Shown piece after piece: positions 1 to 64,000 of a DNA stretch of 64,000 nt. Positions within the stretch are counted from its first letter, which is position 1. The number at the start of each line of letters is the position of its first letter. The stretch comes from an uncultured Chloroflexota bacterium. GTDB lineage: Bacteria; Chloroflexota; UBA6077; SHYK01. The translations under genes were made by a program, and so were the position numbers. The notes under the pieces are model-generated. The model worked only from the letters and a program-made list of their open reading frames with translations, made no database searches and was not told the origin of the DNA. The stretch lies in contig CAYQJS010000004.1 of the NCBI GenBank assembly GCA_964417895.1, positions 51,724-115,723 of the forward strand, given 5' to 3'.

Positions 1-341
1 CGGCGATGACCACCAACGGCGGAGGCACCTCGGCAATCGTCGAGCGGTACCACAGCGCTCAAGCGCGCACCGCCGAGAACAGATATGCCGGCAACAACCG
101 GTCCCGGTACAGCGATCCCCAGCTCGACGCCCTCATCGACAGCTACAAGGTCACCATCCCGATGGCGGAGCGGATGCAGTACGCGAGTGAGATTGTTCGC
201 ATCGTCACGCAAAACCTGGTGGTCATGCCGCTGTTCTGGGACACCTGGCCGGGCGTGCAGACCAACCGATTGCAGAACGCGAGCGCTGCTTCCAGCGGCG
301 GCGCCGCGGCCTGGAACGTCCACGAGTGGGACATCCAATAG
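1..341 (+). CDS. ABC transporter substrate-binding protein (family 5, peptide/nickel type), C-terminal fragment; 5' end outside window
   Basis: Frame open from window edge; C-terminus ...AAWNVHEWDIQ is paralogous to the C-terminus ...HGWNAHEWDVKA of the full-length SBP at 8617-10332. Confidence 0.75.
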   Translation, partial: AMTTNGGGTSAIVERYHSAQARTAENRYAGNNRSRYSDPQLDALIDSYKVTIPMAERMQYASEIVRIVTQNLVVMPLFWDTWPGVQTNRLQNASAASSGGAAAWNVHEWDIQ

Positions 342-365
342 CCTGAACCACCCGCCCGGCGCGGA

Positions 366-401
366 GAAAGGAGTGCCCCGAGCACTGGGGGCATTCCTTT
401 C
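366..401 (+). terminator. Strong stem-loop downstream of the SBP stop (terminator-like, no clear U-tract)
   Basis: gaaaggagtgcccc (366-379) pairs with ggggcattcctttc (388-401), 14 bp with one G-U, 8 nt loop; 25 nt after stop at 341. Confidence 0.5.
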
Positions 402-617
402 GTCAGCGACCGCCTCCATTTATCGGCGCTTCCGCCCCAGAGCTGGTTCGTCATCGTGGCTGCGGTTCTACTCTGCTCAGCATACGGGGACGACGAGTGT
501 GGGAGCTGGTAAGACCGACGCGTTGAGGCACACCAAGGAACGATAGTGGCGACCGACTGGGTTTCACTGGGCGGCGCGAGCTAAGCTTGGTTTCGCCAGA
601 CCAGAAATTGAGCAGAG

Positions 618-899
618 GTGCTTGTTGTCATGCCCACATTCCGCCCTCTTAGCGCTGACCAACTCGCTGCTTTGCAAAAGCGCCGCGGAGCCGCGGTCGA
701 TCTGACGGAGTACACCGACTTCATTCGAGACCTGCAGGTCGGTGAGGGGGGGCATTTGACCCTCGAATCTAACGAACAGAAGCAAACGGTGAAGCGTCGA
801 CTGACCCGCGCCGCCCATCTGCTGGGGCGGAGCGTTCGCTACCGTCGCAGCGAAGCCAACACCATCAGGTTCGAGCTGGTTACCTCGTCGGCAACATGA
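618..899 (+). CDS. hypothetical small protein
   Basis: 93 aa ORF (GTG 618 or ATG 630), no recognisable motif; non-overlapping, plausible composition. Confidence 0.4.
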   Translation: MLVVMPTFRPLSADQLAALQKRRGAAVDLTEYTDFIRDLQVGEGGHLTLESNEQKQTVKRRLTRAAHLLGRSVRYRRSEANTIRFELVTSSAT

Positions 900-1099
900 G
901 TCCCCGCCGGCTCAAACGCCGGGTGACACGAGGAACCAATAGTGGCCGCCCGTTGCCCGCGCGAGGGGAGCAGGGTTCAGCTGCTCTGCCTCCTGTCGGC
1001 TTCCTGCGCCTTGACGACCGGATCTCAGCGCCTTCGTGACCGGCCAGATGATCGTCGTCGGCGGCGGCGACGTCATGTATTAGGAGCGAGTTCCGAGAA

Positions 1100-1200
1100 C
1101 TGTCATCCTGAGGCCGCAGGCCGAAGGATCTGATGCGAGTACCGTTTGTGCGTGGTAGTTTACGTTCGTGACAGATCCTTCGCTTCGCTCAGGATGACAG
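1100..1200. repeat. REP/MITE-like hairpin element, family 1 (gtcatcctgag...gaaggatct)
   Basis: tgtcatcctgaggccgcaggccgaaggatctg (1101-1132) is the inverted complement of cagatccttcgcttcgctcaggatgacag (1172-1200); same motif recurs at 26475, 28405-28660, 38455, 45744, 52000. Confidence 0.85.
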
Positions 1201-1219
1201 ATTGTTGGCGGAGTGAAGG

Positions 1220-2029
1220 ATGACCGGCAGCGAACGTGAAGTGCCCTCGCGCGGCTCGCCCGTCAGTTGGGACGCGACCGCCTATGACACCAGGCACGCC
1301 TACGTGGCTCGCTACGGCGCCGACCTGGTGGATACGCTGGCGCCCCTTTGGCGAGAGCGCGTGCTGGATCTCGGCTGCGGAACGGGGCATCTGAGCGCGC
1401 GCATCGCCGCGCGCGGAGCAGAAGTCATCGGCATCGACTCATCGCCTGAGATGATCGAGCGAGCGCGAAGCAACTACCCGGGCCTCGACTTCCGTCTGGC
1501 TGACGCAACCGACTTCCAGCTCGATGAGCCCGTCGACGCCGTGTTCTCCAACGCCGTCCTGCACTGGGTGACGGTGTCAGCCCAGGACTCCGTTGCCGCG
1601 TGCGTTCGGCGTACGCTTCGACCCGGCGGCCGATTCGTCGCGGAGCTGGGCGGCAAAGGCAATGTCGGCACGATCATCGCCGCGCTCCGTTCGGCCCTGG
1701 AGACCATCGGCGGTCATGCGATGAGTCCCGACCTCGATCCCTGGTACTTCCCCACCATCGGCGAGTACGCCAGCGTGCTGGAACGACAGGGCCTGGCGGT
1801 GGTTCACGCGGAGCTCTTCGACCGGCTCACCACGCTCGAAAACGGGGATGACGGCATGCGCGATTGGATCGAGATGTTCGCCGCCGATTGGCTTGCGCTC
1901 GTGCCCCGCGGCCGGCGGCGGGCGTTGATCTCCGCGGCCGAGCGCGGCATGCGCGACGCCCTTTACCACGACGGCCACTGGACAGCGGACTATCGGCGCC
2001 TCAGGATCATGGCCCTACGCGAGTCTTGA
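1220..2029 (+). CDS. class I SAM-dependent methyltransferase
   Basis: Motif I VLDLGCGTGHLSARIAARGAEVIGIDSSPEMIERAR; 269 aa; ATG start. Confidence 0.85.
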   Translation: MTGSEREVPSRGSPVSWDATAYDTRHAYVARYGADLVDTLAPLWRERVLDLGCGTGHLSARIAARGAEVIGIDSSPEMIERARSNYPGLDFRLADATDFQLDEPVDAVFSNAVLHWVTVSAQDSVAACVRRTLRPGGRFVAELGGKGNVGTIIAALRSALETIGGHAMSPDLDPWYFPTIGEYASVLERQGLAVVHAELFDRLTTLENGDDGMRDWIEMFAADWLALVPRGRRRALISAAERGMRDALYHDGHWTADYRRLRIMALRES

Positions 2030-2146
2030 GGCGCGAGGCGTGAGGGGGGACCCACGAAGGCTCACGAGCCTTGAGCCCCGTTAGCGCCTTGCCCCCTCAC
2101 GCGTCATAGCTCACTAGGAGCGGATCGTGTAGTCTGCCGGGAGGGT

Positions 2147-3295
2147 GTGATTCTAAACAAAGCGAACAAGCCGCTAATCCGGTGGACGTCTGGCCCGGGG
2201 ACCGTGAGAGCTGACGCTAGAGAGGACGTCAAGACCATCGCCGCCTCGAGAGAAGACGAGATCCATCAAGTCGACTTCTCAGCCCCGCACCTCGTGATCC
2301 TCGGTGCTGGGGCGAGCCGGGCGGCATTTCCTCATGGCGACCGGAATGGGCAACAACTTCCTCTAATGGCCGACTTTACTCAGATCGTGCCGGTCTCAGA
2401 TCTGTTGGACTCTCATGGAATCGTTCACAGGGGGCAAAATCTGGAAGATATCTACACCCATCTGTGCGGCACTCCCGAACTCGACGAGGTCTGCGCGGAG
2501 CTGGAACGGATCGTCTCCTCCTACTTCTCTTCACTCGCACTCCCGGAAACACCGTCGCTCTATGACCACCTGATACTCTCGCTCAGAGGTAAGGATGTAA
2601 TCGCGACATCCAACTGGGATCCGTTTCTCATCCGGGCAGCCAGACGCAGTGGGTTGGCCTCTGGCGAGATTCCGCTCATGCTATTCCTTCATGGCAATGT
2701 GCTCGCGGGCTTCTGTCAGCGCGACCTTGTTTTCGGTGTCAGAGGTACGCGCTGCTCGACCTGTGGTCAGATCTTCTCACCGTCCAAGCTGCTATACCCT
2801 GTCGGGAACAAGGATTACAATGCGGACCCCATGATTGCCAATGCCTGGCGCGCTGTACAGGAAGCGTTACGTCGAACCTTCATGGTTACCGTATTCGGAT
2901 ACAGCGCACCGCAGTCCGACGCCGCCGCAATACGCCTCTTCCTCGATGCATGGGGGGACGGTGCGGCTCGACAAATTGAGCACTTTGAGATCATCGACAT
3001 AAGGCCGCCCGAGGACCTCCGCAAACAGTGGGCCCCGTTCATTCACACCCATCACTACTCCGTGCTCGCCTCGCCCTACGATTCTTGGATGTTCAAGCAT
3101 CCTCGCCGTACAGGCGAAGCCTACCGTAACCAGTACTTAAAAGGGATGTTCATCGACGACAATCCGATTCCCCGAGAGGCTTCGTTCGAAACTCTGACGC
3201 ATTTCTACGCGCCCTTGCTCGAGGTCGAACGCGCAACGCCATCGGTTAGTGAATCTGAAACTCCGAACCCGCCCGGTGGCGATTCTACACAGTAG
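2147..3295 (+). CDS. SIR2-like (SIR2_2 / DHS-like NAD-binding fold) domain protein with extra C-terminal region
   Basis: VILGAGASRA (Rossmann GAG), ATSNWDPF (cf. TxNYD), FLHGNV (catalytic-His position), CSTCGQ, VFGYSAPQSD (GYSxxD); visibly lower GC than flanks. Confidence 0.6.
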   Translation: MILNKANKPLIRWTSGPGTVRADAREDVKTIAASREDEIHQVDFSAPHLVILGAGASRAAFPHGDRNGQQLPLMADFTQIVPVSDLLDSHGIVHRGQNLEDIYTHLCGTPELDEVCAELERIVSSYFSSLALPETPSLYDHLILSLRGKDVIATSNWDPFLIRAARRSGLASGEIPLMLFLHGNVLAGFCQRDLVFGVRGTRCSTCGQIFSPSKLLYPVGNKDYNADPMIANAWRAVQEALRRTFMVTVFGYSAPQSDAAAIRLFLDAWGDGAARQIEHFEIIDIRPPEDLRKQWAPFIHTHHYSVLASPYDSWMFKHPRRTGEAYRNQYLKGMFIDDNPIPREASFETLTHFYAPLLEVERATPSVSESETPNPPGGDSTQ

Positions 3296-3659
3296 GAGCC
3301 CATCGCGTGACGATGCCTAGGCTGCTATGCTGCCCTGCTGGGTATATCGACGCGCGGTCGCGTGACGCGTTTGCGCGATCTACTTCGTCCTACGGGTTTC
3401 GGGTCGTCTAAGTCCCAACGTAGCGCGCCTACCGGCATGTCGAATTGGCGGAGTGCTTCAACTCTTGATCGGCCAAGGCATTAGGCCCGCACCTCGTCGC
3501 GGCTCACCGGGGCACCCGCACCGTGTCTTTCGGCGCGCGATTCGCCTCACGATCTGCGCCCTGCCCCACCATCAGTTTGGTGACCTGCCCCTGTCCAAGC
3601 TGCAGACCGGGGTTGCCGCAACGGTTTTTCGTTCCGATTGGGGTCGCCGGCGATCGGGA

Positions 3660-4679
3660 CTACGCCCATATGTCACAACTCGGGAGGGCCCTCCGCAGAC
3701 GATCAAGCCCTGCGTCGGTGATCGCCGTGTCGACGAGGGCAAGCATCTCGAGCTGAGTCAGCCCGCGCAACGCTTCCAGCCCCGCGTCGGTGATCGCGGT
3801 ACCGCTGAGAGTAAGCTTCCGGAGCTGAGTCAGCGCGCGCAGCGATGCAAGCCCACCATCGGTGATCGCCGTGTCGTTGAGTTCAAGCGACTGGAGGTGA
3901 GTCAGCCCGCGCAACACTTTCAGCCCCGCGTCGGTAATGGCGGTACCGTTGAGGTGAAGGCTCTTGAGCTGAGTCAGTCCGCTCAATGCTGCCAGCCCTG
4001 CGTCGGCGATTGCGGTATCGTTGAGCCACAGTGTCTCCAGCTGCCTAAACGCGCGCAACGCTGCCAGCTCCGTCCCGGTGATCGCGGTCTCCCATAGACC
4101 AAGCTCCTCGAGCTGGGTCAACCCGCTCAACGCCGCCAGCCCCGCGCCGGTGATTTTTGTATGGCCGATGGAAAGCGTCCTCAGTTGCGTCAACCCGCGC
4201 AAGGCTTCGAGCCCGACGTCGGTGATCGCCGTGTAGGCGAGCTCAAGCGACTTGAGTTGAGTCAGCCCACTCAATGCCGTAACGATTGCGTCAGTTACCT
4301 CACTGTCTTGCGAGGAGTACGCGGGGCTCAGGCCTTTCCCAGACGAGAATTCCAAACCATAAAGATCATTCGGGCCTAGCGCCACGAGGGGCGAAGGATC
4401 ACCGAGACGATCTGGGTATATCCGCAGAGTCACCAGAGCATTGGCACTGACAGTGACGTCACCCCTGGCATCCCGCCATTCAGACGCATAAGTCTGCCCC
4501 TTACCCTCATTGGCAATGGCGTACTCACCGATCGACCGGTCCCTGGGGAAGCGGATCGTTCGCGTGGATAGCCGGGCAAGATCGGCCAAAGTGCGGCCAA
4601 CCAGTTGCGACGAGGCGAGCCGTGCGAGCGCGGACTGGCGCGCTGGCACTAGGCTCTGCGTAGGCTCCTCGGGCTTCAT
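3660..4679 (-). CDS. leucine-rich repeat (LRR) protein, no signal peptide
   Basis: About 9 tandem 24-aa repeats LxGLTQLxxLxLxxTxITDAGLxAL after a ~135 aa unique N-terminal region. Confidence 0.85.
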   Translation of the reverse strand: MKPEEPTQSLVPARQSALARLASSQLVGRTLADLARLSTRTIRFPRDRSIGEYAIANEGKGQTYASEWRDARGDVTVSANALVTLRIYPDRLGDPSPLVALGPNDLYGLEFSSGKGLSPAYSSQDSEVTDAIVTALSGLTQLKSLELAYTAITDVGLEALRGLTQLRTLSIGHTKITGAGLAALSGLTQLEELGLWETAITGTELAALRAFRQLETLWLNDTAIADAGLAALSGLTQLKSLHLNGTAITDAGLKVLRGLTHLQSLELNDTAITDGGLASLRALTQLRKLTLSGTAITDAGLEALRGLTQLEMLALVDTAITDAGLDRLRRALPSCDIWA

Positions 4680-5461
4680 TGCGCACCCACCAGTGTGTCC
4701 AGCATTTCCAGCCGGCTTCTTGTCGACGCGATATTCTCGTCGAGGGTTGCCGCCAACTCCTCTAGAATGTCTCGGCCTTCGACCATTCCGTGCTCAGCTT
4801 TGATTTTCAACTGGTAGAAGTCTGAGGCTTCGATCTCGGCGATCTCGCTGGCTATGGCCTTCAACCTGGTCGTTACCAGTGCGACCTTGCGGATAGCCCG
4901 GATGAGTTCATCAGCGGTCCCAGCTCCGGTTATCGCCTCCGGCCTCGCCTCCCAGTCGCGAAGAATAGCCGCGAGCCGTGCCTCATCCCCACTCTCATAG
5001 GCCTGATTAGCTTCAGTCATGACTCGCACACGCTCGGCGCGATCGATGTCCGTCCCCAAGTCGGGGTGGACTTTCTTTGCTACCTCCCTGTAGATCTTCC
5101 TGAGTTGCTCAGACGGCGTTTCTCCTTCTTTCGCGTCGGGCGGAACAGGCTCCCCAACACTCTCTGCGCTCTCCTCTGCCCGCTGCCGAGTCCGTTGAGC
5201 TTCCTCGCGAGCGGCTTTGTCTCCCGGGGCCAGTTCGGCGAGAGCTTCGGCTACTCGGGCTTCTAATTCGTCGAGTTCGGCGTACCGGCGCCCAACAACA
5301 CGCAGGTAGGCCCGTTGGAACCGGTACATCTCAATGAGAAGAGTCGCTAGGACGGTCTCCTGGTCAGCCAAGTCGGTCTCAAGTGCATTGAGGTCGGCGA
5401 GCTTTCTGGCCAGCTCCTCCTCTTCCGGTGTGACCCACGGGATCATAGACATGACCAGCAC
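4676..5461 (-). CDS. J-domain (DnaJ-like) protein with coiled-coil flanks
   Basis: KIYREVAKKVHPDLGTDIDRAERVRVMTEANQAYE (HPD motif); stop overlaps the LRR gene start (ATGA, 4676-4679). Confidence 0.8.
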   Translation of the reverse strand: MLVMSMIPWVTPEEEELARKLADLNALETDLADQETVLATLLIEMYRFQRAYLRVVGRRYAELDELEARVAEALAELAPGDKAAREEAQRTRQRAEESAESVGEPVPPDAKEGETPSEQLRKIYREVAKKVHPDLGTDIDRAERVRVMTEANQAYESGDEARLAAILRDWEARPEAITGAGTADELIRAIRKVALVTTRLKAIASEIAEIEASDFYQLKIKAEHGMVEGRDILEELAATLDENIASTRSRLEMLDTLVGAQ

Positions 5462-5700
5462 AACGCGCCGTCAACGCGGCCAGTTGGCCTCTCGGTCAGC
5501 GAGCGCGGACGATGGAAGTAGTCGAGTGGGAGCACGCTGTAGCGCTGATCGACCCCCGCATTGTCGTAGATCGCCATAAGTGCGGCCAATCGGCACGGGC
5601 TCAGCTCAAAGCTCCGCGCCACGGCGTCCTTTACGTCCTCGCGGTGCAGCACGAAGGGCGGGGTAACGGTCGCTGTAGCGACTATCGTCTGCACTGCCAC
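5443..5700 (-). pseudogene. type III polyketide synthase (chalcone-synthase-like), N-terminal ~70 aa remnant
   Basis: MAVQTIVATATVTPPFVLHREDVKDAV...AIYDNAGVDQRYSVLPLDYF resembles type III PKS N-termini; similarity ends near 5470 where the J-domain gene begins; no KS catalytic region. Confidence 0.5.
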
Positions 5701-5859
5701 GCCTTGCCCTTCTAAGCACGCTCGATGACCACCACCGGCGCGGTTTCAGTCAACCTCCCGACCTCCCCCGGACCTCCCCGACCACTGCGCCGCTTGAAGC
5801 CGCTGAGCCGAGGCCCCTGGCATCCTGTAGGCGATGCTACCATAGCGTCGGGAAGCTGA

Positions 5860-6508
5860 ATGGCGCAGATTGGCGCCCGGGCCCCGACCGCTCCGCCGCC
5901 GGCTGTGCCGGAGCAGGGGCCGTGGCTGCGGCGCGCGCTCGCCTGGTTCCCGCTTCTCCACCCCTTCCCGTCGCTGGTGGTGGCGGCCACGGGCGGCGGG
6001 TTCGCAGCCGTGGCCAGCCCACGTCCCCTCGCACCAGACCACGCTCTTTTCTTGGTCGACGCTGGGGGGAGTTGCCATCGGCAGCTGGATGGGCCTAACC
6101 GGTCGGCGCGCTGCTTGCCCTGGCGCTGCATCTCGCGAACGCGTTGCCCGACGACGAGCCTGACCGCGAGGCGAGCGCCGGTAGCCTGGTTCAATTCCTG
6201 GGGCGACGAGGCTCGCTCGTGATCCTCTTCCTCTCCTTCGGCCTGGCGCTGATTTGCCGCCTGGCCTACATCGACTCGCTCAAGCACCAGAGCTACGCGG
6301 GCTGGCCATCCTCCTCGGAGGCACCATCGGCCTGGCGAGCCGACCCGCTACTGACTGCGTCGCCTTTCCCTTCTTGGCCGTAGGCAGTGCACCCCTCGCC
6401 ATCGACGTGTGGCCACGCTCCTCGCCTAGCTCCGGTCATGGTGGCCGGGGGCACCGAACGCCATTGCGGGATCGTGTACCGTGGCCCGGAAACCCTGGGC
6501 CGCATTAG
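5860..6508 (+). pseudogene. possible UbiA-like prenyltransferase, broken over three frames
   Basis: LLHPFPSLVVAATGGGFAAVA (frame 1), LALALHLANALPDDEPDREA (NxxxDxxxD-like, frame 3 from 6099), AILLGGTIGLA..FPFLAVGSAPLAI (frame 2); no intact ORF. Confidence 0.3.
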
Positions 6509-7311
6509 CTGGCCCCTGCTCCCGGTGACGAATCAGAAAGACGCGTCAGGTCCTTCACCAGGGTGGCGAACGCCGACCGAACCGTCGGCGCCATTCCAGT
6601 CTTATGGTCGAACAGATCGAACGCTTCCTGCAGATAACCGGCAGCCCTAACCAGATAGTCAGGGTCGCTCGGTAGGTAAGGATCGGAAGGCACGCGATGA
6701 TAGCGGTGCAGCGGGTTCTGACAATGCTGAAGGTTGTAGCGCTCAACGTGCTGCCACGTGTTGTGAACAGCCGAGCTGAACGGCACGTAGGCAAAAGTAT
6801 AGAGATCCTCGCAGCCAGCCTGCTCCGCCATCTTGAGGGTGCTGACGCCCGCCCAGCTTCCCACGTTGACTTCCGTGAGGAAGCCGAATCTTTGCGAGTT
6901 CAGCCAGGCTTCGCCCGCCTCGATTATCGGATCGGCGGCGGCATCGTCGCCGCGTTCTGTCAAGAGTCTCTTGCGGTGCTCAATCGCGAGCTTCTGTTGG
7001 CCGAGCGCGTACGCGATGAACTTACGGGATCTATCCAGCGGGTCTTCGAAGATCCAGGCCAGGTTGATCAGATTGTCGACCATGCTTCTGAGGACCAACG
7101 GGGCGATATGCCCATTCCAGATCGGAGGGGCGAGGGCAAACCGCGTCACAAGCGTCACTTGTCTCGCCAGAAGCCCGCCCACCACTTCGTGGATCTCACC
7201 GACGGACAGATCCAGCTGCCATCCTCGCCAGCGATCATCCAACTCCCCCAGTGCCGTGTCCACGTATCGGTTCACGACCACGCCGAGGGCTTCCACGTTC
7301 GGTTCAGTCAC
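6505..7311 (-). CDS. hypothetical helical protein (family not confidently recognised; possibly DUF5677-like)
   Basis: 268 aa ORF; overlaps the upstream gene by 8 nt, which implies an operon; lower GC. Confidence 0.6.
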   Translation of the reverse strand: MTEPNVEALGVVVNRYVDTALGELDDRWRGWQLDLSVGEIHEVVGGLLARQVTLVTRFALAPPIWNGHIAPLVLRSMVDNLINLAWIFEDPLDRSRKFIAYALGQQKLAIEHRKRLLTERGDDAAADPIIEAGEAWLNSQRFGFLTEVNVGSWAGVSTLKMAEQAGCEDLYTFAYVPFSSAVHNTWQHVERYNLQHCQNPLHRYHRVPSDPYLPSDPDYLVRAAGYLQEAFDLFDHKTGMAPTVRSAFATLVKDLTRLSDSSPGAGAS

Positions 7312-8074
7312 CTTGTGTCTCGATCTCGCATGGTTGAAGCTCTAGACCTCGGTTCCAGAAATACCGAGACCAGGCTTCAGAGGCACTCGTTGCCCTCTCG
7401 CCTATTAGCATGCTTACGGTCGCGCGCACCGCTGATGCCACGCGTCTCGATACTTCAGTCCGCGGGTAGTTCTGGACCTCTGGGAACCTCGCCAGGGATA
7501 CCGTCGGGGCGACTACCAAGGTTCCGCTAACGAAACCGAGGTATACAGCGTTCGCCTGCGCCTGCAGCGCGGGCAAACTAGTCCTATCAAACAGCGCGTC
7601 CAAGATTATTCGCAGGTGAGCCAAACCGGCGGAGACTCCCTCCTCATTAAGAATGTGCGTGGTTAGGAAGCGGAGTGGACACTCGGGGTAATAGCTCAGG
7701 AGCGGCGCCAAGGCCTCAAGCAGGGGCCCGAGGTCTCCGGTCCAGCATAGGTGCTCAACGATCCGCGTCTGCTGCGCGTCGTCAAGAATGGAGTACTCGC
7801 TCAGAAAAGCGAACCAGCGCTCACCCGGCGACCCCGTCGAGTCACGGGCCGCCGTCGCCAGCGCGAGCGCGAGGGCGGCACCTTTAGCCCAGCCGTGCCG
7901 GTCGTTCAGGGTTGCCAGCCAGAGCATCTCCGGGAGAATCTGATCGACCCATTTGACCTCCGTAAGCGGCAAGGCATCTACCAACGGTGGGGTGAATCGG
8001 CTCCCCTGCTGACGATGATCAGCCAGCACACTCCGCCGACGCGCTCTACTCACGTGGCCAACGTGTTCTTCCAC
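7304..8074 (-). CDS. hypothetical protein, first gene of a two-gene operon
   Basis: 256 aa ORF, no recognisable motif; 8 nt overlap with 6505-7311. Confidence 0.55.
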   Translation of the reverse strand: MEEHVGHVSRARRRSVLADHRQQGSRFTPPLVDALPLTEVKWVDQILPEMLWLATLNDRHGWAKGAALALALATAARDSTGSPGERWFAFLSEYSILDDAQQTRIVEHLCWTGDLGPLLEALAPLLSYYPECPLRFLTTHILNEEGVSAGLAHLRIILDALFDRTSLPALQAQANAVYLGFVSGTLVVAPTVSLARFPEVQNYPRTEVSRRVASAVRATVSMLIGERATSASEAWSRYFWNRGLELQPCEIETQGD

Positions 8075-8240
8075 TATGGAGGCTCCTCCGGACGACTGCC
8101 GAGCAATCTCGGTCGCCTGTTGCGCGCGCGACGGGCGGTGTGCCCACCGCTATTTGGCCGTCGTGCTTGCTGCTTGGCGCGTCCAGAGTGACGTATTAGG
8201 CCGGCCCAAAAAGGGGCCAAGCGATCCAGAGGAGCGCCAT

Positions 8241-8540
8241 ATGTCAAGCGCGGCCATCGTACGAGCCGGCAGTAAACTGAGCAAGTCAGACCAAGCGCTC
8301 TACGCCTTCCAGGCCGAGAAGGAGCGGCGTAGCGGCTCGATGCCCACCGTCCAGAGCTACTCGCGCCTGCTCCAGCAATTCTTCGGCCTGGTGGGAACGA
8401 CGCCTGACCGAGTCACGAGCCCGGACACCTTCTGCTGAGCGCACGGGATCGGGCTCGGGCAAGCGGCCTCGTTCGTCACGATCGGCGCCTGGCTCACCTG
8501 CCTCTCGCCCTTCCACAGTTTCCTGATCCGCATGGGCTGA
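8241..8540 (+). pseudogene. tyrosine recombinase/integrase, N-terminal SAM-like domain remnant with in-frame stop
   Basis: SD agaggag + ATG 8241; ...MPTVQSYSRLLQQFFGLVGTTPDRVTSPDTFC*AHGIGLGQAASFVTIGAWLTCLSPFHSFLIRMG*; internal TGA at 8436; catalytic domain absent. Confidence 0.5.
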
Positions 8541-8616
8541 GGCAGGCGAACCCTTGCCAGGTTATTAAGCGGCCCACAACACTCGTGCGCGCCTCTCCCG
8601 CCTCATGGCTCACGCC

Positions 8617-10332
8617 TCACGCCTTGACGTCCCACTCGTGGGCGTTCCAGCCGTGGGTGCCGCGGGACGTCCGGGCCACGACGTGCAGCACTCGCTGGTT
8701 CACCAGGATAGGCTCGATGGTGTAGAAGATCCCCATGAGGAGCACCTGGTCGGCGATGTGGGTGATGATCTCCGAGGCGATGGCGACGCGGTCCTGGCGG
8801 GCTACCGTGACATAGTACCGATCGATGAGCGCGTCGAACTCCGGGTTCGCATAGCGCGAGATGTTCGACCCCGTGTAGTTGGACTCCTGCCGCGGTGACT
8901 GCGTGCTGTGGAGGTTGCTCAGCGCCCGAAGCTGGTTCGGTCGCTGCGTGAGCTGGAACGCCGGGAAGCTCGTTACCCATTCCGCGTCCGATAGCCGCTG
9001 CGTCGGCACGATCATCGGCTCCACCGCGACACCAGCCTTCTGCCAGTAATCGGCAATGGAGAAAAGGAGCTTACGCCGCAAGTCGTCGCCGGCGTTGGCG
9101 CGCACCTCCAGCGAGAGCTTGCGGTTCGCGGCATCCACGAAGCTCCCGTCCTGGCCTCTCGTGTAACCGAGGCCTTCGATGATCTGCGTCGCCCGCCGCA
9201 CATCGAACTCGTACTTCGCTACGAGGGGGTCGATCTCCGCGAACTCGGGCTCCGTGGGGCTCATGTAACTGTGGGCCACAGAAGTGAGGCCGGCCATGAA
9301 CGTGTTCACCATCTCCTGGCGGTCCATGGCATGAAGCAGAGCGCGGCGGAACTGGGGATCGGTCACCAACACGGGGCTCGGCGTGAGGAACTGCGGCCAC
9401 AGCTGGATCCACGTGTACGGAGCAGCTTCCACCCGCCCTTCGCGCCATCGCTCCTGGACCTGCGTCGCCTCTTCGACCGAAAGGCCCCTCCCCATCGTGA
9501 AGTCCACGGCGCCAGCGAGGATGCTCGCCACGAGCGTGTTGGAGTCAGCGAGGAAGCGGATCTCAACCTCGTCGATCCTGGGTCGCCCCAGCGCGTAGCG
9601 ATCGTTCGCCTCTACGACCAGGTGGCTACCGCGCTCCCAGGCCTTCAGCTTGAACGGGCCTGTGCCCACGAACTCGTGGCTCCAGTGAGGCAGCTCGACG
9701 TAGCCGGCCTTGTTCTCCATGTAGGCCCGCTCGAGAAGGTGCTTTGGCTGCGGCATGCCGAGCCCCGGCGAGAACAGCGCGTCGGCCCCGATGTAGGGCA
9801 CCCTCCACCGGGCGATCACCGTGTGGGCGTCCACCGCCTCCACGCCCTCCAGGTTCTGATACGCCCGGTCGCGGAAAACACCCACATCGCGGTCCTGAAC
9901 GACCTGGGCTGTGAACACCAGGTCGTCTGCCGTAAACGCGGCGCCGTCGTGCCACTGGCTGTTGGGCCTGATCCTCCAGGTCGTCTCCATTCGGCCGTCA
10001 GGAAATACTTTCCAGAGACCGTTCTCGAGGCTTGGTATCGCCTCGGCCAGTCTGGGCGCGAGGGCCGCGCCCTTGTCCAGGGTGCTGAGCCCGGCGTGGA
10101 CGAGCTCTTCGAGGGCCTCCGAACCGGGCGGTGTGTACGCGCCCGCGGAGCTGATCTGGTAGTTCAGGGCGAACGGGTCTCCCAGGATCGCCGCGGTCAC
10201 GCGCTTCGGCGCCGATGGCCGGGTGACCTGCGCGTTGTCGCTCGGGGTCCGCGGGCCTTGCGGCGCGGCGCAGCCGGCCACGACGAGCGCCAGGACGAGG
10301 CTAAAGGAACGGAGTAGGTTGGCGGTGCTCAC
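8617..10332 (-). CDS. ABC transporter substrate-binding lipoprotein (family 5, peptide/nickel type)
   Basis: GTG 10332 preceded by ggaggtg; signal peptide with lipobox LVVAGC; family-5 SBP length and composition; the track start at 10359 lies inside a heptamer array. Confidence 0.85.
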   Translation of the reverse strand: MSTANLLRSFSLVLALVVAGCAAPQGPRTPSDNAQVTRPSAPKRVTAAILGDPFALNYQISSAGAYTPPGSEALEELVHAGLSTLDKGAALAPRLAEAIPSLENGLWKVFPDGRMETTWRIRPNSQWHDGAAFTADDLVFTAQVVQDRDVGVFRDRAYQNLEGVEAVDAHTVIARWRVPYIGADALFSPGLGMPQPKHLLERAYMENKAGYVELPHWSHEFVGTGPFKLKAWERGSHLVVEANDRYALGRPRIDEVEIRFLADSNTLVASILAGAVDFTMGRGLSVEEATQVQERWREGRVEAAPYTWIQLWPQFLTPSPVLVTDPQFRRALLHAMDRQEMVNTFMAGLTSVAHSYMSPTEPEFAEIDPLVAKYEFDVRRATQIIEGLGYTRGQDGSFVDAANRKLSLEVRANAGDDLRRKLLFSIADYWQKAGVAVEPMIVPTQRLSDAEWVTSFPAFQLTQRPNQLRALSNLHSTQSPRQESNYTGSNISRYANPEFDALIDRYYVTVARQDRVAIASEIITHIADQVLLMGIFYTIEPILVNQRVLHVVARTSRGTHGWNAHEWDVKA

Positions 10333-10352
10333 GCGCTCACCTCCGAAAACGA

Positions 10353-10394
10353 GTCCCAAGTCCCAGGTCCCAAGTCCCAGGTCCCAGGTACCGA
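10353..10394. repeat. tandem heptamer array, 6 x GTCCCAG/GTCCCAA
   Basis: gtcccaa gtcccag gtcccaa gtcccag gtcccag gtaccga, between the amidohydrolase stop and the SBP start. Confidence 0.9.
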
Positions 10395-10401
10395 GCCGCC
10401 T

Positions 10402-11511
10402 TCAGTTGACCGCCGCCAGGCCCGCCATCGGCTCCCGGCTCTTACCGACCGGGAGCCCGAAGAACTCGGCGGCGTTGAGCCCGAGGATCCGATCCTTCTG
10501 CGCCTCGGTGAGGCGCGTGTTGGTCACCACGTCATCGATGCACGACTCGCCGGCGCCGCCCAGACCATGGGGGAAGTCGATAGCCATCATCAGGCGGTCC
10601 GCGCCGTAGCGCTGCGTGACGTACGTCAACGTCTCCTTCTCCGTGCTAACGTTCGCGGCGATCCAGACCTGGTCAAGGTACTCGTGGGGTCGCTTGGCGA
10701 TCAGCTCGTTGACGCCCTCCTGGTCGTACACCTCGTTGAGTCGATCCATGAGCGTGGGCAGATAGCCGCAACCTGTCTCGAGGAGCCCGATGCGGAGGCG
10801 CGGGAACATGTCGAACACACCTCCGCAGATGAACGAGGTGATGGCCAGCGTTCCCTCGTACAGGAAGCCAAGCGCATTGTCGAGGTGAAACTTGGTGAGA
10901 CGTTCGAGGCCCAGCAACACGCCGCTTCGGCTGGGGTGGAGGTAAAGCGGGACCCCCAGCTCCTCGATCCTGGCGTAGACGGGCCAGAACTGCGGCTCGT
11001 CCAAGTTCTGGCCGTTCACATTGGTGAACATGGTGGCCGCATGGAGCCCGAGCTGCTTCACCGCCCGCTCGATCTCTTCGACCGCGCGCGTTGGGCTCTG
11101 CATCGGCAGGTGCGCGATGCCGAGGAAGCGACCGGGGAACCTGTTCAGGACCCGGGACATGGCGTTGTTGTAGGACTGGCACACGCTCGTCGCCAGATCC
11201 GCGTCCACGTCGTAGTGGAAGCACTCGTTGGAGGGCACAAGGACCTGCATATCGATGCCAAGCCGGTCGAGGAACTCGATGCGCAGCTCCGGCTCCCAGA
11301 ATCCGGGCCGCTGGCGCCGAAGCTGCAGGAGGTTCGGCAACACGTCGTGCTGATGGTGCGACATGTGGGCCTCTCGCTCCGGATAGGTGATCCGACAGCG
11401 GCCGCCGGCGTCGCACCATAGCCGCGGTCGGCGGTCGCCGAACCTGGGGTCGACGTCGTCGAACACATCCTTGGGGAAGAAGTGCGAGTCGCAGTCGATG
11501 CGTATCGCCAT
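10402..11511 (-). CDS. amidohydrolase family protein (amidohydrolase_2 / ACMSD-like)
   Basis: Start taken at MAIRIDCDSHFFPKD (ATG 11511, ggagg SD upstream); metal-binding DxH at N-terminus; the longer track ORF would overlap the upstream MFS gene. Confidence 0.85.
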   Translation of the reverse strand: MAIRIDCDSHFFPKDVFDDVDPRFGDRRPRLWCDAGGRCRITYPEREAHMSHHQHDVLPNLLQLRRQRPGFWEPELRIEFLDRLGIDMQVLVPSNECFHYDVDADLATSVCQSYNNAMSRVLNRFPGRFLGIAHLPMQSPTRAVEEIERAVKQLGLHAATMFTNVNGQNLDEPQFWPVYARIEELGVPLYLHPSRSGVLLGLERLTKFHLDNALGFLYEGTLAITSFICGGVFDMFPRLRIGLLETGCGYLPTLMDRLNEVYDQEGVNELIAKRPHEYLDQVWIAANVSTEKETLTYVTQRYGADRLMMAIDFPHGLGGAGESCIDDVVTNTRLTEAQKDRILGLNAAEFFGLPVGKSREPMAGLAAVN

Positions 11512-11552
11512 CGTCGTCGAGCCTCCGATCGAGAATGGGCTACAGCATAGCG

Positions 11553-12830
11553 CTATCCGGCCTTGCGTGCCGTCGCTGGCTCGGTGGCGCCGGCCATTCC
11601 CGCCGTTTGCCTCTTCAGGGGTTCTTTCACCTGGGTCCCGAGAACGAGCGCTGTGGCCATTGCCGTCGCGCACAGAAACATGAAGGCTATGCCGTAGTCA
11701 TAGGCCTCCGCCAGGTAGGCGAAGGCCAGCGGGCTCGCCACCTGGCCCACTTCACCGACCGTCCGCCAGACGCCAAAGAACTTGCCGCGCACGTGCGCGG
11801 GTGCGATGTCCGATCCGATCACCTGCATATTGCCCGAAGTGATGTTCTGGGCCGCGTGCATCACCAGGAATGCCACCACGAAGGCCTCGAAGGGAAGCCG
11901 CAGGAACGCCGTCGCGGCGATGAAGGCGAGGCCCAGGCTCAGCAGGACGAAGCCGGGTACGACCGTCTTCTTGCGGCCGAAGCGATCCATGATGGCGCCT
12001 GTCGAGAAGACGATGGGGATGCCGACGGCGCCCGCCATGGTGCTGATGACGCCCAGGGTTTCCGGGCCGATGCCATACCAGTAGACGGGGTACAGATTGA
12101 CGGCGCCGGAGTGGAGCGTGCCCCGGGTCAGCGAGGCGAGGAACTGGGCGAAAAAGAAGATGAGCACGGGGTAGACGAGCAGCGCCGCGATGGTGGACTG
12201 CGAGGGCCCGCCTCCTCCCTCGGCCCGCGCCGACCGCCCGCTGGCCGGCGCGGTCTCACGCAGCACCTTGTAGCTGGGGATGATGGCGAGCAGCGACAGG
12301 ACGCCGTGGAGGATGAAGGGCACACGGATGTCCCAGGCGGCGGCGAGGAATCCGCCCGCGGTCGGACCCAGCAGTCGACCGACGGTCTCCATGCCCAGCA
12401 TGCCGGTGATCTGTCGGCCGCGCTGCCGATCGCCGCCGGTGTCGGCGATCATGGCCAGCCGCCCCAGCATCCACATCTGCTGCGCCCACCCGCCGAGAAA
12501 GCGGTACACCAGCAGCTCGGGGAACGACTGAGCAGAGGCCGTCAGAAACGACGACAGCGCCACCAGCACGGGACCGAGCAGGACGACCTTCCGTCGGCCG
12601 AATCGGTCCACCAGAAAGCCGGTGGGAATCGAGGCCAGGAGGCCGCCCAGCATGTGGGCGACGAACACCTGGGAAGCGACGCCGAACGAGACGTCGAAAG
12701 ACTTGACGTACACGGGGAGCGCGGGGATGGCAATGCCCGCCCCGAGCGCGAGCGTGGCGGCGGGGAGATAGAGGGAAAGGATGTTCTCCCGGGACAGGAC
12801 GCGGGTGTTGGTCCGCTGTTCTTGGCTCAT
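11553..12830 (-). CDS. MFS transporter
   Basis: 12-TM-like hydrophobic pattern; DRFGRRK motif between TM2 and TM3. Confidence 0.85.
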   Translation of the reverse strand: MSQEQRTNTRVLSRENILSLYLPAATLALGAGIAIPALPVYVKSFDVSFGVASQVFVAHMLGGLLASIPTGFLVDRFGRRKVVLLGPVLVALSSFLTASAQSFPELLVYRFLGGWAQQMWMLGRLAMIADTGGDRQRGRQITGMLGMETVGRLLGPTAGGFLAAAWDIRVPFILHGVLSLLAIIPSYKVLRETAPASGRSARAEGGGGPSQSTIAALLVYPVLIFFFAQFLASLTRGTLHSGAVNLYPVYWYGIGPETLGVISTMAGAVGIPIVFSTGAIMDRFGRKKTVVPGFVLLSLGLAFIAATAFLRLPFEAFVVAFLVMHAAQNITSGNMQVIGSDIAPAHVRGKFFGVWRTVGEVGQVASPLAFAYLAEAYDYGIAFMFLCATAMATALVLGTQVKEPLKRQTAGMAGATEPATARKAG

Positions 12831-13261
12831 GGCTCATTCGCCGCACTGAGCAGACGAACTCGCGGAAAACGCGCCTGCGCGACATTGAAAAGCCGCGCAT
12901 CGGCAGTCCACAAAGGCGCGCCGTATCGCTCGGCAACGGCGAGGTAAGCGGCGTCGTACGCACGAAGCTGGCCCAGCTCGGCTGCGATCTCACACGCCCG
13001 GGCCACAAGATCTGAATCGTGCGGCTTGTGGATCGCACGCCGCAGAAAGTAGCCGAGCGCCTCGATCGATTCCCGGGCCGTGATTCTTCGGCGAAACGCC
13101 TGGAGGCGGAGGATTGACGCGACTTCGTAGTCCAAGAGAGCCGGAGCGACGACCGCCTCCGCCGCCTCTTCCCATCGGGCCCAGATCCTTTCGGCGCTCT
13201 CCGAGTCGGATTCCGGAAGAAACAGCTTGATAACAAGACTTGCGTCAACACACACCGTCAT
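12827..13261 (-). CDS. vapC: type II toxin VapC (PIN domain)
   Basis: MTVCVDASLVIKLF... and ...AYDAAYLAVAE... acidic PIN residues; start 13261 overlaps the antitoxin; stop overlaps the MFS start (ATGA at 12827-12830). Confidence 0.8.
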   Translation of the reverse strand: MTVCVDASLVIKLFLPESDSESAERIWARWEEAAEAVVAPALLDYEVASILRLQAFRRRITARESIEALGYFLRRAIHKPHDSDLVARACEIAAELGQLRAYDAAYLAVAERYGAPLWTADARLFNVAQARFPRVRLLSAANEP

Positions 13262-13646
13262 CAGGCTCCTCGCCCCGTACGACCCCCAGAGCTTCGATCG
13301 TGGGTATGAGGGTTCGACCCGCAAGCATGCGCCGCGACTTCCGGGCACCCTCGATCCACTGATGCATGAGGGCACGTAGTTCCTGCGATCCCTCCGGAGG
13401 CAGGTCGTCATCAGGGACCTCGCCACGGATGATCCCGATCGCCTGGACCGAGGAAATTAGGCTTCGCGGCTTCAGTTCGGGATGTAGCGCCGCCTCGACA
13501 TCGTCACGAAACACAAGCTTGCTCCGTCGGTCCGCAGGGTTGGGATGGGTGGGCACTCCTGTTCGACGCACGAGTCGCGTCATTCGAGACGCGTTTACCC
13601 CGTACTCCGCTGCCGCCTCTTTCAGCGTGAGGAAATCGGAGGGCAT
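13245..13646 (-). CDS. putative VapB-type antitoxin with N-terminal HTH (excisionase/MerR-like)
   Basis: FLTLKEAAAEYGVNASRMTRLVRR HTH; two internal A(I/L)G(I/V)(I/V)RGExPDD repeats; 17 nt overlap with vapC. Confidence 0.6.
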   Translation of the reverse strand: MPSDFLTLKEAAAEYGVNASRMTRLVRRTGVPTHPNPADRRSKLVFRDDVEAALHPELKPRSLISSVQAIGIIRGEVPDDDLPPEGSQELRALMHQWIEGARKSRRMLAGRTLIPTIEALGVVRGEEPDDGVC

Positions 13647-13891
13647 GACGCAATCTTAGGGCGGCCCTGCAACTATCTGCAAGTACTTTTCGGGCCTCAG
13701 CCAGAGAGGGATTCCAGCAGCGGGCCGGCTGGAATCGGGACGCCGAGCGCTACTACGAACAGGACATAGAAGCCAGGCCGGCTGCGGCGGAGAGAACGAT
13801 GGACAGAGTCCATGACTCACCCGCCGCGACCTTCAAGTAGAGAAAGGTGACCAGGAGGATGGCGACGGTGAACCCCAGAAGCGCGATGGCG

Positions 13892-14213
13892 ACTGCGAAT
13901 CCGATGAGAGGTGGTTCGCGGCGATGAGGCTGCCGGCGCCCTCCATGTTGTCCACGACGATGTTCGGGTTGCCGGGGATGTGGTTGGGAAGATGTCGGGA
14001 GAGGACCCGCGCTGTCGTGTCGAAGCCTCCGCCGGGCGCGAAGCCCACGACGATGGTGATCGTCTTGCCCCGGTAGAAGTCGGACACCGCTTGCGCGCCG
14101 CCCCCGGCGGCCTCGCAACGTGACGGCGGAGCCCCCGTGCGTGACGTACACGCGGCCATCGCCAGCGCAATGAGGTGTCGAAGGCCCCATCGAGACCATT
14201 GGTGCAGCACCAT
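13892..14213 (-). pseudogene. tripartite tricarboxylate transporter substrate-binding protein (TctC/Bug family), N-terminal remnant
   Basis: FYRGKTITIVVGFAPGGGFDTTARVLSRHLPNHIPGNPNIVVDNMEGAGSLIAANHL, then similarity is lost; a different frame downstream encodes only a TM-helix tail. Confidence 0.55.
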
Positions 14214-14222
14214 CTCGCCTCC

Positions 14223-14287
14223 GTGACTGCTCGTCGTGATTGCCTGTCGTAATTGCCTGTCGTGATTGCCTGTCGTGATTGCCTGTA
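14223..14287. repeat. 5 x 13-bp tandem repeat (gtgattgcctgtc)
   Basis: gtgactgctcgtc gtgattgcctgtc gtaattgcctgtc gtgattgcctgtc gtgattgcctgta in a divergent intergenic region. Confidence 0.9.
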
Positions 14288-14350
14288 TCGTAGATACGCG
14301 GCGTTCGGCACGCTAGTTTCCTCCAGATAGCCCGCCACTTCATGGTGTCC

Positions 14351-14787
14351 ATGCACATCTTCACGATCGGTTACAGCAAGAGGAGTGCACCCGAGTTCTT
14401 CGGCGCACTTCGGCGAGCGGGCATCAGGCGGTGCGTTGACGTTCGTCTGGCCAACACGTCACAGCTTGCCGGCTTCACCAAGCGCGGCGATCTTCCATTC
14501 TTCCTCCGAGAGCTCTGCGGCGCGGAGTACATCGCCGAACCGCTCCTCGTACCGACCCGGGACCTGGTCGACGCCTACAGAAAGGGGAAAGCGAGCTGGG
14601 AGGAGTACGAGCGGCGCTTCCTCCAGCTGCTGGCTGAGCGCAAGGTCGAGGTCGAACTAGACCCGAGGCTGTTCGACGTCCCCACCGTCCTCCCTGCGTC
14701 GAGCAAACCGCCGAGCATTGCCACCGGCGGCTGGTGCTCGAGTACCTCGAGGATGCGTGGGGCGAACTCTCGGTCACGCATCTCTAG
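14351..14787 (+). pseudogene. DUF488 family protein, frameshifted
   Basis: MHIFTIGYSKRSAPEFF...FDVPTVL in frame 2, then CVEQTAEHCHRRLVLEYLEDAWGELSVTHL* in frame 1; the switch is in the C-run at 14689-14694. Confidence 0.6.
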
Positions 14788-14810
14788 CACCTGTGCTACG
14801 ATGCAGCACC

Positions 14811-15095
14811 ATGAAACGGATCAGCGTGCGGGAGCTGCGCCAGTACGCGAGCGTCTGGCTTCGCCGCGTGGAGGCGGGGGAAACCCTTGAGATCACCAAT
14901 CGCGGGCGACCGGTGGCGGTGCTGGCCCCGCACCCCCAGGGCGACGAGCTAGAGCGGCTCATCGCCTCGGGAAGGGTGACACCTGCCAAGGGCGATCTGA
15001 TCGAGTTCCTCAAGCGCAATCCACCTCTCGAACCAGTGCCCGGCCAGCCCCTGCCCTCAAAGGTACTAGAGGACATGCGTGCTGACGAGCGCTGA
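14811..15095 (+). CDS. type II antitoxin, Phd/YefM family
   Basis: MKRISVRELRQYASVWLRRVEAGETLEITNRGRPVAVL; overlaps the downstream vapC. Confidence 0.8.
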   Translation: MKRISVRELRQYASVWLRRVEAGETLEITNRGRPVAVLAPHPQGDELERLIASGRVTPAKGDLIEFLKRNPPLEPVPGQPLPSKVLEDMRADER

Positions 15096-15498
15096 CCTCG
15101 TTTACCTCGACTCGTCAGCGCTGGTGAAACTGGTCGTCCACGAAGCCGAATCAGCAGACCTGGATCGGTACCTCAGCGGCCAGCACGGTCGCGCTTCCTG
15201 CGTTCTCGCCTGGGTGGAGGTAGTTCGAGCAGTGCGAGGTCAGGGCCCCTCGGCTGTGGCGCGTGCCCGCGGTGTCCTGGCAGACCTCCTTCTTGTTCGA
15301 CTGGACAACGACATCCTAGACACGGCTGCGGAGATCGATCCACCTGCGTTGCGCAGCCTCGATGCAATCCATCTCGCCGCGGCACGCGCCCTCGGTAGCA
15401 GGCTCGCGACCGTCGTGACCTACGACCGAAGAATGGCCCAGGCTTCCCGAGAATTGGGCATGAAGGTCGCAGCACCGGGCACAGCACTCAACTCTTGA
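15079..15498 (+). CDS. vapC: type II toxin VapC (PIN domain)
   Basis: VYLDSSALVKLVVHE...LDAIHLAAA...TYDRRM; GTG start overlapping the antitoxin end. Confidence 0.85.
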   Translation: MLTSADLVYLDSSALVKLVVHEAESADLDRYLSGQHGRASCVLAWVEVVRAVRGQGPSAVARARGVLADLLLVRLDNDILDTAAEIDPPALRSLDAIHLAAARALGSRLATVVTYDRRMAQASRELGMKVAAPGTALNS

Positions 15499-15731
15499 CC
15501 CCTCGAGATCACCCACCAAGAGCCCGGAGCCAGTGCCGTGTGTGGTACGCTCCGACACACACGCGAAGCCGTCCTGGGCGTGTCCCTGGGGGTAGCTCCA
15601 TGAGGCGTCTTACCCGTGTCCTGAAGCACACTCGGATGCCGCGCCTGATCGGCGCTGCTATCTGCGGTGTCGTCGTCCTGGCCGATTGGGGATCGCGGAT
15701 GCGGTGCCGATCTCGACGAGGAGTGTAAGCC

Positions 15732-16901
15732 ATGGCTAACCAGGAGTATCTGCGGTGGGGCATTGCCGGCATTGGATCGGGGGCCAGTAATCTGCTCGGC
15801 GGCTTTGCGCGCAGCCCGCACGTGAAGGTGACGGCGGCCGCCGACATCCGCAAGGAGGCCGTCGAGGCCTTCGGCCGCGAGTTCGGTTGCGAGACCTACC
15901 TCTCCGTCGAGGACATGTGTAAGAGCCCGAACGTCGACGCCGTGTGGGTCGCGACCCCCAACCATTTGCACGCTGAGCACGTCATCGCCGCGGTGGAGCA
16001 CGGCAAGCACTGCACGGTCTCCAAGCCCATGGCCATCACCCTCGAAGAATGCGAGGCCATGAACCAGGCCGCGGAGCGGAACGGCGTCGTCCTCCTGAGC
16101 GGCCACACACAGAGCATGCTGCCGCCGGTCCGAGCGATGGCCGAGGAGGTCCGCAGCGGCAAGTACGGCAAATTGGGGATGATCCACAGCTGGCACTACA
16201 ACGACTGGATGTACCGGCCCCGCATGCCCTACGAGCTCGACGTCGCCATGGGCGGCGGCCTCATCTATCGGCAGTCTCCCCACCACATCGACATCGTGCG
16301 CCTGATCGGTGGCGGCCTCGTACGATCGGTCCGCGCCCAGACCATGGTCCTGGACCCCGAGCGCCACGCGCCCGGTATGTTCGTCGCCTACCTGGAGTTC
16401 GAGGGGCGCATTCCCTGCACGATCGTCTACAACGGCTACGGCCACTTTGAGTCGTCAGAGCTGACCTTCGGCGGCCGATACTCCCCGGGTAGGGTGACGA
16501 AGGCGACGACACTCGAGGAGGAGGCGGCGATGAAAGAGGCGCGCCGCTACACCGCCGGCGGGCAGAGCCGCGCCGAGGTGGACTCCCAGGCGGCCGAGGA
16601 GCCGACTCACGGCGCCTTTGGGCTGACCATCGCGACATGCGAGCGGGCCGACATCCGTCAGTCACCGCACGGGCTCTGGGTGTACGACGCCGAGGGCAAG
16701 CACGAGATCGTGGTCCCCAAGGACGCCGTGCGGGGGGAAGCCGAGTTCGAGGAGATGTACCAAGCGGTCGTGAACAAGAAGCATGTTGTACACGATGGGC
16801 GGTGGGGCGAGGCGACCCACGAGGTCACCGTGGCCATCATGGAGTCCGCCCGCACCGGGAATGAGGTGTTCCTCTCGCACCAGGTGCCGGTGCCGGAGTA
16901 A
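15732..16901 (+). CDS. Gfo/Idh/MocA family oxidoreductase
   Basis: N-terminal Rossmann GIAGIGSGASN, ...VATPNHLHAEHVIAAVEHGKHCTVSKPMA. Confidence 0.85.
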   Translation: MANQEYLRWGIAGIGSGASNLLGGFARSPHVKVTAAADIRKEAVEAFGREFGCETYLSVEDMCKSPNVDAVWVATPNHLHAEHVIAAVEHGKHCTVSKPMAITLEECEAMNQAAERNGVVLLSGHTQSMLPPVRAMAEEVRSGKYGKLGMIHSWHYNDWMYRPRMPYELDVAMGGGLIYRQSPHHIDIVRLIGGGLVRSVRAQTMVLDPERHAPGMFVAYLEFEGRIPCTIVYNGYGHFESSELTFGGRYSPGRVTKATTLEEEAAMKEARRYTAGGQSRAEVDSQAAEEPTHGAFGLTIATCERADIRQSPHGLWVYDAEGKHEIVVPKDAVRGEAEFEEMYQAVVNKKHVVHDGRWGEATHEVTVAIMESARTGNEVFLSHQVPVPE

Positions 16902-16904
16902 CAA

Positions 16905-17058
16905 CCCCCTCTACCTCTGGGAGAGGGCAGGGGTGAGGGCGCCACCCTCTTCCTCTTGGGAGAGCGGGGTTTGGGCGCGCCGCCCGGGGAACGCCCTCAC
17001 CCGACTCGTCCCGATCGCTCGGGGCTCGCCGGCCTCTCCCAGAGGGAGGCGTGGAGGT
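16905..17058. repeat. REP-like hairpin elements, family 2 (ccctctcccagagggag...ggtgagggcg), about 3 copies
   Basis: ccctctacctctgggagagggcaggggtgagggcg; ccctcttcctcttgggagagcgggg; cctctcccagagggagg. Confidence 0.8.
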
Positions 17059-17061
17059 GGA

Positions 17062-17808
17062 ATGGCACACGCCTGGATCGGGACATCCGGCTTCGGCTAC
17101 AAGGAATGGAAGCCGAAGTTCTACCCGCCGGACGTCCCCGAGAAGCGGTTCCTTCCCTTCTACGCGTCGCGCTTCGATAGCGTCGAGATCGACTACACCT
17201 TCTACCGCATGCCGAACCGGAAGATCATCGACTCCTGGAAAGCCGCGACGCCCGACGGCTTCCGCTTCGCGTTGAAGGCGTCGCAGCGGATCACCCACCG
17301 TGAGCGCTTGCGCCTGCCCTCCGACAGCCTCGGTTATTGGCTCGAGACCATAGCCGGCATGGGCGAGCGCCTCGGCATCGTCCTCTACCAGCTGCCACCT
17401 TTCTTCCACTGCGACCTCGAGCGGCTGGAGGCATTCCTCGCAGCATTGCCCGGCGGCATGGCCGCCGCCTTCGAGTTCCGCCACGCGTCATGGTTCGTGG
17501 ACGACGTGTACCGCCTCCTGGAGCAAAGTGGCGCGGCTCTCTGCATCAACGACGGCGACGATAGCACCACGCCCATCCGGCTCACGGCGCCGGCCACCTA
17601 TGTGCGCCTGCGCAAGTCCGCGTACCCGGCCGAGCTACGCGAAGAGTGGACCGACCGCATCCGCGGCTGGGTCAAAGAGGGGGTCGACGTCTTCGCATAC
17701 ATCAAACACGAGGACAACCCGGACGCACCGCTCATTGCGGGGGAGTTCGCGGAAGGTCTCCTCGACGCTGAGGCTCCGGCGCAAACGCCGGCCTATGGCT
17801 CGGGCTGA
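17062..17808 (+). CDS. DUF72 (UPF0759) family protein
   Basis: MAHAWIGTSGFGYKEWKPKFYP...FYASRFDSVEIDYTFYRMP; ATG 17062 after ggaggtgg; the track ORF extends upstream through repeats. Confidence 0.85.
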   Translation: MAHAWIGTSGFGYKEWKPKFYPPDVPEKRFLPFYASRFDSVEIDYTFYRMPNRKIIDSWKAATPDGFRFALKASQRITHRERLRLPSDSLGYWLETIAGMGERLGIVLYQLPPFFHCDLERLEAFLAALPGGMAAAFEFRHASWFVDDVYRLLEQSGAALCINDGDDSTTPIRLTAPATYVRLRKSAYPAELREEWTDRIRGWVKEGVDVFAYIKHEDNPDAPLIAGEFAEGLLDAEAPAQTPAYGSG

Positions 17809-17899
17809 AGCGCTTCTCTAGGGGAGCGGGCCAACAACACCCTCGATAGACCTCTGTAAGCCGCGGTTTCCCGAGTAATACCCTCCGCCATCCGACCGA

Positions 17900-18988
17900 C
17901 TACAGCCATTTCGCGCCCTCGCGGACGCGTTCCGACCACCAGGCTAGTTCCATGCGCTCCCTCGCGCGCACGTCCTCCGATTCGCTTCGCGCAGCGCCCC
18001 ACGCCTTCGGCCAACCGAGCTGGAGGAAGCCTCCCAGCAGCGCGAGCTCCAGCTGAGGGCGCCACCAACGCTCGTCGTAACGATTGCCCAGGCGCCCAGC
18101 CAGACTCTGTCGATACGACTCGATGGTCGCCTCTTTGGAGACGGGCAGTCGAGCGCAGTTGACGGCCAGATACCATGCAAGGTCCACGGCCGGCGGCGCG
18201 GCGCCCACGAAGGCCCAGTCGAGCAGCACGACGCGCCGATCGCTCGCATGGATCCCGAGGTTCCCCAGCTTGAAATCGCCGTGCACCACCGTCTGCGGGT
18301 AACGAAGCAGGGCATCGCAGAGAGGAGCGGGGTCATTCAGCAAGCTGGCGACCACATCCGCCACCTCCTGATCCACGAGGCCAGGTAATAGCCGCCAGCC
18401 CTCGACCGCGACTGGCGGGATCGGGTCAGGACCGCTGGCCTCCCGGCCAACGGTCCGCGGCGCGAAAGCCGAGTACCGCTGTCGAAGCGTGCAAAAGCCC
18501 AGCTTGCCCTCTGCCATTCGCGGCTGGTCCCAGAACATCGCGTGGAGGGACGCCATGGCGTCCGCAAAGCGCTCGTTGTCCTCAGAGGAAATGAGGTCGT
18601 CGCCAGGAGGGATCATGGCGTTTGAGGCGTCGTGAAGCAGCATCGCCCACCCGGAGCCATCCTGTGCGCACCCGACGACTTCATGGGAGATGTTGTCGGG
18701 CAGGCGGTCGAGGAGCCCCGTCCGCCAGGACACGATTGCTCGAGCCTGGCGATCCTCCGTTACTCGCATCACCCAATCAGTATCCCAGCCGAAACGCTTG
18801 AGCACGTACCGTCGGGAAACTACACCGCAAGCTTCGACCCACCACAGCTTTCCGCCGGAGAGGCCGTCGACGGACTCGAAGGGCTCGCAGCGGACATCCT
18901 GCACGTCGCTCCCCTGAATCAGGGCGAGCGCGTGCGGGGAGATCAGGTCCTCTGCTGTGCCGTAGACCGTGCGCTCCATGGGTCCCAA
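17900..18988 (-). CDS. phosphotransferase (aminoglycoside/choline-kinase-like APH fold)
   Basis: VVHGDFKLGNLGI...VVLLDWAFVGAAPPAVDLAWYL (Brenner HxDxxxxN and DxD-like motifs). Confidence 0.75.
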   Translation of the reverse strand: MGPMERTVYGTAEDLISPHALALIQGSDVQDVRCEPFESVDGLSGGKLWWVEACGVVSRRYVLKRFGWDTDWVMRVTEDRQARAIVSWRTGLLDRLPDNISHEVVGCAQDGSGWAMLLHDASNAMIPPGDDLISSEDNERFADAMASLHAMFWDQPRMAEGKLGFCTLRQRYSAFAPRTVGREASGPDPIPPVAVEGWRLLPGLVDQEVADVVASLLNDPAPLCDALLRYPQTVVHGDFKLGNLGIHASDRRVVLLDWAFVGAAPPAVDLAWYLAVNCARLPVSKEATIESYRQSLAGRLGNRYDERWWRPQLELALLGGFLQLGWPKAWGAARSESEDVRARERMELAWWSERVREGAKWL

Positions 18989-19113
18989 ATCTCCTTATTC
19001 CAGGTCGCTCGGTGGGTCAGCTGCACGCCTAGACCGAGCTTAGAAGAACAATGTCGCCTGCGAGTATGCACCCGATCTGCCGGCCTGCGGCGCGCGACGC
19101 AGGTGGCGGCGAC

Positions 19114-19317
19114 TTACATACTGTCGCGGAGCGCGCCCGTCACGCTGATCCCCGACCGTTCCGGGCTCCAGCCGACGATGCGGGGGCTGTCGCTGGGCGG
19201 GAAGTAGACGTCGCAGAACGGGCAATGGGCCTCGATGCCCGCGACGCCCAGCATCGAAGGGCTGACCACGAAATCCTGCTGACACTTCGGACACCGAACG
19301 TACGCACATAATCCCAT
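19114..19317 (-). CDS. small zinc-ribbon protein (hypothetical)
   Basis: MGLCAYVRCPKCQQDF...EAHCPFCDVYF (two CxxC pairs). Confidence 0.4.
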   Translation of the reverse strand: MGLCAYVRCPKCQQDFVVSPSMLGVAGIEAHCPFCDVYFPPSDSPRIVGWSPERSGISVTGALRDSM

Positions 19318-19331
19318 CGCTTGCCTCCTTG

Positions 19332-19402
19332 TCGCCCTCACCCCAGCCCTCTCCCAGAGGGAGTGGGGGCGGCCCTCCTCAGTCCTCAGTCCTCAGTCCT
19401 CG
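19332..19402. repeat. family-2 REP hairpin followed by a short heptamer array (AGTCCTC x3-4)
   Basis: cgccctcaccccagccctctcccagagggagtgggggcgg, then cctcctc agtcctc agtcctc agtcctc, ending at the UbiD stop. Confidence 0.8.
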
Positions 19403-20857
19403 CTAAGTCCAATAGCTGGTGCGGTCCATCGGGATCCTGCTTAGCACATCCTGCGAAATGTAGTCCTCCAGCCTGACCCGCTCCATGGCGTCGTCGGGGC
19501 ACCTGGAGACGGGCGAGAACGGGCGCCCGAGCGGGCGGGTGGCATCCACGATCATGCACGAGGTGCGGACCTCCGCCTCCTCGTCCACCAGCGACGGGTC
19601 CAGCTCGTTGCCCTTCATGATGTCCTTGATGATCTGGATTTGCCGGTGCGGCTGGACGCGCGTGGCCAGCGCCCAGAAGATCTCCGTCGGGTTGTAGACG
19701 TCGATGTCGTCGTCCACGACGAACACATTCTTGGAATGGTCGAAGCTCAGCACGGCGGCGGCGGCGCGGCCGGGGTCGCCCTCGCTCGTCTTCTTCATGG
19801 CGATGAAGATGTTGAAATGGGCGTGGCGGCCCGCCTTGCAGACGGCCGTCACCGAAGGCACTGCTTCGCGGGCGCGCCGCAAGTAGGCGGCCTCCCGTGG
19901 GAGGTCGAGCCACGGCTTGTCGCCCTCGGGCGTGATGATGGACTGCATAATGGCGTCGCGCCGATGCGTGATGGCCCGGACCTCATAGTGCAGCGAGTCG
20001 TGGTACCGCTGCGGACCCAGATACCCGGGCGCCTCGCCGAAAGGCCCGTCCACCTGCCGCTTGCCGGGCAAGAACGCACCCTCGATGACCACCTCGGCGT
20101 CGGCGGGCACCATCAAGCGCTCGCCCCACGTCTCCGATGGCACGAGCCGCAAGGGCTCCTGCAGGTAGGCGCCGATGATCCGGTACTCGTCCACCTCGAA
20201 GGCCCCCCGGAAGGCGGCCCCCATGTTGAACGCGGGGTGGTGGCCCAGAATCGTGGCTACCGGGCACTCCTCGCCGTGCTCCTCGTATGCTTTGAAGATC
20301 TTCCACAGGTGGCGGGGCGTCACCAGGCAGCTGGTCAGGCGCGGGCCTTTCACCTCCATGCGGTGGTACGAGGTGTTGTAGATGCCCGTGTCACGGTCGC
20401 GGCTGACGGTCGCCATCACGATGTAAGGGCCGCCATCCATGTAGTGGTGGCGCATGATTGGCAGCTCGGTGAGATCCGCCTCGTCACCGATCTTCACCAC
20501 GTCCTTGACGGGCGCACGCTCGCGCGGTACCACGATGGGATCGACCGGCCGCGCCTCGCGGCGCAGGCACTCGTCGCCCATCTCGGCCCGGCTCATGCCA
20601 AACGGTACGCCGAGGGCCACTTGCGCCTTGCTCTGGGTGATCTCGGCGTTGAGCATCAGGCGGATGTCGGCAACCTGCCCCTGAAGGTTCAGCGGCCGCT
20701 CGAACGTGACGACCGGAAACTTCTTCAGCGCGTCCAGCTTCTTGATGATAGCCGTGCAGTCGTAGTGTGCCGGGTCCACGGTGGCGTCGATGCTGATCAC
20801 TTCGTCGGGCAGCAGCTCGTGGAGATCGTCGAGATAGGTGCGCAGGCTTTTGGGCAT
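19403..20857 (-). CDS. UbiD family (prenyl-FMN-dependent) decarboxylase
   Basis: Start at MPKSLRTYLDDL (ATG 20857, ggaggg SD); ~484 aa, UbiD-like throughout; the track ORF N-terminus (to 21292) is repeat-derived. Confidence 0.88.
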   Translation of the reverse strand: MPKSLRTYLDDLHELLPDEVISIDATVDPAHYDCTAIIKKLDALKKFPVVTFERPLNLQGQVADIRLMLNAEITQSKAQVALGVPFGMSRAEMGDECLRREARPVDPIVVPRERAPVKDVVKIGDEADLTELPIMRHHYMDGGPYIVMATVSRDRDTGIYNTSYHRMEVKGPRLTSCLVTPRHLWKIFKAYEEHGEECPVATILGHHPAFNMGAAFRGAFEVDEYRIIGAYLQEPLRLVPSETWGERLMVPADAEVVIEGAFLPGKRQVDGPFGEAPGYLGPQRYHDSLHYEVRAITHRRDAIMQSIITPEGDKPWLDLPREAAYLRRAREAVPSVTAVCKAGRHAHFNIFIAMKKTSEGDPGRAAAAVLSFDHSKNVFVVDDDIDVYNPTEIFWALATRVQPHRQIQIIKDIMKGNELDPSLVDEEAEVRTSCMIVDATRPLGRPFSPVSRCPDDAMERVRLEDYISQDVLSRIPMDRTSYWT

Positions 20858-20912
20858 GAGGCCCTCCAAGTCTTCGCCAGCGCTCGGCCGCCACAATTCT
20901 GATGACTCATAG

Positions 20913-20972
20913 GGGCGAGGCATGCCTCGCCCACCTCGCGTCGAGGGCACGCGGGTCAGGCATGCCTGACCC
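20913..20972. repeat. two perfect 20-bp palindromes with a GCATGC core (family 4)
   Basis: gggcgaggcatgcctcgccc (20913-20932) and gggtcaggcatgcctgaccc (20953-20972). Confidence 0.9.
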
Positions 20973-21033
20973 CTACCGCAGTCATCACATCTTTGGCGGC
21001 GAAGCACCAGCGGGCACGCCAGTATAGTCATTT

Positions 21034-21110
21034 GCGGATTGCGGACTGCGGATTGCGGATTGCGGATTGCGGATTGCGGATTGCGGATTGCGGACTGCGG
21101 AGCGCGGAAT
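21034..21110. repeat. tandem heptamer array, 11 x GCGGATT/GCGGACT
   Basis: Counted unit by unit from 21034 to 21110. Confidence 0.95.
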
Positions 21111-21245
21111 GAACGGACGGTCTCGTGGCCACCGCCCATCGCTGAGCCGGCAGATGGTACGAGCGCTAGCTGGCTATAAGCGACGCGCCGCCTCCCCGCA
21201 TTTCGCAAGCCCCAATCGGCACTCCGCAGTCGGAGTGACCTGGCA

Positions 21246-23648
21246 ATGAGTGACTCGACGTCTTCCCACATTCCGCAATCGGCAATCAGCAATCAGCAAT
21301 CCGGTTACGTTGGTCAGGGCGTACGGCGGCGGGAGGACGACCGCCTGCTGAGGGGCAAGGGCCTGTTCGTCGCGGACGTGCGCCTGCCCGGTATGGCGCA
21401 CGCCGCTTTCCTCCGCAGCGCCTACGCGCACGCACGCATCGTGCGGGCGGACGTGAGAGGGGCGCTGGCGCAACCGGGCGTGCTGGACGCGCTCAGCTTC
21501 GCTGAGCTGGGCGAGAGCACGCCAACGCTCCCCAACCTCATGCCCCACAAGCTGCTGCGGTCCGCAATGCCCTACCCGCTCGCCCGGGACCGAGTCCGCT
21601 ACGTCGGCGAGCCGATCGCGGTGGTCGTGGCCGAGAGCCGCTATCGGGCCGAGGACGCCCTCGACGCGATCGAGGTCGAATACGAGGACCTGCCGGCCGT
21701 CACACAGGCCGAAGCCGCGCTCGGGCTCGGCGCGCCGCTGCTGCACGAGCATCTTGACAGCAACCTGGCTGCGGAGATGATCCAAACAGTGGGCGACCCT
21801 GACGGGGCCTTTGCCCGTGCGGATGTGGTCGTAGAGCTGCCGTTTCGCTTCGGGCGGGCCAGCGCCCAGCCCCTGGAGACTAGAGGCGTCGTGGCTCGCT
21901 ACGAGCGCAGCGCGTGGTCCCCCTCCGGCGGGTTCACTATCTGGGCCTCGACGCAGATGCCGCACAACGCGCGACGCGTGCTCGCGGGCATGCTCGGGTT
22001 GCCGGTCCAGGCGGTGCGCGTGATCGCGCCCGACATCGGCGGCGGCTTCGGCGTCAAGATATATTGCTACCCCGAGGAGTACCTCGTGGCGGTGCTGGCG
22101 CGCCGCGTCGGGCGGCCCGTACGGTGGATCGGGGACCGCCGCGAGGATCTCCTGGCCTCCTACCAGGCGCGGGAGCAGACGCACCACGTGCAGGTGGCCG
22201 CGGCCGGCGATGGCTCGCTGCTGGCCGTGCGCAACCGCTTCACAGTGGACATCGGCGCGTACTGCCCATGGGGGCTGGTGGTGCCGTTCAACGCGGCGAC
22301 GACGCTACCCGGGCCGTATCGCGTGCCCAACTACCACGTCGAGATGCGGGCCGTCTACACCAACAAGCCGCCCATGGCCCCCTACCGGGCGGCCGGTCGC
22401 CCGCCGGCTGTGTTTGCCATCGAGCGGGCCCTCGACCTGATCGCGCGGAAGCTCGGGATCGAGCCCTCTCAGGTTCGCTTGCGCAACTTCGTCCAGCCGA
22501 ACGAGTTCCCCTATCGCCTGGGGCTGATCGATCGCGACGGCCAGGAGCTGTCGTACGACAGCGGCAACTACCCGGCCTGTCTTCACCAGGCCCTGGAGCT
22601 GATCGACCTCGACGGGTTCCGGCGCGAGCAGAAGGCCGCACGCGGCCAGGCGCGGTATCTCGGACTGGGGATCGGCTGCTATGTGGAGGCTACGGGTCGC
22701 GGCCCGTTCGAGGGCGCGACGGTGCGCGTCGAGCCGTCGGGGAAAGTCCTGGTGCTCACCGGCGCGGCGCCCCAGGGACAATCCCACGAGACGACATTGG
22801 CGCAGCTCTGCGCCGACCGGCTCGGCGTGGACCTGGACGACGTGACCGTGATCGCAGGCGACACGGACGCCATTGGCCTCGGGGTGGGCACGTTCGCGAG
22901 CCGCACAGCGGTGGTAGCGGGCAACGCGGTGAGCATGGCAGCCCGCAGCGTGCGGCAGAAGGCGCTACAAGTGGCGGCGCAGCTGCTAGAGGCGGGCGTC
23001 GACGATCTTGAGCTACGCGCGGGTACGATCCAGGTACGCGGCGTGCCAGACAGACAGGTGAGCCTGGCACGGGTGGCGCAGGTTGTCACGGCGCCGCCGC
23101 CAGCGTTCACGTTCCCCGAGGGGCTGGAGCCAGGCCTCGAGGCGACCCACTACTTCCACCCGACCAGCAACACGTACGCCAACGGTGCGCACATCGCGAC
23201 CGTCGAGGTAGATGTGGAGACGGGCGTCGTCAGGGTGCTGCGCTATACGGTGGTGCACGACTGCGGCACCGTGATCAACCCCCTGGTCGTGGAGGGCCAG
23301 ATTCACGGCGGCGTGGCTCAGGGGCTGGGCAACGCGCTGTACGAGGAGATGGTGTACGACGAGGCCGGCCAGCCCGCGACGACCAGCTACATGCACTACC
23401 TGATCCCGACGGCGATGGAGGTACCCGGAATCGCCGTGGGGCACGAGACGACCCCCTCGCCGCTCAATCCCGAGGGGATCAAGGGGACAGGCGAGGGTGG
23501 AACCATGCCCGTCCCAGGTGTGATCGCCAACGCCATCGACGATGCTCTGGCGCCGCTTGGTGTGGTTGTGGACCGGGTGCCGATTACGCCAGCGCGATTG
23601 CTTGCGATGATACGCGCGGCGACAACTCAAGACGCTGGCGGCCTGTAG
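21246..23648 (+). CDS. xanthine dehydrogenase/aldehyde oxidase/CoxL family molybdopterin-binding subunit
   Basis: 800 aa; N-terminal VGQGVRRREDDRLLRGKGLFVADV, typical large-subunit layout; the first ~20 codons are encoded by the heptamer array, so the start is uncertain. Confidence 0.88.
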   Translation: MSDSTSSHIPQSAISNQQSGYVGQGVRRREDDRLLRGKGLFVADVRLPGMAHAAFLRSAYAHARIVRADVRGALAQPGVLDALSFAELGESTPTLPNLMPHKLLRSAMPYPLARDRVRYVGEPIAVVVAESRYRAEDALDAIEVEYEDLPAVTQAEAALGLGAPLLHEHLDSNLAAEMIQTVGDPDGAFARADVVVELPFRFGRASAQPLETRGVVARYERSAWSPSGGFTIWASTQMPHNARRVLAGMLGLPVQAVRVIAPDIGGGFGVKIYCYPEEYLVAVLARRVGRPVRWIGDRREDLLASYQAREQTHHVQVAAAGDGSLLAVRNRFTVDIGAYCPWGLVVPFNAATTLPGPYRVPNYHVEMRAVYTNKPPMAPYRAAGRPPAVFAIERALDLIARKLGIEPSQVRLRNFVQPNEFPYRLGLIDRDGQELSYDSGNYPACLHQALELIDLDGFRREQKAARGQARYLGLGIGCYVEATGRGPFEGATVRVEPSGKVLVLTGAAPQGQSHETTLAQLCADRLGVDLDDVTVIAGDTDAIGLGVGTFASRTAVVAGNAVSMAARSVRQKALQVAAQLLEAGVDDLELRAGTIQVRGVPDRQVSLARVAQVVTAPPPAFTFPEGLEPGLEATHYFHPTSNTYANGAHIATVEVDVETGVVRVLRYTVVHDCGTVINPLVVEGQIHGGVAQGLGNALYEEMVYDEAGQPATTSYMHYLIPTAMEVPGIAVGHETTPSPLNPEGIKGTGEGGTMPVPGVIANAIDDALAPLGVVVDRVPITPARLLAMIRAATTQDAGGL
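21270..21304. repeat. inverted partner array (AATCCGC-type heptamers x5)
   Basis: attccgc aatcggc aatcagc aatcagc aatccgg is the reverse complement of the 21034 family; degenerate copies back to ~21205. Confidence 0.85.
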
Positions 23649-23693
23649 AAACAGACTCTATATGGCCGGGCGGAACTCGATGAGGAGACGTTG

Positions 23694-24005
23694 ATGCCAG
23701 ACCTAGAAGCCTTCGTCCCGAAATGCCTCGTTCCAAACAAAACGCTTGAGGCAGTCGCTGAGGACGTTCGGGGCAACAAGCCAATATTAAGCATGACGAC
23801 GCGCCGCTTTGATTACTCTCGTGAATCACGGATATTGGGGTCCAGTGCCGATCCTACCCGTATCGTCAAGTTTCCCAGCGGAACTCCACGACTCCGATCG
23901 GCGGAACGAGAGCAGGGTCCAACTCACGCTGCGGCAGGTCACGTCGCTGAGCGTCATGTTGAAATGCGTCGCCCTGGATTCTGCGGACGCTCGGAGAGTC
24001 CATGA
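23694..24005 (+). CDS. hypothetical protein (weak call, low-GC patch)
   Basis: gaggag SD 6 nt before ATG 23694; no motif; the 3' end overlaps the convergent DUF2442 ORF tail. Confidence 0.25.
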   Translation: MPDLEAFVPKCLVPNKTLEAVAEDVRGNKPILSMTTRRFDYSRESRILGSSADPTRIVKFPSGTPRLRSAEREQGPTHAAAGHVAERHVEMRRPGFCGRSESP

Positions 24006-24292
24006 CGTGATCGCTTCGCACTTGTCTTAGAAGTGGGGGCGGCCTGGCTTTCCGGTGGCTCGATCGAACCACTGTAGAGGAATTCCGGGGCGAAATCAGC
24101 GCCGTTGGGCCACACGACTGTCCCTAGCTCCGGGTCCACTCTCGCCTCAGCAAAGCGTGCCGGGTCGCGGAGAGGTTCGAAGACCTCACCATACAGCTCA
24201 GCTTCCAGATCTATGACTCGTTTAGTTCCGTCGCTGAACGTAAGGTCCAGGATGTAGGGCCCTACGACTTTCATCTCGACGACTGTCTCCAT
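23954..24292 (-). CDS. DUF2442 domain protein
   Basis: METVVEMKVVGPYILDLTFSDGTKRVIDLEAELYGEVFEPLRDPARFAEARVDPELGTVVWPNGADFAPEFLY; the C-terminal tail is probably run-on. Confidence 0.7.
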   Translation of the reverse strand: METVVEMKVVGPYILDLTFSDGTKRVIDLEAELYGEVFEPLRDPARFAEARVDPELGTVVWPNGADFAPEFLYSGSIEPPESQAAPTSKTSAKRSRHGLSERPQNPGRRIST

Positions 24293-24308
24293 CAAAGCTT
24301 CTCTCCGA

Positions 24309-24575
24309 TCAGTCGAGCGGAGGCACACGCTGAAGGGGCCGACGCTCACGAGCTTCCGTCCAATTATCGCGCAGTTCGCGTTGATGCAACGCGATCCACT
24401 CCAACACCAGGCCCTGGGCGCGCGCCGGCAGATGGCCCCGCAGCACTTGGACCGGCTCGATCCCGAAAGTTGCAGAGTCGCTCCCGTAGCGAGCGTGTAT
24501 GTGGAGCGGCGGATGGTCGTTGTAGAACATCGCGATCACGATCCCGTAGAACTCGGAGATCCTTGGCAGAAGCAC
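24309..24575 (-). CDS. DUF4160 domain protein
   Basis: GTG 24575 after gagaggag; LLPRISEFYGIVIAMFYNDHPPLHIHARYG; 16 nt upstream of the DUF2442 gene. Confidence 0.75.
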   Translation of the reverse strand: MLLPRISEFYGIVIAMFYNDHPPLHIHARYGSDSATFGIEPVQVLRGHLPARAQGLVLEWIALHQRELRDNWTEARERRPLQRVPPLD

Positions 24576-24639
24576 GCTCCTCTCGCGTCGGGGATCGATT
24601 CCCCGCTGCACACCCGCGCACAAGCATCTCGGCCGACCG

Positions 24640-25719
24640 CTAATACCCCCTTGCTCGGTCGATGGTCGACTGGAGCGGATCGCCCGCCACGAAGTGCCGC
24701 AGCTCGGCCACAAACACCTCGCGGTCGCGGTCGTTAAGGTCGGGGAAGGCTCCCGCGATGTGCGGCGTGAGGATGACGTTCGGCAATCGATAGTAAGGCG
24801 AGTCGGAGGGGAGCGGCTCGCGGCTGAAGACGTCGAGGCAGGCGCCGGCGATTCGCCCCGCCTCCAACGCCGCGATCATTGCATCGTCGTCCACCAGCCC
24901 GCCGCGCCCCACGTTCACGAGCCAGGCCGTCGGTTTCATCGAGGCGAACTCCGCCTCGCCGATGATCCGTTCGGTCGCCCGGGTCAACGGGAGGGTAAGC
25001 ACCACGAAGTCGCCCTGCGACAGCACCTCATGGAGCTGACCGGGCCCATACATGGCATCGGCTCGGGAATCGGGCCGGGGCTCACGTCGGAACCCGATGA
25101 TCCGCATACCGAGCGGGCGCAGCATGCCGGCGAGCGTGCCACCGGTACCCCCGAAGCCGAGAAGGGCCGCGGTTTTTCCACGCAGCAGCTCGGGGATCGT
25201 TTGCTCCTGCTCCACCTCGTCCCATGACGCCGCGCGGTGCCACCGGGCCTCGCGCTGCGCGTTCCAATAGGTCGGCAGCCGCTTGGCAGCGGCCAGCATG
25301 ACGGCCAGCGATAGCTCTGCCACAGGGACGTCGTAGACATCGGTAACGTTCGTAATGGCAAAGTTGGCGCTCATGACATCGGGCGTGAGCGCCACGTCCA
25401 CTCCGGCGGCGGGAACGTGCATCCACTGGAGGCCACGAGCTCGCTCCAGAACCGCATCCACCACGTCGCGCTCCAGCGCGTACGAGCGAAAGAAGACCGA
25501 CGCTCGTTCAATCCCATCGGGAAGCGGCCTATCGTTCGCCACAATGACGACGTCGATGCGCGGCGACACCTGATGCACCGCGTCCAGGAAGCTCGGGTGG
25601 ATCGTGGCTGGCAGCGCGACGACGATGGGCGTCGACGACTGGAGACTGAGGGCTGTCCGCTCTGCGGACTCCGAACGCCGCTCGCGCGGCGCACTCGGCG
25701 AGGACTCGGGGCTGCCCAT
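24640..25719 (-). CDS. D-isomer-specific 2-hydroxyacid dehydrogenase family protein
   Basis: GFGGTGGTLAGMLRPLGMRIIGFRR (NAD site), NVGRGGLVDDDAMIAALEAGRIAGACLDVF...LTPHIAG; exact start uncertain. Confidence 0.85.
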   Translation of the reverse strand: MGSPESSPSAPRERRSESAERTALSLQSSTPIVVALPATIHPSFLDAVHQVSPRIDVVIVANDRPLPDGIERASVFFRSYALERDVVDAVLERARGLQWMHVPAAGVDVALTPDVMSANFAITNVTDVYDVPVAELSLAVMLAAAKRLPTYWNAQREARWHRAASWDEVEQEQTIPELLRGKTAALLGFGGTGGTLAGMLRPLGMRIIGFRREPRPDSRADAMYGPGQLHEVLSQGDFVVLTLPLTRATERIIGEAEFASMKPTAWLVNVGRGGLVDDDAMIAALEAGRIAGACLDVFSREPLPSDSPYYRLPNVILTPHIAGAFPDLNDRDREVFVAELRHFVAGDPLQSTIDRARGY

Positions 25720-25743
25720 GTCGCTGTCCTTAGTGCCCTTCGC

Positions 25744-26454
25744 TCAGTCCTGCCTGAGCGCGGCACCGCGCTCGATGCCGTCGAACACCAGCCAGTAGAC
25801 CTCGACCCCCTCGGCCACCAAGGCGCGGAGCCGCTCCTGGATCTCGTTCGACGTAGCGTACTTCTCGACCATGCGCGGGCCCACGTCGGCGTGCTCCTCC
25901 TCCACCTCCGAGCCGTGCGTTGCCCAGAAGGCGATGTCGTCCTCCGAGAAGAGGTAGTGGTGGCGGAGGCCGTTGGCGATCACGGCGGCGCGCTTGAGGT
26001 TCTGGCCCTCGAAGACAAAGCTCTGCGCCGTCACCGCCTCGAGCCAGGGGGCGTCGTAAAAGACCCGGTCCCGCCAGCCGATGAAGGCCTGCAGCTCCGC
26101 GACCGGCCGTGCGCGCTCGATCTCCTCTCTGCTCAGGCCAAGGGCGCGCCCGAACTGAAAGAAGAGCTTCTTGTGCTCCTTCGTGGGGTCCTGGAAGCCG
26201 GACTCGCTGAAAACGTTTTCCAGGAGCATATGCTCCAGGTCGGGGTCGTCGGGGCAGCGCGAGTAGATGGCAGCGACCAGCTTGGGAAACATTCGGGCCG
26301 TGCGCTGGTAGTACTGCTGGGCGAAGAACCGCAGCCCCTCGATGGATAGCTTCCCCTCCGCAATGCGGCGGACCAACGGATGGTCCTTCGTGTGACGGCG
26401 GTCGACGATCGCTCGAAGCTCGTCGACGAAAACCCTGCTCGCAACCATTATCAC
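25744..26454 (-). CDS. heme-oxygenase-like fold protein (TenA/PqqC / iron-containing redox enzyme family)
   Basis: HPLVRRIAEGKLSIEGLRFFAQQYY..., ...THGSEVEEEHADVG; start GTG 26454 overlaps the LLM stop, or ATG 26448. Confidence 0.6.
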   Translation of the reverse strand: MIMVASRVFVDELRAIVDRRHTKDHPLVRRIAEGKLSIEGLRFFAQQYYQRTARMFPKLVAAIYSRCPDDPDLEHMLLENVFSESGFQDPTKEHKKLFFQFGRALGLSREEIERARPVAELQAFIGWRDRVFYDAPWLEAVTAQSFVFEGQNLKRAAVIANGLRHHYLFSEDDIAFWATHGSEVEEEHADVGPRMVEKYATSNEIQERLRALVAEGVEVYWLVFDGIERGAALRQD

Positions 26455-27635
26455 GGCCTCCCGCTTGGTGAGCGCAGATCCTTCGCTTCCCTCAAATACC
26501 CCCTCTCCCCCTTCGAGGGGGAGAGGGCTGGGGGTGAGGGGGTCAGGATGACATGATCCGGGTCAGAGCCCCACTCGACACCCGCGAACCGGGGCGCCAC
26601 CTGGGTGGCGAACAGCTCGAGGGTCCGGAACGCCGCGGCGTCGCTCATCCCCCCGAAGTTGATCTGGAGCGACGGCTCGAACTCACCCAGCACCGTGCGC
26701 AGGTACGCCAGTTGCTCGGCCACCTCGTCGGGCGTGCCCACGAGGGCCGTGTAGCCGTCGATGAGCTTCTGCGCCGTCTGGGCGCGGATCGCTTCGACCA
26801 TCTGGCCGTAGCCCGCGTAGCTACCGGAGGCGCGGCCCTCCCATGAGGAGACTGCCTCGCTGAACACCTCGATATAGCGATCGATCGGTCGCTGGAAGCC
26901 AGCAATCGCCTCCGCGTGAGTGGCGGCGACATACGTGTGGAGGGAGACCTGCACCTGCCATCCGCCGGTCGGACGTCCAGCGTCGATCCAGGCCGCCGTA
27001 TAGCTCTTCAGCAGTTGTCCTGTGCGCTCGAGATTGCCGGCGAAGGGCACCAGCATGAGGTGATAGCCCTGCCGCCCAGCCGCGGCGAACGATTCCTCAG
27101 ACAGAACCGCCGCGATCCATATGGGGGGATGGGGCTGCTGGAGCGGGCGCGGCGTGAGGTGGATGCCACTCAGATGGAAGAAGCGGCCGTCGTGGCTCAC
27201 CCGATCCTCGGTCCATAGTCGCTTGATGACGCCCACGCCCTCTTCGAACCGCTCGCGGCTCTCGTCCATGTCGATCCCGAAGGCATCGAACTCGGCCGGG
27301 ATGAAGGCGCGCCCGAAGCCCACGTCCAGCCGCCCGTTGCTGATGTTGTCCAGCATCGCCAGCTCACCGGCCACCTTGATCGGGTTGTTGAAGGCGGGGA
27401 TGACCGCCCCCGTGATCGGCCGCAGGCGGCGTGTCCGCGCGGCGATTGCGGAGAGCAGCACGATGGGGCTGGGGGTGTGCCCGCCGTAGTCGTGGAAGTA
27501 GTGCTCAACCGCCTTGGCCGAGGTGTAACCGAGGGCGTCGCCGCGCTCGCTCAGGCGCAGCACCTGGTCGAAGTACTCGGCCGTGGACATGTCGGCGAGC
27601 CGAAACGACGGGAAGAAGTTGAGGCCGTAGCGCAT
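26451..27635 (-). CDS. LLM-class flavin-dependent oxidoreductase (luciferase-like monooxygenase)
   Basis: Start MRYGLNFFPSF (ATG 27635); ...LDNISNGRLDVGFGRAF...; the last ~35 aa (..PSPPALSPSKGERGYLREAKDL..) are encoded by repeat elements. Confidence 0.85.
   Translation of the reverse strand: MRYGLNFFPSFRLADMSTAEYFDQVLRLSERGDALGYTSAKAVEHYFHDYGGHTPSPIVLLSAIAARTRRLRPITGAVIPAFNNPIKVAGELAMLDNISNGRLDVGFGRAFIPAEFDAFGIDMDESRERFEEGVGVIKRLWTEDRVSHDGRFFHLSGIHLTPRPLQQPHPPIWIAAVLSEESFAAAGRQGYHLMLVPFAGNLERTGQLLKSYTAAWIDAGRPTGGWQVQVSLHTYVAATHAEAIAGFQRPIDRYIEVFSEAVSSWEGRASGSYAGYGQMVEAIRAQTAQKLIDGYTALVGTPDEVAEQLAYLRTVLGEFEPSLQINFGGMSDAAAFRTLELFATQVAPRFAGVEWGSDPDHVILTPSPPALSPSKGERGYLREAKDLRSPSGRP
26475..26552. 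repeat. nested repeat: family-2 hairpin inserted inside a family-1 arm
   Basis: cagatccttcgcttc | cctcaaataccccctctcccccttcgagggggagagggctgggggtgaggggg | tcaggatgac; compare the uninterrupted cagatccttcgcttcgctcaggatgac at 1172. Confidence 0.8.
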
Positions 27636-27640
27636 CGCGA

Positions 27641-27778
27641 GTCCCAGGTCCCAAGTCTCAAGCCCCAAGTCTACGCTTCCCGGTCTCCGTGCGAAAAGTT
27701 CAGGATGTATCGCGAGCCGGCGGTCTGCGATTGAGGGCTGGGGCGCGAGAATCGACCTGGGACTGGGACTGGGGACTT
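27641..27778. repeat. inverted heptamer arrays (GTCCCAG family) flanking a ~80 nt spacer
   Basis: gtcccag gtcccaa gtctcaa gccccaa gtctacg (27641-27675) versus cctgggactgggactggggactt (27756-27778). Confidence 0.85.
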
Positions 27779-27930
27779 CACGCCCCCAGGTACATTGCAA
27801 ACCTCCCGGTTGCTGCAAGGTTAAGGACTGCGCGCGCCGGCCTCCGACGCGTGATCTCTGGCCTTCGAGGCTAGCTGCGTCATACTATCGCCACGAACGC
27901 AGCCTACACGTTAACACAAGGAGGAGCGCG

Positions 27931-28401
27931 ATGCCCCTACACGTCGCAAGCGCGGATGTGCCTGAGATCGAGCGGGTTCGATCGGCCGGAACGGGCGTGG
28001 GCTCGATGCTGGTGAAGAAAGGATACGGCAATGAGTGCAGCTTGATGATCGCCGTTCGGGCCCCCGGGTACCACACGACGCCGCACATTCACGAGTCCGA
28101 GCAGATCAACTACGTCCAGGAGGGGGAGATCTGGTTCTTTGTGGAGGATCAGGGCTTCCACTGCAAGGCGGGCGATTTCCAGCGGATCCCCGCCAACACA
28201 GTCCATTGGGCCTGGAACCGTTCCGACGCGAATGCCACCGTCGTGGAGGCCCATGCGCCGGCGCTCGTGGGGGGCCAAGGCGCCGAGGGAGCGGTTGCCC
28301 TCTTCGCCGAGGGGGAAACGCCCGACGTCAAAGGGCCCGGCGAGAACAAGTTCGTCCCCTACAATGCCGCTGCCGCGGAGCGCGAGTACTTCTCTCGCTA
28401 G
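27931..28401 (+). CDS. cupin domain protein
   Basis: GYHTTPHIHESEQINYVQEGEIWFFVED...FQRIPANTVHWAWN (cupin motifs 1 and 2). Confidence 0.8.
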   Translation: MPLHVASADVPEIERVRSAGTGVGSMLVKKGYGNECSLMIAVRAPGYHTTPHIHESEQINYVQEGEIWFFVEDQGFHCKAGDFQRIPANTVHWAWNRSDANATVVEAHAPALVGGQGAEGAVALFAEGETPDVKGPGENKFVPYNAAAAEREYFSR

Positions 28402-28404
28402 CGC

Positions 28405-28660
28405 CCATCATGTCATGCTGAGTGCGATGCGCCGTCACGCCGTCACGCCGCGCCAGGGGCAGGTGAAACTGTCATGCTGAGCCGCAGGCGAAGCATCTGG
28501 GGTCGGCGTCGAGCTGCGAGCCTGCGAGCCGTGTTGTCGGCACCCCCAGACCCTTCGCTGTCGCTCAGGGTGACAATTCAGAGCAGAGCAGCCGAGGGCG
28601 AAACATCCGGAGCACCGGGGCCCCGATTCGTCGGGATGAAGTCTCAAGAATGACAGTATG
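28405..28660. repeat. cluster of family-1 type hairpin elements
   Basis: gtcatgctgagtgcgatgcg..., tgtcatgctgagccgcaggcgaagcatctggggtc / ccccagacccttcgctgtcgctcagggtgaca, ...gggatgaagtctcaagaatgacag. Confidence 0.75.
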
Positions 28661-28671
28661 AGGAGTGATTC

Positions 28672-30060
28672 GTGACCGTGCCGACACAGCCCGCCGCCGC
28701 GCAGCTCGCCGAGTTCAGCTCCTCGATCTCGTGGGCAGGCCTGGACGCGTCCGTGCGGGAGCGCACCCAGGAGCTGGTGCTGGATCTCCTGGGTGTGGCC
28801 GCGCGCGGCAGCGCCGCGGATTCCAGCAAGGCCGTGGCCCGCGTGGCGAAAGAGGCGGGCGGCGGCGGGGAAGCGAGTCTCATCGGCGCGAGAGCGTCCG
28901 CCTCGGCAGCGTGGGCAGCGTTGGCCAATGGCGCGGCAGCCCACGCGATCGAGATGGACGACGTCACGCGGGAGTCGTCACTCCACCCGGGCGCCGCGGT
29001 GATACCTGCCGCTCTCGCAGTAGCCGAAGAGACGGGCTCTCCCGCCTCGTCGTTTCTCGAGGCCGTTGTCGCGGGTTACGAGGTAACGATGCGCGTTGGG
29101 GCGGCGCTGAATCCCGCGGCCGCGTACCAGCGCGGGTTTCATCCCACCGGGGTGGCGGGCGTATTCGGGGCGGCGACCGCGGCGGGCCGGATCCTCGGCC
29201 TCGACGCGGACGCCCTCACCCGGGCGCTCGGCATCGCAGGGACCATGGCGTCGGGCTCGTTGGAGTACCTCAGCGATGGCTCGTGGACGAAGCGTCTGAA
29301 TCCCGGCTGGGCGGCGCATGCTGGCATCGTGGCCGCGAGCCTGGCCGGCGCCGGCTTCACGGGCCCGGCTACCGTCTTCGAGGGGCCCCTCGCGCTGCTG
29401 CATGGCTATACCGCGGAGGCGCTGCCGGAGCAGCTGCTCGCCGGCCTCGGGAGCCCCCTCCAGATCATGCGGGTCGGCGTCAAGCCGTACGCTTGCTGCC
29501 GCTACAACCACGGGCTGGTGGACTGTGTCCTCGCCCTCAAACAGGCTCACGCCATCCGACCGGAGGACGTGAAGTCTATCCGGCTTGGCGTGCTGAGCGC
29601 CGGCTGGGCGCTGGTCGCGGAGCCCATCGAAGTGAAGCGGGCGCCACGCACGATTGTCGACGCGCAGTTCAGCGCGCCCTTCGCGGCGGCGCTCGCTCTC
29701 GCATATGGCGCAGCTGGGCCGGACCTGTACACCGAGGATGCCCTCGACGATCCCACGCTCCGATCTCTGATGGCGCGGACCGAATGCTATCGGGATCCGT
29801 CATTGGACGCCGACTTCCCGCGGCTTTGGCCCTCCGCCGTCGAGGTGCAGCTGCGGGATGGTCGGCGGTTTGCGACCCGCACCGAGTTCACAACCGGCGA
29901 TCCGGAGAGGCCCGTGCCGCGCGCTGGCCTGGTGGCCAAGTTCGTGAGCCTCGCGGGCAGCCTGATGCCAGGCGAGCAGGCGCGGGAACTGGCGGACCGC
30001 ATCCTCCACCTGGAGAGCGAGCCAGACCTGCGGGCGGTCGCCGCGTCGTTGCGGGGGTAA
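28672..30060 (+). CDS. MmgE/PrpD family protein (2-methylcitrate dehydratase-like)
   Basis: GTG start; AAQLAEFSSSISWAGLDASVRERTQELVLDLLGVAARGS, 462 aa, family-typical layout. Confidence 0.85.
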   Translation: MTVPTQPAAAQLAEFSSSISWAGLDASVRERTQELVLDLLGVAARGSAADSSKAVARVAKEAGGGGEASLIGARASASAAWAALANGAAAHAIEMDDVTRESSLHPGAAVIPAALAVAEETGSPASSFLEAVVAGYEVTMRVGAALNPAAAYQRGFHPTGVAGVFGAATAAGRILGLDADALTRALGIAGTMASGSLEYLSDGSWTKRLNPGWAAHAGIVAASLAGAGFTGPATVFEGPLALLHGYTAEALPEQLLAGLGSPLQIMRVGVKPYACCRYNHGLVDCVLALKQAHAIRPEDVKSIRLGVLSAGWALVAEPIEVKRAPRTIVDAQFSAPFAAALALAYGAAGPDLYTEDALDDPTLRSLMARTECYRDPSLDADFPRLWPSAVEVQLRDGRRFATRTEFTTGDPERPVPRAGLVAKFVSLAGSLMPGEQARELADRILHLESEPDLRAVAASLRG

Positions 30061-30298
30061 CCAACTACTTCACATGGGCGCAAGAGGACCGATGGTTGAG
30101 CGGGAGAGGCGACGGGTTCGCAGAGGCGGGAATCAAGGCCGCCTTATGCCGTCACCTCATCGTCGCCATCGCGGTGGTATTCTTCCGCGGGATTGAAGCC
30201 AGAGCAAGCGTGGCCCCGGGGCGCCCGCCTTGCGCCCCGCCTTAGCGGAGCGAGCTTGTTTGGCGCGCCAACCAGAGCGAGACGAGGTAGTGTCGACG

Positions 30299-30997
30299 AT
30301 GGAGCAGACCGGGCGGCTCACGCAGACGGGCCCGGGCACGCCCGTGGGCGAGGAGCTCCGCCGCTGCTGGATCCCCATCGCCGTCGCCAGCGAGGTCACG
30401 GACGAGCGGCCCATCAGGCCCGTCCGTGTCCTCTCCGAGGGACTGGTCCTATTCCGCGGCACGAGTGGCCGCGTTGGCCTAATCCAGGAGCGCTGCACCC
30501 ACCACGGCGTGCTGCTGTTCCGTGGCCACGTCGAGGAGGACTGTCTCGTCTGCCCGTTGCACGCCTGGCGCTTTGACGCGGAGGGCAACTGCTCAGCTAT
30601 CGGTTGGCAGGGCAAGGTCTACCCGATGAGCTGGGCTGAGGCAAGGGCGCATCCGGTGCAACAGTACGCTGGGTTCTACTGGGCTTACCTTGGCAGCCCT
30701 CCCGCGCCAGCACTCCCCGATCACGACGTACTGGCCCGGTGGGACGGCCGACGCCGCATCACGGTTTACCCCGAGCTGAACCGCGGCTGGACGGAGGCCG
30801 ATGCCTTGATTCAGTCTGACTCGCGTGCAGATTGGCTGTGGCTGCGGGCCCCCATCGATGACACTCGCACCTGGCAGGCCAAGGTGGAGCTCATTCCGAG
30901 CGAGGTCGGCGCTCTCATTGATACGGCGGGCGAGGACCCGGAGGTGATCTATATCAATGGACTGACCGTTGGCACACCGCGCATCCCGGGGCCTTGA
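30299..30997 (+). CDS. Rieske [2Fe-2S] domain protein (short oxygenase-like)
   Basis: CTHHGVLL...CPLHAWRF (CxH...CxxH); ATG 30299 after gaggtag. Confidence 0.8.
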   Translation: MEQTGRLTQTGPGTPVGEELRRCWIPIAVASEVTDERPIRPVRVLSEGLVLFRGTSGRVGLIQERCTHHGVLLFRGHVEEDCLVCPLHAWRFDAEGNCSAIGWQGKVYPMSWAEARAHPVQQYAGFYWAYLGSPPAPALPDHDVLARWDGRRRITVYPELNRGWTEADALIQSDSRADWLWLRAPIDDTRTWQAKVELIPSEVGALIDTAGEDPEVIYINGLTVGTPRIPGP

Positions 30998-31069
30998 GTC
31001 CCGAGCCTTCGTGCGGTAGCATCAGGCAGGTTTTCCGAGGGGCTTGATACCAGCCTGAGGAGGCGATTT

Positions 31070-31816
31070 ATGGCGGTCACATCTCAACGACTGGGGCGGG
31101 ACCTGCTCTCCGCCGATGAGCTCATGGACGCTCTCGAGGAGATCAGATATGAATTCACGGGGGGCGACCCCGCCGGCGCATCGCGCCGGCGCGTAGAGAC
31201 CGTAGAGCAGGTCGCCGAGCAGAAGCGTCGGACCCACAAGGGCGGTGATGGGAATCACCGATTCGAGGGTGAGCGCTACCTCAACATCAACGACGACAAG
31301 GATGTCCGCCGTTTCCAGCTGCGCAAGCTGATCGACGAGGGCGGGCAGGACAGCGTTGGAGGCCCCATGCCGAGCCATCCGACGCTCAGCAAATGGCACT
31401 CTGTCGAGTTCGGCCTCACCGACGACGAGATCCACCGGCTTGAGATGCAGGACGCGCTGCCCGAGAACCTGGTCGCTCTCGGCTGGTGGTACTGGATGCA
31501 TCGCAATGAGGAGTGGCCCGTCCTGCTGGGGAGCGCCCTCGTCAGCGAGGGGGCCAAGCGACTGCCCGAGGTGCGGGAAGCGCAGCTCCGCGCCCTGGAC
31601 GAGACGCGCGAGCTTTACCACGAGCTGGGGATCAAGAACATCGACAGAGCCATGCAGAACCAGATCGAGCATTCGCCGATTGGCGCCGACGACGACCACG
31701 TAGTCTTCGGCGAGAACATGACTCGGGCGCACGTCAACACCGCCGAGCTCCAGGAAGCGCTGCGCAAGGTGTTCACCCTCAGGCTGCACCAGTCGCGCGG
31801 ACGGAGCGCTATCTAA
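31070..31816 (+). CDS. hypothetical protein (possibly heme-oxygenase-like helical fold)
   Basis: 248 aa ORF with coding-like composition; preferred over the overlapping antisense 31022-32104 ORF, which is largely repeat-encoded. Confidence 0.5.
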   Translation: MAVTSQRLGRDLLSADELMDALEEIRYEFTGGDPAGASRRRVETVEQVAEQKRRTHKGGDGNHRFEGERYLNINDDKDVRRFQLRKLIDEGGQDSVGGPMPSHPTLSKWHSVEFGLTDDEIHRLEMQDALPENLVALGWWYWMHRNEEWPVLLGSALVSEGAKRLPEVREAQLRALDETRELYHELGIKNIDRAMQNQIEHSPIGADDDHVVFGENMTRAHVNTAELQEALRKVFTLRLHQSRGRSAI

Positions 31817-31829
31817 GGGACCCGCCCGC

Positions 31830-32140
31830 CCACCCCCGTTTTTTCTGGGGGCTTCGCCCCCAGCCCCCGGGGGGATTGGCGCGGGCTTTGCCCCGGCGCC
31901 CCAGGGCAGGGGCCATCTTCCTTCCCCCCAGCGCCCCGGGGGGCGGGTCTTCATTCCTTCCCGAGGGCGGGCGGCGGGGGCCGCCTTCATTCCTTCGCCC
32001 CAGCCCTGGGGGCGGTCTTCGTTCCTTCCCCTCAGGGCGAGGGAGGGGGTGAAGTTAGCGCACCTCCGCGATTCGGCGACTCTCAGCCCAGCCCTCCTCC
32101 ACAAGGGGAGGGGCTGGTCCCTCTGCCCTCAGCGCTCCTC
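31830..32140. repeat. G/C-run hairpin repeat region including a 4-copy ~38-bp tandem array
   Basis: Units ..atcttccttcccccc.., ..gtcttcattccttccc.., ..gccttcattccttcgcccc.., ..gtcttcgttccttcccc.. (about 31908-32050), each followed by a G-run; family-2 copy at ~32085. Confidence 0.75.
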
Positions 32141-32209
32141 CAGAGCGGCCGTGGCGGGCGGTCACCCCGCCATGGGACAATTGGGGCACACTCATCTGGG
32201 GGCAATCGT

Positions 32210-33913
32210 CTGGCCGAGAAGCAAGGCGCATTTACTTTCGTCCTCCATTCGCACATTCCTTACTGCCGCGGGGCCGGCCGCTGGCCTCACGGGGAAGAGT
32301 GGCTCCACGAGGCCGCCGCGGAGACGTATGTCCCGTTGCTCTCCGCTCTCTACGATCTCCGCGCCGAGGGCGTCGCATTCGCGGCGACCATCGGCCTGAC
32401 CCCCGTCCTGGTCGAGCAGCTTCGAGACCCGCTCGTTAACCAGCACTTCGCGGAATACCTGGACCAACGCATTCGCGCTGCCGCGTCGGATGGCGACCGA
32501 CATCGGGCGGCGGGCGCGACGGACCTTGCGAGCCTCGCCGACTTCTACCGCGCCAGATACTCCCACGTTCTGAGCGAGTACGAGAACAGGTTCCGCCGCG
32601 ACCTGGTGGCGGCGTTTCGCGGGCTGCAGGACTCGTACCATGTGGAGATCGCCACGTCCGCCGCGACACACGGCTATCTCCCACTCTTCGAGCGCGACTC
32701 AACCGTCGCCTCCCAGGTCGCGACCGGCGTCGCTGCCTACGAAGAGGCGTTCGGGCGACGCCCACACGCGATCTGGCTTCCCGAGTGCGCCTACCGACCG
32801 CGGTATTTGGCAGGGTCCGGTGAGGATGCCTACGAGAAGCCCGGTCTCGAGGTGTTTCTGGATGAGCAGGGGCTGCGCGTATTCTTCACGGAGACCCAGA
32901 CGGTGGAGGCGGGCCGGGCGATAGGGAAGTCGGCGGGAGACGCCATCGGGCCCTATGGGGGCACTCCGCTCCGTTCGCTCGTAGGTCACGCCGATCCCGG
33001 CCGCCACTCGACGTTCGAGGCGTACCGGGTTGGCGACGCCAACGTCGCGGTGCTGGGCCGCAACGCCCGTACGGGCTTGCAGGTCTGGTCGGCCGAGCAC
33101 GGGTACCCCGGCGACCACCGCTACCGAGAGTTTCACAAGAAGCACGAACGCTCCGGCCTGCAGTACTGGCGCATCACCGGCTCGGGCGTCGACCTGGCCG
33201 ACAAGGACATCTACCAGCCGGCTGAGGCCGCCGCTCAGGTAGAGGACCATGCCCGGCACTTCGTGGCGCTCGTGGAGCAGGAGATCGCGAGCTACCATCG
33301 CGCCACAGGCCGCTATGGGATCGTCGTCGCCGCCTACGATACCGAGCTGTTCGGCCACTGGTGGTTCGAGGGCGTCGACTGGCTTCGGGAGGTCCTGCGG
33401 CTGCTCGCTTCCAGCGAGGTCGTCGACCTGGTGACGGCGAGCCAGTTCGTCGAGCTGCATCCCCCTGAGCATGCGGTGGCACTACCCGAGAGCAGCTGGG
33501 GTCAGGGTGGCGATCACTCAACCTGGCTGACCGCCGACACCGAGTGGATGTGGGCGAGCATTCACCTGGCCGAACGCCGAATGGAGCGGATCGTGGCGCG
33601 TTACCCGCACGCGTCGGGCGCAACCTCGCAGGTGCTGGCCCAGGCCGGTCGGGAGCTCTTGCTCCTGGAGAGCAGCGACTGGCCGTTCCTGGTGACCACG
33701 GGCCAGGCCCGTGACTACGCCGTAGAGCGTTTCAAGGGCCACGAGGAGCGGTTTCGGCAGCTGGCGGATGTACTAGAGCACGGGTCGGTGGATTCCGACG
33801 CGGCCGCCATTGCCGCCACCCTCTTCGAACGCGACCGGGTTTTCGCCGCCATCGATTACCAGATGTTCCGCAACCGGGAACGGTCGCTCGCGGGCGCAGG
33901 CTCGCCTGCTTGA
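32210..33913 (+). CDS. GH57 family 1,4-alpha-glucan branching enzyme-like protein (GH57 + DUF1957)
   Basis: FTFVLHSHIPYCRGAGRWPHGEEWLHEAAAETYVPLL, WLPECAY, AAYDTELFGHWWFEG, LLESSDWPFLVTTGQARDY; the conserved N-terminus lies upstream of the first ATG/GTG/TTG (track start 32336); proposed CTG 32210. Confidence 0.85.
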   Translation: MAEKQGAFTFVLHSHIPYCRGAGRWPHGEEWLHEAAAETYVPLLSALYDLRAEGVAFAATIGLTPVLVEQLRDPLVNQHFAEYLDQRIRAAASDGDRHRAAGATDLASLADFYRARYSHVLSEYENRFRRDLVAAFRGLQDSYHVEIATSAATHGYLPLFERDSTVASQVATGVAAYEEAFGRRPHAIWLPECAYRPRYLAGSGEDAYEKPGLEVFLDEQGLRVFFTETQTVEAGRAIGKSAGDAIGPYGGTPLRSLVGHADPGRHSTFEAYRVGDANVAVLGRNARTGLQVWSAEHGYPGDHRYREFHKKHERSGLQYWRITGSGVDLADKDIYQPAEAAAQVEDHARHFVALVEQEIASYHRATGRYGIVVAAYDTELFGHWWFEGVDWLREVLRLLASSEVVDLVTASQFVELHPPEHAVALPESSWGQGGDHSTWLTADTEWMWASIHLAERRMERIVARYPHASGATSQVLAQAGRELLLLESSDWPFLVTTGQARDYAVERFKGHEERFRQLADVLEHGSVDSDAAAIAATLFERDRVFAAIDYQMFRNRERSLAGAGSPA

Positions 33914-33916
33914 TCC

Positions 33917-33968
33917 GGGGGATTCCCTCCCCCCTTGAGGGGGAGGGGCAGGGAGGGGGGTAACGCCC
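33917..33968. repeat. family-2 type hairpin (ccctccccccttgagggggagggg)
   Basis: gggggattccctccccccttgagggggaggggcagggagggggg. Confidence 0.75.
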
Positions 33969-33991
33969 GCGACGATCCGAAATACCCCGCT

Positions 33992-35491
33992 ATGCATAAG
34001 GCACCTTCGCGGAACGATAAACATGAACAACGGGGCACTTGCCTGAAGGTCCTCTTCGTCGCGGCAGAGGTCGCGCCCTTCGCCAAAGTTGGCGGTCTGG
34101 CCGACGTGGCGGGCGCCCTCCCCAGAGCCCTCCGCGCGCTCGGCCACGACGTTCGGGTCATCATGCCGCGCTACGGTACCATCGACGGCGATCGCCATGG
34201 TCTGCGCGATGTCGGCAATGGCGACGCGCTGTCGATCGCGGGGAGCCCCGAGAGGGCGCAGCTCTTCGAGGCTGATTCGGGCGGCGTCCCGACCTACTTC
34301 GTGGGGAACGAGCGCTACTTCGCCCGAGATGGCGTCTACGGCTTCCCCGATGACATCGAACGCTTCCTGTACTTCTGCGGCGCGGCGCTGGCGGCGCCCG
34401 AGCGTCTCGGGTGGGCCCCCGACGTAGTCCACGCCAACGACTGGCACACGGCGATCATCCCTCACTGGTTGAAGATGCCGCCGGCCCTGCCCGAGTGGGC
34501 AAGCTCTGCCGCCTCCGTCCTCACCATCCACAACCTGGCCTACCAGGGCGGCTTCGACCCTGCGTCGTACTCCGCGTGGATCGACCCGAAGTCCCTGCAC
34601 CCGCGCGACGACGGGACCTGCGACCTCCTGAGCCAGGGAATCTGGAGCGCGGATCTCGTGACGACGGTCAGCGAGCGGTACGCGCATGAGATCACGACCC
34701 CGGAGTACGGTGAGGGCCTCGATGGCCTCCTGGCGCGCCGGCGTGCGCAATTACGCGGCATCGTCAATGGCATCGACTACGAGGCCTTCGATCCGGCGAC
34801 CGACCCGGCGATAGCCCGGCGGTACTCGGCCGAGGCGCTTGAGGGCAAGGCGGCCTGCAAGGAAGCGCTGCAGCGTGAGAGTGGATTCGACGTGGCGCCG
34901 AGGACGCCGCTCATCGGGCTCATCGGGCGTCTCGCGGACCAGAAGGGCTACGACCTGGTCGCCGCCATCCTGGAGCCCTTCCTCGCTGAGGTCGATACGC
35001 AAGTCGTGCTCCTGGGGACCGGGGAGCCGCGCTATCACGACCTTTTCCGCGCGCTGGCCGCCCACAACCGGCGGCAGCTCGCCGTCCACCTCACGTTCGA
35101 TGCTGCCCTCGCCCAGCGCATCTACGCGGGAGCCGACATCTTTCTCATGCCCTCCCGATTCGAGCCGTGCGGCCTGGGCCAGCTGATCTCGCTGCGCTAC
35201 GGGACGGTCCCCGTCGTGCGGTCGACTGGCGGCCTGGCGGACACCGTGGCCGACTACCAGGCCGCGACGGGCCGCGGGACGGGCGTCGTCTTCCGCGGCT
35301 ACGACGCGACGGCTCTGGCGGTGGCGCTCGGCCGGGCGCTGGAGCTGTATCGCCAGTCCGACCGCTGGCGCGAGATCCAGCTCCAGGGCATGCGCCAGGA
35401 TGTGTCGTGGAGCGCCTCCGCGCGTCGCTACGTGGAAGCCTACGAGGACGCAGTGCGAGCGGCGGCCGGCGCTCGGGGCGCCACTGCGTGA
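33992..35491 (+). CDS. glgA: glycogen synthase (ADP-glucose type, GT5)
   Basis: LKVLFVAAEVAPFAKVGGLADVAGALPRAL; the canonical N-terminus would start at CTG 34043 (GGGG + 7 nt upstream); ATG 33992 gives an AT-rich 17-codon extension. Confidence 0.9.
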   Translation: MHKAPSRNDKHEQRGTCLKVLFVAAEVAPFAKVGGLADVAGALPRALRALGHDVRVIMPRYGTIDGDRHGLRDVGNGDALSIAGSPERAQLFEADSGGVPTYFVGNERYFARDGVYGFPDDIERFLYFCGAALAAPERLGWAPDVVHANDWHTAIIPHWLKMPPALPEWASSAASVLTIHNLAYQGGFDPASYSAWIDPKSLHPRDDGTCDLLSQGIWSADLVTTVSERYAHEITTPEYGEGLDGLLARRRAQLRGIVNGIDYEAFDPATDPAIARRYSAEALEGKAACKEALQRESGFDVAPRTPLIGLIGRLADQKGYDLVAAILEPFLAEVDTQVVLLGTGEPRYHDLFRALAAHNRRQLAVHLTFDAALAQRIYAGADIFLMPSRFEPCGLGQLISLRYGTVPVVRSTGGLADTVADYQAATGRGTGVVFRGYDATALAVALGRALELYRQSDRWREIQLQGMRQDVSWSASARRYVEAYEDAVRAAAGARGATA

Positions 35492-35520
35492 GCGTCGACG
35501 GCGTCGATGGGCCCCGACCG

Positions 35521-36900
35521 ATGCTGTGCGTCCATGGCCATTTCTACCAGCCGCCCCGCGAGGACCCGCGCACCGGCCGGATTCCACACGAGCCGGGGGC
35601 CGAGCCCTACCCTAACTTCAACGCCAGGATCACGGCGGAGTGCTATCGGCCGAACGCACAGCTGGGCAACTTCGCGCGTCTGAGCTTCGACCTGGGGCCG
35701 ACGCTGGCTACCTGGCTGGCCGCCCAGGCGGCCGATGTCCACACGGCCATCGTGGCGCAGGCGGGAGAATCAGGTGGAGCGGGCGGCGCCATGGCCCAGG
35801 CGTACAACCACCGCATCCTGCCGCTGGCGACGCGCCGCGATATCATGACGCAGGTGCGCTGGGGAATGGCCGATTTCACGCACCGGTTTGGCCAAGCGCC
35901 TCGCGGCATGTGGCTGCCGGAGACGGCCGTGGACCGGCAGACGCTGGACGTGCTGGCTGAGAACGGCATCGAGTTCACGATCCTCGCCCCGTGGCAGGCG
36001 CTCGAGCCCGTCGAGACGCGGCGTCCTCACCGCGTCCAACTGTCGTCAGGTCGCTCTATCGCGGTCTTCTTCTACGATGGCCCGCTCTCGGCGGACGTGT
36101 CCTTCAACGCGGATGCGACGCGGGATGCCGACGAGTTCGCTTCCACTCGCCTCGCGCCTCGCGTTTTGGCTGACGGTCCGACCGGAGTGGGGCCGGGGAT
36201 CACCGTGATCGCGAGCGATGGGGAGCTGTACGGCCACCACCAGCCCGGCCGCGAGCACTTTCTTCATGCGCTGCTCTTCGGCGAGGCGGATCGGGTGGGC
36301 TACGAGGTCGGGGTTCCCGCCACCTATCTCGCGCAACACGGGGTTGGAGGCGATGTCGCGATCGCCGAGCGCACAGCCTGGAGCTGCCCGCACGGCCTGG
36401 CCCGTTGGTCGACGGGCTGCGCGTGCACCCAGGGAGACAGCGCATGGAAGCGCATCGTGTTCGAGGCCCTGGCATGGCTGACCGAACGGATGGATGCCGC
36501 CTTTGAATCGGTCGGGGGCCGCCTGCTGTACGACCCCTGGGCGGCGCGGGACGCCTACATCCACGTCCTCCTGGGCGAGCGCGCTCTGCGGGATCTCATC
36601 GACGAGCATGCGGCTCGGGCGCTCGGCCCGGAGGAGCGATCGGTGGCGGGTCAGCTTCTCGAAGGGCAGGTGTTCGGCCAGCGTATGCACACGAGCTGTG
36701 GGCTCTTCTGGGAGGACCTCAACCGCCTGGAGATGCGCAACAACCTCGCCTACGCAGCGCGAGCGATCCGGTGCACCGAGGCCGCCGCGGGCGTGTCGCT
36801 CGGAGCGGAATTCAGGCGGCGCCTTCAGGGAGCGCGCAGCGCCGCGACCAGCGTGACCGGCGACCGCATCTACACCGAGGTGGCCGGCTCGCCACGCTGA
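35521..36900 (+). CDS. GH57 family glycoside hydrolase (alpha-amylase/amylopullulanase-like)
   Basis: MLCVHGHFYQPPREDP..., WLPETAV; alternative GTG 35488 overlaps the glgA stop. Confidence 0.8.
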   Translation: MLCVHGHFYQPPREDPRTGRIPHEPGAEPYPNFNARITAECYRPNAQLGNFARLSFDLGPTLATWLAAQAADVHTAIVAQAGESGGAGGAMAQAYNHRILPLATRRDIMTQVRWGMADFTHRFGQAPRGMWLPETAVDRQTLDVLAENGIEFTILAPWQALEPVETRRPHRVQLSSGRSIAVFFYDGPLSADVSFNADATRDADEFASTRLAPRVLADGPTGVGPGITVIASDGELYGHHQPGREHFLHALLFGEADRVGYEVGVPATYLAQHGVGGDVAIAERTAWSCPHGLARWSTGCACTQGDSAWKRIVFEALAWLTERMDAAFESVGGRLLYDPWAARDAYIHVLLGERALRDLIDEHAARALGPEERSVAGQLLEGQVFGQRMHTSCGLFWEDLNRLEMRNNLAYAARAIRCTEAAAGVSLGAEFRRRLQGARSAATSVTGDRIYTEVAGSPR

Positions 36901-36961
36901 GCGAAGCCCTATTCGTGTTATTCTTGGCGATTCATGGGCGGAGCGAAGCGGCGGATTCCCT

Positions 36962-37480
36962 TCAGGCCCACATGCGGCGCCGCCGGAATCGCCACAGAAC
37001 CGTGATTGCAAGGAGCGTCATCCAGCCCTTTCCCACTACTTGGCCGGCCAGAAAATCCAGCGAGCCGAAGGCCAGGAAGAGGAAAAGAGCGCTGTCCACC
37101 ACGAGCCCGACCACATTGGATGCGACTACGGCCACCGTCAAGCCGCGCTCTCGCAACGGGGTGTAGACGGCAAAGTCCGCGAATTCGCTGACGAGGAATG
37201 CAAATCCACTGGCCGCCGCAAACTGTGGGCTTACCAAGGCCGAAAGGCCGGCGCCCGCCAAGATCGCGCCCACCGTCCATCGCCGGCCGAGCGCCTCTTG
37301 TGTCCAGTCCCGAAGACTAAAGGCCAAACCGGCGAAGTAGACGCCGGCCGGCGCGACCAATCCGAAGCCTACTGGCACAACTCCAAATGTCGCAATCGCC
37401 CAATTGGCGCCGAAGATGGCTCCGATGTAGCAAAGGGGAGGGAGCAGTTTCGCGTTCGACGGCACGAATCGGGCGCTCAC
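36962..37480 (-). CDS. VUT family / YhhQ-like (queuosine-precursor transporter family) membrane protein
   Basis: PAGVYFAGLAFSLRDWTQEALGRRW..., FLVSEFADFAVYTPLR, VASNVVGLVVDSALF; GTG 37480 chosen because the longer ORF overlaps dapA. Confidence 0.65.
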   Translation of the reverse strand: MSARFVPSNAKLLPPLCYIGAIFGANWAIATFGVVPVGFGLVAPAGVYFAGLAFSLRDWTQEALGRRWTVGAILAGAGLSALVSPQFAAASGFAFLVSEFADFAVYTPLRERGLTVAVVASNVVGLVVDSALFLFLAFGSLDFLAGQVVGKGWMTLLAITVLWRFRRRRMWA

Positions 37481-37533
37481 TTTGCTGGCCAGAGTCGCAT
37501 GGCAGTTGGAATATCGGCCCTGACGACCGTGTC

Positions 37534-38439
37534 TCAGGCGGCTGGCGTGGGAGACGGGAGGTCGATCGCCACCGACTGCAACGCGACGTCCATGATCGCG
37601 GCGGACTTCGCGTCGATCTCGACGAGCGGGAGGCGGAGGCCGCCGCACGGAAAGCCGCACCTGGCAAGGGCGTACTTGAGCGGGATGGGGCTGGTGGTCG
37701 CGAACAACGCCGCGAACAGGGGGGCAAGCTGATTGTGGATGCGGGTCGCCTCCTCCAGCGAGCCTTCCACCGCGGCGTCGATCATCCGCGCCAGCTGGCG
37801 ACCCACCAGGTGGCTTGCGACGCTGACGACGCCATAGGCGCCGATGGCCATCATGGGCAGCGTAACGGCGTCATCCCCACTCCAGACGCGGAAGCCCGGG
37901 CGGGCGTCGCGGATGATGGCGCCGATGGCCTCGAGGTTGCCGCTGGCCTCTTTGATGCCAACGATATTGTCCACCTCACTGAGGCGGACCGTTGTCTCCG
38001 GCGCCATGTTGATCGCCGTCCGGCTCGGGATGTTGTACAGAAGGAGCGGTAGGTCGATGGCGTCGGCGATCGCCCGGAAATGCGCCTCGAGCCCCTGTTG
38101 AGGCGGCTTGTTGTACCAGGGCACCACGCCGAGAATGCCGTCGACTCCCAGGTGAGCGGCCTCGCGGCTGAACTGGACGCTCTCGGCCGTATTGTTGCCG
38201 CACGTGCCGGCGACGACGTCGGCGCGGCCGCCGATGGCCTCCTTGACCTCCGCGAACAGGCGCAGCTTCTCGTCGTGGGTGAGCGTTGGCGATTCACCCG
38301 TCGTTCCCGCGACGACGATGCCCTCCGTTCCGGATGCTACCAGCGCCTCGGCGAGCTGCTGAGCGCGCGGATAGTCCACGGACCCGTCATCGGCGAAAGG
38401 TGTGGCCATAGCCGTCAGGAGACGACCGAACGGTTTCAC
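37534..38439 (-). CDS. dapA: 4-hydroxy-tetrahydrodipicolinate synthase
   Basis: LLTAMATPFADDGSVDY...GIVVAGTTGESPTLTHDEK... Confidence 0.92.
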   Translation of the reverse strand: MKPFGRLLTAMATPFADDGSVDYPRAQQLAEALVASGTEGIVVAGTTGESPTLTHDEKLRLFAEVKEAIGGRADVVAGTCGNNTAESVQFSREAAHLGVDGILGVVPWYNKPPQQGLEAHFRAIADAIDLPLLLYNIPSRTAINMAPETTVRLSEVDNIVGIKEASGNLEAIGAIIRDARPGFRVWSGDDAVTLPMMAIGAYGVVSVASHLVGRQLARMIDAAVEGSLEEATRIHNQLAPLFAALFATTSPIPLKYALARCGFPCGGLRLPLVEIDAKSAAIMDVALQSVAIDLPSPTPAA

Positions 38440-38454
38440 GCTGTACCTCTAACG

Positions 38455-38650
38455 GTCATCTTGAGGGGCCGCCAGGAGCGAAGAATCTCTCGACGAACGC
38501 CGATCCGGCTCTTCGACGGGATCCCTCGGGCGTCGCCCTCCCATGACAATACCGCTCGTCCTGAGCCTGTCGAAGGACAAGCCTGGGTCGGCAACCTTCG
38601 CCTCATGGCTCGACAAGGTCACCATGAGCGGTTTTCATGGGTTCGGGGCG
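38455..38650. repeat. two hairpin elements (family 1 and family 3) between asd and dapA
   Basis: gtcatcttgaggggccgccaggagcgaagaatctc / gggatccctcgggcgtcgccctcccatgac; gtcctgagcctgtcgaaggacaagc / gctcgacaaggtcaccatgagcgg. Confidence 0.8.
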
Positions 38651-38697
38651 GGCCGGGCCGAAAGCCCCATGACTCCTCAGGCTGACAAGCCTACTCC

Positions 38698-39714
38698 CTA
38701 CAGTCGCCCCTCAGCAATCAAATACTCGGCCACCTGCACAGCGTTGAGCGCCGCGCCCTTGCGCAGGTTGTCGGACACGATCCACATCGCCACGCCGTGT
38801 GGATGTGATATGTCGTTGCGGATGCGGCCGACGAACACCTCGTCGCGGCCGGCAGCGTCCAGAGGCATAGGGTACCGCGATTCCGCCGGCTCATCCACGA
38901 CGCAAACGCCCGGCGCCGACGCGAGCAGGTCGCGCACGTCGGCAGCGCTCATGGGGCGGGTCAGCTCGATGTGGACCGCCTCCGAGTGGCCAATCTCGAC
39001 GGGAACGCGGACGGTTGTGGCCGAGATGGCGATGTCAGGAGCATGCATGATCTTCCGCGTCTCGTTCACCAGCTTCATCTCTTCGCTGCAATACCCATTC
39101 GGGCTGAAAGAGCCGATCTCCGGCAGCACGTTCAAGACGATCTGGTGTGGATACACAGTGTGATCGATGTCTGCCCCGCTGGCGTGGGCATGGGTCTGAT
39201 CTTCTAGCTCCTGCATCGCCGCCGCGCCGGTCCCCGAAACTGCCTGATACGAGTCGCAGATGATGCGGGTGATGGGGTTGACGCGGTGGATAGGGGCTAG
39301 CGCAACGACCATTTGAATGGTCGAGCAGTTGGGACCGGCGATGATACCGCCGTGTGTGAGGGCGTCTTCGGCGTTCACCTCAGGGACGACCAGCGGGACG
39401 TCGGGATCCATGCGCCAGGCGTTGCTCTTATCTATCACGACATCGCAGGCTCGGGCAGCGACAGGCGCCAGCTCGCGGCTAACAGCGTCGTTGGCAGAGA
39501 TCAGCGTGAAGTCAATGCCGTCAAACGAGTCGCCGCTTACGGCATGGACCGCTACGCCCTCGCCGCGAAACCGGATGGTCTTCCCCTCCGAGCTGGGGGA
39601 TGCAAACAGTCGCAGCTCACCGACCGGAAAACTGCGCTCCTCGAGGATTTGCATGAACGTGCGGCCGACCGCTCCCGTTGCGCCCACCACCGCGACGTTC
39701 ACCCTGTGTGACAC
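38698..39714 (-). CDS. asd: aspartate-semialdehyde dehydrogenase
   Basis: VAVVGATGAVGRTFMQIL..., GPNCSTIQMVVAL (active-site Cys). Confidence 0.92.
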   Translation of the reverse strand: MSHRVNVAVVGATGAVGRTFMQILEERSFPVGELRLFASPSSEGKTIRFRGEGVAVHAVSGDSFDGIDFTLISANDAVSRELAPVAARACDVVIDKSNAWRMDPDVPLVVPEVNAEDALTHGGIIAGPNCSTIQMVVALAPIHRVNPITRIICDSYQAVSGTGAAAMQELEDQTHAHASGADIDHTVYPHQIVLNVLPEIGSFSPNGYCSEEMKLVNETRKIMHAPDIAISATTVRVPVEIGHSEAVHIELTRPMSAADVRDLLASAPGVCVVDEPAESRYPMPLDAAGRDEVFVGRIRNDISHPHGVAMWIVSDNLRKGAALNAVQVAEYLIAEGRL

Positions 39715-39785
39715 CTATCCTCCCTGCCCGCCGAGCTTCCGCGATCTCGCACAAGGGGGCATCAGGCGTGACTATACACTCGCCA

Positions 39786-39885
39786 CAGTTCCGCGTTCTG
39801 AGTTCCGAGTTCCTCGGGGAGTCGCTCTGGTTGCTCGGGAGCTGGGAACTGGACCTGGGACTTGGGACTCGGAACTCGGAACCGA
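39786..39885. repeat. inverted heptamer arrays (GAGTTCC / GGAACTC family) filling the dapB-asd spacer
   Basis: cagttcc gcgttct gagttcc gagttcc (39786-39813) versus gggaact ggacctg ggacttg ggactcg gaactcg gaaccga (39844-39885). Confidence 0.85.
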
Positions 39886-39886
39886 C

Positions 39887-40711
39887 TTACAGCCCCATGA
39901 GCGCGTCGAGGCCGTAGACCAGCCCGACGTGCTCCCGGATGTGCTTCACGGCGAAGGCCACGCCCGGGAGGAACGAGTCGCGGCCAATGGAGTCGTGGCG
40001 GATGGTGAGCGACTGCCCGGGCCCGCCGAACGTGACCTGGTGCGTCGCGACGAAGCCCGGCAGGCGCAGGCTGTGGATGTGGACGTCCTCAACCACGCCG
40101 CCGCGGGTGTGCTCGACCACGTGTTTGCTCACATGATCGCCAGCGAACGGGGCGTCCCGCCCCTGGCGCATCGCTTGGGCAATGGCTATGGCTGTGCCGG
40201 AGGGTGAGTCAATCTTGGCGTCGTGGTGGATCTCGATGATCTCGGCGGCATCGAGGTATCGGCTCGCCATCTTCGCGAACTGCATGAGCAGGTTGGCGCC
40301 GATGGCGAAGTTGGGGGCTACGAGCGCGCCCACGCCGGCCTCTCGCGCGAGATCGTCGATGGTTGCCAGGTCCTGCTGGGTGAGTCCCGTCGTCCCGATG
40401 ACGATAGGGACGGCGCGCTTGAGCGCTACCGCGGCGTTTGCCCGCGCCGCTTCAGCAGTCGTGAAGTCCACAACCACGTCCGCGTCGACAGCATCCAGCA
40501 AACTCGCCAGGTCGGGGGCCGTTGCAAGCTCCGCTGTTGGTCCATCGGCGCGCGGCCGCGGGTCGCAGCCGCCCACCAGGGTGATTGCCGGGTCCAATGA
40601 GAGCCCACGGACCATCTCCTCGCCCATCCGCCCGTTGACGCCGCAGATAACAAGACGGATAGGGGTCGGGGGTCGGGGGTCGGGGGTCGGCGCGGAGGTT
40701 TCATGTGCCAT
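39887..40711 (-). CDS. dapB: 4-hydroxy-tetrahydrodipicolinate reductase
   Basis: IRLVICGVNGRMG (NAD site), EIIEIHHDAKIDSPSGTAIAIA; the N-terminal TSAPTPDPRPPTP is encoded by a heptamer array. Confidence 0.9.
   Translation of the reverse strand: MAHETSAPTPDPRPPTPIRLVICGVNGRMGEEMVRGLSLDPAITLVGGCDPRPRADGPTAELATAPDLASLLDAVDADVVVDFTTAEAARANAAVALKRAVPIVIGTTGLTQQDLATIDDLAREAGVGALVAPNFAIGANLLMQFAKMASRYLDAAEIIEIHHDAKIDSPSGTAIAIAQAMRQGRDAPFAGDHVSKHVVEHTRGGVVEDVHIHSLRLPGFVATHQVTFGGPGQSLTIRHDSIGRDSFLPGVAFAVKHIREHVGLVYGLDALMGL
40662..40689. repeat. 4 x GGGGTCG tandem heptamers inside the annotated dapB 5' coding region
   Basis: ggggtcg ggggtcg ggggtcg ggggtcg. Confidence 0.9.
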
Positions 40712-40716
40712 CGAGA

Positions 40717-41700
40717 TCAGAGGTTGACCCGGTGCATGTCACGGGTGCGGGGACCCGCCGCCGCCCCGGGTGGCATGATCGCATCGATCCAGGCGAGATC
40801 CTCCCCGGTGAGCTTGACGTCTATCGCCTTCAGGTTTTCCTCCAGGTGCTGCCGCGTCCTGATACCTGGGATGGGGATAATGTCAGGTCCCTGGACCATC
40901 AACCAGGCCAGCGCCAGCTGTGCCGGCGTAACCGACTTTTCCTGGGCCATCTCCTCGATCTGGGCCAGAAGCTTCAGGTTGTGCTCGAGGTTGCCCGGCT
41001 GAAGGCGCGGGTGGTCGCGGCGGTTATCGCTATCGGGTAGGTCTTCGAGGTGGTGAAAGGCGCCCGCCAGGAAGCCGCGGCCTAGCGGCGAGTAGGCCAT
41101 AAGACCCATGCCAAATTCGCGGCAGGCCTCAACGTTGCCCGCCTCCTCTGGCTCGCGCGTCCACAACGAGTACTCGATCTGGAGGGAGACAATGGGGTGC
41201 ACGCTGTGGGCTCGGCGGATGGAGGCGGCGCTGGCCTCGGACAGTGCAATGTAGCGAGCCTTGCCTTGCTCCACGAGGCGCACCATGCCCCCAACGGATT
41301 CCTCGATGGGGATGTTTGGATCGACGCGGGACATGCAGAAGATGTCGAGCGTATCGACGCCGAGACGGCGCAGGCTTTCCTCACACGTTTGAATCAAGTA
41401 CTCGGGGCTGCCACCGCCGCGATCCCCGCTGCCGTCCGGCGTACGCGGGCTGCCGGACTTGGAGTGGATCACGACGCGCTCTCGGCGCCCCCTGATAGCC
41501 TTGCCGATCAGCTCATGGTTATGCCCGTTGCCGTAGCTCGCTGACGTGTCCAGGAAGTTGACGCCCAGATCGAAGGCCCGATGAAGCGTGGCGATAGACT
41601 CGGCGTCGTCGGCCTGGCCGCGCGAGCCGGACATGCCCATGCAGCCGATGCCCATCGGCGACACCTTCAAGTCGGTGGTGCCGAACAGTCGGTATTCCGT
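40717..41700 (-). CDS. aldo/keto reductase
   Basis: TEYRLFGTTDLKVSPMGIGCMGMSG...LDTSASYGNGHNHELIG; start codon unresolved (first canonical in-frame start after the pnp stop is TTG 41670). Confidence 0.8.
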   Translation of the reverse strand, partial: TEYRLFGTTDLKVSPMGIGCMGMSGSRGQADDAESIATLHRAFDLGVNFLDTSASYGNGHNHELIGKAIRGRRERVVIHSKSGSPRTPDGSGDRGGGSPEYLIQTCEESLRRLGVDTLDIFCMSRVDPNIPIEESVGGMVRLVEQGKARYIALSEASAASIRRAHSVHPIVSLQIEYSLWTREPEEAGNVEACREFGMGLMAYSPLGRGFLAGAFHHLEDLPDSDNRRDHPRLQPGNLEHNLKLLAQIEEMAQEKSVTPAQLALAWLMVQGPDIIPIPGIRTRQHLEENLKAIDVKLTGEDLAWIDAIMPPGAAAGPRTRDMHRVNL

Positions 41701-41719
41701 ACCGCTCTGCCCCTGTCTC

Positions 41720-44071
41720 CTACTGCGGTGCGCCGCCCTGCGGTGCGCCGCCGGCGTCGTCGCCGCGGGCCGGCTCGCGTCTGGGGCCGAAATCTCGATT
41801 GCCGGGACCCGAGCGGGGACCGCGGAAGGGCGGGCGGTCGCCGCCGTCACGGTAAGGGGGGCGGCGGTTCTCGTCGCGGAAACGTGGCCCGTCGCCCCGC
41901 GGTGGGCCGCCGTCGCCTCGCGGGCCGCCGAAGCCACCCTGCGGACGGCCCGTCCCCGCGCCCAGTGGCCGAGGGGGGGTCTGCTCACCGTTCGAAGGCG
42001 CGAGCAGGGCTCGACGCGACAGGTTGATGCGGCCCTGGCGGTCGATCTCGGTGACCAGCACGCTCACGTCGTCGCCGATCTTGACGATGTCCTCGACGCT
42101 GTTGACGCGGTAGTCGGCTAGCTCCGAGATGTGGACCAGCCCTTCCTTGCCGGGCAGGATCTCCACGAAGGCGCCGAAAGCCATGATGCGGGTCACCTTG
42201 CCGGCATAGACCGTGCCCACTTCCACGTCGCGTGTGAGCCCGTTGATGATGTCGATCGCCTTCTGGGCGTTCTCGGCGTCTGTCGAGCCGATCAGCACGG
42301 TCCCATCGTCGTCGATGTCGATGGTGCACTTCGTCTCTTCCGTGATGCGACGGATCATCTTGCCGCCGGGGCCGATGATGTCTCGAATGCGATCGGGGTT
42401 GATGGTCAGTTTGGTGATGCGCGGCGCGTAAGGCGAGAGCTGCGGCCGAGCCCGGTCGATCACCTCGAGCATCTTCCCCAGGATGAACATGCGGCCCTCG
42501 TGGGCCTGGGCTAGGGCCTGGCGCATGATCTGCGCCGTGATGCCCCGCACCTTGATGTCCATCTGGAGGCCGTTGATGCCCTGAGCCGTGCCGGCGACCT
42601 TGAAGTCCATGTCGCCAAGGAAGTCCTCGACGCCCTGGATGTCGGTCATGATGCGGTAAGTCCCGTCCTCGCCGGTGATCAGGCCCATGGCCACGCCGGC
42701 AACGGGCGCGCGGATCGGGACGCCGGCATCCATGAGGGCGAGAATGCCTCCGCATACGCTTCCCATGGACGTGGAGCCGTTGGATGAGAGCACCTCCGCC
42801 ACGAGGCGGATCGTGTAGGGGAACTCGTCCTCATCGGGGATCACCGGGAGCAGCGATCGCTCGACCAGGTGGCCGTGGCCGATGTCGCGGCGGGAGGGGC
42901 CCACCATGCGTCGAGTCTCGCCGGTGCTGTACGGCGGGAAGTTGTAGTGGTGCATGAACCGCTTGGATTCCTGGACGCCGATACCGTCGATGATCTGCTC
43001 GTCGGCCACGGTCCCCAGCGTCGCGACGCTGAGGACCTGGGTCTGGCCCCGAGTGAAGAGCCCGGAGCCGTGCGTGCGCGGGAGGACGCCCACCTCGCAG
43101 GTGATGGGGCGGATCTCCGTGAGTGATCGGCCGTCGGGCCGAAGGCCGCGCTCGAGGATCGCGCTGCGGACCGTCTCCTTCTCGAGGCCGTCGAAGATCT
43201 TGGCGACCTGCTTCTCTTCGTATCCTCGGCTCTTGAACTCCTCCGCCAGCTGAGCGCGAACGGCGGCGACATCGCTCTCGCGCTGCGCCTTGTCGGGGTT
43301 GAACATCGCGCGCTGGAGTCGGTCACCCATCCACTGGCGGACCTCGGTCTCTAGCTCGTGGTTAGTCTCTGCCGTCGGATACGACCGCTTGGGCTTGCCG
43401 ACGCGCTCCACCAGGCGGGTCTGCAGCGCCACAAGCTCCTTGATGGCCTCGTGCCCGAACTCGATTGCCCGAAGCATGGTGTCCTCGGTCAGCTCCAGGG
43501 CCCCGGCCTCGATCATCATGACGGCGTCGGCCGTCCCCGCAATTGACAGGTCGAGCCGGCTGTGGGCCAGCTCGGAGAGGGTGGGGTTGATGACGAACTG
43601 GTCGCCAATGTACCCAACGCGAACGGCGCCGACGGGCCCGTGGAAGGGGATGTCCGAGATGCTGAGGGCGGCCGAGGCGCCGACGATCCCCAGGGACGAT
43701 GGGTCGTTCTGCTGATCGGTGGAGAGCACTGTGATGACGATCTGGGTTTCGTTGCGGTAATCCTTCGGGAAAAGGGGACGCAGGGGCCGGTCGGTGAGCC
43801 GGGCGCTCAGAATCGCCGTCTCGGAGGGCCTCCCCTCACGCTTGAAGAAGCCGCCCGGGATCTTGCCCGCGGCGTACATCTTCTCCTCGAAGTCCACCGT
43901 GAGCGGGAAAAAGTCGATCCCCTCGCGTGGCAACCCCGAACTGACCGCGGTGGCCAGGACGACGGTGTCGCCATATCGGACGAGGACGGCGCCGTCGGCC
44001 AGGCCGGCGAGGCGCCCCGTCTCGAGGGTAAGCGTCCGCCCGGCGAACTCGATGGATACGGTCTCTGGCAT
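41720..44071 (-). CDS. pnp: polyribonucleotide nucleotidyltransferase (PNPase) with Arg/Gly/Pro-rich C-terminal tail
   Basis: Two RNase PH domains, KH and S1 ([32 protein letters not shown]); 783 aa. Confidence 0.95.
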
Positions 44072-44168
44072 GGATAATCCTCCGCCGCAGGGCGACTCCG
44101 GGAAGTGACCGGGGCCTGCTTAGAACCCGGTTAGCGAAGCGTAGAGGCAGTGCCCGGCGGTGGGGACG

Positions 44169-44438
44169 CTAGCGCCGCAACCCGAGGGAGTTAATGAGTT
44201 GCTGGTAGCGTTCGAAATCCCGCCGCCTGAGGTAATTGAGATGCCGGCGCCGTTTGCCCACCATCATCAGGAGACCACGCCGTGAGGCGTGGTCGTGCGG
44301 GTGCTCCTTGAGGTGTCCGTTCAGGTCCAGGATCCGCCTCGTAAGCGCGGCTACCTGGATGTCCGATGAACCGGTGTCCTTCGGGTTCACACGATATTTT
44401 TCGATGATGGCGCCCTTTGTCTCAGGGGCCAGGGGCAT
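44169..44438 (-). CDS. rpsO: 30S ribosomal protein S15
   Basis: MPLAPETKGAIIEKYRVNPKDTGSSDIQVAALTRRILDLNGHLKEHPHDHASRRGLL; ATG 44438 after ggagggg. Confidence 0.95.
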   Translation of the reverse strand: MPLAPETKGAIIEKYRVNPKDTGSSDIQVAALTRRILDLNGHLKEHPHDHASRRGLLMMVGKRRRHLNYLRRRDFERYQQLINSLGLRR

Positions 44439-44590
44439 CCGTTCCCCTCCTACGCGCACTCCGACGCATCGGTGTGCCGCTCTGCGCTGTTCTTTTCTAT
44501 CTCCTTCGCGTCGGAGTATAGCATGAGGGCAGCGTCGGTATAGTTAGGCACAGTGTCGCGTAATATCCGTGACCCTTGAGCGTGGGCTGC

Positions 44591-44668
44591 ACCCTCACCC
44601 TCCCCTCCGCTTTGCGGAGTCCGAAGCCGCTCCGCGGCTACTCGGACCGTCGAGGGGGAGGGGATAAG
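44591..44668. repeat. nested hairpin repeat (family-2-like outer arms)
   Basis: caccctcaccctcccctc ... cgctttgcggagtccgaagccgctccgcgg ... gagggggaggggataag. Confidence 0.7.
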
Positions 44669-44686
44669 ACTCGCGCGGGGGAATTT

Positions 44687-45136
44687 ATGGAGATCAAAGA
44701 GCTGGGACACGTTGTCCTCTACGTGCACGAGGTGGAGCGGTCGCGCCGCTTCTACCGGGACGTTCTGGGCTGGCGCGAGATCGGGGGCGCGTTCGGCGGC
44801 AGAGCCGCGGCCTTCTCATCCGGCCGCACCCACCACGAGCTGTTGCTCATCGAGGTCGGCCCGGATGCCGCGCCGATCCCGGCTGGCCCGCGGGTAGGCA
44901 TGTACCACTTCGGGTTGAAGGTCGGCGAAAGCGACGATGAGCTGCGCGAGGCTCTGGCCACGTGCCAGGCGAATGGCGTGAGGATCGTGGGCTCCTCGGA
45001 CCACACGGTGACGCACAGCCTGTACATCCTGGACCCGGACGGCAACGAGATCGAGCTGTACATCGACGTTCAGCCCGCGATCTGGAAAGAGCGGCCCGAG
45101 GCGGTGATGGCGCCGGTGCTCCCACTGCGGCTGTAG
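44687..45136 (+). CDS. VOC family protein (glyoxalase/extradiol dioxygenase fold)
   Basis: MEIKELGHVVLYVHEVERSRRFYRDVLGW...HHELLLIE...MYHFGLKV. Confidence 0.8.
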   Translation: MEIKELGHVVLYVHEVERSRRFYRDVLGWREIGGAFGGRAAAFSSGRTHHELLLIEVGPDAAPIPAGPRVGMYHFGLKVGESDDELREALATCQANGVRIVGSSDHTVTHSLYILDPDGNEIELYIDVQPAIWKERPEAVMAPVLPLRL

Positions 45137-45161
45137 CAGGGTGCTGAAACAAGGTTTGGGG

Positions 45162-45220
45162 CCGCTCGTGGTGAGCCTGTCGAACCACCTGGGTCCCTTC
45201 GACAAGCTCAGGGTGAGCGG
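45162..45220. repeat. family-3 hairpin (gtgagcctgtcgaa / ttcgacaagctcagggtgagc)
   Basis: ccgctcgtggtgagcctgtcgaaccacctgggtcccttcgacaagctcagggtgagcgg. Confidence 0.8.
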
Positions 45221-45350
45221 TTTCTTCGGCAGCCTGTTAGGCGGTTGTGCGTCACCTGTCCCCCGACTCGCCTGGGTTTTGGGGACGCCGCTCCGCTCGG
45301 GCGGCGGGTACAATGGCTCGCTGGCCGACATCACGTCAGGAGCAGGGCCG

Positions 45351-45737
45351 ATGCTGACTGAGGCTCAACAAAGGAGCCTGAACGACAAGGGCGTCGACTG
45401 GGCGCGCCTGGACTACGTCGAGGCGGCCGACGTGCTCGACGCCCTCGACCGTGGAAACGCGCTCGTCGTGGACACGAGGAAGCCAGAGAAGTACGAGTTG
45501 GGCCATTTCCCGGGCGCGGTGCACCGCCAGTCGGATGACCCGCTGTTACTGGCCCTCCCGCGCGAGTGGGCCATCTACACGTACTGCACCTGAGAGGATG
45601 AGTCCGCGGCGTCGCGTGCGGCGCTCACCCTTCTCAACGCGGGCTATGCGGATGTGCACGTCATCTGCGGGGGCCTCGATGCCCTGAACGTGGAAGCCGA
45701 CCGGCGCGGCGTGCATGCTGAGGCGGCTGCAACGTAG
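45351..45737 (+). CDS. rhodanese-like domain protein interrupted by an in-frame TGA (45591-45593)
   Basis: aggag SD + ATG 45351; ...VVDTRKPEKYELGHFPGAVH...AIYTYCT*EDESAASRAALTLLNAGYADVHVICGGLDAL...*; final TAG at 45735. Confidence 0.65.
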
Positions 45738-45743
45738 CCAAGG

Positions 45744-45804
45744 GTCATCCTGAGCTGAACGCGAAGGATCTCCCGCGAGATGCTTCGCTGCCGCTCAGCA
45801 TGAC
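45744..45804. repeat. compact family-1 hairpin
   Basis: gtcatcctgagctgaacgcgaaggatctcccgcgagatgcttcgctgccgctcagcatgac. Confidence 0.85.
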
Positions 45805-45825
45805 AACAGACAGGAGGTCAGACCA

Positions 45826-46026
45826 ATGGCCATCAAGGCGAGCATCAACTGGGATGAGTGTGAGGGGAACGGCGTGTGTGCGCGCGTGGCGCCCGAGATC
45901 TTCAGCGTGGACGAGCAGGGGAACTCGGACGTGCTGGTCGATGAGGTTCCAGCGAACCTGCGCGCCAAGGCGATGCTGGCCATGCGGCAGTGCCCAACGC
46001 AGGCGATCAGCGTCTGGGAGGAGTAG
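45826..46026 (+). CDS. small ferredoxin (single Fe-S cluster type)
   Basis: caggagg SD; INWDECEGNGVCARVAPEIF...MRQCPTQAI. Confidence 0.8.
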   Translation: MAIKASINWDECEGNGVCARVAPEIFSVDEQGNSDVLVDEVPANLRAKAMLAMRQCPTQAISVWEE

Positions 46027-46062
46027 CCTGCGCACGCTCTCCAGTCGCGCGCAGGGTGGTCC

Positions 46063-46494
46063 TTGAATCCCGCACCCGTTGAGCGCTGCGTAGGCTGCGA
46101 CGAGCCGCCTCCGCCGGGGTTGATCGCGGGGGTACGTCAGTTCAACGACGGGCAGTACTTCGAGTGCCACGAGACCCTGGAAGCGTTGTGGAAGCGGGAG
46201 AGTCGTCCGCTGCGCGAGATGTATCAGGGCGTGCTGCAGATCGGAGTGGCCCTGCACCATCTGGAGCGCGGCAACCAGCGCGGCGCGCTTCGGCTGTTGG
46301 AGCGAGGCTTGAACCATTTGCGCTGGTTCTCACCTGCATGTCAAGGCGTGGATGTCAATCGGCTGATCGCCGAGGCGGAGTCCCTCGCGCGGTGGGTCGC
46401 GGCACAGCCCGAGGCCGTGAGCGCCGAAGAGTTGGCGCGGACTTTGCTCCCCAGGGTGCGAATGATGGGAGCCCGTTCCGGGGGATCGGGATAG
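46063..46494 (+). CDS. DUF309 domain protein
   Basis: GVRQFNDGQYFECHETLEALWKRE...YQGVLQIGVALHHLERGN. Confidence 0.75.
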   Translation: MNPAPVERCVGCDEPPPPGLIAGVRQFNDGQYFECHETLEALWKRESRPLREMYQGVLQIGVALHHLERGNQRGALRLLERGLNHLRWFSPACQGVDVNRLIAEAESLARWVAAQPEAVSAEELARTLLPRVRMMGARSGGSG

Positions 46495-46541
46495 GAGGGA
46501 TTCTCGGAACTGCGAACACAAGGAGGTATCAGTGGGTCGCC

Positions 46542-46943
46542 ATGTTGACTCTTGAGCTCGCCGACCGTGTTCTCGCCGCCTGCCGTGAAAGGGCCACTGC
46601 CATGGGCGTGCCCGTGAGCATCGTCGTGGTCGATGAGGGAGGCCACATCGTCGGCGCCGCCCGCATGGATGGCGCGCGCTTCCTAACCGTCGACATCGCG
46701 TTCGGCAAGGCCCACGGCTGCATCGGCTTTCATCGCACCGGCACGGAGGTGGCTGAGTTCGGGCGCGTCGCGCCGGGGTTCGTCAGCTCGCTCGCGGCCG
46801 CCAGCCACGGGCGCTTCTTCGCTGCGCTGGGCTCGATGCGCGTTGGTCGAGATGGACAGGAGATCGGCGCCGTGGGCGTGAGCGGGGGCTCAGGCGAGCA
46901 GGACCACGAGATCGCGCAGGCGGGCGTGGACGCGGTGAGGTAG
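46542..46943 (+). CDS. GlcG/HbpS-like heme-binding protein (DUF336)
   Basis: VSIVVVDEGGHIVGAARMDGA...AFGKAHGC...GAVGVSGGSGEQDHEIAQAG. Confidence 0.8.
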   Translation: MLTLELADRVLAACRERATAMGVPVSIVVVDEGGHIVGAARMDGARFLTVDIAFGKAHGCIGFHRTGTEVAEFGRVAPGFVSSLAAASHGRFFAALGSMRVGRDGQEIGAVGVSGGSGEQDHEIAQAGVDAVR

Positions 46944-46949
46944 GGAGCT

Positions 46950-47378
46950 ATGGAGCTTGACCTGGCGGCGGCGAACCGGGTGATCGAGGCCTGCATCGTC
47001 GAGGGGCGGGCCGTCGGCCGAAATTTCAGCATCGTCGTGGTGGACGCGGCGGGGACATTTATCTCGGCTCAACGGATGGACGGCGCGGCGATCCTCACGT
47101 CACAGATCGCGTGGGGAAAGGCATACGGCTGCGCCGCGTTCCGGCGCGACGGGCCGCAGCTGGCCCAGATGGCCACGAACACGGCGTTCGTCAGCTCCCT
47201 CATCCAGATGACCGGCGGCCGGTTCGTGGCGGCGCTCGGCGCCTCGCGGCTCATGGACGGCGAGAAAGTGCTCGGCGCGGTGGGCGTGAGCGGAGCGGCA
47301 GCCGAGCAGGACCAGCAGGTCGGAGGCGGGAGCGCGCGCGTTCCAGCCCGGCCCAACGCCGTGAGCCGTGAGCCGTGA
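46950..47378 (+). CDS. GlcG/HbpS-like heme-binding protein (DUF336), paralog
   Basis: FSIVVVDAAGTFISAQRMDGA...AWGKAYGC...GAVGVSGAAAEQDQQ; the C-terminal ..NAVSREP is encoded by the heptamer array. Confidence 0.8.
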   Translation: MELDLAAANRVIEACIVEGRAVGRNFSIVVVDAAGTFISAQRMDGAAILTSQIAWGKAYGCAAFRRDGPQLAQMATNTAFVSSLIQMTGGRFVAALGASRLMDGEKVLGAVGVSGAAAEQDQQVGGGSARVPARPNAVSREP

Positions 47379-47523
47379 GGCGTGAGGGAGGAAAGGGATA
47401 GCGCGAGAGTAAGCCACAGATCCGATGCCAGCGCCGCCAGCGACGCCGATCCGACCCCTCCGGCCTCACGCCTCACGGCTCACGCCTCGCTTCAGGCCTC
47501 ACGGCCCGCGCCTCACGCCTCAC
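47358..47523. repeat. inverted heptamer arrays (GCCGTGA x4 / CCTCACG x~8) around a ~78 nt spacer
   Basis: gccgtga gccgtga gccgtga ggcgtga (47358-47385) versus cctcacg cctcacg gctcacg ... tcacgcc tcac (47464-47523). Confidence 0.9.
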
Positions 47524-48710
47524 TCTGGACCCGACCATACTTCCTCCTGCTGCTGGCAATCCTCCTCTGCTACGTGAGCCAGTGGCTGCAGATGGCAATC
47601 CTGCCCCTGTACGTGCACGACCTGGGGGCGTCCGTGCTCGTGGCGGGGTTCGTGCTGGCCGCGTTCAGCGTGACGGGCTTTGGTATGCGGCCGGTCGTTG
47701 GGTACTGGATCGACAGCTGGAGCCAGCCTGGTGTGCTCACGGTGGGGACCGCCATCCTTGCCGTAACGGGCACGCTGTTCGCCATCCCCGCGTTGTGGCT
47801 CTTGTTCATCGGCAACACGGCACGCGGGATCGGCTGGGCTGCCATCAACACGGCGGGGTACACGCTCCTCGTGCGAGTGGCTCCGACGTCGCGGCGGGGC
47901 GAGGCCTCCGGGTACTACACGGTCACCACCAACGCCGCGACGGCGCTCGCGCCGGTGCTGGCGCTGTGGCTCATCGCGCCGCCGGTTGGCAGCTACGTCG
48001 TGGTGTTCGTGCTCTCCGGCGTCGCGGCGTTGGGCGCGACGCTCGTTGTTCGCTTGCTGACCGCCGAGGGTGCGGCGCGGGAGACGCGCGCCGGGCCGAG
48101 GGGGAGCGGCCTGCGGCTGGCATCGTTCCTTGACCGGCGGGTCCTGCTGGCGTCGTTCTTGCTGCTCTGCCTGACACTGACGAGCCCCGCCACCACAGCG
48201 TTCGTGCCCCTCTACGCCCGGGAGCTGGGGATCCAAAACAGCGGGGCCTACTTCGCGGTTAGCGGGGCAGTGAGCATCCTGGCCACCATCGCGCTGGGAC
48301 GGCTATTCAACCGGGGAAGCCGAGGGGTGTGGCTCGTGCTGGGGTTCGGCCTGTCGCTCCTGGGGCTGGTGATCCTGTGGGCGGCCACGGGTCTGGAGCT
48401 CGTTGTGTTGTCGGGCGCTATCTATGCGCTGGGGTTCTCGATCCTGAGCACCATGCTGCTGGCGGTGGCCATCGACCTGGCCGACCCGCGACGACCCGGG
48501 GCGGCGATGGCGACGTTCTCCGCGTCGTATCAACTTGGGATGGGGCTGGGCGCGCCCATTGCCGGCTGGCTCATCGAGGTTTTCGGCTACGGAGGCATGT
48601 ACCTCGGCTCGATGGTGGCGGTTGGTGCGGGCCTGCTGCTCACTGTGGCCAACTGGCCGGCGCTGGGGAAGCAGACGGCCGGCGAGGCGCGACGCACGGC
48701 GGGGCAATAG
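47382..48710 (+). CDS. MFS transporter
   Basis: TM-rich from RPYFLLLLAILLCYVSQWLQMAILPLYV onward; the start is uncertain because the first ~45 codons are array and spacer sequence. Confidence 0.8.
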   Translation: MREERDSARVSHRSDASAASDADPTPPASRLTAHASLQASRPAPHASLWTRPYFLLLLAILLCYVSQWLQMAILPLYVHDLGASVLVAGFVLAAFSVTGFGMRPVVGYWIDSWSQPGVLTVGTAILAVTGTLFAIPALWLLFIGNTARGIGWAAINTAGYTLLVRVAPTSRRGEASGYYTVTTNAATALAPVLALWLIAPPVGSYVVVFVLSGVAALGATLVVRLLTAEGAARETRAGPRGSGLRLASFLDRRVLLASFLLLCLTLTSPATTAFVPLYARELGIQNSGAYFAVSGAVSILATIALGRLFNRGSRGVWLVLGFGLSLLGLVILWAATGLELVVLSGAIYALGFSILSTMLLAVAIDLADPRRPGAAMATFSASYQLGMGLGAPIAGWLIEVFGYGGMYLGSMVAVGAGLLLTVANWPALGKQTAGEARRTAGQ

Positions 48711-48784
48711 GGCGCCGCGCGCCCGGGCTACGCCGAGGACGCTGCTATAATTTTTGGGCTGACCGGCGGCGCCGGAAGCCTCCG

Positions 48785-48860
48785 GGCGACGTAGCCAAGT
48801 GGTTAAGGCGGGGGTCTGCAAAACCCCTATGCGGCGGTTCGAATCCGCCCGTCGCCTCCA
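48785..48860 (+). tRNA. tRNA-Cys (GCA), CCA encoded
   Basis: Cloverleaf drawn by hand: acceptor GGCGACG/CGTCGCC, anticodon stem GGGGT/ACCCC, loop CTGCAAA, T-arm GGCGG-TTCGAAT-CCGCC, discriminator U73. Confidence 0.9.
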
Positions 48861-48927
48861 GCATTACTAGGCAAATGTTCCTAGCCCACTAGCACAGCTT
48901 AGCATCTCGGCGGCCTTTCTTCCTGGA

Positions 48928-49212
48928 GTGCAGCAAATAATGCAGCAATTGCGCCGGCGGCCGGGGCCTCGAGCGGGGTGGATGACGTACTACCTCAGGC
49001 GCCCTGGAGGGAAGGCCGTGAGCGTTGATGAACCGCCTCCCACGCCCCGACAGGGCAACGAACGCTGGCTTCCGTGGCAGGATGAGGTCGTGCTCTTGGG
49101 GCGGGGCACTGATCGCGAGAAGGCCGAAAAGCTTGGCCGCTCGGTGGCTGCGGTCCGCGCACGACGCGCCAAACTCTGGCGGGAACCCGAACTCCGGCGG
49201 GAACGAGGTTAG
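48928..49212 (+). CDS. hypothetical protein with SANT/Myb-like HTH segment
   Basis: WLPWQDEVVLLGRGTDREKAEKLGRSVAAVRARRAKL; lower-GC region next to the tRNA. Confidence 0.4.
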   Translation: MQQIMQQLRRRPGPRAGWMTYYLRRPGGKAVSVDEPPPTPRQGNERWLPWQDEVVLLGRGTDREKAEKLGRSVAAVRARRAKLWREPELRRERG

Positions 49213-49296
49213 GCGTTCGTCGCGAACTGTACATCCACCTTGTCTGAGATCAAGGGCTGAATCATCGGCGAGGACTAACGGCGTCCACTTGACGAA

Positions 49297-49464
49297 ATGG
49301 AAGCCATTACCCGCGAGGATAAGGAGGCCGAGGAGCGGTGGCTTGCTGGACTCCCCGAACACCTTCGGCAGATCGCCATTGAGGGAATCGAGGAGGGCGA
49401 GCGGTCCCGGCAGGAAGCAATCCGCAAGGCGAAGGAGGCTCGCCGTAGTACCCCTGTATCTTGA
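49297..49464 (+). CDS. small ORF (55 aa), possible antitoxin partner of the DUF5615 gene; not in ORF track
   Basis: MEAITREDKEAEERWLAGLPEHLRQIAIEGIEEGERSRQEAIRKAKEARRSTPVS*; its end overlaps the DUF5615 N-terminus. Confidence 0.3.
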   Translation: MEAITREDKEAEERWLAGLPEHLRQIAIEGIEEGERSRQEAIRKAKEARRSTPVS

Positions 49465-49843
49465 TGAGTGTCTGGTCGCCAGGCAAGTGGCCCGTCAGCT
49501 TCGCGCGGCGGGCCACTTGATTTACGTGACGACTGAGCTTGGCTTAGATGGTGCAGATGATGACGTGCACCTCGCTAGAGCCACGGAATTGGGGGCAGTC
49601 CCGGCGAGCCAAAATCAGAGCGACTTCGATCCCCTCCACGATGAGTGGCAGAAGCTGGGCCGAAGGCACGCTGGCCTCCTTGTCTCGCGGCAGCTCCCAA
49701 TTGGTGTTCGAATCAGGCGACTCGAACGGGCCGCTCGGTTGCTACGTCCTGAGATCGCTGAAAACCAGCTGATGAAGCTGGCGATGTTCGACACAGAGGA
49801 GAGGAGGCTGCTCTTCGTCCAGAGCCTAGCTCCGTCCGCCTGA
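49454..49843 (+). CDS. DUF5615 (PIN-like) family protein
   Basis: LYLDECLVARQVARQLRAAGHLIYVTTELGLDGADDDVHLARATELGAV..SQNQSDFDPL matches the family from residue 1; the only start-like codon at the N-terminus is CTG 49454. Confidence 0.55.
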   Translation: MYLDECLVARQVARQLRAAGHLIYVTTELGLDGADDDVHLARATELGAVPASQNQSDFDPLHDEWQKLGRRHAGLLVSRQLPIGVRIRRLERAARLLRPEIAENQLMKLAMFDTEERRLLFVQSLAPSA

Positions 49844-50078
49844 GTCCTCGTCAAGAGGGGGCGAGGATTACTGGTCCGAGGGCCTTCCCGGTGGTGGACC
49901 GATGTATTTTCCCCATCCGGGGCAGTCGGACGTGCCGAATTCACCGTCACCCAGCACGAACTCAGACTCCCATGCTTCGAGACGGCGCTTCTCTTGGGTG
50001 GCATGCCTTCGCCAGCGGCCACCATCACTCCAAAACGTTCGAGCATTGCCCACATACCCCGGCGCTGTGGATGCGCCC

Positions 50079-50177
50079 TTGTGGTATATCGGCCGGAACT
50101 GGTGCCACGCACCGCGACCGTTGTGCGCAACCTGCCCGGTCTCAGCCCACTGTCCACGGGTAGGCTTAATGGACTGA
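50079..50177 (+). pseudogene. HhH-GPD (endonuclease III/MutY-type) C-terminal Fe-S cluster loop remnant
   Basis: LWYIGRNWCHAPRPLCATCPVSAHCP is an exact C-x6-C-x2-C-x5-C spacing; no upstream HhH or catalytic region. Confidence 0.5.
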
Positions 50178-50397
50178 ATTAGCCTGTCGGGCCGAGCAGG
50201 CCTGTTTATGTTGGACTTTCCCGGCGCGGCTTCGCGGCCCTGGGGGGCCTCGTAATGAAGCTCCCCGAACTGAAGCGGCGCCAGTTGGCTCGGGCTCGCA
50301 AGCACCGACCGCACCTCTCGGCGCTCTTCCGGCACGTTCAAATTCGAGGGGTGTGGGAATAGGCGGCGGCGCCTTCTCAGCAGATCCGGCGGGCCCA

Positions 50398-50431
50398 AAC
50401 AAAAGGGCCAGCCGTCGCGGCTGGCCCTTTT
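50398..50431. terminator. bidirectional intrinsic terminator
   Basis: aaaa gggccagcc gtcgc ggctggccc tttt; 9-bp GC stem, 5-nt loop, A/T runs on both sides; ~20 nt after the stop of the minus-strand gene 50452-50682. Confidence 0.75.
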
Positions 50432-50451
50432 GGGTCGAGCGCAGGTAATGG

Positions 50452-50682
50452 TTAGCCGGTCGTCTCTCCCCGGCAGACGTCGCAGTCGCAGCCACACATC
50501 GGCTCTGTGCTGGGCTGGATGGCCGCGCGCGCCCACTCTACGACGATGGTGCCGGCCAACTCGGTGGGCAGGCCTCCGTCGACCATCGCTCGGTAGAAGT
50601 GCGCGATCATCTCGGCGCGCCGGGTCAACTCCGTCGTGAGCTGGTCGTTCTCGGAGATGGCGCTGAGGTCGAAGACGTCCAC
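50452..50682 (-). CDS. hypothetical small protein
   Basis: 76 aa ORF followed by the terminator; C-terminal CGCDCDVC cluster. Confidence 0.45.
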   Translation of the reverse strand: MDVFDLSAISENDQLTTELTRRAEMIAHFYRAMVDGGLPTELAGTIVVEWARAAIQPSTEPMCGCDCDVCRGETTG

Positions 50683-50823
50683 CTTGCCTCCAGTCGGCGC
50701 CAGGTTGGCGACCGTACCTAATGATAGCGCCTGCGGCGGGAAAATTGCCCTACGCCGCGCTGCCAGGAGTTGAGGGGATTCGCCCCCTCCTCTCGCGGGC
50801 CCTTGGGGAACGCGGAATGTGAT

Positions 50824-51972
50824 CTATATCCCGTAGAGGCGGCGCGGGTTGTCTTTGAGGATCTTGTCCAGCACGCTGGGAGGCACATCCTCTCGGGCGC
50901 GGAGCGTCCCAACCAGCGCGAGGTCGGCGGACGGGTCGCCGCCGCGGAGCCGGTTGGTGAAGGAGATCGGCTCCAGCGTCGGCAGCTGGTCGAAGTGGTG
51001 GCCGTAGTCGGAGCCAGCGACCAGGTTGTCCTCTCCTACGTACGCCGCGAGATAGGGGATGTCCTCGTCGGACTCGCACGACACGTAGATGCGGTCGTCC
51101 CGAAACAGGTTGGGACCCAGGTGCGGTACATCCAGCTGGCGCTTCCCCCGCCAGTCGCGCTCCACGTAGTGGAGCACGTAGGGCACCCAGGATGCGCCCG
51201 TCTCGATGAACCCGATGCGCAGGTCCGGGAACCGCTCGGGGATGCGATTGGTCACCAGGTGCTGGAAGGCGATGAGCGGCAGGAGGCGCACGCCGGGGAA
51301 GGAGCCCCCGATGCGGTTGTCGAGCACGTCGGTGAGGGCCGGGCAGCCCGGCCCGGTGTGCACGCACATGGGCATGTTGAGTCGGCTGGCCTCCGTATAC
51401 AGCGGGAAGAAGTACTCCTCGGCCAGCGACCGCTCGCCTTCGATGCCCCGCGCCATGAAGCCCACCGCTCCCCGATCGCGCGCCCAGCCCAGCTCCGTGA
51501 TGCACGCGCCCAGGTCATGGAACGGCATCACGGCGACCCAGCGCACCCGGCCCTTGCCTCTGGCCCACACGTCCGCCATGAACCGGTTGTATGCGCGCGC
51601 GAGCGCGACGTCCAGGGCGGGATCGAACGTCAGGTGGGCGATGAACAGGGTGGGGAAGACGACCTGCACCTCGACGCCCATCTCGTCGGCGTCCTCGAGG
51701 CGCGCTTCGACGTCGAGCAGCGCTTTCGCTCGCCAGCTCCGGCTGCAGGCCTCAGCGGGGTCCGCCGGCGGAGTGAGCAGGGCCTGTCCGCCTTTGCCGT
51801 CAGGCTTGGGCACCAGGGCGCCGTCGATCACCCAGCGGCTGCGCGATCGCCCCGTCTCAGGGTCCTCGTGTATCACCGCCATGGGCCTGCGGTGGTACAT
51901 CTCCCGGTCGAAGTGCCGCCAGATGTCCTCCGATTCGAGGATGTGGGTATCCGCGTCGATGATGCCGTCCAT
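50824..51972 (-). CDS. amidohydrolase family protein (amidohydrolase_2)
   Basis: MDGIIDADTHILESEDIW (DxH metal site), paralogous to 10402-11511; ATG 51972 after ggagg. Confidence 0.85.
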   Translation of the reverse strand: MDGIIDADTHILESEDIWRHFDREMYHRRPMAVIHEDPETGRSRSRWVIDGALVPKPDGKGGQALLTPPADPAEACSRSWRAKALLDVEARLEDADEMGVEVQVVFPTLFIAHLTFDPALDVALARAYNRFMADVWARGKGRVRWVAVMPFHDLGACITELGWARDRGAVGFMARGIEGERSLAEEYFFPLYTEASRLNMPMCVHTGPGCPALTDVLDNRIGGSFPGVRLLPLIAFQHLVTNRIPERFPDLRIGFIETGASWVPYVLHYVERDWRGKRQLDVPHLGPNLFRDDRIYVSCESDEDIPYLAAYVGEDNLVAGSDYGHHFDQLPTLEPISFTNRLRGGDPSADLALVGTLRAREDVPPSVLDKILKDNPRRLYGI

Positions 51973-51999
51973 TCGGTTCGGTCCTCCATCCTCACAGGA

Positions 52000-52252
52000 T
52001 GTCATCCTAACTAAGCCACAGGCGAAGAGCCTGCCCTGAGCGCCGAAGGTATCTCCCGCAGTCGCGTCTCCCGCGAGATTCTTCGCCCTGCGGTCTCAGA
52101 ATTGTTCATGCCGCCGAGCGGCACCACGAACGATGAAAACGCGCCGGGAGGGAGCGCCCTCACCCCTAACCCCTTCGACAGGCTCAGGGCAGGCTCTCTC
52201 CCAGAGGGCGAGGGGATTTTCAGAACAATGACAGGTGTCCGTCTCAGGATGA
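52000..52252. repeat. composite of family 1, 2 and 3 hairpin repeats
   Basis: gtcatcctaactaagccacaggcgaag..., gccctcacccctaaccccttcgacaggctcagggcaggctctctcccagagggcgagggg, ...gtccgtctcaggatgacc. Confidence 0.75.
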
Positions 52253-52269
52253 CCGCGGACGCATACCCT

Positions 52270-53235
52270 CTACCCCAGCGCGCCGCGCTCCCTATAGTAG
52301 CGCTGCGCGCCCGGGTGCAGCGGCACGTCCAGATCGGTCGCGTCGCTATCCTGGCACAGGTCGGCAAGCTCGACCGGCCCCTCGGCGTCCCAGGCGATCT
52401 GCGGGCGGGCCACGTCGAGGGCCCGCGCCATAACGTAGGCAGCATCATCCGAGAGGTCCGCGCGCGTGAAGATGGGCCAGCCGCTGAAGCTGGGCAGCGC
52501 GAGTTCTCGGGACACCCCCGGAAAGCGGTCAGCCTGGAGCGGGCCGCAGCGCCATCCCAGGTGCTCCATGCGTTGCAGCGCCGGCTGCCCGAGGGGCAGG
52601 AAGCGCATCCCGCTCTGCAGCGCCAGTGGGCCCCAGCCCTTGATCCCCTCGTCGAACACGGCCTCGATGGATCCGTCGCGCATTCCCTCTAACCGTGACG
52701 CCTCGCTGGGCGTCGTCACGAGCTGCAGGGTTCCGCCCCAGCTTTCGACGTCGCGCAGCGAGAGACCGGCCGCCGCGAATACTTGATCGATGACGAAGCG
52801 CGTCGCGTGCGCCTCGCTGGCCCGCAGTGACACGCGCAGCGGGTACCGTCGATCCCGCAGATCCCCCAGCGACGTGAGCCCCGTCCGCTCGGACACGGCA
52901 AAGGCCATCCGGTCCCAGGACGGCATCACGGCGATGGCACGCAGCGGGAGCGGTTGAGGAAACGGACCCGTCCCGCGATGAGCCATCGTGAGAAATGCCG
53001 ACGGGTTGATCGCGGCCACGTCGATCTCGCCGCGAGCGACCGCGAAGGCGAGATCCGGCGTGCCCGTCGCGAACGAGAGCCGCCGCTGGAACGCCCCATC
53101 CTCGACGGCTCCGACGGAAATGCAGATGTCTCTGTAGGGTCGCGAGGGATTGGACCGGTCCTGGGACATGCCGAGCGCCATCTGGATCACAGCGTTGGCT
53201 CGCGCCACGCTCGCTCCGCCCGATTGTCGCTCCAT
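52270..53235 (-). CDS. TAXI-family (TRAP-associated, NMT1-like) solute-binding-like protein without obvious signal peptide
   Basis: C-terminal DVPLHPGAQRYYRERG resembles the TAXI hallmark; periplasmic-binding-fold-like composition. Confidence 0.55.
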   Translation of the reverse strand: MERQSGGASVARANAVIQMALGMSQDRSNPSRPYRDICISVGAVEDGAFQRRLSFATGTPDLAFAVARGEIDVAAINPSAFLTMAHRGTGPFPQPLPLRAIAVMPSWDRMAFAVSERTGLTSLGDLRDRRYPLRVSLRASEAHATRFVIDQVFAAAGLSLRDVESWGGTLQLVTTPSEASRLEGMRDGSIEAVFDEGIKGWGPLALQSGMRFLPLGQPALQRMEHLGWRCGPLQADRFPGVSRELALPSFSGWPIFTRADLSDDAAYVMARALDVARPQIAWDAEGPVELADLCQDSDATDLDVPLHPGAQRYYRERGALG

Positions 53236-53238
53236 GGC

Positions 53239-54669
<1,431 letters not shown>

Positions 54670-54811
54670 GATCGGTCTCAGGTCCCGTGTCCAAAGTCCC
54701 AGGTGCGGGCTAGACTTCGTACGTTGGACCCGGGGGCCTGGGGCTGCGGCTATTCTACAATCTCACCCACCGGGGACGGGCTCACCAGGACGGGACACCG
54801 AGGGCGTAGCA

Positions 54812-55420
<609 letters not shown>

Positions 55421-55423
55421 CTG

Positions 55424-55547
55424 CCAGCTATCAGCCGTCAGCCTTCAGTGGCCCGGCGCCCTCGTCGCCTGGCCGTTCCTGGCTGACGTGATGGCTGACC
55501 GCTGGAGGCTTCGTCTGATGGCTGAGGGCTGGTAGCTGATGGCTCGC
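55424..55547. repeat. inverted heptamer-type arrays (TCAGCCG / GGCTGA family) that include the pfkA start codon
   Basis: ccagcta tcagccg tcagcct tcagtgg (55424-55451) versus ggctgac..ggctgacc..tgatggctgagggctggtagctgATGgctcgc (55481-55547). Confidence 0.8.
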
Positions 55548-56612
55548 ATCGGTGTCCTCACCGGTGGCGGGGATGCGCCGGGTCTGAATGCCGTGGTCCG
55601 CGCGATCGTCAAGGCCAGCCATACCCTCCACGGCTGGGACGTCCTCGGCATCGAGGAGGGGTTCGTCGGCCTCATCGACACCGGGCGCACGCGCCTACTC
55701 ACTCCTGAGGATGTACGCGGCATCCTGCCGCGGGGCGGCACCATCCTCGGCGCGAGCAATCGCGGCAACCCCTTCCTCTACCAGGCGGCGCCCGAATTGC
55801 CTCCGGTCGATATGTCTGAGCGGGTCGTCGAGAACGTCAAACGGCTGGGCATCGACGCACTCATCGTAATCGGAGGCGACGGGACGCTGTCCATCGCTCA
55901 GGAGCTCACGAGCATGGGAGTTCGCCTGGTTGGCATCCCCAAGACCATCGACAACGACCTCTCAGGGACCGACGTGACGTTCGGCTTCGATACCGCCGTT
56001 GTGACGGCCACGGAGGCCATCGACAAGCTCCACACCACCGCGGAGAGCCACCACCGTGTCATGGTGCTCGAGGTGATGGGCCGGAACGCCGGCTGGATCG
56101 CCATCGAGTCCGGCATCGCAGGGGGAGCCGACATCATCTGTATCCCGGAAATCCCCTTCCGCACCGAGCGAGCGCTGGATGCCATCAGGCTGCGAGACGC
56201 GGCGGGGAGCAAGTTCAGCATCGTGGTTGTCGCCGAGGGAGCGGTGTCCTCGGGCGGCGAGCAGATGCGAGTCGAAGGGACCTCCGGCTTTGGTGCCCGC
56301 TACGCGGGTATAGGAAACTGGCTGGGGGACCGCCTGGCTGAGGGAACGAACCACGAGGTAAGAGTGACCGTGCTGGGGCACGTGCAGCGCGGTGGCAGCC
56401 CCAGCGCCTTCGACCGCATCCTGGCCACTCGCTTCGGGACGGCGGCCGTCGACTTGATCTCCGGCGGCGGGTTTGGCCGAATGGTGGCCTACCACGGGCC
56501 CGACGTCGTGAGCATCCCCCTCTCCGACGCCATCCGGGCTCCGAAGATGGTCCCGGCCGATGGCGAGCACGTGCGGACAGCCCGGGCCCTGGGGATCTGC
56601 CTCTGCGATTAG
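55539..56612 (+). CDS. pfkA: ATP-dependent 6-phosphofructokinase
   Basis: MARIGVLTGGGDAPGLNAV, VIGGDGTLS, GIPKTIDNDL, MGRNAGW. Confidence 0.9.
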   Translation: MARIGVLTGGGDAPGLNAVVRAIVKASHTLHGWDVLGIEEGFVGLIDTGRTRLLTPEDVRGILPRGGTILGASNRGNPFLYQAAPELPPVDMSERVVENVKRLGIDALIVIGGDGTLSIAQELTSMGVRLVGIPKTIDNDLSGTDVTFGFDTAVVTATEAIDKLHTTAESHHRVMVLEVMGRNAGWIAIESGIAGGADIICIPEIPFRTERALDAIRLRDAAGSKFSIVVVAEGAVSSGGEQMRVEGTSGFGARYAGIGNWLGDRLAEGTNHEVRVTVLGHVQRGGSPSAFDRILATRFGTAAVDLISGGGFGRMVAYHGPDVVSIPLSDAIRAPKMVPADGEHVRTARALGICLCD

Positions 56613-56727
56613 CGGTGGAAAACCGCCCCTATCGTTCAATCGTTGTATAGTGGCGCCCTACGCTCTGCGCGGGCTCGTACTACTTCTTTAGTGGCGATTC
56701 CGAAGCGCAGTTGTTGGGGAGGCAGCC

Positions 56728-57693
56728 ATGCTGACGCGGCCGATTGCGATCGTAGCGGTGGTATTGATCCTTGCCGTGGGGACCCGGGCGATAGCGCAGG
56801 ATGGGACGGAGTCAACCGTCGAAGGCCAGCTCCAGGTGGTCGTGCTGGAGCCAACGGAGGTCTACTCCACGACGGATGAGCTCCTTTGGATGGCAGAGCC
56901 TGGCGAGGCGTACACCGTCGTCAGCGTGGAAGGCGATATGGCCCTGGTCGTCGGGGACGCCGAGACCGGCGAGCTGGTATGGGTCGGGCTCGATTCGAGG
57001 GTCGAGCTGGTGCCCCAGATGGCGGAAGAGGGTGTTCCGGAAATGACCGCAACGCCCCCGCCCACGCCGACGTCTTTGCCGGCAACGGCCACGCTGACGC
57101 CGACACCTACGGCAGTTGCAACAGCCACGCCGGCGCCCGGAGCGCCGGGCGGACCTACGCAGACGCCAGGGGGACCTACGCAGACGCCAGGGGCGCCTGC
57201 GACGTCAGTCCCAGGCGCGAGGAACCCTGCATCCTGGTCGCTAACCGTCGCCGACCTGCCCGGCTTCACTCAGACGCCGTTGGAGCAGCAGCCCCCAGCG
57301 TATGGTGCGGTCTTCGTGAATTCCGCGATTAGCGCATCCGTGCCCATTGTCGTCTTCAACTTGCTGTTTCCCTCGGCTCCGCCGGCACCACCCATGTCGC
57401 AAGCTTTCCTCGAGCCGTTGACCGACGCGCTCGGCCAGGCATTAGTCGAGTCATTTGGCAGTGGGACCGCTATGCGGGTCAGCGGTCCGCCAGTCGGCGA
57501 CGTAAGGAACTGGCTGCGTGCGACGACGACGCAGACCAGTGGTGCCGTTACTCTGCGTACAGAGGTGAACATGGTCGGCTTTGCGGTGCGCAGCGACTTC
57601 GCTCTCGTCGGCACGGTCCACTTGGAGGGCAGCGGCAGCCAGGGAGAAGCCGCGCGCCTCGCCAATATTGTGGCGGAGCGGATGCGTCGCTAG
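56728..57693 (+). CDS. secreted hypothetical protein with Pro/Thr-rich linker
   Basis: Signal peptide MLTRPIAIVAVVLILAVGTRAIAQ; TPPPTPTSLPATATLTPTPT...GGPTQTPGGPTQTP (21-bp tandem duplication). Confidence 0.65.
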   Translation: MLTRPIAIVAVVLILAVGTRAIAQDGTESTVEGQLQVVVLEPTEVYSTTDELLWMAEPGEAYTVVSVEGDMALVVGDAETGELVWVGLDSRVELVPQMAEEGVPEMTATPPPTPTSLPATATLTPTPTAVATATPAPGAPGGPTQTPGGPTQTPGAPATSVPGARNPASWSLTVADLPGFTQTPLEQQPPAYGAVFVNSAISASVPIVVFNLLFPSAPPAPPMSQAFLEPLTDALGQALVESFGSGTAMRVSGPPVGDVRNWLRATTTQTSGAVTLRTEVNMVGFAVRSDFALVGTVHLEGSGSQGEAARLANIVAERMRR

Positions 57694-57751
57694 GGCGGGG
57701 ATCAAGAAGGATCCGGCCCTGGCTCTCCCAGTTCCAGCGAGAGAAAGCGGC

Positions 57752-58930
57752 TTATCTCCTGCGGCGCATGAAGGACGGGAGGTCAATGTCGTCGGGGGGC
57801 TCGAAGCGGGGGCCGTCGGGTGTGGGGGAGGGCTGGGCAATACCGGGAGTGGCCGATGAGCTGAAAGGTTGTCGAGTGCGGATGCCACGGAGACCAGGCT
57901 GAAGACCCGTTGCGATGAGAGTGATCTTCACCTCCGGCTTCGCGTTGGGCACGATGACGGCCCCGAAGATGATGTTCGCGTCGGGGTCGACCAGGTCCTG
58001 AATCGTCTGCGCCGCCTCGTTGATCTCCAGTAGGGTGAGGTCGTTACCACCAGTGATATTGATGAGGATGCCTCTGGCGCCCTCCACCGATGCGTCCAGC
58101 AGCGGGCTGCTGATAGCCGCCTGGGCGGCCTGGAGCGCTCGGCCTTCCCCGTTTCCTTCGCCGATCGCCATCATAGCGGTGCCTGCGCCCAGCATGATGG
58201 ATTTCACGTCGGCAAAGTCCAGGTTGATGAGGCCTGTCATCGTGACCAGATCGGAGATGCCCTGCACGCCCTGGCGGAGCACGTCGTCGGCAAGCCTGAA
58301 GGCCTCGACCACCGGTAGATTGCGATCGCCGAGCGCCAGCAGGCGGTCGTTCGGGATAACGATGAGCGCATCGACTCGCTCCCGCAGCATCTCGACGCCC
58401 TTCTCGGCGACCCGCATCCGTCGTGAGCCCTCAAACGTGAAGGGAGTCGTCACGACGCCGACAGTGAGGGCGTGCTCGTCCCGCGCGATGTCGGCGACGA
58501 CGGGCGCCGCACCGGTGCCGGTGCCGCCGCCCATGCCAGCAGTGAGGAAGACCATGTCGGCGCCGCGCACGATGGCCCGGATCTCCTCTTCGCTGGACTC
58601 CGCCGCCTTCTCCCCCACAGAGGGATCACCGCCCGCTCCGAGTCCCTTCGTCAGTCTCTGGCCGATCACGAGCTTGTGGCGGGCGGCCGAGATGCCCAGG
58701 GCCTGAGCATCGGTATTGAGGGCTACGAATTCGACGGCCTTGACGCCAGCGTCGATCATTCGGTTGACTGCGTTGTTACCGCCGCCCCCAACGCCGAGGA
58801 TCTTCACCTCGGTGAATCCTCGCGCGCCGCTGCCCACGCGATCGTCGAGAATGCGCTCCACAACGGGCTCGGAGCGGCGGGAGGGCTGCTGCAGCCGTTC
58901 GGGATCGAAGCCCGTCGAAAGCTTAGACAC
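57752..58930 (-). CDS. ftsZ: cell division protein FtsZ
   Basis: [28 protein letters not shown]; GTG start at 58930. Confidence 0.95.
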
Positions 58931-59681
58931 GGTCCATCACCTCTCGCGCGAGTTGGAGGTACGCTTCGGCGGCCTTTTCGGCCCCGGCGTAGCGGAACAC
59001 CGAGGCGCCGGCTGATCCAGCCTCCAGGATCTTGCTGTTGGTGCCGATCTCAGTCTGAAACACGAGGTCGCCCCATCGCTCTCGGAGGTACTGCGAGACA
59101 GAGCGCTCCTCCCTTAGGCGCCGATCGAGCTTGCTCAGGAGGATGCCCAATACCTTCAATGAAGGGTTCAGATAGAGGATCTCCGCGATGCTGTCCTGGA
59201 GCATCTGCAGCCCCTGGATCGAGAAGAATCGTGCCTCCGTGGGAATGATGACGCGACTCGCGGCCACCAGAGCGTTGATGGTGAGCAGTCCCAGCGATGG
59301 CGGCGTGTCGATCAGCACGAAGTCGAACTCGTTGGCGACGGGAAGGAGCTGGTCGCGCAGGCGCAGCTCGCGTCCGAGCTTCGTCATCAGCGCTGCCTCT
59401 GTCGTCGCCAGGGGGATAGAGGACGGCACGAGACGGATGAACGCCGATGGGCCGTCGACTGAAAGAATAGGCATGGGGCAGGCACGGTCGAGCAGCGCGT
59501 CGGCAATGGTTCCCTCCGTCCGCCGGTCGAGCCCCGCGGCGGCGGTCAGGTTCCCCTGAGGGTCGATGTCGACCAGGAGTACCCGCTGGCCGAGCTCCGC
59601 CAGAGACGCGCCAAGGTTCGCCGTCGTCGTCGTCTTGCCGACCCCACCCTTCTGGTTAGCGACAGCGATGATGGTGGCCAT
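58923..59681 (-). CDS. ParA/Soj-family ATPase (deviant Walker A)
   Basis: [44 protein letters not shown]; its stop overlaps the ftsZ start by 8 nt. Confidence 0.9.
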
Positions 59682-59876
59682 AGGCAATTGTGCCCCTTCG
59701 GGCGTCGCGCCTCCCAACGAGAACGAGGTGGCCGATGGTAGCACAGGGGTGAGGGCGGCGCAACGAAAGCACCAGCCACCGCCCGGTCATGCTGAGGACA
59801 GGGTAGTCAATGCAACATTCAGCGCGCACCATTGATCGAGCCCGCTCCAGCTCAGGACGACGCGGGCACCCCTGGC

Positions 59877-61049
59877 TCAGGACGAAGCGGGGCGGCCACT
59901 CCAGGCGACCATCAAGACGCTCTGTATATGGCGAACGAGCTTAAGCATCTCTCGTACGAACAGCACGGGGTCGTCGATGCCCTCCGGTACGACGTGCGCG
60001 AACAGCCGAAACTCAGTGTAGCTTCCGTGGGCCTCCCGGGGTAAGACGGACGCCAGCTGGCGTGCGCCCGCTACGGGCAGGTACCCGTCGTTCTGATCGT
60101 GCATCAGGAAGGTCGTGGCGCGCAGGCGGTGGATTACTGCCATGGGGGATAAGGTTCGCAGCGAGCGCGTGACGTCGGCCGGCAGCGCGCTGATCGCCTC
60201 ATCGATCTGCGCTGGATCCCTAGTGGTCAGCAGCTCGCGCACCTGGCGGCCATCGGGAGTCAGGGCTTCCGCCTCGCCGGCGGTGAGGGGAGTCGCTTCG
60301 AGCAGCTCGCGCTCCAGTAGCGCGCGGTCCTGAGGCTCGGGCAAGGAAGAGATGGCGTGCTTCAGGAATACGGTTCGTGTCAGGTCAGCTGGAACCCAAC
60401 TCACGGGCCCCGCAGGAGTCGGCATGCTCTGGGTGAGGATGGCCCGGAGGACGTCGAGCGTGTCGGCATAGACGCTGAAAGCATTGACGAACGCGACGCG
60501 GTCCGCGATGCGGGGGTCTGATGCCGCGAGCAGCTCCAGGATCGCGCCCACGCAGAAACCGGAGAAGCCGATTCTACGCGGGTCCACTCCTGGATCCCGT
60601 TCCAGATAGGTGAAGAGGGCGACGAGATTGTCGATCTCCTCAGTCCTGATCTCGCCCGCCACCAGGGCGTCCGATTCCGCGACGACAGTGACGATCCCGG
60701 CTCTCGAGATGCCCTCGGCCAGCGTGACCACCTGCTGGTTGCCGCGGGGCAAAGGATTCACGCCCAACAACAGGACCATCGCGGGGTGTGGCCCGGGTCC
60801 GCCGGGCCGGTAGATGTCCGCCACCATGCGGCCGGGGGCGCCGGGCACCTCAATGTGGGTAAGCTGGGGCTGCGGGGTTATCAGACGCAGGGGGCGCGCA
60901 ACATCGCCGGGGAAGAAGTGGGGTAGGAGGAGCACGGCGACCACAGCCGCGCGTCCTGCCGGGCTGACCACCAGGACGACCAGCAAGAGCGCGAGAAGCA
61001 CAAAGGCGAGACGCCCCGTCATCAGCCGGCTACTCCGCAGCGGTCCCAC
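59877..61049 (-). CDS. membrane-anchored alpha/beta hydrolase (dienelactone-hydrolase-like)
   Basis: N-terminal TM LAFVLLALLLVVLVV; nucleophile elbow GFSGFCVGA (Cys at the nucleophile position, as in DLH GxCxG). Confidence 0.6.
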   Translation of the reverse strand: MGPLRSSRLMTGRLAFVLLALLLVVLVVSPAGRAAVVAVLLLPHFFPGDVARPLRLITPQPQLTHIEVPGAPGRMVADIYRPGGPGPHPAMVLLLGVNPLPRGNQQVVTLAEGISRAGIVTVVAESDALVAGEIRTEEIDNLVALFTYLERDPGVDPRRIGFSGFCVGAILELLAASDPRIADRVAFVNAFSVYADTLDVLRAILTQSMPTPAGPVSWVPADLTRTVFLKHAISSLPEPQDRALLERELLEATPLTAGEAEALTPDGRQVRELLTTRDPAQIDEAISALPADVTRSLRTLSPMAVIHRLRATTFLMHDQNDGYLPVAGARQLASVLPREAHGSYTEFRLFAHVVPEGIDDPVLFVREMLKLVRHIQSVLMVAWSGRPASS

Positions 61050-61073
61050 GCCGCCGTGCCTGGGCCGTATCCT

Positions 61074-61913
61074 TCACTCGCGCCAGCTTTCCGGACGCTC
61101 CGCAGCGTCCTGAAGCCACACGGGCTCCCGCTCCAGGGTTTGGTCTGAATCCACCTGCGCGGTGGTCATAATGCGACAGACGATGGCCGTGATGTTGTCG
61201 TGGCCACCCGCTTCGTTGGCCGCATTCACGAGGCCATCAGCGGCGGCCTGAGCGGACCGAGACTCCACAATCTGCAGCATCCGCTCGCTGGGGACCATCC
61301 CCCAGAGCCCGTCAGAGCAGACCAGAATGGCGTCCCCAATGTGGAGCCGGCGCGGGGGGTAGACGTCGACCTCCAGCTCCAGGCTACCACCCAGCGATCG
61401 CGTCACGACGTTGCGCCATGGGTGGCGCCGCGCGTCCTCCGGGTTGATCCTTCCGGCGGCCAGTGCCTCCGCGATCCAGGAGTGGTCCCGCGAGAGCTGC
61501 ACGATGCCACCGTCGCGAATCAGGTAGACGCGACTGTCACCCACGTTCGCGACTACCAGGTTGCCGTTGTGCACAGCAGCGGCCGCCAGCGTTGTCCCCA
61601 TGCCGGCGCGCTCGTACGAGCGGCCCGCCTCGTCGATGACTGCCCGATTCGCCGTATGGAGCGCGCGACCAAGCGCCTCCTCAACACCCCCAGAAAGGTC
61701 CCCATAGTACGAGTCCAGAACCGCTGCTATGGCGGTCCGACTGGCTATCTCCCCCGCCGCGTGGCCTCCCATGCCGTCGGCGACCATGAGGAGCATCCCG
61801 CGGCTGTCGATCTCCCCCTCGACATCCGGAACGTGAATGCTGAGGCAGTCCTCATTGTGCTCGCGGCGCCGACCCACGTCGGTGCAATGGCCGATTTCCA
61901 GTGTGGGCTTCAT
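61074..61913 (-). CDS. PP2C-family Ser/Thr protein phosphatase (Stp1-like)
   Basis: GHCTDVGRRREHNEDC, LLMVADGMGGHAAGEIAS, CSDGLW, GGHDNITAIV. Confidence 0.9.
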   Translation of the reverse strand: MKPTLEIGHCTDVGRRREHNEDCLSIHVPDVEGEIDSRGMLLMVADGMGGHAAGEIASRTAIAAVLDSYYGDLSGGVEEALGRALHTANRAVIDEAGRSYERAGMGTTLAAAAVHNGNLVVANVGDSRVYLIRDGGIVQLSRDHSWIAEALAAGRINPEDARRHPWRNVVTRSLGGSLELEVDVYPPRRLHIGDAILVCSDGLWGMVPSERMLQIVESRSAQAAADGLVNAANEAGGHDNITAIVCRIMTTAQVDSDQTLEREPVWLQDAAERPESWRE

Positions 61914-61940
61914 GTCGTGCCCTCTTCACCCGAAGCTGGC

Positions 61941-62690
61941 TCACTCAGCTATAGGCGCGTAACGCTTGCGTGCCACGATGAAATGAGAGATGCCCAATGC
62001 CCGCAGAGCTGTCCGCTCGGCCAGTTCTGTGCCGCTCTGGAGCAAGCGCCCGACCAGGGGGTGCCTTTCGGCGACGTTGTCGAATGCAGGGTAGATGTGG
62101 GAGCAGGCTGTGAACTCCACGTCGAGACCGTGAAAGAGCTTCTTGATTCCCCGTCGTGTGTAGACGCGGACGTGGTGGCAGAAGACGTTGCGGATCGGGT
62201 CGGGCATGTAGTTGACCATCGGGAGGAGCCGGAAGATGAACCGCTTCCCGATGAAGAAGCCGTGTGTCTCGAACGGGTACATCCGGTTTGGGGCGAAGAT
62301 AACCACTTCGCCCCCGGGGCGAAGGCAGCGCACCGCCTCTCGCACGGTAGCTTCATCGCTGGTGACGTGCTCGATAACCTCGTGCAGAAGGATCACGTCG
62401 AAGGTCTCGTTGAGGAGCGGGAGAGCCTCCGCCCGCGCCCGCACGATGTTGGGGAGCTTCCGCGCGGCGCTCTGTACCTTCTCATCGTCGACGTCGATCC
62501 CGTACACGTACGGAGAGAACTGGCGGAACTTGCTCACATAGGTCCCGATTCCGCACCCCACGTCGAGGATGCGCCTCCCCTCGAGGGCGACGTGGCGACG
62601 GATGAGGTCCAACCGTCGATCCTGCCCGCGGCGCCAGACGTAGCTGGGATGCCCCAGAGAGATGAACTTGTCCGGCGCTCTGGCGGCCAC
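61941..62690 (-). CDS. class I SAM-dependent methyltransferase
   Basis: ILDVGCGIGTYV...YGIDVD...DVILLHEVIEHV; GTG 62690 after aagggggg; the longer track ORF would overlap the divergent MFS gene. Confidence 0.8.
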   Translation of the reverse strand: MAARAPDKFISLGHPSYVWRRGQDRRLDLIRRHVALEGRRILDVGCGIGTYVSKFRQFSPYVYGIDVDDEKVQSAARKLPNIVRARAEALPLLNETFDVILLHEVIEHVTSDEATVREAVRCLRPGGEVVIFAPNRMYPFETHGFFIGKRFIFRLLPMVNYMPDPIRNVFCHHVRVYTRRGIKKLFHGLDVEFTACSHIYPAFDNVAERHPLVGRLLQSGTELAERTALRALGISHFIVARKRYAPIAE

Positions 62691-62849
62691 AAGCCCCCCT
62701 TTCGGCTTTCTCGCACAGCGTAGCAAACCGCGAAGTGCCGGATAAAGGCCAAAGAGCCCGATTGCCAGTATTCTTGATGGGTCGCGCAGCAAACACGCAG
62801 GTGAGCCATCGCCATCGCCGAACCTCGCTCGGCCCTGAAGCCGTTCCAC

Positions 62850-64000
62850 GTGCTCGTGCTTGTCCTGGGGGGGACGGCCATGTCCCTCGCGGGCTTCAAC
62901 CTGAGCTGGCTTGGTTTCGCGCTCGCGGAATTGCGGGAGGCATGGTCGCTGGAACCCTGGCAGCTCAGCCTACCCATGGTGGCCTCGGCGATTGGCGGAA
63001 TCTGCGGTTCCGCGGCGGGTGGGCAACTGGCCGACCGCTTTGGTCGACGAGGGGTATTCCAGATCGCTATCGCGGGGTGCGCCCTGGGGACGTTGCTGAG
63101 CGCCGGCGCACCCAATCTTGGTGGGTTGGTTGTGGGACAGATGATCCTGGGCGCCGGTGTGACGGGTATGACGCCCGCGGCGACGTCCCTTGTCACCGAG
63201 ATCGCGCCGACGGGGGCCAGGGGACGCCTCACTGCGCTGCTGGAGACATTCTGGGTGCTCGGCACCCTACTGGCGGCGATCAGCGCCTATCTGTTGATCC
63301 CGCTCATGGGCTGGCGGGGGGCGATGGCTCTGGGCGCCCTGGCACTGCTGTACATCTGGGTGGTGCGGGGGTCGATCCCGGAATCCCCCCGCTTCCTGGT
63401 TGCTCGGGGGTACATTGCCGATGCGTTCGCTCTACGCGACCGCTTGGCGGTGCGTTGGGGCGTCGACGTGGCGCTTCCTATGGCGGAAGCGCGCCCGGGG
63501 CTCCCGCTCGGCGTGGCCGGACGGCTGCGCGAGCTGTGGTCTCCGGCGTACCGCCAGCGGACCCTGGTCTTGTGGTGCCTGTGGTTCGTCCTGGTGTTCA
63601 TCTATCGGGGAGTCTTCACCTGGCTCCCGACGCTGCTGATCCTCGTCGGCCAGACGGCGCATGATGCCCGCTTCTCGCTCGTCCTCATCACGCTGGCGCA
63701 GCTCCCCGGAACTCTCGTCGCCGCGATGCTCGTGGACCGGGTCGGGCGCAAACCCCTTCTGGTCGTCGGGCTGGGGGCGGCCAGCTTGGCGGCGCTCGTG
63801 TTCGGGTTGGTGGCGGAAACCGCTATCATCGCCGTACTTGTCGGCGCGGCGATGAGCGCCTTCTTTATGGGCGGTTACAGCGCCGGGCTGGTCTATACGC
63901 CGGAGCTCTACCCGACGCGGGCGCGAGCGACCGGTGTTGGGATGGCATCGTCCTTCGGTCGCATCGCCGCCATTCTTGCCCCGCCAACGGTGAGCGGCCT
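62850..64000 (+). CDS. MFS transporter (sugar-porter-like), 3' end outside window; absent from the ORF track
   Basis: Frame opens after TGA at 62802; ...GQLADRFGRRGVFQ..., PESPRFL, VDRVGRKPLL, PELYPTRARATG; no stop before the window end; start GTG 62850 (or CTG 62835). Confidence 0.8.
   Translation, partial: MLVLVLGGTAMSLAGFNLSWLGFALAELREAWSLEPWQLSLPMVASAIGGICGSAAGGQLADRFGRRGVFQIAIAGCALGTLLSAGAPNLGGLVVGQMILGAGVTGMTPAATSLVTEIAPTGARGRLTALLETFWVLGTLLAAISAYLLIPLMGWRGAMALGALALLYIWVVRGSIPESPRFLVARGYIADAFALRDRLAVRWGVDVALPMAEARPGLPLGVAGRLRELWSPAYRQRTLVLWCLWFVLVFIYRGVFTWLPTLLILVGQTAHDARFSLVLITLAQLPGTLVAAMLVDRVGRKPLLVVGLGAASLAALVFGLVAETAIIAVLVGAAMSAFFMGGYSAGLVYTPELYPTRARATGVGMASSFGRIAAILAPPTVSG

Follow-up and report, generated by a model that had tools for sequence, protein, structure and literature searches.

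Gene content and composition of the spacer

Two convergent genes for family-5 solute-binding proteins (SBPs), ending at 341 and 8617, enclose an accessory patch of 8 kb (~341–8617) in the window, the whole stretch of 64,000 nucleotides that was analysed (Table 1). An earlier sequence-only reading recognized the flanking convergent SBP paralogues correctly and placed an island at 2040–8540. That interval is accessory DNA, but its edges have to be moved, on the left back to ~341 and on the right, with the end of the integrase remnant, to ~8610. Each gene and feature named in that reading is present at or near its proposed place, as judged from open reading frames and from profile and fold searches. 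The right-hand SBP gene is linked to an amidohydrolase gene (10402–11673), and this link is kept in two other genera.

Table 1. Features of the SBP–SBP spacer and its flanks (window coordinates).
Feature	Position	Strand	Remarks
Family-5 SBP paralogue, 3' end	3–341	+	Native left flank; GC3 0.87
412-bp repeat unit with 93-aa ORF (618–899)	539–950	+	ORF GC3 0.68
Segmental duplicate of C4:45169–46181	1019–2030	+	88.9% nucleotide identity; second copy of class I SAM methyltransferase gene at 1220–2029
Long imperfect hairpin 3' of methyltransferase stop	2027–2100	+	−42 kcal/mol, z = −2.76, without T-run
Stand-alone SIR2-fold protein, intact	2147–3295	+	Motifs GAGAS, SNWDP, FLHGN, CxxC; GC 56.9%
Cytosolic LRR protein, partner of J-protein	3660–4679	−	LRR_4, E = 4e-30
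Class C J-domain protein	4676–5461	−	Coiled-coil N-terminus, J-domain, conserved C-terminal region
Type III polyketide synthase (PKS) remnant	5443–5700	−	Matches residues 5–83 of a genuine type III PKS (355 aa)
Probable UbiA-type prenyltransferase wreck, three frames	5860–6504	+	PF01040 in frame 6099–6383 only
DUF5677 protein, DitA C-terminal half	6505–7311	−	PDLC03826 positions 307–443, E = 1.1e-6
DitA N-terminal-half equivalent (DitA-N)	7304–8074	−	PDLC03826 positions 3–236, E = 1.3e-7
Tyrosine recombinase remnant, N-terminal SAM-like domain only	8241–8610	+	~123 of ~310 residues
Family-5 SBP	8617–10359	−	Native right flank; GC3 0.86

The composition of the island is patchy rather than evenly low. 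Against a genome mean of 65.2% GC (sd 2.8% in 1-kb windows), the GC content along the island runs from 57–62% through 69.5% in the PKS/UbiA relic to 60–61%. The SIR2-like gene lies at the 0.7th percentile of the genome's 1-kb windows, and the lower GC previously noticed at 2147–3295 and 6505–8074 was borne out by the values for this gene, the DUF5677 gene (59.9%) and the DitA-N gene (61.0%); the J gene (59.3%) is GC-poor as well. GC3 is 0.65–0.74 in six cargo and remnant genes, compared with 0.81–0.87 in the flanks, and the cargo genes fall between the 7th and 31st percentiles of the genome's long-ORF distribution, which is low but not extreme. Every cargo gene is single-copy in the genome, and an Rfam scan of positions 1–12000 gave no match.

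The left side contains repeated DNA. Contig C2 carries a second copy of the 412-bp repeat, 92% identical, next to a Type IIG restriction-modification gene, with a HEC-08-like gene also nearby across an intervening SBP gene, and a third copy on C1 is 70% identical. The methyltransferase duplicate stops exactly at the left edge (~2030) of the island as it was first drawn. The hairpin previously proposed at ~2037–2102 as the terminator of the methyltransferase gene does exist, lacks a T-tract and is partly made of the heptamer GCGTGAG, which occurs throughout the genome.

In the middle of the island lies a divergent pair of damaged genes. The PKS remnant keeps about the first 80 of ~355 residues, and the stretch with the catalytic residues is gone; judged from its sequence, it is a pseudogene, because the rest of the gene is absent. 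Its alignment runs to its stop, at the start of the J gene. We identified the fragment, correctly taken for a truncated type III PKS before, by searching genomes across the phylum, as it has no match in Pfam (PF00195 included), NCBIfam, PHROGs or PADLOC. The multi-frame UbiA-like wreck of the sequence-only reading does extend over three frames, but one frame alone resembles UbiA, and weakly: 6099–6383 matches positions 151–200 of PF01040 with E = 0.0022, its 17.7 bits falling short of the 34.2-bit cut-off, and the other frames have no PF01040 match. The UbiA identity of 5860–6504 is therefore weakly probable. This second relic gene is cut at the end of the DUF5677 gene. The high-GC relic might be foreign too, since it has no orthologue in the family or the order.

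The integrase remnant at the right edge was described as ending at 8540 with one in-frame stop and no catalytic domain. The catalytic domain is indeed missing; there are, however, two TGA stops (8436–8438 and 8538–8540), and the remnant continues to ~8610, breaking off at the SBP stop codon. A full phmmer search returned 385 homologues, with alignments crossing both TGA stops, and the full-length homologues (302–312 aa) carry Phage_int_SAM_1 and Phage_integrase domains. The fragment itself matched nothing in Pfam, NCBIfam, PHROGs or PADLOC, nor any plasmid by tblastn, and PF00589 occurs at 16 sites in the genome, none of them at the island. Plausibly, nothing in the island can now excise unaided and the island is fixed, because no catalytic domain remains. 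Direct repeats of at least 14 nt linking the island edges, and hence att-like repeats, were not found; no tRNA gene lies near the island, the sole one in the window being at 48785. We considered two inverted repeats and rejected both. One of 16–22 nt (2029–2057 and 8603–8624), which had resembled element ends, is made of the GCGTGAG heptamer, of which the genome holds 11 tandem doublets, along with 139 copies of the 9-mer GGCGTGAGG; another of 38 nt (298–335 and 8626–8663) lies within the 3' coding ends of the SBP paralogues.

Three cargo modules

The island carries three cargo modules which, from their reading frames and homologies, are intact and mutually unrelated. The SIR2-like ORF escaped all profile scans, with no match in Pfam (even at E ≤ 10, SIR2 and SIR2_2 included), NCBIfam, PHROGs or PADLOC, and its identity was settled by a fold search. 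The best 36 matches of its AlphaFold model (pLDDT 82.4) in the PDB were all SIR2 proteins, with probabilities of 0.99–1.00 and E-values from 7.6e-7 to 5.8e-4. A family profile run against PDB sequences gave only chance matches to picornavirus 3C proteases (E ≥ 0.026), which we discarded. The Gly-rich loop, the NWD and HG motifs and the Cys cluster are conserved in the family, and N156 and H182, which are invariant in 28 members, may correspond to the catalytic Asn and His of solved SIR2 enzymes. Homologues align from about residue 45, so the true start probably lies 3' of position 2147. The protein belongs to a separate stand-alone family of ~336 aa with more than 4000 unannotated proteins, whose members sit alone in varied contexts and also on 15 viral contigs. 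PADLOC found no Thoeris, DSR, SIR2-HerA or SIR2-pAgo partner among the neighbouring ORFs scanned. The enzyme probably consumes NAD+, and may act as a one-gene abortive-infection effector. We rejected the idea that the SIR2-like gene is functionally tied to the J/LRR pair, as neither family's other loci hold the other.

The J gene and the LRR gene overlap by 4 nt. The HPD motif of the J-protein (H132-P133-D134) is invariant in 25 family members; Pfam DnaJ scored 20.9 bits (E = 3.9e-4), under the cut-off of 27.8 bits, and PF00226 is present in some homologues. The LRR protein begins with a conserved N-terminal tag (residues ~9–37), followed by at least six LRRs of 24 aa, visible in the DNA as a 72-nt period at 3706–4281. 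Of 80 loci, 73 have a J-protein together with a tagged partner, and many of these lie among housekeeping genes. In the partners, a tag of ~35 residues with the consensus IVPxxxQALAxRSxALVxRGLRDLA is conserved, and the body varies among LRR, TPR, WD40, Sel1, WG and REC-GGDEF. We found no description of this arrangement in searchable papers. The HPD motif should recruit DnaK, and the pair could act as a dedicated Hsp70-targeting adaptor or client pair. More speculatively, and with odds that we put clearly against it, the pair might represent an undescribed, widespread and modular Hsp70-targeting system, in which a J-protein of ~260 aa is translationally coupled to its partner, the tag docks the partner to the J-protein or presents it to DnaK, and the bodies are exchanged freely. 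The LRR version acquired here could then couple the recognition of foreign proteins to chaperones as a stress or defence sensor.

The two-gene operon on the right, listed before as unknown, is in all appearance a split, distant relative of Aditi DitA without DitB. The two genes overlap by 8 nt, and a fused homologue of 544 aa matches DitA at E = 7e-29; the split arrangement recurs in two other split loci examined (L027 and L029). The DUF5677 protein is all-alpha in its model and has many invariant His and Cys residues, and a fold search of this model against the PDB gave no match, the best E-value being 0.14, to helical membrane proteins. DitB (PDLC03827) had no match in the whole genome at E ≤ 1, nor did any of the neighbours scanned at three loci with homologues resemble it. 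Homologous pairs occur elsewhere in defence islands that lack SIR2 and J genes, and no such pair was found on viral contigs. The pair may be anti-phage. The idea that the island carries defence or stress cargo is thus partly supported, by the DitA-like pair, the SIR2 fold and the defence-island setting of the homologues of the pair; against it, DitA is all that PADLOC recognizes among the island genes, and weakly (E ~1e-6 to 1e-7).

Origin of the island

The cargo is accessory and apparently horizontally acquired, as the sequence-only reading had supposed. This judgement is based on GC at codon positions, on the lack of the genes in relatives from the same order and on closest homologues that belong to other phyla. 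Among 38 further genomes from the order, none was found to carry the SIR2-like or the DUF5677 gene, and one was found with the J gene; the best cargo homologues, at 49–62% identity, are in other phyla. At the other loci examined, the three modules were not linked to one another. Two relatives (G005 and G001) keep just the amidohydrolase–SBP pair. In G005, from another genus, the orthologous SBP gene is followed by a convergent SBP paralogue after ~70–80 bp; the upstream SBP has no clear orthologue in the relatives. A syntenic empty site was found neither in the nearest genomes, which are of different genera with little synteny, nor in a metagenome scan. The insertion is deduced rather than seen, because of this lack of an empty site and because a metagenome contig with 94% identity ends at the island edge, 7 bp beyond the point matching window position 8595.

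We consider it fairly probable that the spacer is a mosaic accessory island built up by several independent gains and deletions, and not one element. Different lower-GC modules truncate the high-GC PKS/UbiA relic at both ends, which points to at least two separate events. We infer the order and number of events from composition and truncation points. The divergent PKS/UbiA-like pair (5443–6504) might have been resident first, or have been the first arrival, and each of its genes would then have lost its 3' part. One side might have been replaced by a lower-GC block with the J-domain/LRR operon and the convergent SIR2-like gene, and the other by a block with the split DitA-like pair and the divergent tyrosine recombinase gene. 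Later, the catalytic domain of the recombinase would have disappeared and two stop codons would have arisen in its gene. The left side would have received the 1-kb copy of the nearby methyltransferase gene and the 412-bp repeat shared with another defence locus. The whole mosaic could also have arrived from a donor in one piece.

A single integrase-borne island that entered the SBP–SBP spacer with all its cargo and decayed there was the earlier interpretation, and we regard it as unlikely. The integrase remnant at one edge, the lowered GC3 of all cargo and a 16-nt inverted repeat, 94% complementary, at 2029–2044 and 8609–8624 would all fit such an element, but the repeat dissolves into the genome-wide heptamer, and neither direct repeats nor a tRNA gene mark a target. 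Moreover, the composition is tripartite with the relic in the middle, each relic gene is cut short by its neighbour, a mark of insertion or deletion within the island, the modules are never together at the other loci examined, and accessory DNA reaches left of 2040.

Horizontal transfer would be dispensable if the spacer were a native variable region, in which old resident genes have atypical codon use and low expression. The occurrence of the J/partner module in conserved housekeeping contexts in Acidobacteriota and the moderately low GC3 of the cargo would agree with this view. The near absence of the cargo genes from the order, together with homologues in other phyla, the integrase remnant, the truncated genes and the repeats common to another defence locus speak against it and make it very improbable. 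Less probable still is an artefact of assembly or binning, by which low-GC blocks from another organism were joined to the contig. The assembly does consist of 142 contigs with an estimated contamination of 5.18%, and the closely related metagenome contig, whose end falls at the island edge, has another neighbour on the upstream side of the SBP gene. However, the blocks lie within a contig of 164.6 kb with native genes on both sides, measure 1–3 kb each, shorter than a typical chimera, and meet at gene-precise junctions (PKS stop and J start; integrase tail and SBP stop), and 22 bp on the integrase-remnant side of the SBP junction are also present in the related contig.

Comparison with known systems

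As an island, the mosaic is ordinary, a further example of how defence-type and accessory genes accumulate at a recombination-prone site and are fixed after the death of the recombinase. It is of value for bringing together three poorly known gene families in intact form. The SIR2-like gene introduces a family of stand-alone SIR2-fold proteins that is very large, lacks annotation and is found also on viral contigs; the two-gene DitA, which comes without DitB, suggests that this component of Aditi can function, or find a partner, in some other way; and the J-protein with its tagged and exchangeable partner would, provided that the two are really coupled, be a new bacterial way of aiming Hsp70 at chosen targets.

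With decayed islands and defence islands that carry tyrosine-recombinase remnants, the locus shares an odd composition and a patchy distribution; it likewise groups unrelated defence-like genes, contains truncated genes and has an integrase pseudogene at one edge. It differs in having no att repeats, tRNA target or single boundary, and in being assembled, as a composite, around the relic of two biosynthetic genes between paralogous SBP genes. The SIR2 Rossmann fold is common to the SIR2-like protein, the SIR2 NADase effectors (ThsA of Thoeris, DSR2 and SIR2-HerA) and the sirtuins (Sir2-Af1 and CobB), whereas the gene here, unlike those of ThsA, DSR2 and SIR2-HerA, comes without a sensor or partner (no SLOG, HerA, pAgo or TIR). 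Aditi, which combines DitA with DitB (PDLC03826 and PDLC03827 in PADLOC), could not be placed in any known domain family by a 2024 survey (bioRxiv 10.1101/2024.10.26.620412). The homology extends to DitA, which is split here into two overlapping genes, and DitB is absent from both the locus and the genome. The J-protein resembles the class C J-proteins that aim Hsp70 at one client (HscB-IscU, DjlA and DjlB/DjlC-HscC) in having an HPD J-domain on a non-DnaJ scaffold and in the adjacency of its gene to that of a specific partner. In contrast to these systems, the partner is a separate protein in which just the first ~35 residues are conserved and the body is exchangeable.

Inter-SBP spacer and its edges

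The window (G000:C4:51724-115723) lies in a genome of 5.66 Mb, 142 contigs and 65.2% GC, in which genes for family-5 solute-binding proteins (SBPs) are hugely expanded, with 43 matches listed for this genome alone. The gene inventory of the sequence-only reading was borne out by ORF listing and family scans (Table). That reading also placed the left boundary of the island at about 2040, which did not hold. The DNA preceding the low-GC genes is an 88.9% nucleotide duplicate of G000:C4:45169-46181, which takes in a SAM methyltransferase gene and the 200 bp upstream of it, and it stops at the stop codon of the gene, exactly where low-GC DNA starts. Further left stands a 412-bp repeat unit. A 92% copy of it (G000:C2:169027-169436, locus L154) is flanked by an SBP gene on one side and, on the other, by a split Type IIG restriction-modification gene (317 aa and 747 aa; PADLOC REase_MTase_IIG, E = 3e-49); beyond that SBP gene comes a HEC-08/DUF3644-like gene. 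A third copy (70%) is found on contig C1 among housekeeping genes. Possibly the repeat marks sites next to SBP genes at which defence genes insert. With both the duplicate and the repeat left of 2040, the accessory patch takes up the entire inter-SBP spacer.

Features of the spacer between the convergent SBP genes
Feature	Position	Strand	Remark
Left SBP gene	ends 341	+	ORF listing, family scan
412-bp repeat unit	539-950		holds a 93-aa ORF of unknown function
Methyltransferase duplicate	1019-2030		
Methyltransferase gene	1220-2029		
Imperfect hairpin, 75 nt	2027-2100		-42 kcal/mol, z = -2.76, no T-run
SIR2-like gene	2147-3295		
J-domain/LRR operon	5461-3660	-	
PKS/UbiA relic	5443-6504		
Two-gene operon	8074-6505	-	ORFs overlap by 8 nt (GTGACTGA)
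Integrase remnant	8241 to ~8610		
Right SBP gene	ends 8617	-	ORF listing, family scan

Inverted repeats at 2029-2057 and 8603-8624 were considered as element ends and rejected; they are inverted copies of a doublet of GCGTGAG, a heptamer common genome-wide, and the right copy overlaps the SBP stop codon.

Composition, relics and the assembly of the island

The expected low GC content was right for the SIR2-like gene (56.9%, the 0.7th percentile of 1-kb windows) and for the LRR (62.1%), J-domain (59.3%), DUF5677 (59.9%) and DitA-N (61.0%) genes, but it is not uniform. The composition is tri-partite, since the PKS/UbiA stretch (5701-6504) between these genes reaches 69.5%, the 95th percentile. 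Third-codon GC gives a cleaner separation than overall GC, with 0.65-0.74 in the cargo against 0.81-0.87 in the flanks. The ORFs at 12827-15500, 4 kb to the right of the island, also have low third-codon GC (0.66-0.78 versus 0.85-0.89 in the surrounding genes) and form a second small accessory patch.

The sequence-only reading took the island for a single decayed integrative element ending in a broken integrase without a catalytic domain. The latter was confirmed. Although HMM scans fail to detect the remnant, a phmmer search against 1.8 billion representative proteins returned 385 homologues, and full-length homologues of 302-312 aa carry Phage_int_SAM_1 and Phage_integrase domains. Neither in-frame TGA stop interrupts the alignments; they continue to residue ~123, right at the SBP stop codon, and nothing beyond the N-terminal domain survives. 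Another truncated N-terminus (63 aa, 62% identical over 45 residues) occurs in a different genus (L040, G003:C51, 1474-1665), again adjoining an SBP paralogue; it may be a recurrent pattern that remnants of this recombinase family lie next to SBP genes.

The single-element reading as a whole is not supported, and the PKS/UbiA relic speaks against it. The 85-aa PKS ORF corresponds to residues 5-83 of a protein of 355 aa that bears the two chalcone-synthase domains (32% identity, E = 1e-11), with homology extending to the stop of the ORF, which abuts the start of the J gene. A weak UbiA match comes from one of three frames on the opposite strand (E = 0.0022). What is left of each gene is its 5' part, and the two face away from a 160-bp divergent region that they share; the missing 3' parts are replaced in one case by the J/LRR block and in the other by the DitA-like block. 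The two truncations by different blocks are the main argument for at least two separate events in building the island. No tRNA was found near it, nor direct repeats flanking it.

Among relatives, only the amidohydrolase-SBP pair is kept in synteny, in two genomes of other genera (G005 and G001). The next gene after this pair in G005, ~70-80 bp on, is a convergent SBP paralogue; no clear orthologue was found for the upstream SBP. The metagenome contig L132 (Ga0184637_10024134), from a 94% identical strain, ends at the island edge. There, the upstream neighbour of the SBP gene is not the amidohydrolase but a segment located on contig C5 in the source genome, so even close relatives differ by rearrangement in this neighbourhood. 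Taken together, the region is probably a real, horizontally assembled and now immobile mosaic island. As islands go it would be ordinary, with three intact, poorly characterised cargo modules.

SIR2-like gene and J-domain module

No profile library recognises the SIR2-like ORF, even at E <= 10. Its family counts >4000 homologues of ~336 aa, all of them without a Pfam domain and with uninformative names, and has the conserved motifs GAGAS, (F/S)NWDP, FLHGN, a three-Cys cluster, FGYxAPxSD, HTHHY and HPRR; every invariant residue is kept in the window. The 36 best PDB matches of the AlphaFold model (pLDDT 82.4) are all SIR2 proteins, including Sir2-Af1, SIR2-HerA, CobB, SIRT6, ThsA, DSR2 and KomC. 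Homologues are solitary in three unrelated contexts (a conjugative-element-like stretch, a toxin-antitoxin patch and a housekeeping stretch), and 15 were found on IMG/VR viral contigs; the gene was not found in any of 38 other genomes of the order. The public gene call (P0001, 309 aa) appears to begin at M74, and the conserved GAGAS loop would then be lost from the protein. Since homologues align from about residue 45, the gene probably starts somewhere in the stretch from 2147 to about 2280.

The J-protein has an N-terminal coiled coil, an invariant HPD motif and a conserved C-terminal region, with 290 homologues of ~260 aa. In three contigs the downstream gene encodes a repeat protein, once with WG repeats and twice with WD40-like ones, and these three share an N-terminal peptide with the LRR protein of the window. 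We surveyed partners at 80 loci of the family fetched from named genomes of many phyla. At 73 of them the downstream gene begins with the same tag (consensus IVPxxxQALAxRSxALVxRGLRDLA) and usually overlaps the J gene by 1 or 4 nt; of the others, three run into a contig edge, one has a stub consisting of the tag alone and three lack a partner. Among 34 representative partners the body is TPR in 10, LRR in 7, GGDEF in 6, receiver in 5, WD40 in 3 and Sel1 in 3, and a separate cluster of 43 acidobacterial partners has WD40-like bodies. The J/LRR pair is therefore a conserved module, in which a J-protein goes with a tagged partner whose body is exchangeable. At L100 (~4770-4880), only a tag-sized stub of ~37 aa precedes a stop, and in the partner at L131:4759-6087 the tag is followed by a sequence (DVTPLSIGFETSGGV) that may be the start of an Hsp70 substrate-binding domain. 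The module is not obviously a defence system, because its neighbours in Acidobacteriota are housekeeping genes. It looks acquired here, having been found in just one of 38 other genomes of the order. No description was found in the searchable literature, and the module is the most novel item of the island.

DitA-like operon and the Aditi system

The two ORFs of the remaining operon match the N-terminal and C-terminal parts of the PADLOC DitA profile. Fused homologues of 508-544 aa exist, one matching DitA at 7e-29, and about twenty matches of ~290 aa cover the C-terminal half alone; both such loci examined (L027 and L029) are two-gene loci. Neighbours of the homologues include a Ppl-like ATPase, a HigBA-like (Gp49/HTH) pair, a Type ISP enzyme, PDC-S31 and an integrase fragment. 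An all-alpha structure is predicted for the DUF5677 half, which has many invariant His and Cys residues and gave no fold match in the PDB. One DUF5677 homologue (P0143) is fused to a HEPN_Cthe2314 domain (PF18730, E = 1.3e-7), a hint that RNase-type effector domains can occur as fusion partners of DUF5677 proteins.

A 2024 survey placed Aditi among the systems not assignable to a known domain family (bioRxiv 10.1101/2024.10.26.620412). Whereas the Aditi anti-phage system consists of DitA and DitB, here DitB is absent from the whole genome by profile search, and the DitA-like gene is split in two.

Follow-up and report, generated by a model that had tools for sequence, protein, structure and literature searches.

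A stand-alone, horizontally mobile gene for a SIR2-fold protein as a candidate for one-gene immunity

The window analyzed here, a stretch of 64,000 nucleotides from an uncultured Chloroflexota bacterium, carries near its beginning an open reading frame at positions 2147-3295, the features of which are collected in Table 1. This ORF is a real, intact gene: A database search yielded more than 4,218 homologues, the best match other than the protein itself having E = 6e-134, and in an alignment of 83 diverse relatives the residues of the GAGAS, TxNWD, LHG, CxxC and GYS-x4-D motifs are invariant or nearly so, for which reasons it is no chance ORF of GC-rich DNA. The exact start of the gene is uncertain. 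The N-termini of the relatives align near residue 31 of the 382-residue protein, the only in-frame starts ahead of the conserved N-terminus are the GTG codons at 2147 and 2204, and residues 1-27 of the corresponding AF2 model have pLDDT values below 50. The database call for the same gene (P0001, 309 aa) begins at the conserved Met74, which is invariant in one family alignment (A1) and present in at least 90% of the sequences in another (A3). This call is probably a miscall, because a start at Met74 would drop strand 1 and the GAGAS motif.

Table 1. Features of the SIR2-fold gene, in window coordinates, with the basis of each assignment.
Feature	Position	Strand	Basis or remark
Complete ORF of the SIR2-fold protein	2147..3295	+	382 aa from GTG 2147, stop included
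Alternative GTG start (Val20)	2204..2206	+	would give 363 aa; relatives' starts ~11 residues further in
Strand 1 and putative dinucleotide-binding loop, H48-LVIL-G53-A-G-A-S57-RAAFPHG-D65	2288..2341	+	model strand E48-52
Helical insertion behind strand 1 (residues ~71-145)	2357..2581	+	model helices 77-145
T154-S-N156-W-D158, presumed nicotinamide-ribose-binding Asn/Asp motif (TxNxD)	2606..2620	+	conservation
F180-L-H182-G-N184, presumed catalytic His, end of strand 3	2684..2698	+	model strand E177-180
Zinc-ribbon-like module C190-x2-D193...C203-x2-C206, then L-L-Y-P-V-x2-K222-x-Y224	2705..2818	+	conservation, hairpin
Strand 4 and loop, F250-G-Y-S-A-P-Q-S-D258 (GYS-x4-D)	2894..2920	+	model strand E246-250
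Family-specific conserved C-terminal block W295, F-I-H300-T-H302-H303-Y, S313-W, H318-P-R-R-T-G-E324-A	3029..3139	+	conservation
Variable, disordered tail, residues ~364-382	3236..3292	+	pLDDT <50 for 370-382; no conservation

The GC content falls to 56-58% exactly over the gene (with a dip to 57%), compared with about 65% in the window and the genome. Most of the genes that follow, as far as about 8.0 kb, have values of about 59-61%, apart from a stretch of 64-72% at about 5.4-6.6 kb. This low GC from the gene to about 8.0 kb supports the initial annotation, which had placed the gene at the edge of an island. A search for boundary marks revealed neither a tRNA within 45 kb nor direct repeats on the flanks, and a promoter and terminator scan around the SIR2-fold gene was uninformative. 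The ORF at 8076-8438 was considered as an N-terminal integrase stub and rejected, as comparisons with Pfam, the PDB and plasmids yielded no match. The immediate neighbors encode a SAM methyltransferase and an LRR protein, in agreement with the earlier statement that no partner genes of known SIR2 defence systems are adjacent. The upstream methyltransferase gene (1220-2029) was likewise discarded as a partner: Its GC content of 66-68% is native-like, and no methyltransferase recurs beside the homologues. A DitA/DUF5677-like gene is located 3-5 kb from the SIR2-fold gene in the same window.

The protein had been described as carrying a SIR2_2-type motif series, of which GAGAS, TSNWD, LHG and CxxC were found exactly at the places given, while the supposed GYSxxD reads GYS-x4-D. 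G53-A-G-A-S57 is encoded at nucleotides 2303-2317 and L181-H-G183 at nucleotides 2687-2695; C203-S-T-C206 is present, with C190 ahead of both cysteines. Residues H48, G53, A54 and G55, N156, W157 and D158, as well as H182 and G183 are invariant in 83/83 relatives, S57 is retained in 80/83, and G251, P255 and D258 are again invariant in the alignment. The putative catalytic asparagine and histidine are thus conserved among the homologues, as is the aspartate. Residue 155 is a serine in the window protein versus a phenylalanine in 82 of the 83 relatives. The helical module belongs to the less conserved parts of the core; in sirtuins, a variable helical 'small domain' occupies the equivalent position.

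Profile searches, envisaged earlier as a route to the SIR2 assignment, did not provide one. The window protein gave zero matches to Pfam, NCBIfam and PADLOC at E <= 1, and the 83 relatives, compared with Pfam and PADLOC at E <= 10, matched no SIR2 (PF02146), SIR2_2 or consistent defence model. A PDB sequence-profile search returned no sirtuin and chance matches only (e.g., 3C protease, E = 0.01), and hhalign comparisons were not significant with E. coli CobB (probability 1%), with a Vibrio SIR2_2 protein alone (8%) or with a 121-sequence PF13289 (SIR2_2) profile (17%). Across Pfam, NCBIfam, PADLOC, the PDB profile search and hhalign, no sequence-level link of the window protein to SIR2, SIR2_2 or AbiH was found.

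At the level of the fold, by contrast with the profiles, the protein is SIR2-like as proposed, since the significant Foldseek matches listed for two AF2 models all belong to the SIR2 family. The models searched were those of the window protein (pLDDT 80, pTM 0.80) and of the homologue P0011 (pLDDT 89.6, pTM 0.89). For the former, the top 20 PDB matches are all SIR2 family members (CobB, Af-Sir2, PfSir2A, Sir2Tm, SIRT6, SIR2-HerA, ThsA, DSR2), with E-values ranging from 2e-6 for sirtuins and SIR2-HerA to 1e-3 - 1e-2 for ThsA and DSR2. The top BFVD matches are viral sirtuins. For P0011, 53 PDB matches were obtained at E <= 1e-3, the best 50 of which are all SIR2 family, with canonical deacylases filling ranks 1-48. 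In both PDB searches, canonical zinc-bearing sirtuins outrank the defence NADases. DSSP assigns six main parallel-sheet strands and a ribbon hairpin to both models, and additionally two 2-residue bridges to that of P0011. On the basis of these models, the product of ORF 2147-3295 consists of one compact domain with the SIR2 (sirtuin) fold and is a putative NAD+-using enzyme. N156, D158, H182 and G53-A-G55 are presumed to be equivalent to the NAD-site residues of sirtuins, an equivalence drawn from motif order and fold rather than from residue-level superposition.

The sirtuin-type zinc ribbon appears to survive as C190-x2-(D/H/C)...C203-x2-C206, which constitutes a predicted metal site: C190, C203 and C206 are each kept in 82/83 relatives, and position 193 is occupied by D in 50, H in 11, C in 7 and G in 13 (16%) of the 83. 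A beta hairpin (187-190/195-198) is predicted at the ribbon in the AF2 model of the window protein and a hairpin also in the second model; moreover, about 20 weak matches to zinc-ribbon Pfam families (E about 2e-4 to 0.2) occur among the family members. The view that the fold is followed by ~130 motif-less residues, possibly a sensor, found no support. In the AF2 model, the fifth and sixth Rossmann strands of this fold lie within residues 259-310, and residues 295-331 bear the strongest extra motifs of the family, with W295, P319, R320 and R321 invariant and H303 present in 82/83 relatives. The C-terminal block is conserved like the core (mean top-residue frequency 0.69 vs 0.70-0.71 in the catalytic core) and modeled with pLDDT values of 76-79 over residues 291-310 and 90-92 over 311-330. 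The variable part of this stretch is limited to the last ~20 residues.

When clustered at 90% identity, the family comprises more than 4,200 groups, and at 50% identity at least 1,542. Its typical member has ~336 aa, and all named members are labeled "hypothetical": It is a large, unnamed sirtuin-fold group that is absent from curated profile libraries. About 90% of the members consist of the bare ~336-aa domain, whereas about 10% of the cluster representatives carry unrelated extra domains; the same domain can be N-terminal or C-terminal, depending on the member. Because Pfam gave no match for ten longer (fusion) members, these domains offer no functional clue beyond their variability. The distribution is patchy, with carriers among 477 of 185,579 species genomes (0.26%), spread over many bacterial phyla, CPR bacteria and archaea. 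The 83 aligned relatives share 34-94% identity, and archaeal copies have a median identity of 47-49% to bacterial ones, the same as bacterial copies among themselves. Copies are borne by plasmids in Legionella, Vibrio and Stenotrophomonas, and one lies in a conjugative-element-like region. The gene hence moves as a single unit between bacteria and archaea by horizontal transfer. Fifteen IMG/VR contigs carry the family; no copy was found in 50,697 GenBank phage genomes.

Analysis of the homologues' neighborhoods bore out the description of the gene as stand-alone, with no recurrent neighbor across 94 homologue loci. Among 259 flanking genes from ~90 non-redundant loci, annotated with Pfam and PADLOC, no Pfam family occurred more than three times and no partner emerged; all-against-all clustering of ~1,600 neighbor ORFs found no partner either, and no small ORF within 700 nt of the homologues is conserved. 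The commonest flanking families, taken qualitatively from raw counts, are restriction-modification methylases and endonucleases, recombinases, Fic/SoFic, Schlafen-AlbA_2 (PDC-S02), reverse transcriptases and PemK. The copy on Legionella pLPL adjoins a type I-F CRISPR-Cas system and that on Vibrio pOCN014 sits between a SIR2_2 protein, a SLATT protein and McrBC.

We consider the gene a reasonable candidate for one-gene immunity and lean, tentatively, toward a latent, NAD+-consuming single-gene effector of conflict or abortive infection with SIR2 fold and horizontal mobility. In such a mechanism, which builds on the fold and the invariant residues, the GAGAS loop would bind NAD+ together with the T-x-N156-x-D158 motif, and His182 would help to cleave the nicotinamide-ribosyl bond. 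The zinc ribbon (Cys190, Asp193, Cys203, Cys206) and the His/Arg-rich C-terminal block may lie near the active-site cleft, a placement inferred rather than read from coordinates, and could bind a trigger or a second substrate. An invader-derived ligand, or self-assembly, would activate the effector, which would then use up NAD+ via hydrolysis or ADP-ribosyl transfer. The gene itself is transferred horizontally without companions, with plasmids, conjugative elements and genomic islands as its carriers.

Somewhat less probable, in our judgment, is a true two-substrate sirtuin, i.e., an NAD+-dependent deacylase or ADP-ribosyltransferase for which NAD+ is a co-substrate and is not depleted, and whose target (a protein lysine, a nucleic acid or a small molecule) would be accommodated in the cleft between Rossmann domain and zinc ribbon. 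A role in conflict would remain compatible with such an enzyme, whose modification target could be, e.g., a factor of the invader or of the host. The best structural matches, which lead both PDB searches, are indeed canonical sirtuins (CobB, A. fulgidus Sir2-Af1/Af2, T. maritima Sir2Tm, P. falciparum Sir2A and human SIRT5/SIRT6; E 2e-7 to 1e-5, probability 1.0, target-normalized TM 0.45-0.56). Common to them and the family is the order of elements, from GAGxS via the helical module, TxNxD, xHG and the Zn ribbon (a predicted one in the family) to the G-x-S strand, and the Cys-rich ribbon follows directly after the presumed catalytic His. Six strands and a Zn ribbon are treated in the literature as hallmarks of canonical sirtuins (PMC12700824; 10.1101/2024.09.18.613514), so that the modeled architecture, with six main Rossmann strands and a strongly conserved ribbon remnant, looks more like theirs than like that of the SIR2_2 defence NADases named earlier. 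Moreover, K222, Y224 and the invariant H-P-R-R block resemble a second-substrate site, and conservation at this very high level points to a target that does not vary. The same features count against the effector reading, since canonical sirtuins come first in Foldseek and six strands with a Zn ribbon are a deacylase architecture; likewise, uniform length and ~47% identity across domains of life are unusually conservative for an arms-race sensor. However, PF02146 is unmatched in all 83 members at E <= 10 (for CobB, the hhalign probability of 1% points the same way), the FGE motif is absent, and the predicted Zn site combines Cys3 with Asp/His/Cys (in 16% with Gly), where canonical sirtuins have Cys4. 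The family reads TFNWD, LLYPV and GYS-x4-D where canonical sirtuins have TQNID, FGE and GTS; the TxNWD and GYS-x4-D spellings resemble SIR2_2 (TTNYD and IGYG in the Vibrio protein). Additionally, its members are ~100 residues longer than canonical sirtuins, including the conserved HTHHY/HPRR block, and their sporadic, transferred distribution on plasmids and islands is unlike that of housekeeping CobB.

A non-conflict role, as an accessory metabolic or regulatory enzyme of NAD(H) homeostasis that spreads horizontally and, for example, tunes respiration, appears quite unlikely. Two genomes that are syntenic but diverged have the gene tightly joined to nuoB on one side and nuoC on the other, where it is probably co-transcribed with the operon, the Stenotrophomonas copy is surrounded by metal-resistance genes (ars, cad, cop) and not by defence genes, and the gene has no toxin-antitoxin-like partner and is therefore tolerated on its own. 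The nuo and Stenotrophomonas copies also speak against the effector reading. Yet the nuo location accounts for 2 of ~90 non-redundant loci, and there the gene evolves faster than its neighbors (57.5% identity vs 63-89%); elsewhere it is flanked by restriction-modification, recombinase, Fic, Schlafen, reverse transcriptase and toxin genes or lies in CRISPR/McrBC islands, and merely 0.26% of species carry it. A protein without catalytic activity, serving with unlinked partners as a SIR2-fold scaffold or as a sensor that binds NAD/ADPR, would fit the failure of sequence profiles to recognize it as SIR2 but is highly improbable, given that every expected catalytic residue is invariant in 83/83 relatives from many bacterial phyla and archaea and that no conserved partner was found nearby.

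Regarding the tentatively favored conflict effector, the defence SIR2 NADases (SIR2_2/'SIRim': ThsA, DSR1/DSR2, SIR2-HerA/Nezha, SIR2-APAZ/pAgo, Avs5) share with the family the SIR2 fold, the mobile and defence contexts and a SIR2_2-like spelling of motifs (TxN[YW]D, GY[SG]), and they are matched structurally with E = 1e-5 for SIR2-HerA and 2e-4 to 1e-2 for ThsA and DSR2 (query-normalized TM up to 0.46). In contrast to them, the family shows no PF13289 or PADLOC match (profile-profile probability 17%), lacks a HerA, TIR/ThsB, SLOG, pAgo/APAZ or STAND partner or fused sensor as well as the DSR C-terminal domain, and has a Zn-ribbon remnant and six main strands, whereas SIR2_2 defence NADases are described as Zn-free and seven-stranded (10.1101/2024.09.18.613514; PMC12700824).

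A single-gene organization is found in AbiH, which with ~346 aa is similar in size to the family. AbiH of Lactococcus (PF14253) is a stand-alone SIR2-like abortive-infection protein of mobile elements with proven phage resistance and unknown mechanism (PMC13064643; 10.1101/2024.09.18.613514). One of the 83 family members matches PF14253 weakly (E = 1.4e-4), while the window protein and 82/83 relatives have no match to it at E <= 10 and none matches the PADLOC AbiH model; the matching member was not among ten tested, nine of which came from viral contigs. We regard this match as a lead to distant kinship with AbiH and not as membership, as it stems from a Pfam search rather than from a direct comparison of AbiH profiles. 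How a partner-less SIR2 enzyme might be kept latent is exemplified by the stand-alone SIR2_2 sirtuins FAM118A/B (SIRanc) of vertebrates, which process NAD weakly in the basal state and are activated by filament or partner assembly (PMC12700824). They differ from the family in belonging to the Zn-free, seven-stranded SIR2_2 clade and in being vertebrate-specific, and the best 50 Foldseek matches do not include them.

More speculatively, and as an unlikely proposal at present, the family could constitute an unrecognized fourth lineage of the sirtuin superfamily beside SIR2, SIR2_2/SIRim and SirTM, which would combine the ancestral architecture of six strands and a Zn ribbon with an immune lifestyle. 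Its members would act as autonomous one-protein sensor-effectors, in which Zn ribbon and His/Arg block sense an invader molecule or a second substrate such as a nucleic acid and thereby elicit NAD+ cleavage or ADP-ribosylation. Horizontal transfer would have distributed the lineage among bacteria, CPR bacteria and archaea.

Few effectors of prokaryotic immunity are as common as the NAD+ consumers with SIR2 fold, which also have animal relatives and are currently split into six-stranded, Zn-bearing sirtuins for regulation and seven-stranded, Zn-free 'sirims' for immunity. The family described here mixes a sirtuin architecture with a partly sirim-like distribution and is invisible to Pfam, NCBIfam and PADLOC. 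If it proves to be a defence gene, it would add a system that is very compact, consists of one gene and occurs in archaea and CPR bacteria, blur the divide between sirtuins and sirims, and provide a small model for the silencing of a partner-less NADase. If it is a two-substrate sirtuin, it would point to an unknown NAD+-dependent modification that mobile elements bring along. Either way, a fold and catalytic residues open to testing could be assigned to thousands of 'hypothetical proteins'.

On sequence grounds the 382-residue SIR2-fold candidate is a real gene: of 8,000 scored candidates, more than 4,218 are related to it at E ≤ 1e-3, the best non-self match reaching E = 6e-134 with 61% identity. 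The GAGAS, TSNWD, LHG and CxxC motifs listed in the initial annotation could all be read from the DNA, together with an extra cysteine at position 190; the supposed GYSxxD motif reads GYS-x4-D. Only two in-frame start codons, GTG 2147 and GTG 2204, precede the conserved N-terminus, and the N-termini of relatives align near target residue 31. The database's own entry for the protein (P0001, 309 aa) begins at Met74 (codon 2366-2368), which lies in the motif L-P-L-M-x-D-F and is invariant in A1 and present in at least 90% of A3. Because this start would drop strand 1 and GAGAS, it is probably a miscall. Several further cluster representatives also start at this position: the conserved internal methionine appears to draw gene callers, at the cost of the GAGAS loop, for which NAD binding is predicted.

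Positions of the target, its neighbours, selected relatives and the predicted structural elements (window or locus nucleotides; residues counted from GTG 2147; motifs read from the DNA, secondary structure from DSSP)
Feature	Position	Remark
Target ORF	2147-3295 (+)	from the ORF listing of the window
SAM methyltransferase gene		upstream, same strand, 117 nt from target; GC 66-68%
Leucine-rich-repeat protein gene	3660-4679 (-)	downstream, opposite strand to target
Tandem 72-nt units	3706-4281	six, in the leucine-rich-repeat gene
Weak J-domain protein gene	4676-5461 (-)	downstream, opposite strand to target
DUF5677/DitA-like gene, first ORF	6505-7311 (-)	8-nt overlap with second ORF
DUF5677/DitA-like gene, second ORF	7304-8074 (-)
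SBP_bac_5 paralogues	6-341 (+); 8617-10359 (-)	3' ends face each other across the target-bearing stretch
Inverted repeat	298-335 / 8626-8663	38 nt, 82% complementary
SIR2_2 protein gene, pOCN014	L104 1983-2903
nuo-operon copies of the family	L004 7995-9026; L037 9908-11014	between nuoB and nuoC, complex I operon
Strand 1	48-52	followed by G53-A-G-A-S57
Helical module	about 71-145
Strand 2	151-154	ends in T154-S-N-W-D158 (T-x-N156-W-D158)
Strand 3	177-180	ends in L181-H-G183 (H182)
Beta hairpin and loop	187-190 / 195-198	C190, D193, C203-S-T-C206
Long helix		between hairpin/loop and strand 4
Strand 4	246-250	F250-G-Y-S-A-P-Q-S-D258
Strand 5	279-283
Strand 6	304-307
Three C-terminal helices	to about 363

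Profile searches did not place the protein in SIR2. Pfam-A, NCBIfam and PADLOC gave no match to the target even at E ≤ 1, and none of 83 diverse relatives (pairwise identity 34-94%, median 47%), each scanned singly, matched SIR2 (PF02146) or SIR2_2 (PF13289) at E ≤ 10. At the same threshold the Pfam scan of these relatives returned about 20 weak matches to assorted zinc-ribbon models; a single relative matched AbiH (PF14253; E = 1.4e-4), and PADLOC gave no consistent match. The family profile recovered no sirtuin from all PDB sequences, and hhalign comparisons were not significant with E. coli CobB alone (probability 1%), with a single Vibrio SIR2_2 protein (8%) or with the latter plus 120 PF13289 relatives (17%), where GAGAS alone was confidently aligned. 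Judged by such searches, the family lies past the reach of the profile tools used here.

The AF2 model of the target (24 sequences, pLDDT 80, pTM 0.80) gave 16 Foldseek matches in the PDB at E ≤ 1e-3, and the best 20 were all SIR2-family structures, including CobB (E = 2.4e-6), E. coli SIR2-HerA (1.2e-5), ThsA (about 2e-3), DSR2 (2e-3 to 1e-2), A. fulgidus Sir2, P. falciparum Sir2A, Sir2Tm and SIRT6, after which scores fall to noise. Among viral predicted structures, the top two Foldseek matches were giant-virus sirtuins. A second AF2 model, of the Leptospirillum homologue P0011 (51 sequences, pLDDT 89.6, pTM 0.89), guards against dependence on a single model: it gave 53 PDB matches at E ≤ 1e-3, with canonical sirtuins (CobB, Sir2Af1/2, Sir2Tm, PfSir2A, SIRT3/5/6) at ranks 1-48 and ThsA at ranks 49-50. 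With TM-scores of 0.35-0.46 on the query and at most 0.56 on the matched structure, the agreement is moderate, as fits a protein about 100 residues longer than CobB. Since both models retrieve SIR2 structures, the SIR2-like assignment proposed initially is solid, by predicted structure rather than sequence.

In both models the order of elements is the sirtuin order. Invariant among the 83 relatives are H48, G53, A54, G55, E100, D140, N156, W157, D158, L161, P176, H182, G183, K222, Y224, W234, G251, P255, D258, W295, P319, R320, R321 and E361, all of which the target carries; its sole oddity is Ser155, a phenylalanine in 82 of 83 relatives. The NAD-site signature is thereby invariant, including N156 and H182, the putative catalytic Asn and His whose conservation had been proposed as a check. 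C190, C203 and C206 each occur in 82/83 relatives, and the fourth ligand slot, position 193, holds Asp in 50, His in 11, Cys in 7 and Gly in 13. A remnant of the sirtuin CxxC...CxxC zinc ribbon would be expected to look like this if one of its ligands had shifted between residues able to bind metal.

The proposal of a motif-less C-terminal sensor of about 130 residues finds no support. Within the stretch of some 124 residues that follows GYSAPQSD lie Rossmann strands 5 and 6 and also the family's most distinctive motifs (W295, F-I-H300-T-H302-H303-Y, S313-W and H318-P-R-R-T-G-E324-A). Mean conservation over residues 295-331 is 0.69, on a par with the GAGAS (0.71) and TxNWD-LHG (0.70) blocks and above the helical module (0.54), and pLDDT is 76-92 across the block and 90-92 over residues 311-330; only residues from about 364 to 382 are variable and disordered. 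Because the block is conserved and confidently modelled, a fast-evolving sensor domain is unsupported; more likely it would help to line the active site, where it may, for example, bind a second substrate or a trigger, or a second metal.

GC content is 56-58% exactly over the target and about 65% elsewhere; it is likewise reduced, at about 59-61%, in most genes as far as about 8.0 kb, except for a 64-72% stretch at about 5.4-6.6 kb. By composition the target therefore lies, as initially stated, at an island edge, here the left-hand end of a patchy stretch of low GC; tRNA, integrase and flanking direct repeats were not found around it. The last codons of the two SBP_bac_5 paralogues form an inverted repeat, a possible footprint of rearrangement or insertion between them. 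The target's neighbours include no HerA, TIR, SLOG, Argonaute or STAND gene, in line with the reported lack of partners. The leucine-rich-repeat gene starts within the last 4 nt of the gene for a 261-aa protein with a weak DnaJ J-domain match (E = 4e-4), and the two form an apparent operon. Farther into the low-GC stretch, the ORF at 6505-7311 matches the C-terminal half (positions 307-443) of the PADLOC model DitA (PDLC03826) and Pfam DUF5677 (E = 1e-19) and the adjoining one at 7304-8074 the N-terminal half (positions 3-236), which suggests a defence-candidate gene that has been split or frameshifted.

Clustering of all neighbours called in 94 non-redundant loci revealed nothing recurring beyond a handful of loci, and small flanking ORFs were not conserved, so that the stand-alone character is upheld. 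When 134 immediate and 125 next-but-one neighbours were scanned with Pfam and PADLOC, no family turned up in more than three proteins; the commonest were serine recombinases, tyrosine integrases and reverse transcriptases, Eco57I/MmeI-type and type I R-M components, MTES_1575 endonuclease, Fic/SoFic, Schlafen-AlbA_2 (PDC-S02), YhcG, Lon-like proteases and PemK toxins. On plasmid pLPL of L. pneumophila Lens the family gene is flanked by umuDC and a type I-F CRISPR-Cas locus; it lies inside a conjugative-element-like region on a Leptospirillum contig, and on V. coralliilyticus pOCN014 amid a SIR2_2 protein, a SLATT protein, 'mobile mystery' proteins A/B and McrBC. The pOCN014 SIR2_2 protein, a bona fide PF13289-family member whose gene is overlapped by that of a large hypothetical protein, is encoded 5 kb from the target homologue, so this one defence island contains two distinct SIR2-fold genes. 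Counter-examples to a defence context are a Stenotrophomonas megaplasmid copy surrounded by metal-resistance genes and the nuo-operon copies of two diverged syntenic genomes, which are 57.5% identical (flanking proteins 63-89%) and whose tight junctions point to joint transcription with the nuo genes. On this qualitative evidence, the family belongs to the accessory genes of the mobilome; it stands alone and is often, not always, beside defence genes.

Exhaustive HMMER searches of 50%-identity cluster representatives yielded 1,542 clusters at E ≤ 1e-3 and 470 at E ≤ 1e-30. Members are usually about 336 aa long, and all named relatives, including RefSeq entries on Legionella and Vibrio plasmids, are called 'hypothetical protein'. 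With one genome scanned per species, 477 of 185,579 species carry the gene, among them Acidobacteriota, Pseudomonadota, Nitrospirota, Cyanobacteriota, Planctomycetota, Chloroflexota and Bacteroidota, the CPR groups Saccharibacteria, Doudnabacteria and Roizmanbacteria, and the archaea Methanolinea and Odinarchaeota. Archaeal copies are as similar to bacterial ones as these are to each other, which indicates spread by horizontal transfer. The family is absent from all 50,697 GenBank phage genomes and occurs on 15 of 2.9 million IMG/VR contigs. Roughly 10% of the cluster representatives bear 100-190 additional residues at one or other end, without a Pfam match; the pairs P0127/P0152 and P0184/P0172 (43% identity) each share an accessory domain placed at opposite termini, and the target has none of these domains. 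About five of 80 genome loci (L027, L041, L043, L047, L056) show a full-length tblastn match with a broken reading frame and may be pseudogenes or MAG assembly errors.

The nearest known proteins are canonical sirtuins by fold, SIR2_2 defence NADases by motif spelling and genomic lifestyle, and AbiH by gene organisation. As the target fails the sequence-model tests for all three, we file it under none of them; the family is best described as a distinct SIR2-fold lineage outside curated profile libraries (PADLOC 2023, Pfam 2025; newer candidate lists may include it).

Mechanistically, NAD+ would be bound as in sirtuins and its nicotinamide-ribosyl bond cleaved with the aid of N156, D158 and H182. 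We tentatively favour a latent enzyme that, activated during invasion, would deplete NAD+ or ADP-ribosylate a target, for which ThsA, DSR2 and SIR2-HerA are precedents. AbiH is a stand-alone precedent of known phenotype and unknown mechanism (PMC13064643; 10.1101/2024.09.18.613514), and FAM118B a partner-less SIR2 enzyme kept inactive until assembly (PMC12700824). A deacylase or ADP-ribosyltransferase, which could still serve conflict, is less probable and nonetheless a serious rival: the literature treats six strands plus a Zn module, which the family seems to keep, as the canonical signature and describes SIR2_2 proteins of immunity as having seven strands and no Zn (10.1101/2024.09.18.613514; PMC12700824), deacylases rank first in Foldseek, and the strongly conserved small domain suggests a ligand other than NAD+ in the cleft. 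A purely metabolic role, to which mainly the nuo-operon copies point, seems rather improbable. That the protein is a catalytically dead scaffold or an NAD/ADPR-binding sensor is the least likely reading and very doubtful, because all residues expected for catalysis are invariant.

We found no description of a Zn-module-bearing antiphage sirtuin in the literature. The family is large, unannotated and experimentally tractable, and its features straddle the divide between sirtuins and the SIR2_2 defence proteins termed sirims, but it belongs to a well-known effector superfamily.

Follow-up and report, generated by a model that had tools for sequence, protein, structure and literature searches.

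Heptanucleotide tandem arrays, often facing one another as inverted pairs, at gene boundaries in an uncultured Chloroflexota-like bacterium

The 64-kb stretch of DNA analysed here (the window) carries ten loci of tandem 7-nt repeats, six of them arranged as inverted pairs and four as single arrays. Our preferred reading, to which we give a probability of roughly 0.6, is that these arrays are a lineage-specific family of heptanucleotide SSRs of the STRR or 'long SSR' type, originating by slippage and inverted duplication. The host is an uncultured Chloroflexota-like bacterium, and its best relatives are Chloroflexota MAGs; DNA of 100% identity is present in JGI sample 3300010391. The window offers a dense, multi-family example from a little-studied phylum, in which strain pairs reveal the arrays that currently change, relatives with the same gene order identify whole hairpin spacers as recent gains, and unit sequences converge on the GGAYT/GGGA theme of unrelated phyla.

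The excess of tandem repetition is specific to period 7. At the stricter threshold eight period-7 segments were detected, and 11 at a score of ≥10, against 0.05 expected from Markov shuffles of 64 kb; no other period between 2 and 15 gave more than three segments in the window. TRF reported period 7 at 11 sites, with 3.7–10 copies each. The preliminary description had counted at least ten loci, and the ten that we find include every one it named. At least seven different units are used among them, and the spacers of the paired loci are unrelated. All ten loci are intergenic or fall within the first or last ~20 codons of a gene (as many as ~47 for the MFS gene if its GTG is the start used), beside genes that include dapB, asd, pfk, fumarase, UbiD and an ABC-type solute-binding protein. 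Several arrays reach into start or stop codons, and stems start 0–5 nt from stop codons and finish at or inside start codons; the gene context thus supports the earlier statement that the arrays sit at gene boundaries. The description as STRR-like heptanucleotide repeats is likewise supported by what characterizes that type: three or more head-to-tail 7-nt units, many dispersed loci with an excess confined to period 7 within the 64 kb, and intergenic or gene-end placement combined with length polymorphism between related genomes, the last observed at arrays other than the focal one.

The focal locus is associated with a gene for the Mo-binding subunit of a xanthine-dehydrogenase-family Mo-hydroxylase (21246–23648, plus strand; Ald_Xan_dh_C, MoCoBD_1 and MoCoBD_2) and, divergent from it, a UbiD-family decarboxylase gene (19403–20857, minus strand). 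Its earlier placement between these two genes needs amending, as the UbiD gene starts at 20857 and does not adjoin the array, and the right arm lies partly inside Mo-hydroxylase codons 9–20. The left arm (21032–21108, plus strand) consists of 11 head-to-tail GCGGATT/GCGGACT units by TRF and in-register reading, just as first described; TRF itself delimits 21032–21101 (score 126, period 7, 10.0 copies, 95% matches). In register from 21034, the order of units is GCGGATT, GCGGACT, six further GCGGATT, GCGGACT, GCGGAGC and GCGGAAT, and the run of six identical units suggests a recent expansion. Opposite, five clean reverse-complement copies had been placed at 21270–21304. An array is indeed present there (TRF 21275–21301, period 7, 3.9 copies, 95% matches), but its units from 21269 are CATTCCG, CAATCGG, CAATCAG, CAATCAG and CAATCCG, most of them one base off the exact complement.

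The degenerate copies said to extend back to ~21205 were also recovered. Five reverse-complement units in the 5′ UTR (block A, 21199–21233, plus strand) match CAATCCG at 5–6 of 7 positions and are 83% complementary to the left arm, and five units with 6–7 of 7 matches (block B, 21269–21303, plus strand) are translated as residues 9–20 (IPQSAISNQQS) of the Mo-hydroxylase. The intervening five unit-lengths (21234–21268, plus strand) keep the phase, are unrecognisable as units, form a bulged side hairpin in the predicted fold and hold the ATG (21246), with an SD-like GGAG (21232–21235) just 5′ of it. Since blocks A and B share one heptamer phase, the right side can be read as a single 15-unit array (21199–21303) that spans the Mo-hydroxylase start codon, part of it 5′ UTR and part of it codons 9–20. 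Complementarity between the focal arms is 79–87%, and their hairpin is predicted at –134 kcal/mol (z = –4.4). The spacer between the arms (21109–21198) matches nothing in Rfam and is unlike the spacers of the remaining paired loci. A 46-codon uORF begins in it (21109–21249, its TGA overlapping the ATG at 21246); we treat this uORF as non-coding because its GC3 is ~64%, below the 80–87% of real genes.

A –10-like hexamer, TATAGT (21024–21029, plus strand), lies 3–4 nt 5′ of the left arm within the 9-mer GTATAGTCA, which recurs upstream of asd (39769–39777, minus strand). If this box is used, the Mo-hydroxylase mRNA would begin with the array. Scans of 20700–21500 gave no promoter under a strict sigma-70 model and no intrinsic terminator, and an Rfam search of 20800–21400 returned no match at E ≤ 1, Moco-type riboswitches included; the sole Rfam match in the window is a tRNA. 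Palindromes centred on GGCATGCC at 20910–20975 were considered as a dispersed family and did not prove to be one within the window. Neither the Mo-hydroxylase nor the cupin had an exact-protein match, and the best protein-search match to the Mo-hydroxylase N-terminus reached 71%. With no closer relative of the focal locus, its copy-number variability is judged from the other arrays. In the closest genome (L002, 70%) the UbiD gene is on the same strand and arrays are absent, so that its locus is not orthologous in layout to the focal one.

Paired architecture had been proposed at four further sites (27641, 39786, 47358 and 55424), and inverted pairs are found at 27641/27757, 39788/39837, 47358/47463 and 55424/55480. 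At the first, a (YTGGGAC)n arm (27641–27669, minus strand) ends 5 nt 5′ of a luciferase-like monooxygenase gene (ATG 27635) and faces a (CTGGGAC)n arm (27757–27779, plus strand) ~150 nt 5′ of a cupin gene (27931). The dapB–asd hairpin is composed of a GTTCCGN arm (39788–39813, plus strand) and a GGGACYT/CGGAACT arm (39837–39882, plus strand) that extends from 5 nt after the dapB stop. At the third, (GCCGTGA)4 (47358–47387, plus strand) codes for the last six codons and TGA stop of an HbpS-like gene, and its partner (GCCTCAC)9 (47463–47523, plus strand) lies within the sole open frame leading into the MFS transporter gene. The last pair joins a CAGCYNT arm (55424–55445, plus strand), from 3 nt past the Oxidored_molyb stop codon, to a GGCTGAY-type arm (55480–55545, plus strand) whose final CTGATGG unit contains the PFK start codon (55539).

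Single arrays had been listed at 8601, 10353, 19374, 40662 and 54675, and the first four are indeed single. A (GCGTGAG)n array (8595–8624, minus strand) begins in the TGA stop of an SBP_bac_5 gene and continues into the 3′ UTR; (YTGGGAC)5 (10352–10389, minus strand) lies between the Amidohydro_2 stop (10402) and the SD/GTG (10332) of an SBP gene; (GAGGACT)3.7 (19376–19401, minus strand) lies 1 nt past the UbiD stop codon and is followed by a GGGAGAGGG-type palindrome; and (GGGGTCG)4 (40662–40690, plus strand) is 100% pure, its minus strand coding for the DapB N-terminal tail PTPDPRPPTP. The fifth, a degenerate (GTCCCAG)n array (54672–54734) between the divergent fumarase (ATG 54657) and Oxidored_molyb (GTG 54812) genes, has a weak degenerate inverted partner at 54714–54734.

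Comparison with close strains allows the nature and dynamics of the arrays as DNA to be observed directly. Strain L082 and the window share 96% nucleotide identity with seven indels in 4.6 kb, and the two largest, of 48 nt and 20 nt, both fall within heptamer arrays; copy number, which the preliminary description had wished to see compared across strains, therefore varies between close relatives. The smaller is a copy-number change in the 39837–39882 arm, 20 nt longer in L082, and the larger a presence/absence difference at the 40662 array, which L082 and L084 lack: a clean 48-nt in-frame deletion in dapB that recreates an ATG. The 40662 array is the only one within the 5′ end of an essential gene. 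In relatives at 73–76% DapB identity the DapB N-terminal array is present as (CAACCCC)n, with 4–5 in-frame units across genera. Unit count is also kept in the 55424–55545 hairpin relative to L166 (92.9% identity) and in an inverted pair orthologous between L008 and L012, which is 87% identical, the same as its flanks. Perfect arrays thus vary in length and degenerate arrays hold their unit count. The persistence of the DapB array across genera, or the copy-number retention in L008/L012, could reflect function. As a practical matter, heptamer arrays break short-read assemblies, two related contigs ending within them (that of L084 inside the array after dapB), and they mislead start-codon calling.

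More distant relatives show two of the paired junctions in an array-free state. The dapB and asd genes overlap in L083, L085 and L164 and are separated by a 172-nt spacer in the window; the gap between Oxidored_molyb and PFK is 27 nt in L167 and 118 nt in the window. These same-gene-order relatives had no comparable array, only a 16-nt period-7 match of low score in L167/L168, and one distinct array was recorded across ~780 kb of distant loci. Other Chloroflexota MAGs (L008, L009 and L012) do carry inverted heptamer arrays. Because the relatives' genes overlap or sit 27 nt apart, we reject an origin of the paired arrays from ancestral terminator hairpins at these two loci. Judged by such sequence comparison, both hairpin spacers are recent gains.

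The most likely origin of the arrays is replication slippage with inverted duplication. Slipped-strand mispairing would create, resize and homogenise arrays, which would next stabilise and decay through point mutation, surviving only where a 7-nt period is tolerated: in intergenic DNA, UTRs and dispensable N- or C-terminal protein tails. Facing arrays would originate in the DNA itself, when an array is copied by fold-back or template switching or when the two halves of a short inverted repeat both expand, and selection for base pairing would not be their main cause. At the focal locus, the near-pure (GCGGATT)11 may be the young, active half, set opposite a complementary array of 15 units, old and decayed, that would now carry the SD, the start codon and the first 20 Mo-hydroxylase codons. 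If the left arm is transcribed, possibly from the TATAGT box, it would form a ~270-nt hairpin enclosing the translation start, and changes in its copy number would tune mRNA folding, stability or translation in the manner of the (ATCTTTC)n hairpin at hmw1A. The main effect of the arrays, if any, is by this analogy with the H. influenzae hmw1A 5′-UTR hairpin most likely on mRNA structure, and a role as 5′-UTR regulators, which the preliminary description had already listed, is plausible.

The leading rival to this origin, tentative and on balance unlikely, is that selection has shaped the paired arrays as RNA structures: determinants of RNase III processing or of stability, terminators or insulators, or translational-coupling devices, for which the heptamers only build and tune the stems. 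The long hairpins that had been suggested are supported by predicted folding, with z = –2.2 to –6.5 against shuffled controls at all five clear paired loci. Pairing and folding at six of the ten loci, the close fit of stems to stops and starts, and the –10-like box directly 5′ of the focal array agree with selection, and hmw1A provides an experimentally proven analogue. In the predicted fold of 55415–55550 the Oxidored_molyb stop codon pairs beside the AUG of PFK, which would keep stop and start adjacent despite ~90 nt of extra sequence, and the L008/L012 and window/L166 hairpins hold their unit number across 87–93% identity. However, substitutions in the stems of these same two orthologous comparisons break pairs with no compensatory changes, and the hairpins diverge about as much as their flanks. 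The gene strand folds better at only one of the three loci between co-directional genes, the antisense strand folding equally well or better at the other two, and G–U pairing shows no preference for the sense strand. No U-tracts follow the stems, the terminator scan of the focal locus is empty, single arrays account for four loci, and relatives lack a hairpin at the same junctions.

Slippage with inverted duplication, in its simple form, gives no account of the preference for 7 nt, nor of a bias in unit sequence: GGAYT-containing units occur at 6/10 loci where 2% would be expected (binomial 2e-8, for a motif chosen post hoc), and the related units ACGGAYT, GGAGAYT, GGGGAYT and GGGAATC recur in other Chloroflexota, Nostoc and Xanthomonas. 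Nor does it account for such similarity of units across phyla, or for 90–170-nt hairpin-shaped spacers between genes that abut in relatives. The GGAYT bias, which extends to other phyla, hints that the generating process depends on sequence, and the earlier suggestion that the arrays are footprints of a repeat-generating process is compatible with all observations. A bolder form, which we regard as improbable, is that the arrays are more than plain slippage debris, and that a sequence-biased and possibly enzyme-mediated process common to Chloroflexota, cyanobacteria and Xanthomonas writes GGAYT/GGGA-type arrays, along with inverted copies, de novo where genes meet, making hairpin spacers that split overlapping genes yet keep stop and start adjacent in the folded mRNA.

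Slipped-strand contingency loci, at which 7-nt slippage would switch or tune the adjacent gene by frameshift or through promoter or UTR length, had also been proposed and fit poorly; we hold this to be a slim prospect. Strains of 96% identity do differ in copy number and in presence/absence, dapB, the Mo-hydroxylase gene and probably the MFS gene contain arrays in their 5′ coding ends, and heptamer SSRs drive phase variation at hmw1A (PMC8262952, PMC12721329). However, the neighbours are housekeeping and central-metabolic genes rather than surface, restriction-modification or virulence genes, and Xanthomonas arrays are likewise without functional enrichment. The dapB strain difference, as an in-frame deletion, and the steady 4–5 units of the DapB array argue against switching, and most arrays are too impure for frequent slippage.

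Mobile insertions of the MITE or REPIN kind, with terminal inverted repeats built from heptamers, are very improbable: the ~90–170-nt hairpin spacers missing from same-gene-order relatives at dapB/asd and Oxidored_molyb/PFK and the recurrence of the YTGGGAC unit at five loci would suit them, but the paired loci share no common core, arm length or spacer, no target-site duplication is visible at the junctions, units vary from locus to locus, arm length shifts in slippage-like steps, and no transposase is among the annotated flanking genes. We give equally little credence to a role as non-B DNA (G-quadruplex or i-motif) or as iterated sites for a DNA- or RNA-binding protein, although G4 or binding-site roles have been proposed for Xanthomonas GGGAATC, Nostoc heptamers (PMC4692102) and Beggiatoa TAACTGA (PMC4679880). 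The (YTGGGAC)5 array at 10352 and (GGGGTCG)4 at 40662 fit the G-quadruplex pattern (four G3+ tracts with N1–7 loops), the GGAYT/GGGAC bias is common to other phyla, and YTGGGAC arrays lie in sense orientation 5′ of four start codons, but the focal GCGGATT array has GG runs only, and at least seven units argue against a single binding protein. Orientation is inconsistent too: a rule that the G-rich strand is always sense 5′ of start codons was dropped because it is true for only 6/10 start-proximal arms.

Among the long SSRs of bacteria, heptamers are over-represented most strongly, and polymerase slippage has been proposed for them (summarised in PMC4679880 and PMC4692102). The combination of a high-GC, non-cyanobacterial host with paired arrays had been presented as a new situation, which it is not, given precedents in Xanthomonas, in Nostoc pairs and in Chloroflexus aurantiacus. 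Xanthomonas (65% GC) has ~185 GGGAATC-type arrays, 70–75 of them in inverted pairs (Rehm et al. 2015, PMC4692102), and Nostoc a few inverted pairs (PMC4692102). Like the window, the Xanthomonas GGGAATC and Nostoc GGGGA(C/T)T systems have mostly intergenic tandem 7-nt units (hundreds per genome there) with no tie to gene class, and arrays that differ in length among related genomes yet stay paired or single. Xanthomonas further shares a high-GC non-cyanobacterial host and inverted ('convergent') pairs with the potential for stem-loops or cruciforms, and its GGGA-N-T-N consensus resembles the GGGACYT units of the window. Those systems have one dominant G4-forming unit family, whereas at least seven families occur in 64 kb here, the focal GCGGATT is without G3 tracts, several arrays are overprinted by coding termini, and the host is a member of the Chloroflexota. 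The four-G3-tract pattern of Xanthomonas-type G4 units is present at 10352 and, in another unit, at 40662, and absent at the focal and most other arrays.

The canonical STRR unit of cyanobacteria is, for example, CCCCAGT. The window does not hold cyanobacterial STRR in the strict sense, as its host and its units are others, although GGGACYT resembles GGGGACT. Several heptamer families per genome (three in Calothrix PCC 7601; PMC4692102), unit variants alternating C/T at one position, and intergenic placement often touching start codons (bioRxiv 10.1101/2022.06.06.494920) are shared with cyanobacterial STRR; phylum and GC content differ, and inverted pairs, rare in Nostoc, make up about half of the loci here. 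Within the same phylum, Chloroflexus aurantiacus has a heptamer-derived tandem repeat, as 22 (GATAGRA)n satellites, but of a single unit family described only as satellites, with no analysis of pairing or gene boundaries reported (PMC6749651). The TAACTGA direct repeats of Beggiatoaceae also lie a few nucleotides 5′ of start codons in sense orientation, but consist of one specific heptamer with only one inverted case, proposed by the authors as a binding site for a post-transcriptional regulator (PMC4679880). REP, BIME and REPIN elements of proteobacteria resemble the paired loci as intergenic inverted pairs forming hairpins between or after genes, and differ as ~20–35-nt conserved palindromic units, mobilised by RAYT, with a genome-wide consensus and no tandem heptamers (PMC3116915).

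A further known system is the (ATCTTTC)n 5′-UTR hairpin of hmw1A in H. influenzae, which is processed by RNase III (PMC12721329). There, too, ~10 heptamer repeats, variable in number, form the left arm of a long hairpin 5′ of a gene; the right arm is a G-rich non-repeat region and the gene encodes an adhesin rather than a metabolic Mo-hydroxylase. Transcription, RNase III cleavage and phase variation have been demonstrated at hmw1A, whereas the focal hairpin is a prediction from sequence. If transcribed, it would be a natural, tunable 5′-UTR structure on a metabolic gene, and would extend the hmw1A mechanism beyond pathogens. In all, the arrays of the window are a real further example, and a largely ordinary one, of a repeat type already described in cyanobacteria, Xanthomonas and Chloroflexus.

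Period-7 arrays are far in excess of expectation in the window; the observation is genuine and has solid statistical support. A mismatch-tolerant period scan recovered 8 period-7 segments at a stricter threshold and 11 at a score of ≥10, against 0.05 expected from Markov shuffles, while every other period between 2 and 15 yielded three segments or fewer. The remaining loci named in the preliminary description were all found, and inverted pairs account for 6 of 10 loci, counting a weak partner at 54714-54734. Its claim that arrays sit at gene boundaries and run into start and stop codons was likewise borne out: five stop codons are contacted, at 8617 (TGA within a GCGTGAG unit), 19403, 39887, 47376 (the array codes for AVSREP plus the stop) and 55420, as are the starts at 27635 and 55539 (ATG within a CTGATGG unit) and the 5′ coding end of dapB, where (CGACCCC)4 encodes the N-terminal tail PTPDPRPPTP. 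Genes next to the arrays have housekeeping or metabolic roles. The sole other short-period array with more than four copies is a 13-nt tandem unit, CGTGATTGCCTGT (14222-14286, five copies, 90% matches), and a 72-nt-period tandem repeat (3706-4268, 7.8 copies, 69% identity) is probably a 24-residue repeat protein.

The inverted arrays at the focal locus are confirmed. Eleven tandem heptamers at 21032-21108 (GCGGATT, GCGGACT, six GCGGATT, GCGGACT, GCGGAGC and GCGGAAT; TRF period 7, 10.0 copies, 95% matches, score 126) face a reverse-complement array at 21269-21303 (CATTCCG, CAATCGG, CAATCAG twice and CAATCCG). The right arm had been described as five clean copies with degenerate ones beyond; both sets are present, but the five are not clean, the arms being 79-87% complementary. 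Given that five further degenerate units at 21199-21233 share the 7-nt phase of 21269-21303, the right side reads as a single old 15-unit array whose central five units have decayed. This decayed segment contains the ATG at 21246, with an SD-like GGAG (21232-21235) just 5′ of it, and the right-arm array encodes residues 9-20 of the Mo-hydroxylase. By Pfam, the arrays are flanked by divergent genes of the UbiD family (19403-20857, minus strand) and for a xanthine-dehydrogenase-family Mo-binding subunit (21246-23648). Immediately 5′ of the left arm lies a -10-like GTATAGTCA (21022-21030, +), whose only other exact copy in the window is at 39769-39777 (-); both adjoin heptamer arrays, precede the Mo-hydroxylase gene and asd in the sense orientation of those genes, and look like -10 boxes. 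Scans of the focal region returned no Rfam family, no strict sigma-70 promoter and no intrinsic terminator. The hairpin spacer holds a 46-codon uORF (21109-21249) that ends on a TGA sharing bases with the Mo-hydroxylase start codon (ATGA) and is probably not coding because its GC3 is only ~64%. Between the UbiD start and the array is an 88-nt compound palindrome (20900-20987) with two GGCATGCC-centred hairpins (20910-20932, 20953-20975) and flanks TGATGACT/AGTCATCA, which is not a dispersed family within the window.

The most likely account overall, to which we assign a probability of about 0.6, is that the arrays would be generated by slippage plus inverted duplication, that purifying selection would confine them to gene boundaries, and that they would affect mRNA folding, incidentally or tunably. 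Folding agrees with the earlier suggestion that the pairs could form hairpins: all five clear pairs are predicted to fold as long imperfect hairpins (z = -2.2 to -6.5 versus dinucleotide shuffles), the focal one at -134 kcal/mol on the plus strand. That the arrays are selected RNA hairpins is nonetheless rather doubtful, since stem substitutions are uncompensated. In the degenerate hairpin at 55424-55545, three of three stem substitutions relative to L166 (a relative at 92.9% identity) break pairs, and L008 and L012, two other Chloroflexota MAGs, share an orthologous (NCCGTAA)5/(ACGGAYT)5 hairpin at 87% identity, a level like that of its flanks, with no compensatory substitutions in that comparison. 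Among paired loci the better-folding strand is not consistently the sense strand, and there is therefore no sign of RNA-level selection for G-U pairs. Separately, four tandem ~36-nt units at 31918-32035, each made up of a GC-rich stem-loop (CCCCCC...GGGGGG) and then TCTTCATTCCTT, are possibly a stack of terminator-like hairpins.

Copy number was compared across strains, as the preliminary description had proposed, at arrays other than the focal one. Against L082, a strain at 96% nucleotide identity, 4.6 kb of alignment contains seven indels, the two largest both within heptamer arrays: the TCCCARG array after dapB is expanded by 20 nt in L082, and a 48-nt segment with (CGACCCC)4 at the dapB start is absent from it. 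The L082 junction (3780) is clean and in-frame, and it restores an ATG that shares bases with the stop codon upstream. L084, a second strain of the species (1220; ~96% amino acid identity) whose contig terminates within the array after dapB, lacks the segment through an in-frame deletion of the same kind. Relatives at 73-76% DapB identity retain (CAACCCC/CGACCCC)n there (L164 3014-3040; L165 1023-1053), so this array locus is old, yet in the window its units have been made uniform again, to 100% purity. The unit count at 55424-55545 is unchanged in L166; pure arrays that change and degenerate arrays that keep their count appear to follow the classical microsatellite life cycle. That the arrays are contingency switching loci we consider improbable. 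Other strain-level indels are in a region of 15-nt tandem duplication close to the C-terminal end of PNPase (41723-41752, versus L082), after a 321-aa gene (a 53-nt insertion at 57692-57745, versus L166) and ahead of Oxidored_molyb (7 nt, 54768).

Over 3.3 kb the window matches a JGI metagenome contig at 100% identity; the best Mo-hydroxylase relative is from a Chloroflexota MAG (70%), and DapB matches named Chloroflexi at 66-69%. Same-gene-order genus or family relatives (L083, L085, L002, L167/L168) have no comparable period-7 arrays over 12-22 kb, with no more than a single low-score match of 15-16 nt in any of them, and the more distant loci, ~780 kb in all, contain one distinct array. Several Anaerolineae-type MAGs carry arrays, likewise inverted pairs; in two of them, inverted AATCCGT/ATTACGG arrays adjoin tRNA-like sequence with a GGTTCGAACC T-arm (L008 5146-5200 and 5670-5720; L012 5534-5580). 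The dapB-asd gap is 172 nt in the window (39714-39887) versus overlapping genes in L083, L085 and L164, and the Oxidored_molyb-PFK gap is 118 nt (55420-55539) versus 27 nt in L167/L168. The extra DNA is essentially inverted heptamer arrays, and these two pairs are recent gains; the overlapping or near-abutting genes rule out elaborated ancestral terminators at both. Paired arrays as mobile elements are very unlikely. Palindromes of the type GGGAGAGGG...GGGGTGAGGG (16907-16978, 19330-19372, 26517-26542) form a second repeat family, separate from the heptamers, and are stacked several times over upstream of dapB in L083 (4090-4260), L085 (8560-8600), L164 (2760-2940) and L165 (730-1000).

GGAYT-containing units (GCGGAYT, GAGGACT, GGGACTT) occur at 6 of 10 loci versus 2% expected (binomial tail 2e-8, for a motif chosen post hoc), YTGGGAC dimers number 12 versus 2 expected, and similar units (ACGGAYT, GGAGAYT, GGGGAYT) occur elsewhere in Chloroflexota. 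Simple slippage does not explain this bias. G4 or protein-binding elements are a very unlikely reading, even with the pure (CGACCCC)4 array at 40662-40690 presenting a (GGGGTCG)4 G4 pattern on the opposite strand. The features that most deserve following are the de novo spacers of hairpin form and the unit bias common to several phyla.

Heptamer over-representation in bacteria and a polymerase-slippage proposal are established (PMC4679880, PMC4692102), and Chloroflexus aurantiacus has (GATAGRA)n satellites (PMC6749651). The main novelty claimed in the preliminary description, paired arrays in a high-GC non-cyanobacterium, falls, since Xanthomonas (65% GC) has ~185 arrays, 70-75 of them in inverted pairs, with lengths that vary between species and no gene-class enrichment nearby (PMC4692102). 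The window arrays, which belong to an uncultured lineage of Chloroflexota, are heptanucleotide SSRs of the STRR type whose inverted pairs are Xanthomonas-like, and their GGAYT units resemble Nostoc GGGGAYT and Xanthomonas GGGAATC; a regulatory role has been suggested for Nostoc heptamers near start codons. The closest mechanistic analogue of the focal locus, whose hairpin is a prediction, is H. influenzae hmw1A, where the left arm of the 5′-UTR hairpin, which is transcribed and processed by RNase III, consists of ten (ATCTTTC) repeats, with expression set by repeat number (PMC12721329).

Follow-up and report, generated by a model that had tools for sequence, protein, structure and literature searches.

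Probable CUG start codons of a GH57 branching-enzyme gene and glgA in an uncultured Chloroflexota bacterium

Glycogen-metabolism genes and their start candidates

The window, the whole analysed stretch of 64,000 nucleotides from an uncultured Chloroflexota bacterium, carries a gene of a GH57 1,4-alpha-glucan branching enzyme and glgA, the gene of an ADP-glucose-type glycogen/starch synthase. The coordinates of both genes, of the codons considered as their starts and of a DUF5615 gene of the same window are collected in Table 1.

Table 1. Genes, candidate start codons and upstream elements in the window
Feature	Position	Strand	Basis or remark
GH57 1,4-alpha-glucan branching enzyme gene	32210..33913	+	From CTG 32210 through TGA stop
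Proposed GH57 start codon CTG	32210..32212	+	Aligned to first ATG of G005; kept in contig L163
GGGGG, weak Shine-Dalgarno-like run	32198..32202	+	7 nt 5' of CTG 32210
GAG in place of the ATG/GTG start of five relatives	32216..32218	+	Orthologue alignment
TTG, first canonical in-frame GH57 codon	32336..32338	+	42 codons past CTG; inside the conserved domain; would truncate the enzyme
glgA, ADP-glucose-type glycogen/starch synthase	34043..35491	+	Read from CTG 34043; TIGR02095
Proposed glgA start codon CTG	34043..34045	+	Kept in contig L164; profile position 1; codon-usage onset
GGGG, weak Shine-Dalgarno-like run	34032..34035	+	7 nt 5' of CTG 34043; identical in L164
Conserved glgA leader	34008..34042	+	35 nt, 94% identity to L164; contains the GGGG run
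In-frame ATG upstream of glgA	33992..33994	+	Likely choice of a gene caller; probably unused; no Shine-Dalgarno site before it
DUF5615 (PIN-like) gene lacking a canonical start	49445..49843	+	Pfam PF18480; GTA 49445 at the family start position
GAAGGAGG Shine-Dalgarno site	49431..49438	+	6 nt before GTA 49445, 15 nt before CTG 49454
55-codon upstream ORF	49297..49464	+	TGA stop overlaps the 5' end of the DUF5615 gene

The predicted GH57 product matches the Pfam profiles PF03065 (1.6e-31) and PF09210 (3.6e-29), the GH57 catalytic domain and the branching-enzyme C-terminal domain both being present. It also aligns over the full length with the NCBIfam models NF041133 and NF041566, yet remains under their equivalog cut-offs (558 vs 1000 bits). 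Position 1 of the NCBIfam branching-enzyme profiles falls 5 residues past CTG 32210, and about 37 profile positions would be lost if translation began at TTG 32336. The reading frame is open from 31817, no in-frame ATG, GTG or TTG occurs between this point and 32336, and the conserved N-terminus FTFVLHSHIPY...EEWLHEAAAETYVPLL is situated upstream of the TTG codon. The initial annotation had described this arrangement, together with CTG 32210 and the G-run seven nucleotides before it, and its coordinates were accurate.

Orthologues of the GH57 gene were found in nine relatives, and all nine begin with M-K-x-G-A-F-T-F or a few residues before it. In the codon-for-codon comparison with G005, the closest complete orthologue, ATG GCG ATG AAG corresponds to CTG GCC GAG AAG in the window. 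CTG 32210 is the sole near-cognate codon properly spaced from the G-run of this gene. The GAG codon sits two codons past it and counts against CTG as the GH57 start; since the same GAG is present in a sister strain (contig L163), the canonical start at this position was lost before the split of the two strains.

The glgA product matches TIGR02095 over the full length with 552.8 bits, exceeding the cut-off of 328.45, and its N-terminal K-x-G-G-L motif, KVGGL, occupies residues 16–20 counted from CTG 34043. The family N-terminus had been placed exactly at this codon, behind GGGG and seven nucleotides, and its residue indeed coincides with the first profile position in each of four GlgA equivalog models of NCBIfam. 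The codon-usage onset estimate for glgA also falls exactly on CTG 34043, the estimator itself being noisy genome-wide. At or near this position relatives read TTG (G003), GTG or ATG, and GVG-type starts are found too. G002 has AAGGAG-N9-GTG six codons before the matching CTG, which is clearly internal there, and the position reads GTC in G005 and CTA in G010. Leucine at this place is not in itself a mark of a start. An exact-match search of the genome contigs for glgA gave no match.

Sister strains and competing readings

Two metagenome contigs of sister strains, obtained independently from other samples, cover the region of the GH57 start (L163, 94.9% identity) and that of glgA (L164, 96.6% identity). 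L163 retains CTG GCC GAG, has GGGAG-N7-CTG where the window has GGGGG and is likewise devoid of a usable ATG, GTG or TTG before the conserved GH57 N-terminus. The 120 nt directly 3' of the GH57 CTG are identical in the window and L163; the 200 nt 5' of it contain three single-base frame-breaking indels and show 71–83% identity. L164 retains GGGG-N7-CTG at glgA, and its homology with the window starts only at 34008, that is, 3' of ATG 33992; further 5' the identity is 40% with 30 gap columns. No internal stops occur in either gene, and dN/dS amounts to 0.33 for GH57 (567 codons, about 5% nucleotide divergence from L163) and 0.15 for glgA (482 codons, 3.4% nucleotide divergence from L164). Neither gene is disrupted, both evolve under purifying selection, and the DNA 5' of both CTG codons evolves as non-coding.

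Orthologue alignment, profile coordinates, the two sister contigs, codon usage and dN/dS together argue for the CUG initiation of GH57 and glgA suggested by the initial annotation. In our opinion, the branching-enzyme gene and glgA are functional and translated from CUG at 32210 and 34043 with a probability of about 0.8, judging from these comparative data. It is unlikely that glgA begins instead at ATG 33992 with a 17-residue N-terminal extension, CTG 34043 then being an internal leucine codon as in G002. This ATG is in frame with glgA, and roughly one true start in four lacks a Shine-Dalgarno site in this genome; moreover, G002, G010 and many 72%-identical GlgA homologues (MSDQLKILY..., MSDPDKLKILF...) possess short extensions with leucine at the CTG position. 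However, L164 has no ATG at the equivalent place, where the two strains are not homologous, and contains an in-frame TAG 15 codons before the glgA CTG with no ATG, GTG or TTG between them, so ATG 33992 is not conserved. The extension was also said to have atypical codons, and this holds: the 16 codons after ATG 33992 have a log-likelihood ratio of -5.99, which is the 1st percentile relative to the opening 16 codons in a set of 1488 confident genes and equals the median score of non-coding upstream DNA, and the likelihood ratio for the extension is 0.15.

Another non-canonical codon near CTG 32210, namely ATT 32180, GAG 32216 or AAG 32219, is quite improbable as the GH57 start. Five relatives begin the gene at the GAG position, AAG is a near-cognate of AUG, and ATT 32180 is in the GH57 frame, but ATT is not kept in L163, is separated from the coding frame by an indel and has no Shine-Dalgarno site, while GAG is not a near-cognate codon. 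The conserved G-run lies 13–16 nt from GAG and AAG vs 7 nt from CTG, and it is CTG 32210 that is aligned to the first ATG of G005. Finally, we consider it very improbable that the start codons have been lost and the genes are silent or dying pseudogenes, or that the CTGs arose as errors when this genome was assembled from a metagenome. Such an explanation would suit the GAG at the commonest orthologous start position of GH57 and the presence of other start-less genes in the window (aldo/keto reductase and DUF5615). Against it, the same CTGs occur in two independent assemblies from other samples, the open reading frames are intact in both strains with the low dN/dS values given above, and frameshift-like junctions are not commoner in this assembly, which is not indel-ridden, than in a relative (3 vs 8).

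Initiation signals and non-canonical starts across the genome

This genome has GGAGG as its Shine-Dalgarno sequence, with the centre at -12 to -7. A search of the assembly for 16S rRNA found none, and the anti-Shine-Dalgarno sequence was deduced from the Shine-Dalgarno consensus. Genome-wide, bare GGGG at 5–9 nt precedes 3.6% of true starts vs 2.3–3.0% in the background, which gives a likelihood ratio of about 1.2–1.6; the runs in question, GGGGG of GH57, GGGG of glgA and GGGAG of L163, are each at 7 nt. Thus, the "GGGG-N7" spacing pointed out in the initial annotation is not a special signal but at most a weak variant of the Shine-Dalgarno site. Since L163 and L164 retain it as GGGAG-N7 and GGGG-N7, it probably plays a weak Shine-Dalgarno role. 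Most other non-canonical starts found, including the best-supported CTG and ATC ones, use strong ordinary (A)GGAGG sites; the weakness of the G-runs counts against CUG initiation of GH57 and glgA. A promoter scan of 31950–34100 revealed no sigma-70-like site.

The initiator tRNA gene is normal, with the anticodon CAU, and no initiator tRNA with an altered anticodon was found in the genome. We infer that the ribosome initiates at CTG with fMet as the first residue. The ordinary initiator fMet-tRNA (CAU) would read CUG by a first-position mismatch, like GUG and UUG, on a 30S subunit placed by weak pairing of the G-run seven bases upstream, where GGGGG could pair with CCUCC via one G-U pair. The efficiency of such initiation is presumably low, as judged from CUG in Escherichia coli.

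A genome-wide scan for conserved N-termini lacking ATG, GTG and TTG, recommended in the initial annotation, showed that a canonical start is missing before the conserved N-terminus in about 0.7% of 1001 orthologue pairs; at this rate, the absence of a canonical start is not a trivial occurrence. In the genome of the window, CTG stands at the first residue of the orthologue or profile, behind AGGAGG-type sites, in pgk, guaA, an aldo/keto reductase gene and an extradiol-dioxygenase-like gene, and ATC occupies the start position in ftsA, infC and one further gene. In the relative G006, CTG starts occur in gyrB, coaE, rdgB and other genes, and ATC or ATA starts in dnaJ, plsX, ftsA and infC. When 182 orthologue pairs whose start is well defined were compared, CTG was the commonest non-canonical codon aligned to it (7 cases; no other codon exceeded 4). 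These comparisons suggest CTG and ATC starts in roughly 1% of conserved genes in the Chloroflexota family of the window. Start-codon selection might be relaxed in the whole family (G000, G006 and their kin), for instance if IF3 or the P site of the 30S subunit checked the codon less strictly, with about 1% of conserved genes, essential gyrB, pgk, guaA, ftsA, dnaJ and plsX among them, on CTG or ATC and some starts perhaps not even near-cognate; this is a tentative and rather doubtful idea.

Several other approaches proved unsuitable. The codon log-odds scan for coding onset was more than 10 codons too far upstream at 8.5% of well-defined starts having a Shine-Dalgarno site and ATG, which made its 204 "hits", genes with their first canonical start 3' of the estimated onset, uninformative. 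Expectation maximization (EM) in which any of the 61 codons could serve as a start type was distorted by the coding-potential term: either preferred or rare codons came out ahead, according to whether the start codon itself was scored. Codon counts around gene starts, conditioned on a Shine-Dalgarno site, showed a mild excess of CTG only (39/258 vs 8.5% overall), and the NTGA overlap test was swamped by CTGATG, itself canonical. BLAST homology 5' of the first canonical start yielded many artefacts, from out-of-frame translation of a conserved gene further 5', conserved Shine-Dalgarno regions and scaffold gaps, and the candidates from this count were inspected by eye.

The DUF5615 gene had been proposed as a third case, with homology beginning at CTG 49454. 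This codon is present and no canonical start lies nearby, but the homology begins three codons earlier, at GTA 49445. At the family start position the C25 paralogue has ATG, two C30 paralogues have TTG and the G027 orthologue has GTG; the G003 orthologue keeps GTA GTA CCC CTG. The leucine codon at CTG 49454 varies in paralogues (TTA, CTA, CTC) and is replaced by ATA in the G027 orthologue. The GAAGGAGG site precedes the ATG of C25 with equal spacing and is found in the same way in the G003 orthologue. CTG 49454 was thus rejected as a start, being an internal leucine position with the family start three codons 5' of it and the Shine-Dalgarno site 15 nt away. The 55-codon ORF upstream has no match in Pfam or NCBIfam, and its C-terminal RRSTPVS* is kept in G003. 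Candidate starts that are not near-cognates include the GTA of the DUF5615 gene, which follows a perfect GAAGGAGG-N6 and is retained in another genus, as well as GTC in an aminotransferase gene and ACG in an aldo/keto reductase gene.

Known near-cognate starts and significance for the lineage

NCBI translation table 11 includes CUG, AUA, AUC and AUU among starts. ATG, GTG and TTG make up 99.95% of annotated starts in well-annotated genomes (bioRxiv 10.1101/063800), whereas about 1% of conserved genes in the lineage of the window appear to have none of the three. Near-cognate starts of E. coli are exemplified by AUU in infC and pcnB and CUG in plasmid repA (Hecht et al., bioRxiv 10.1101/063800), and the measurement of all 64 codons in this bacterium gave 1–2% of the AUG level for CUG, AUA, AUC and AUU (bioRxiv 10.1101/063800). 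The same mechanism is assumed here, in which the initiator tRNA decodes a near-cognate codon preceded by a Shine-Dalgarno site. The start of E. coli infC is connected with IF3 autoregulation; a comparable regulatory role in the glycogen genes would be hypothetical.

N-terminal proteomics of Deinococcus deserti established CTG starts in rpsL and Deide_03051, ATC in dnaA and ATA in infC (Baudet et al. 2010, PMC2830850). Common to these cases and ours are a conserved N-terminus before any ATG, GTG or TTG, the retention of CTG or ATC in relatives, the presence of housekeeping genes among those affected and mis-annotation by gene callers. Unlike the proteomic proof in D. deserti, the evidence here is comparative and concerns glycogen-metabolism genes with weak G-run Shine-Dalgarno sites in a Chloroflexota-like lineage. 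The mechanism is already known; what is new is two further genes that probably use CUG starts.

For annotation, this means that public gene calls would be wrong for both GH57 and glgA. A gene caller would drop 42 codons of the GH57 gene or add 130 codons of junk to it, and the expectation that such genes are mis-annotated is borne out by the GlgA of the sister strain, which is publicly called 21 codons too short and has lost the KVGGL sugar-nucleotide motif. About 1 in 100 conserved genes of the lineage, essential ones included, may be affected. It may also be supposed that weak CUG starts combined with weak ribosome-binding sites hold the enzymes of glycogen synthesis at low translation, which, if true, could be a regulatory setting.

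Starts of the branching enzyme and glycogen synthase genes

The data considered here suggest, with a probability of about 80% for both jointly, that the 1,4-alpha-glucan branching enzyme gene (GH57) and the glycogen synthase gene glgA really begin with CTG, as the initial annotation proposed. The open GH57 frame extends back to 31817, and its earliest in-frame ATG, GTG or TTG is TTG 32336. Pfam and NCBIfam confirmed the family, with profile position 1 five residues after the CTG, and nine relatives (52–63% identity) have the N-terminus M-K-x-G-A-F-T-F or start a few residues earlier. The best complete orthologue, from the related genome G005, reads ATG GCG ATG AAG CTT GGC against CTG GCC GAG AAG CAA GGC in the window, so that the CTG is aligned with ATG; the second ancestral start position is GAG in the window today.

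Two independent metagenome contigs of sister strains were found by exact-match and protein look-ups. L163 (JGI; 94.9% identity over 1909 nt) keeps CTG GCC GAG AAG CAA behind GGGAG-N7 and is the same as the window in the initial 120 coding bases of GH57, while the 200 nt upstream show 71–83% identity and three single-base indels with a net frame break.

The glgA gene (CTG AAG GTC CTC TTC) was also confirmed by Pfam and NCBIfam, and profile position 1 falls exactly on the CTG in four GlgA equivalog models. Related genomes have TTG (G003), GTG (G013), CTG (G001 and G002), GTC (G005) or CTA (G010) there. G010 has ATG two codons upstream. In G002 the CTG is internal, given a good AAGGAG-N9-GTG six codons before it. 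These mixed codons alone leave the start ambiguous, a question which the sister strains very probably resolve. L164 (ENA; 96.6% identity), whose homology to the window begins only at 34008, keeps GGGG-N7-CTG and contains an in-frame TAG 15 codons upstream with no ATG, GTG or TTG in between. The window stretch with the upstream ATG has no L164 counterpart (40% identity, 30 gap columns). The codon usage of the 16 codons after this ATG was initially noted as atypical, and its score indeed lies at the 1st percentile when compared with real N-termini and at the median when compared with non-coding DNA. The expected misplacement of such starts by gene callers is seen in the public L164 call, which places the start at a GTG 21 codons further on, with loss of the KVGGL motif.

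Assembly error or pseudogene decay could in principle give such CTGs, but both are unlikely, since the ORFs are intact in both strains, with dN/dS of 0.33 (GH57) and 0.15 (glgA). No frameshift excess was found in the assembly.

G+C-rich hairpins, CCCTCC(N)…GGGGAGGG, lie 90–120 nt upstream of both CTGs. The contigs L163 and L164 retain them, the loop region having compensating changes, and possible identities are T-less terminators and REP-like elements.

Features and start sites (positions without a contig prefix are window coordinates; G000, genome under study; G006, related genome)
Feature	Position	Codon or signal
GH57	32198-32202; 32210	GGGGG, 7 nt, CTG
glgA	34032-34035; 34043	GGGG, 7 nt, CTG
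In-frame ATG upstream of glgA CTG	33992	ATG
Hairpins	32093-32118; 33926-33948	
DUF5615 gene	49445; 49454	GTA; CTG
DUF5615 family copies, G000	C25:11238-11615(-); C30:48332-48685(-); C30:35529-35630(-); C11:60733(+); C6:108738(+)	
Aldo/keto reductase downstream of pnp	41698-41700(-)	ACG; GGGG 9 nt upstream
Rhodanese ORF	45351-45737	in-frame TGA
selD and DsbA-like ORFs, G000	C2(-) ORF offset 5091; C4(-) ORF offset 12260	TGA
Extradiol-dioxygenase-like gene, G000		AGGAGG-N5; CTG aligned to G006 ATG
guaA, G000		AGGAGG-N7-CTG
pgk, G000		CTG aligned to GTG; profile position 1
Aldo/keto reductase, G000		CTG at profile position 1
ftsA, G000		GGAGG-N7; ATC, conserved in G006
infC		ATC in G000, ATA in G006
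One further gene, G000		GGGAG-N7-ATC
gyrB, G006	C9(+) 123257	GAGG-N9; CTG
coaE, rdgB and two others, G006		CTG
dnaJ and plsX, G006		GGAGG; ATC
Tat-signal protein, G006	C10 67319	one-base frameshift at start
Aminotransferase (LL-DAP/class-I), G000	C50(+) 27345	GTC
ECF sigma factor, G000	C1(+) about 71860	
Flavin-reductase-like gene, G000	C16(+) 20794	

The DUF5615 gene

This PIN-like gene was initially regarded as a third case with homology beginning at the CTG. A canonical start is indeed lacking, but the homology begins three codons earlier and the Leu codon at the CTG position differs among paralogues. Paralogues and an orthologue start at this earlier position with ATG, TTG or GTG behind GAAGGAGG-N6, where the window copy and the G003 orthologue have GTA. 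As judged from these alignments, the absence of a canonical start is conserved in two genera. Translation may begin at GTA or at the CTG, which is 15 nt away from the Shine–Dalgarno (SD) sequence, or by reinitiation past an overlapping 55-codon ORF.

The family is multi-copy (8 matches in G000). Ahead of every copy lies a small ORF that ends in …RR(S/G)T… and overlaps the DUF5615 start, and together they look like a toxin–antitoxin-like module family with a non-DUF433 partner.

Candidate non-canonical starts in the lineage

The G000 assembly is metagenome-like (142 contigs, 5.66 Mb, 65% G+C), a 16S gene is absent from these contigs, and homologues bear Chloroflexota names at NCBI. The window spans 51724-115723 of its contig C4. 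The SD is an ordinary GGAGG at positions -12 to -7, and the initiator tRNA is ordinary; its C1 is opposite U72 instead of the usual A72. Only two CAU tRNAs, one initiator and one elongator-like, were seen in the tRNA set; tRNA-Ile(UAU) is present, and a third CAU tRNA that could serve lysidine-dependent decoding of AUA was not obvious.

Reciprocal best hits gave 1001 pairs with the whole G006 genome (1.88 Mb) and 144 pairs with 310 kb of G005. Three known recoding cases were recovered as controls: the frameshift in prfB, and Sec codons (TGA) in selD and in a DsbA-like gene. After removal of artefacts, genes without a canonical start ahead of the conserved N-terminus, counted in manually curated alignments, make up roughly 0.7–1.3% of conserved genes; ATG, GTG and TTG account for 99.95% of annotated starts in well-annotated genomes (bioRxiv 10.1101/063800). 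The G006 gyrB start is aligned to TTG of G000 and has TAA two codons upstream.

In the window aldo/keto reductase, ACG occupies the family first-residue position, with NCBIfam profile position 1 or 2 on T-E-Y-R, and the next canonical start would remove the N-terminal hairpin. The aminotransferase ORF has GTC in the conserved N-terminus VVRAARRIENLPPYLF where G006 starts with GTG; no SD or near-cognate codon is close by, and immediately upstream is an array of heptanucleotide repeats. The ECF sigma factor and flavin-reductase-like genes have neither an identifiable canonical start before the conserved region nor a convincing near-cognate codon with an SD.

In G000 and G006 both, homology of selD and the DsbA-like gene (…U-P-Y-C…) is continuous across the upstream TGA. 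Both ORFs lie outside the window. Together with two tRNA-Sec(TCA) genes elsewhere in G000, this indicates that selenocysteine is in use, which bears on the rhodanese ORF.

Initiation mechanism and significance

The idea that GGGG-N7 is a special signal did not hold. Bare GGGG occurs 5–9 nt upstream of 3.6% of true starts versus 2.3–3.0% of control positions and is a weak SD variant at best, no signature; by a count made by eye, about 16 of the other 19 non-canonical starts have a GGAG or GAGG core. The most likely mechanism would be near-cognate initiation of the standard type, in which fMet-tRNA(CAU) acts on CUG and is placed by a weak SD. Near-cognate start codons yield 1–2% of AUG in E. coli (10.1101/063800). 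Deinococcus offers the closest precedent: there, CTG (rpsL, Deide_03051) and ATC (dnaA) starts were proved by N-terminal proteomics and an ATA start of infC was inferred (PMC2830850). The probable starts at CTG in GH57 and glgA are a further instance of an already known phenomenon, mainly of annotation value, to which a modest lineage-level observation is added.
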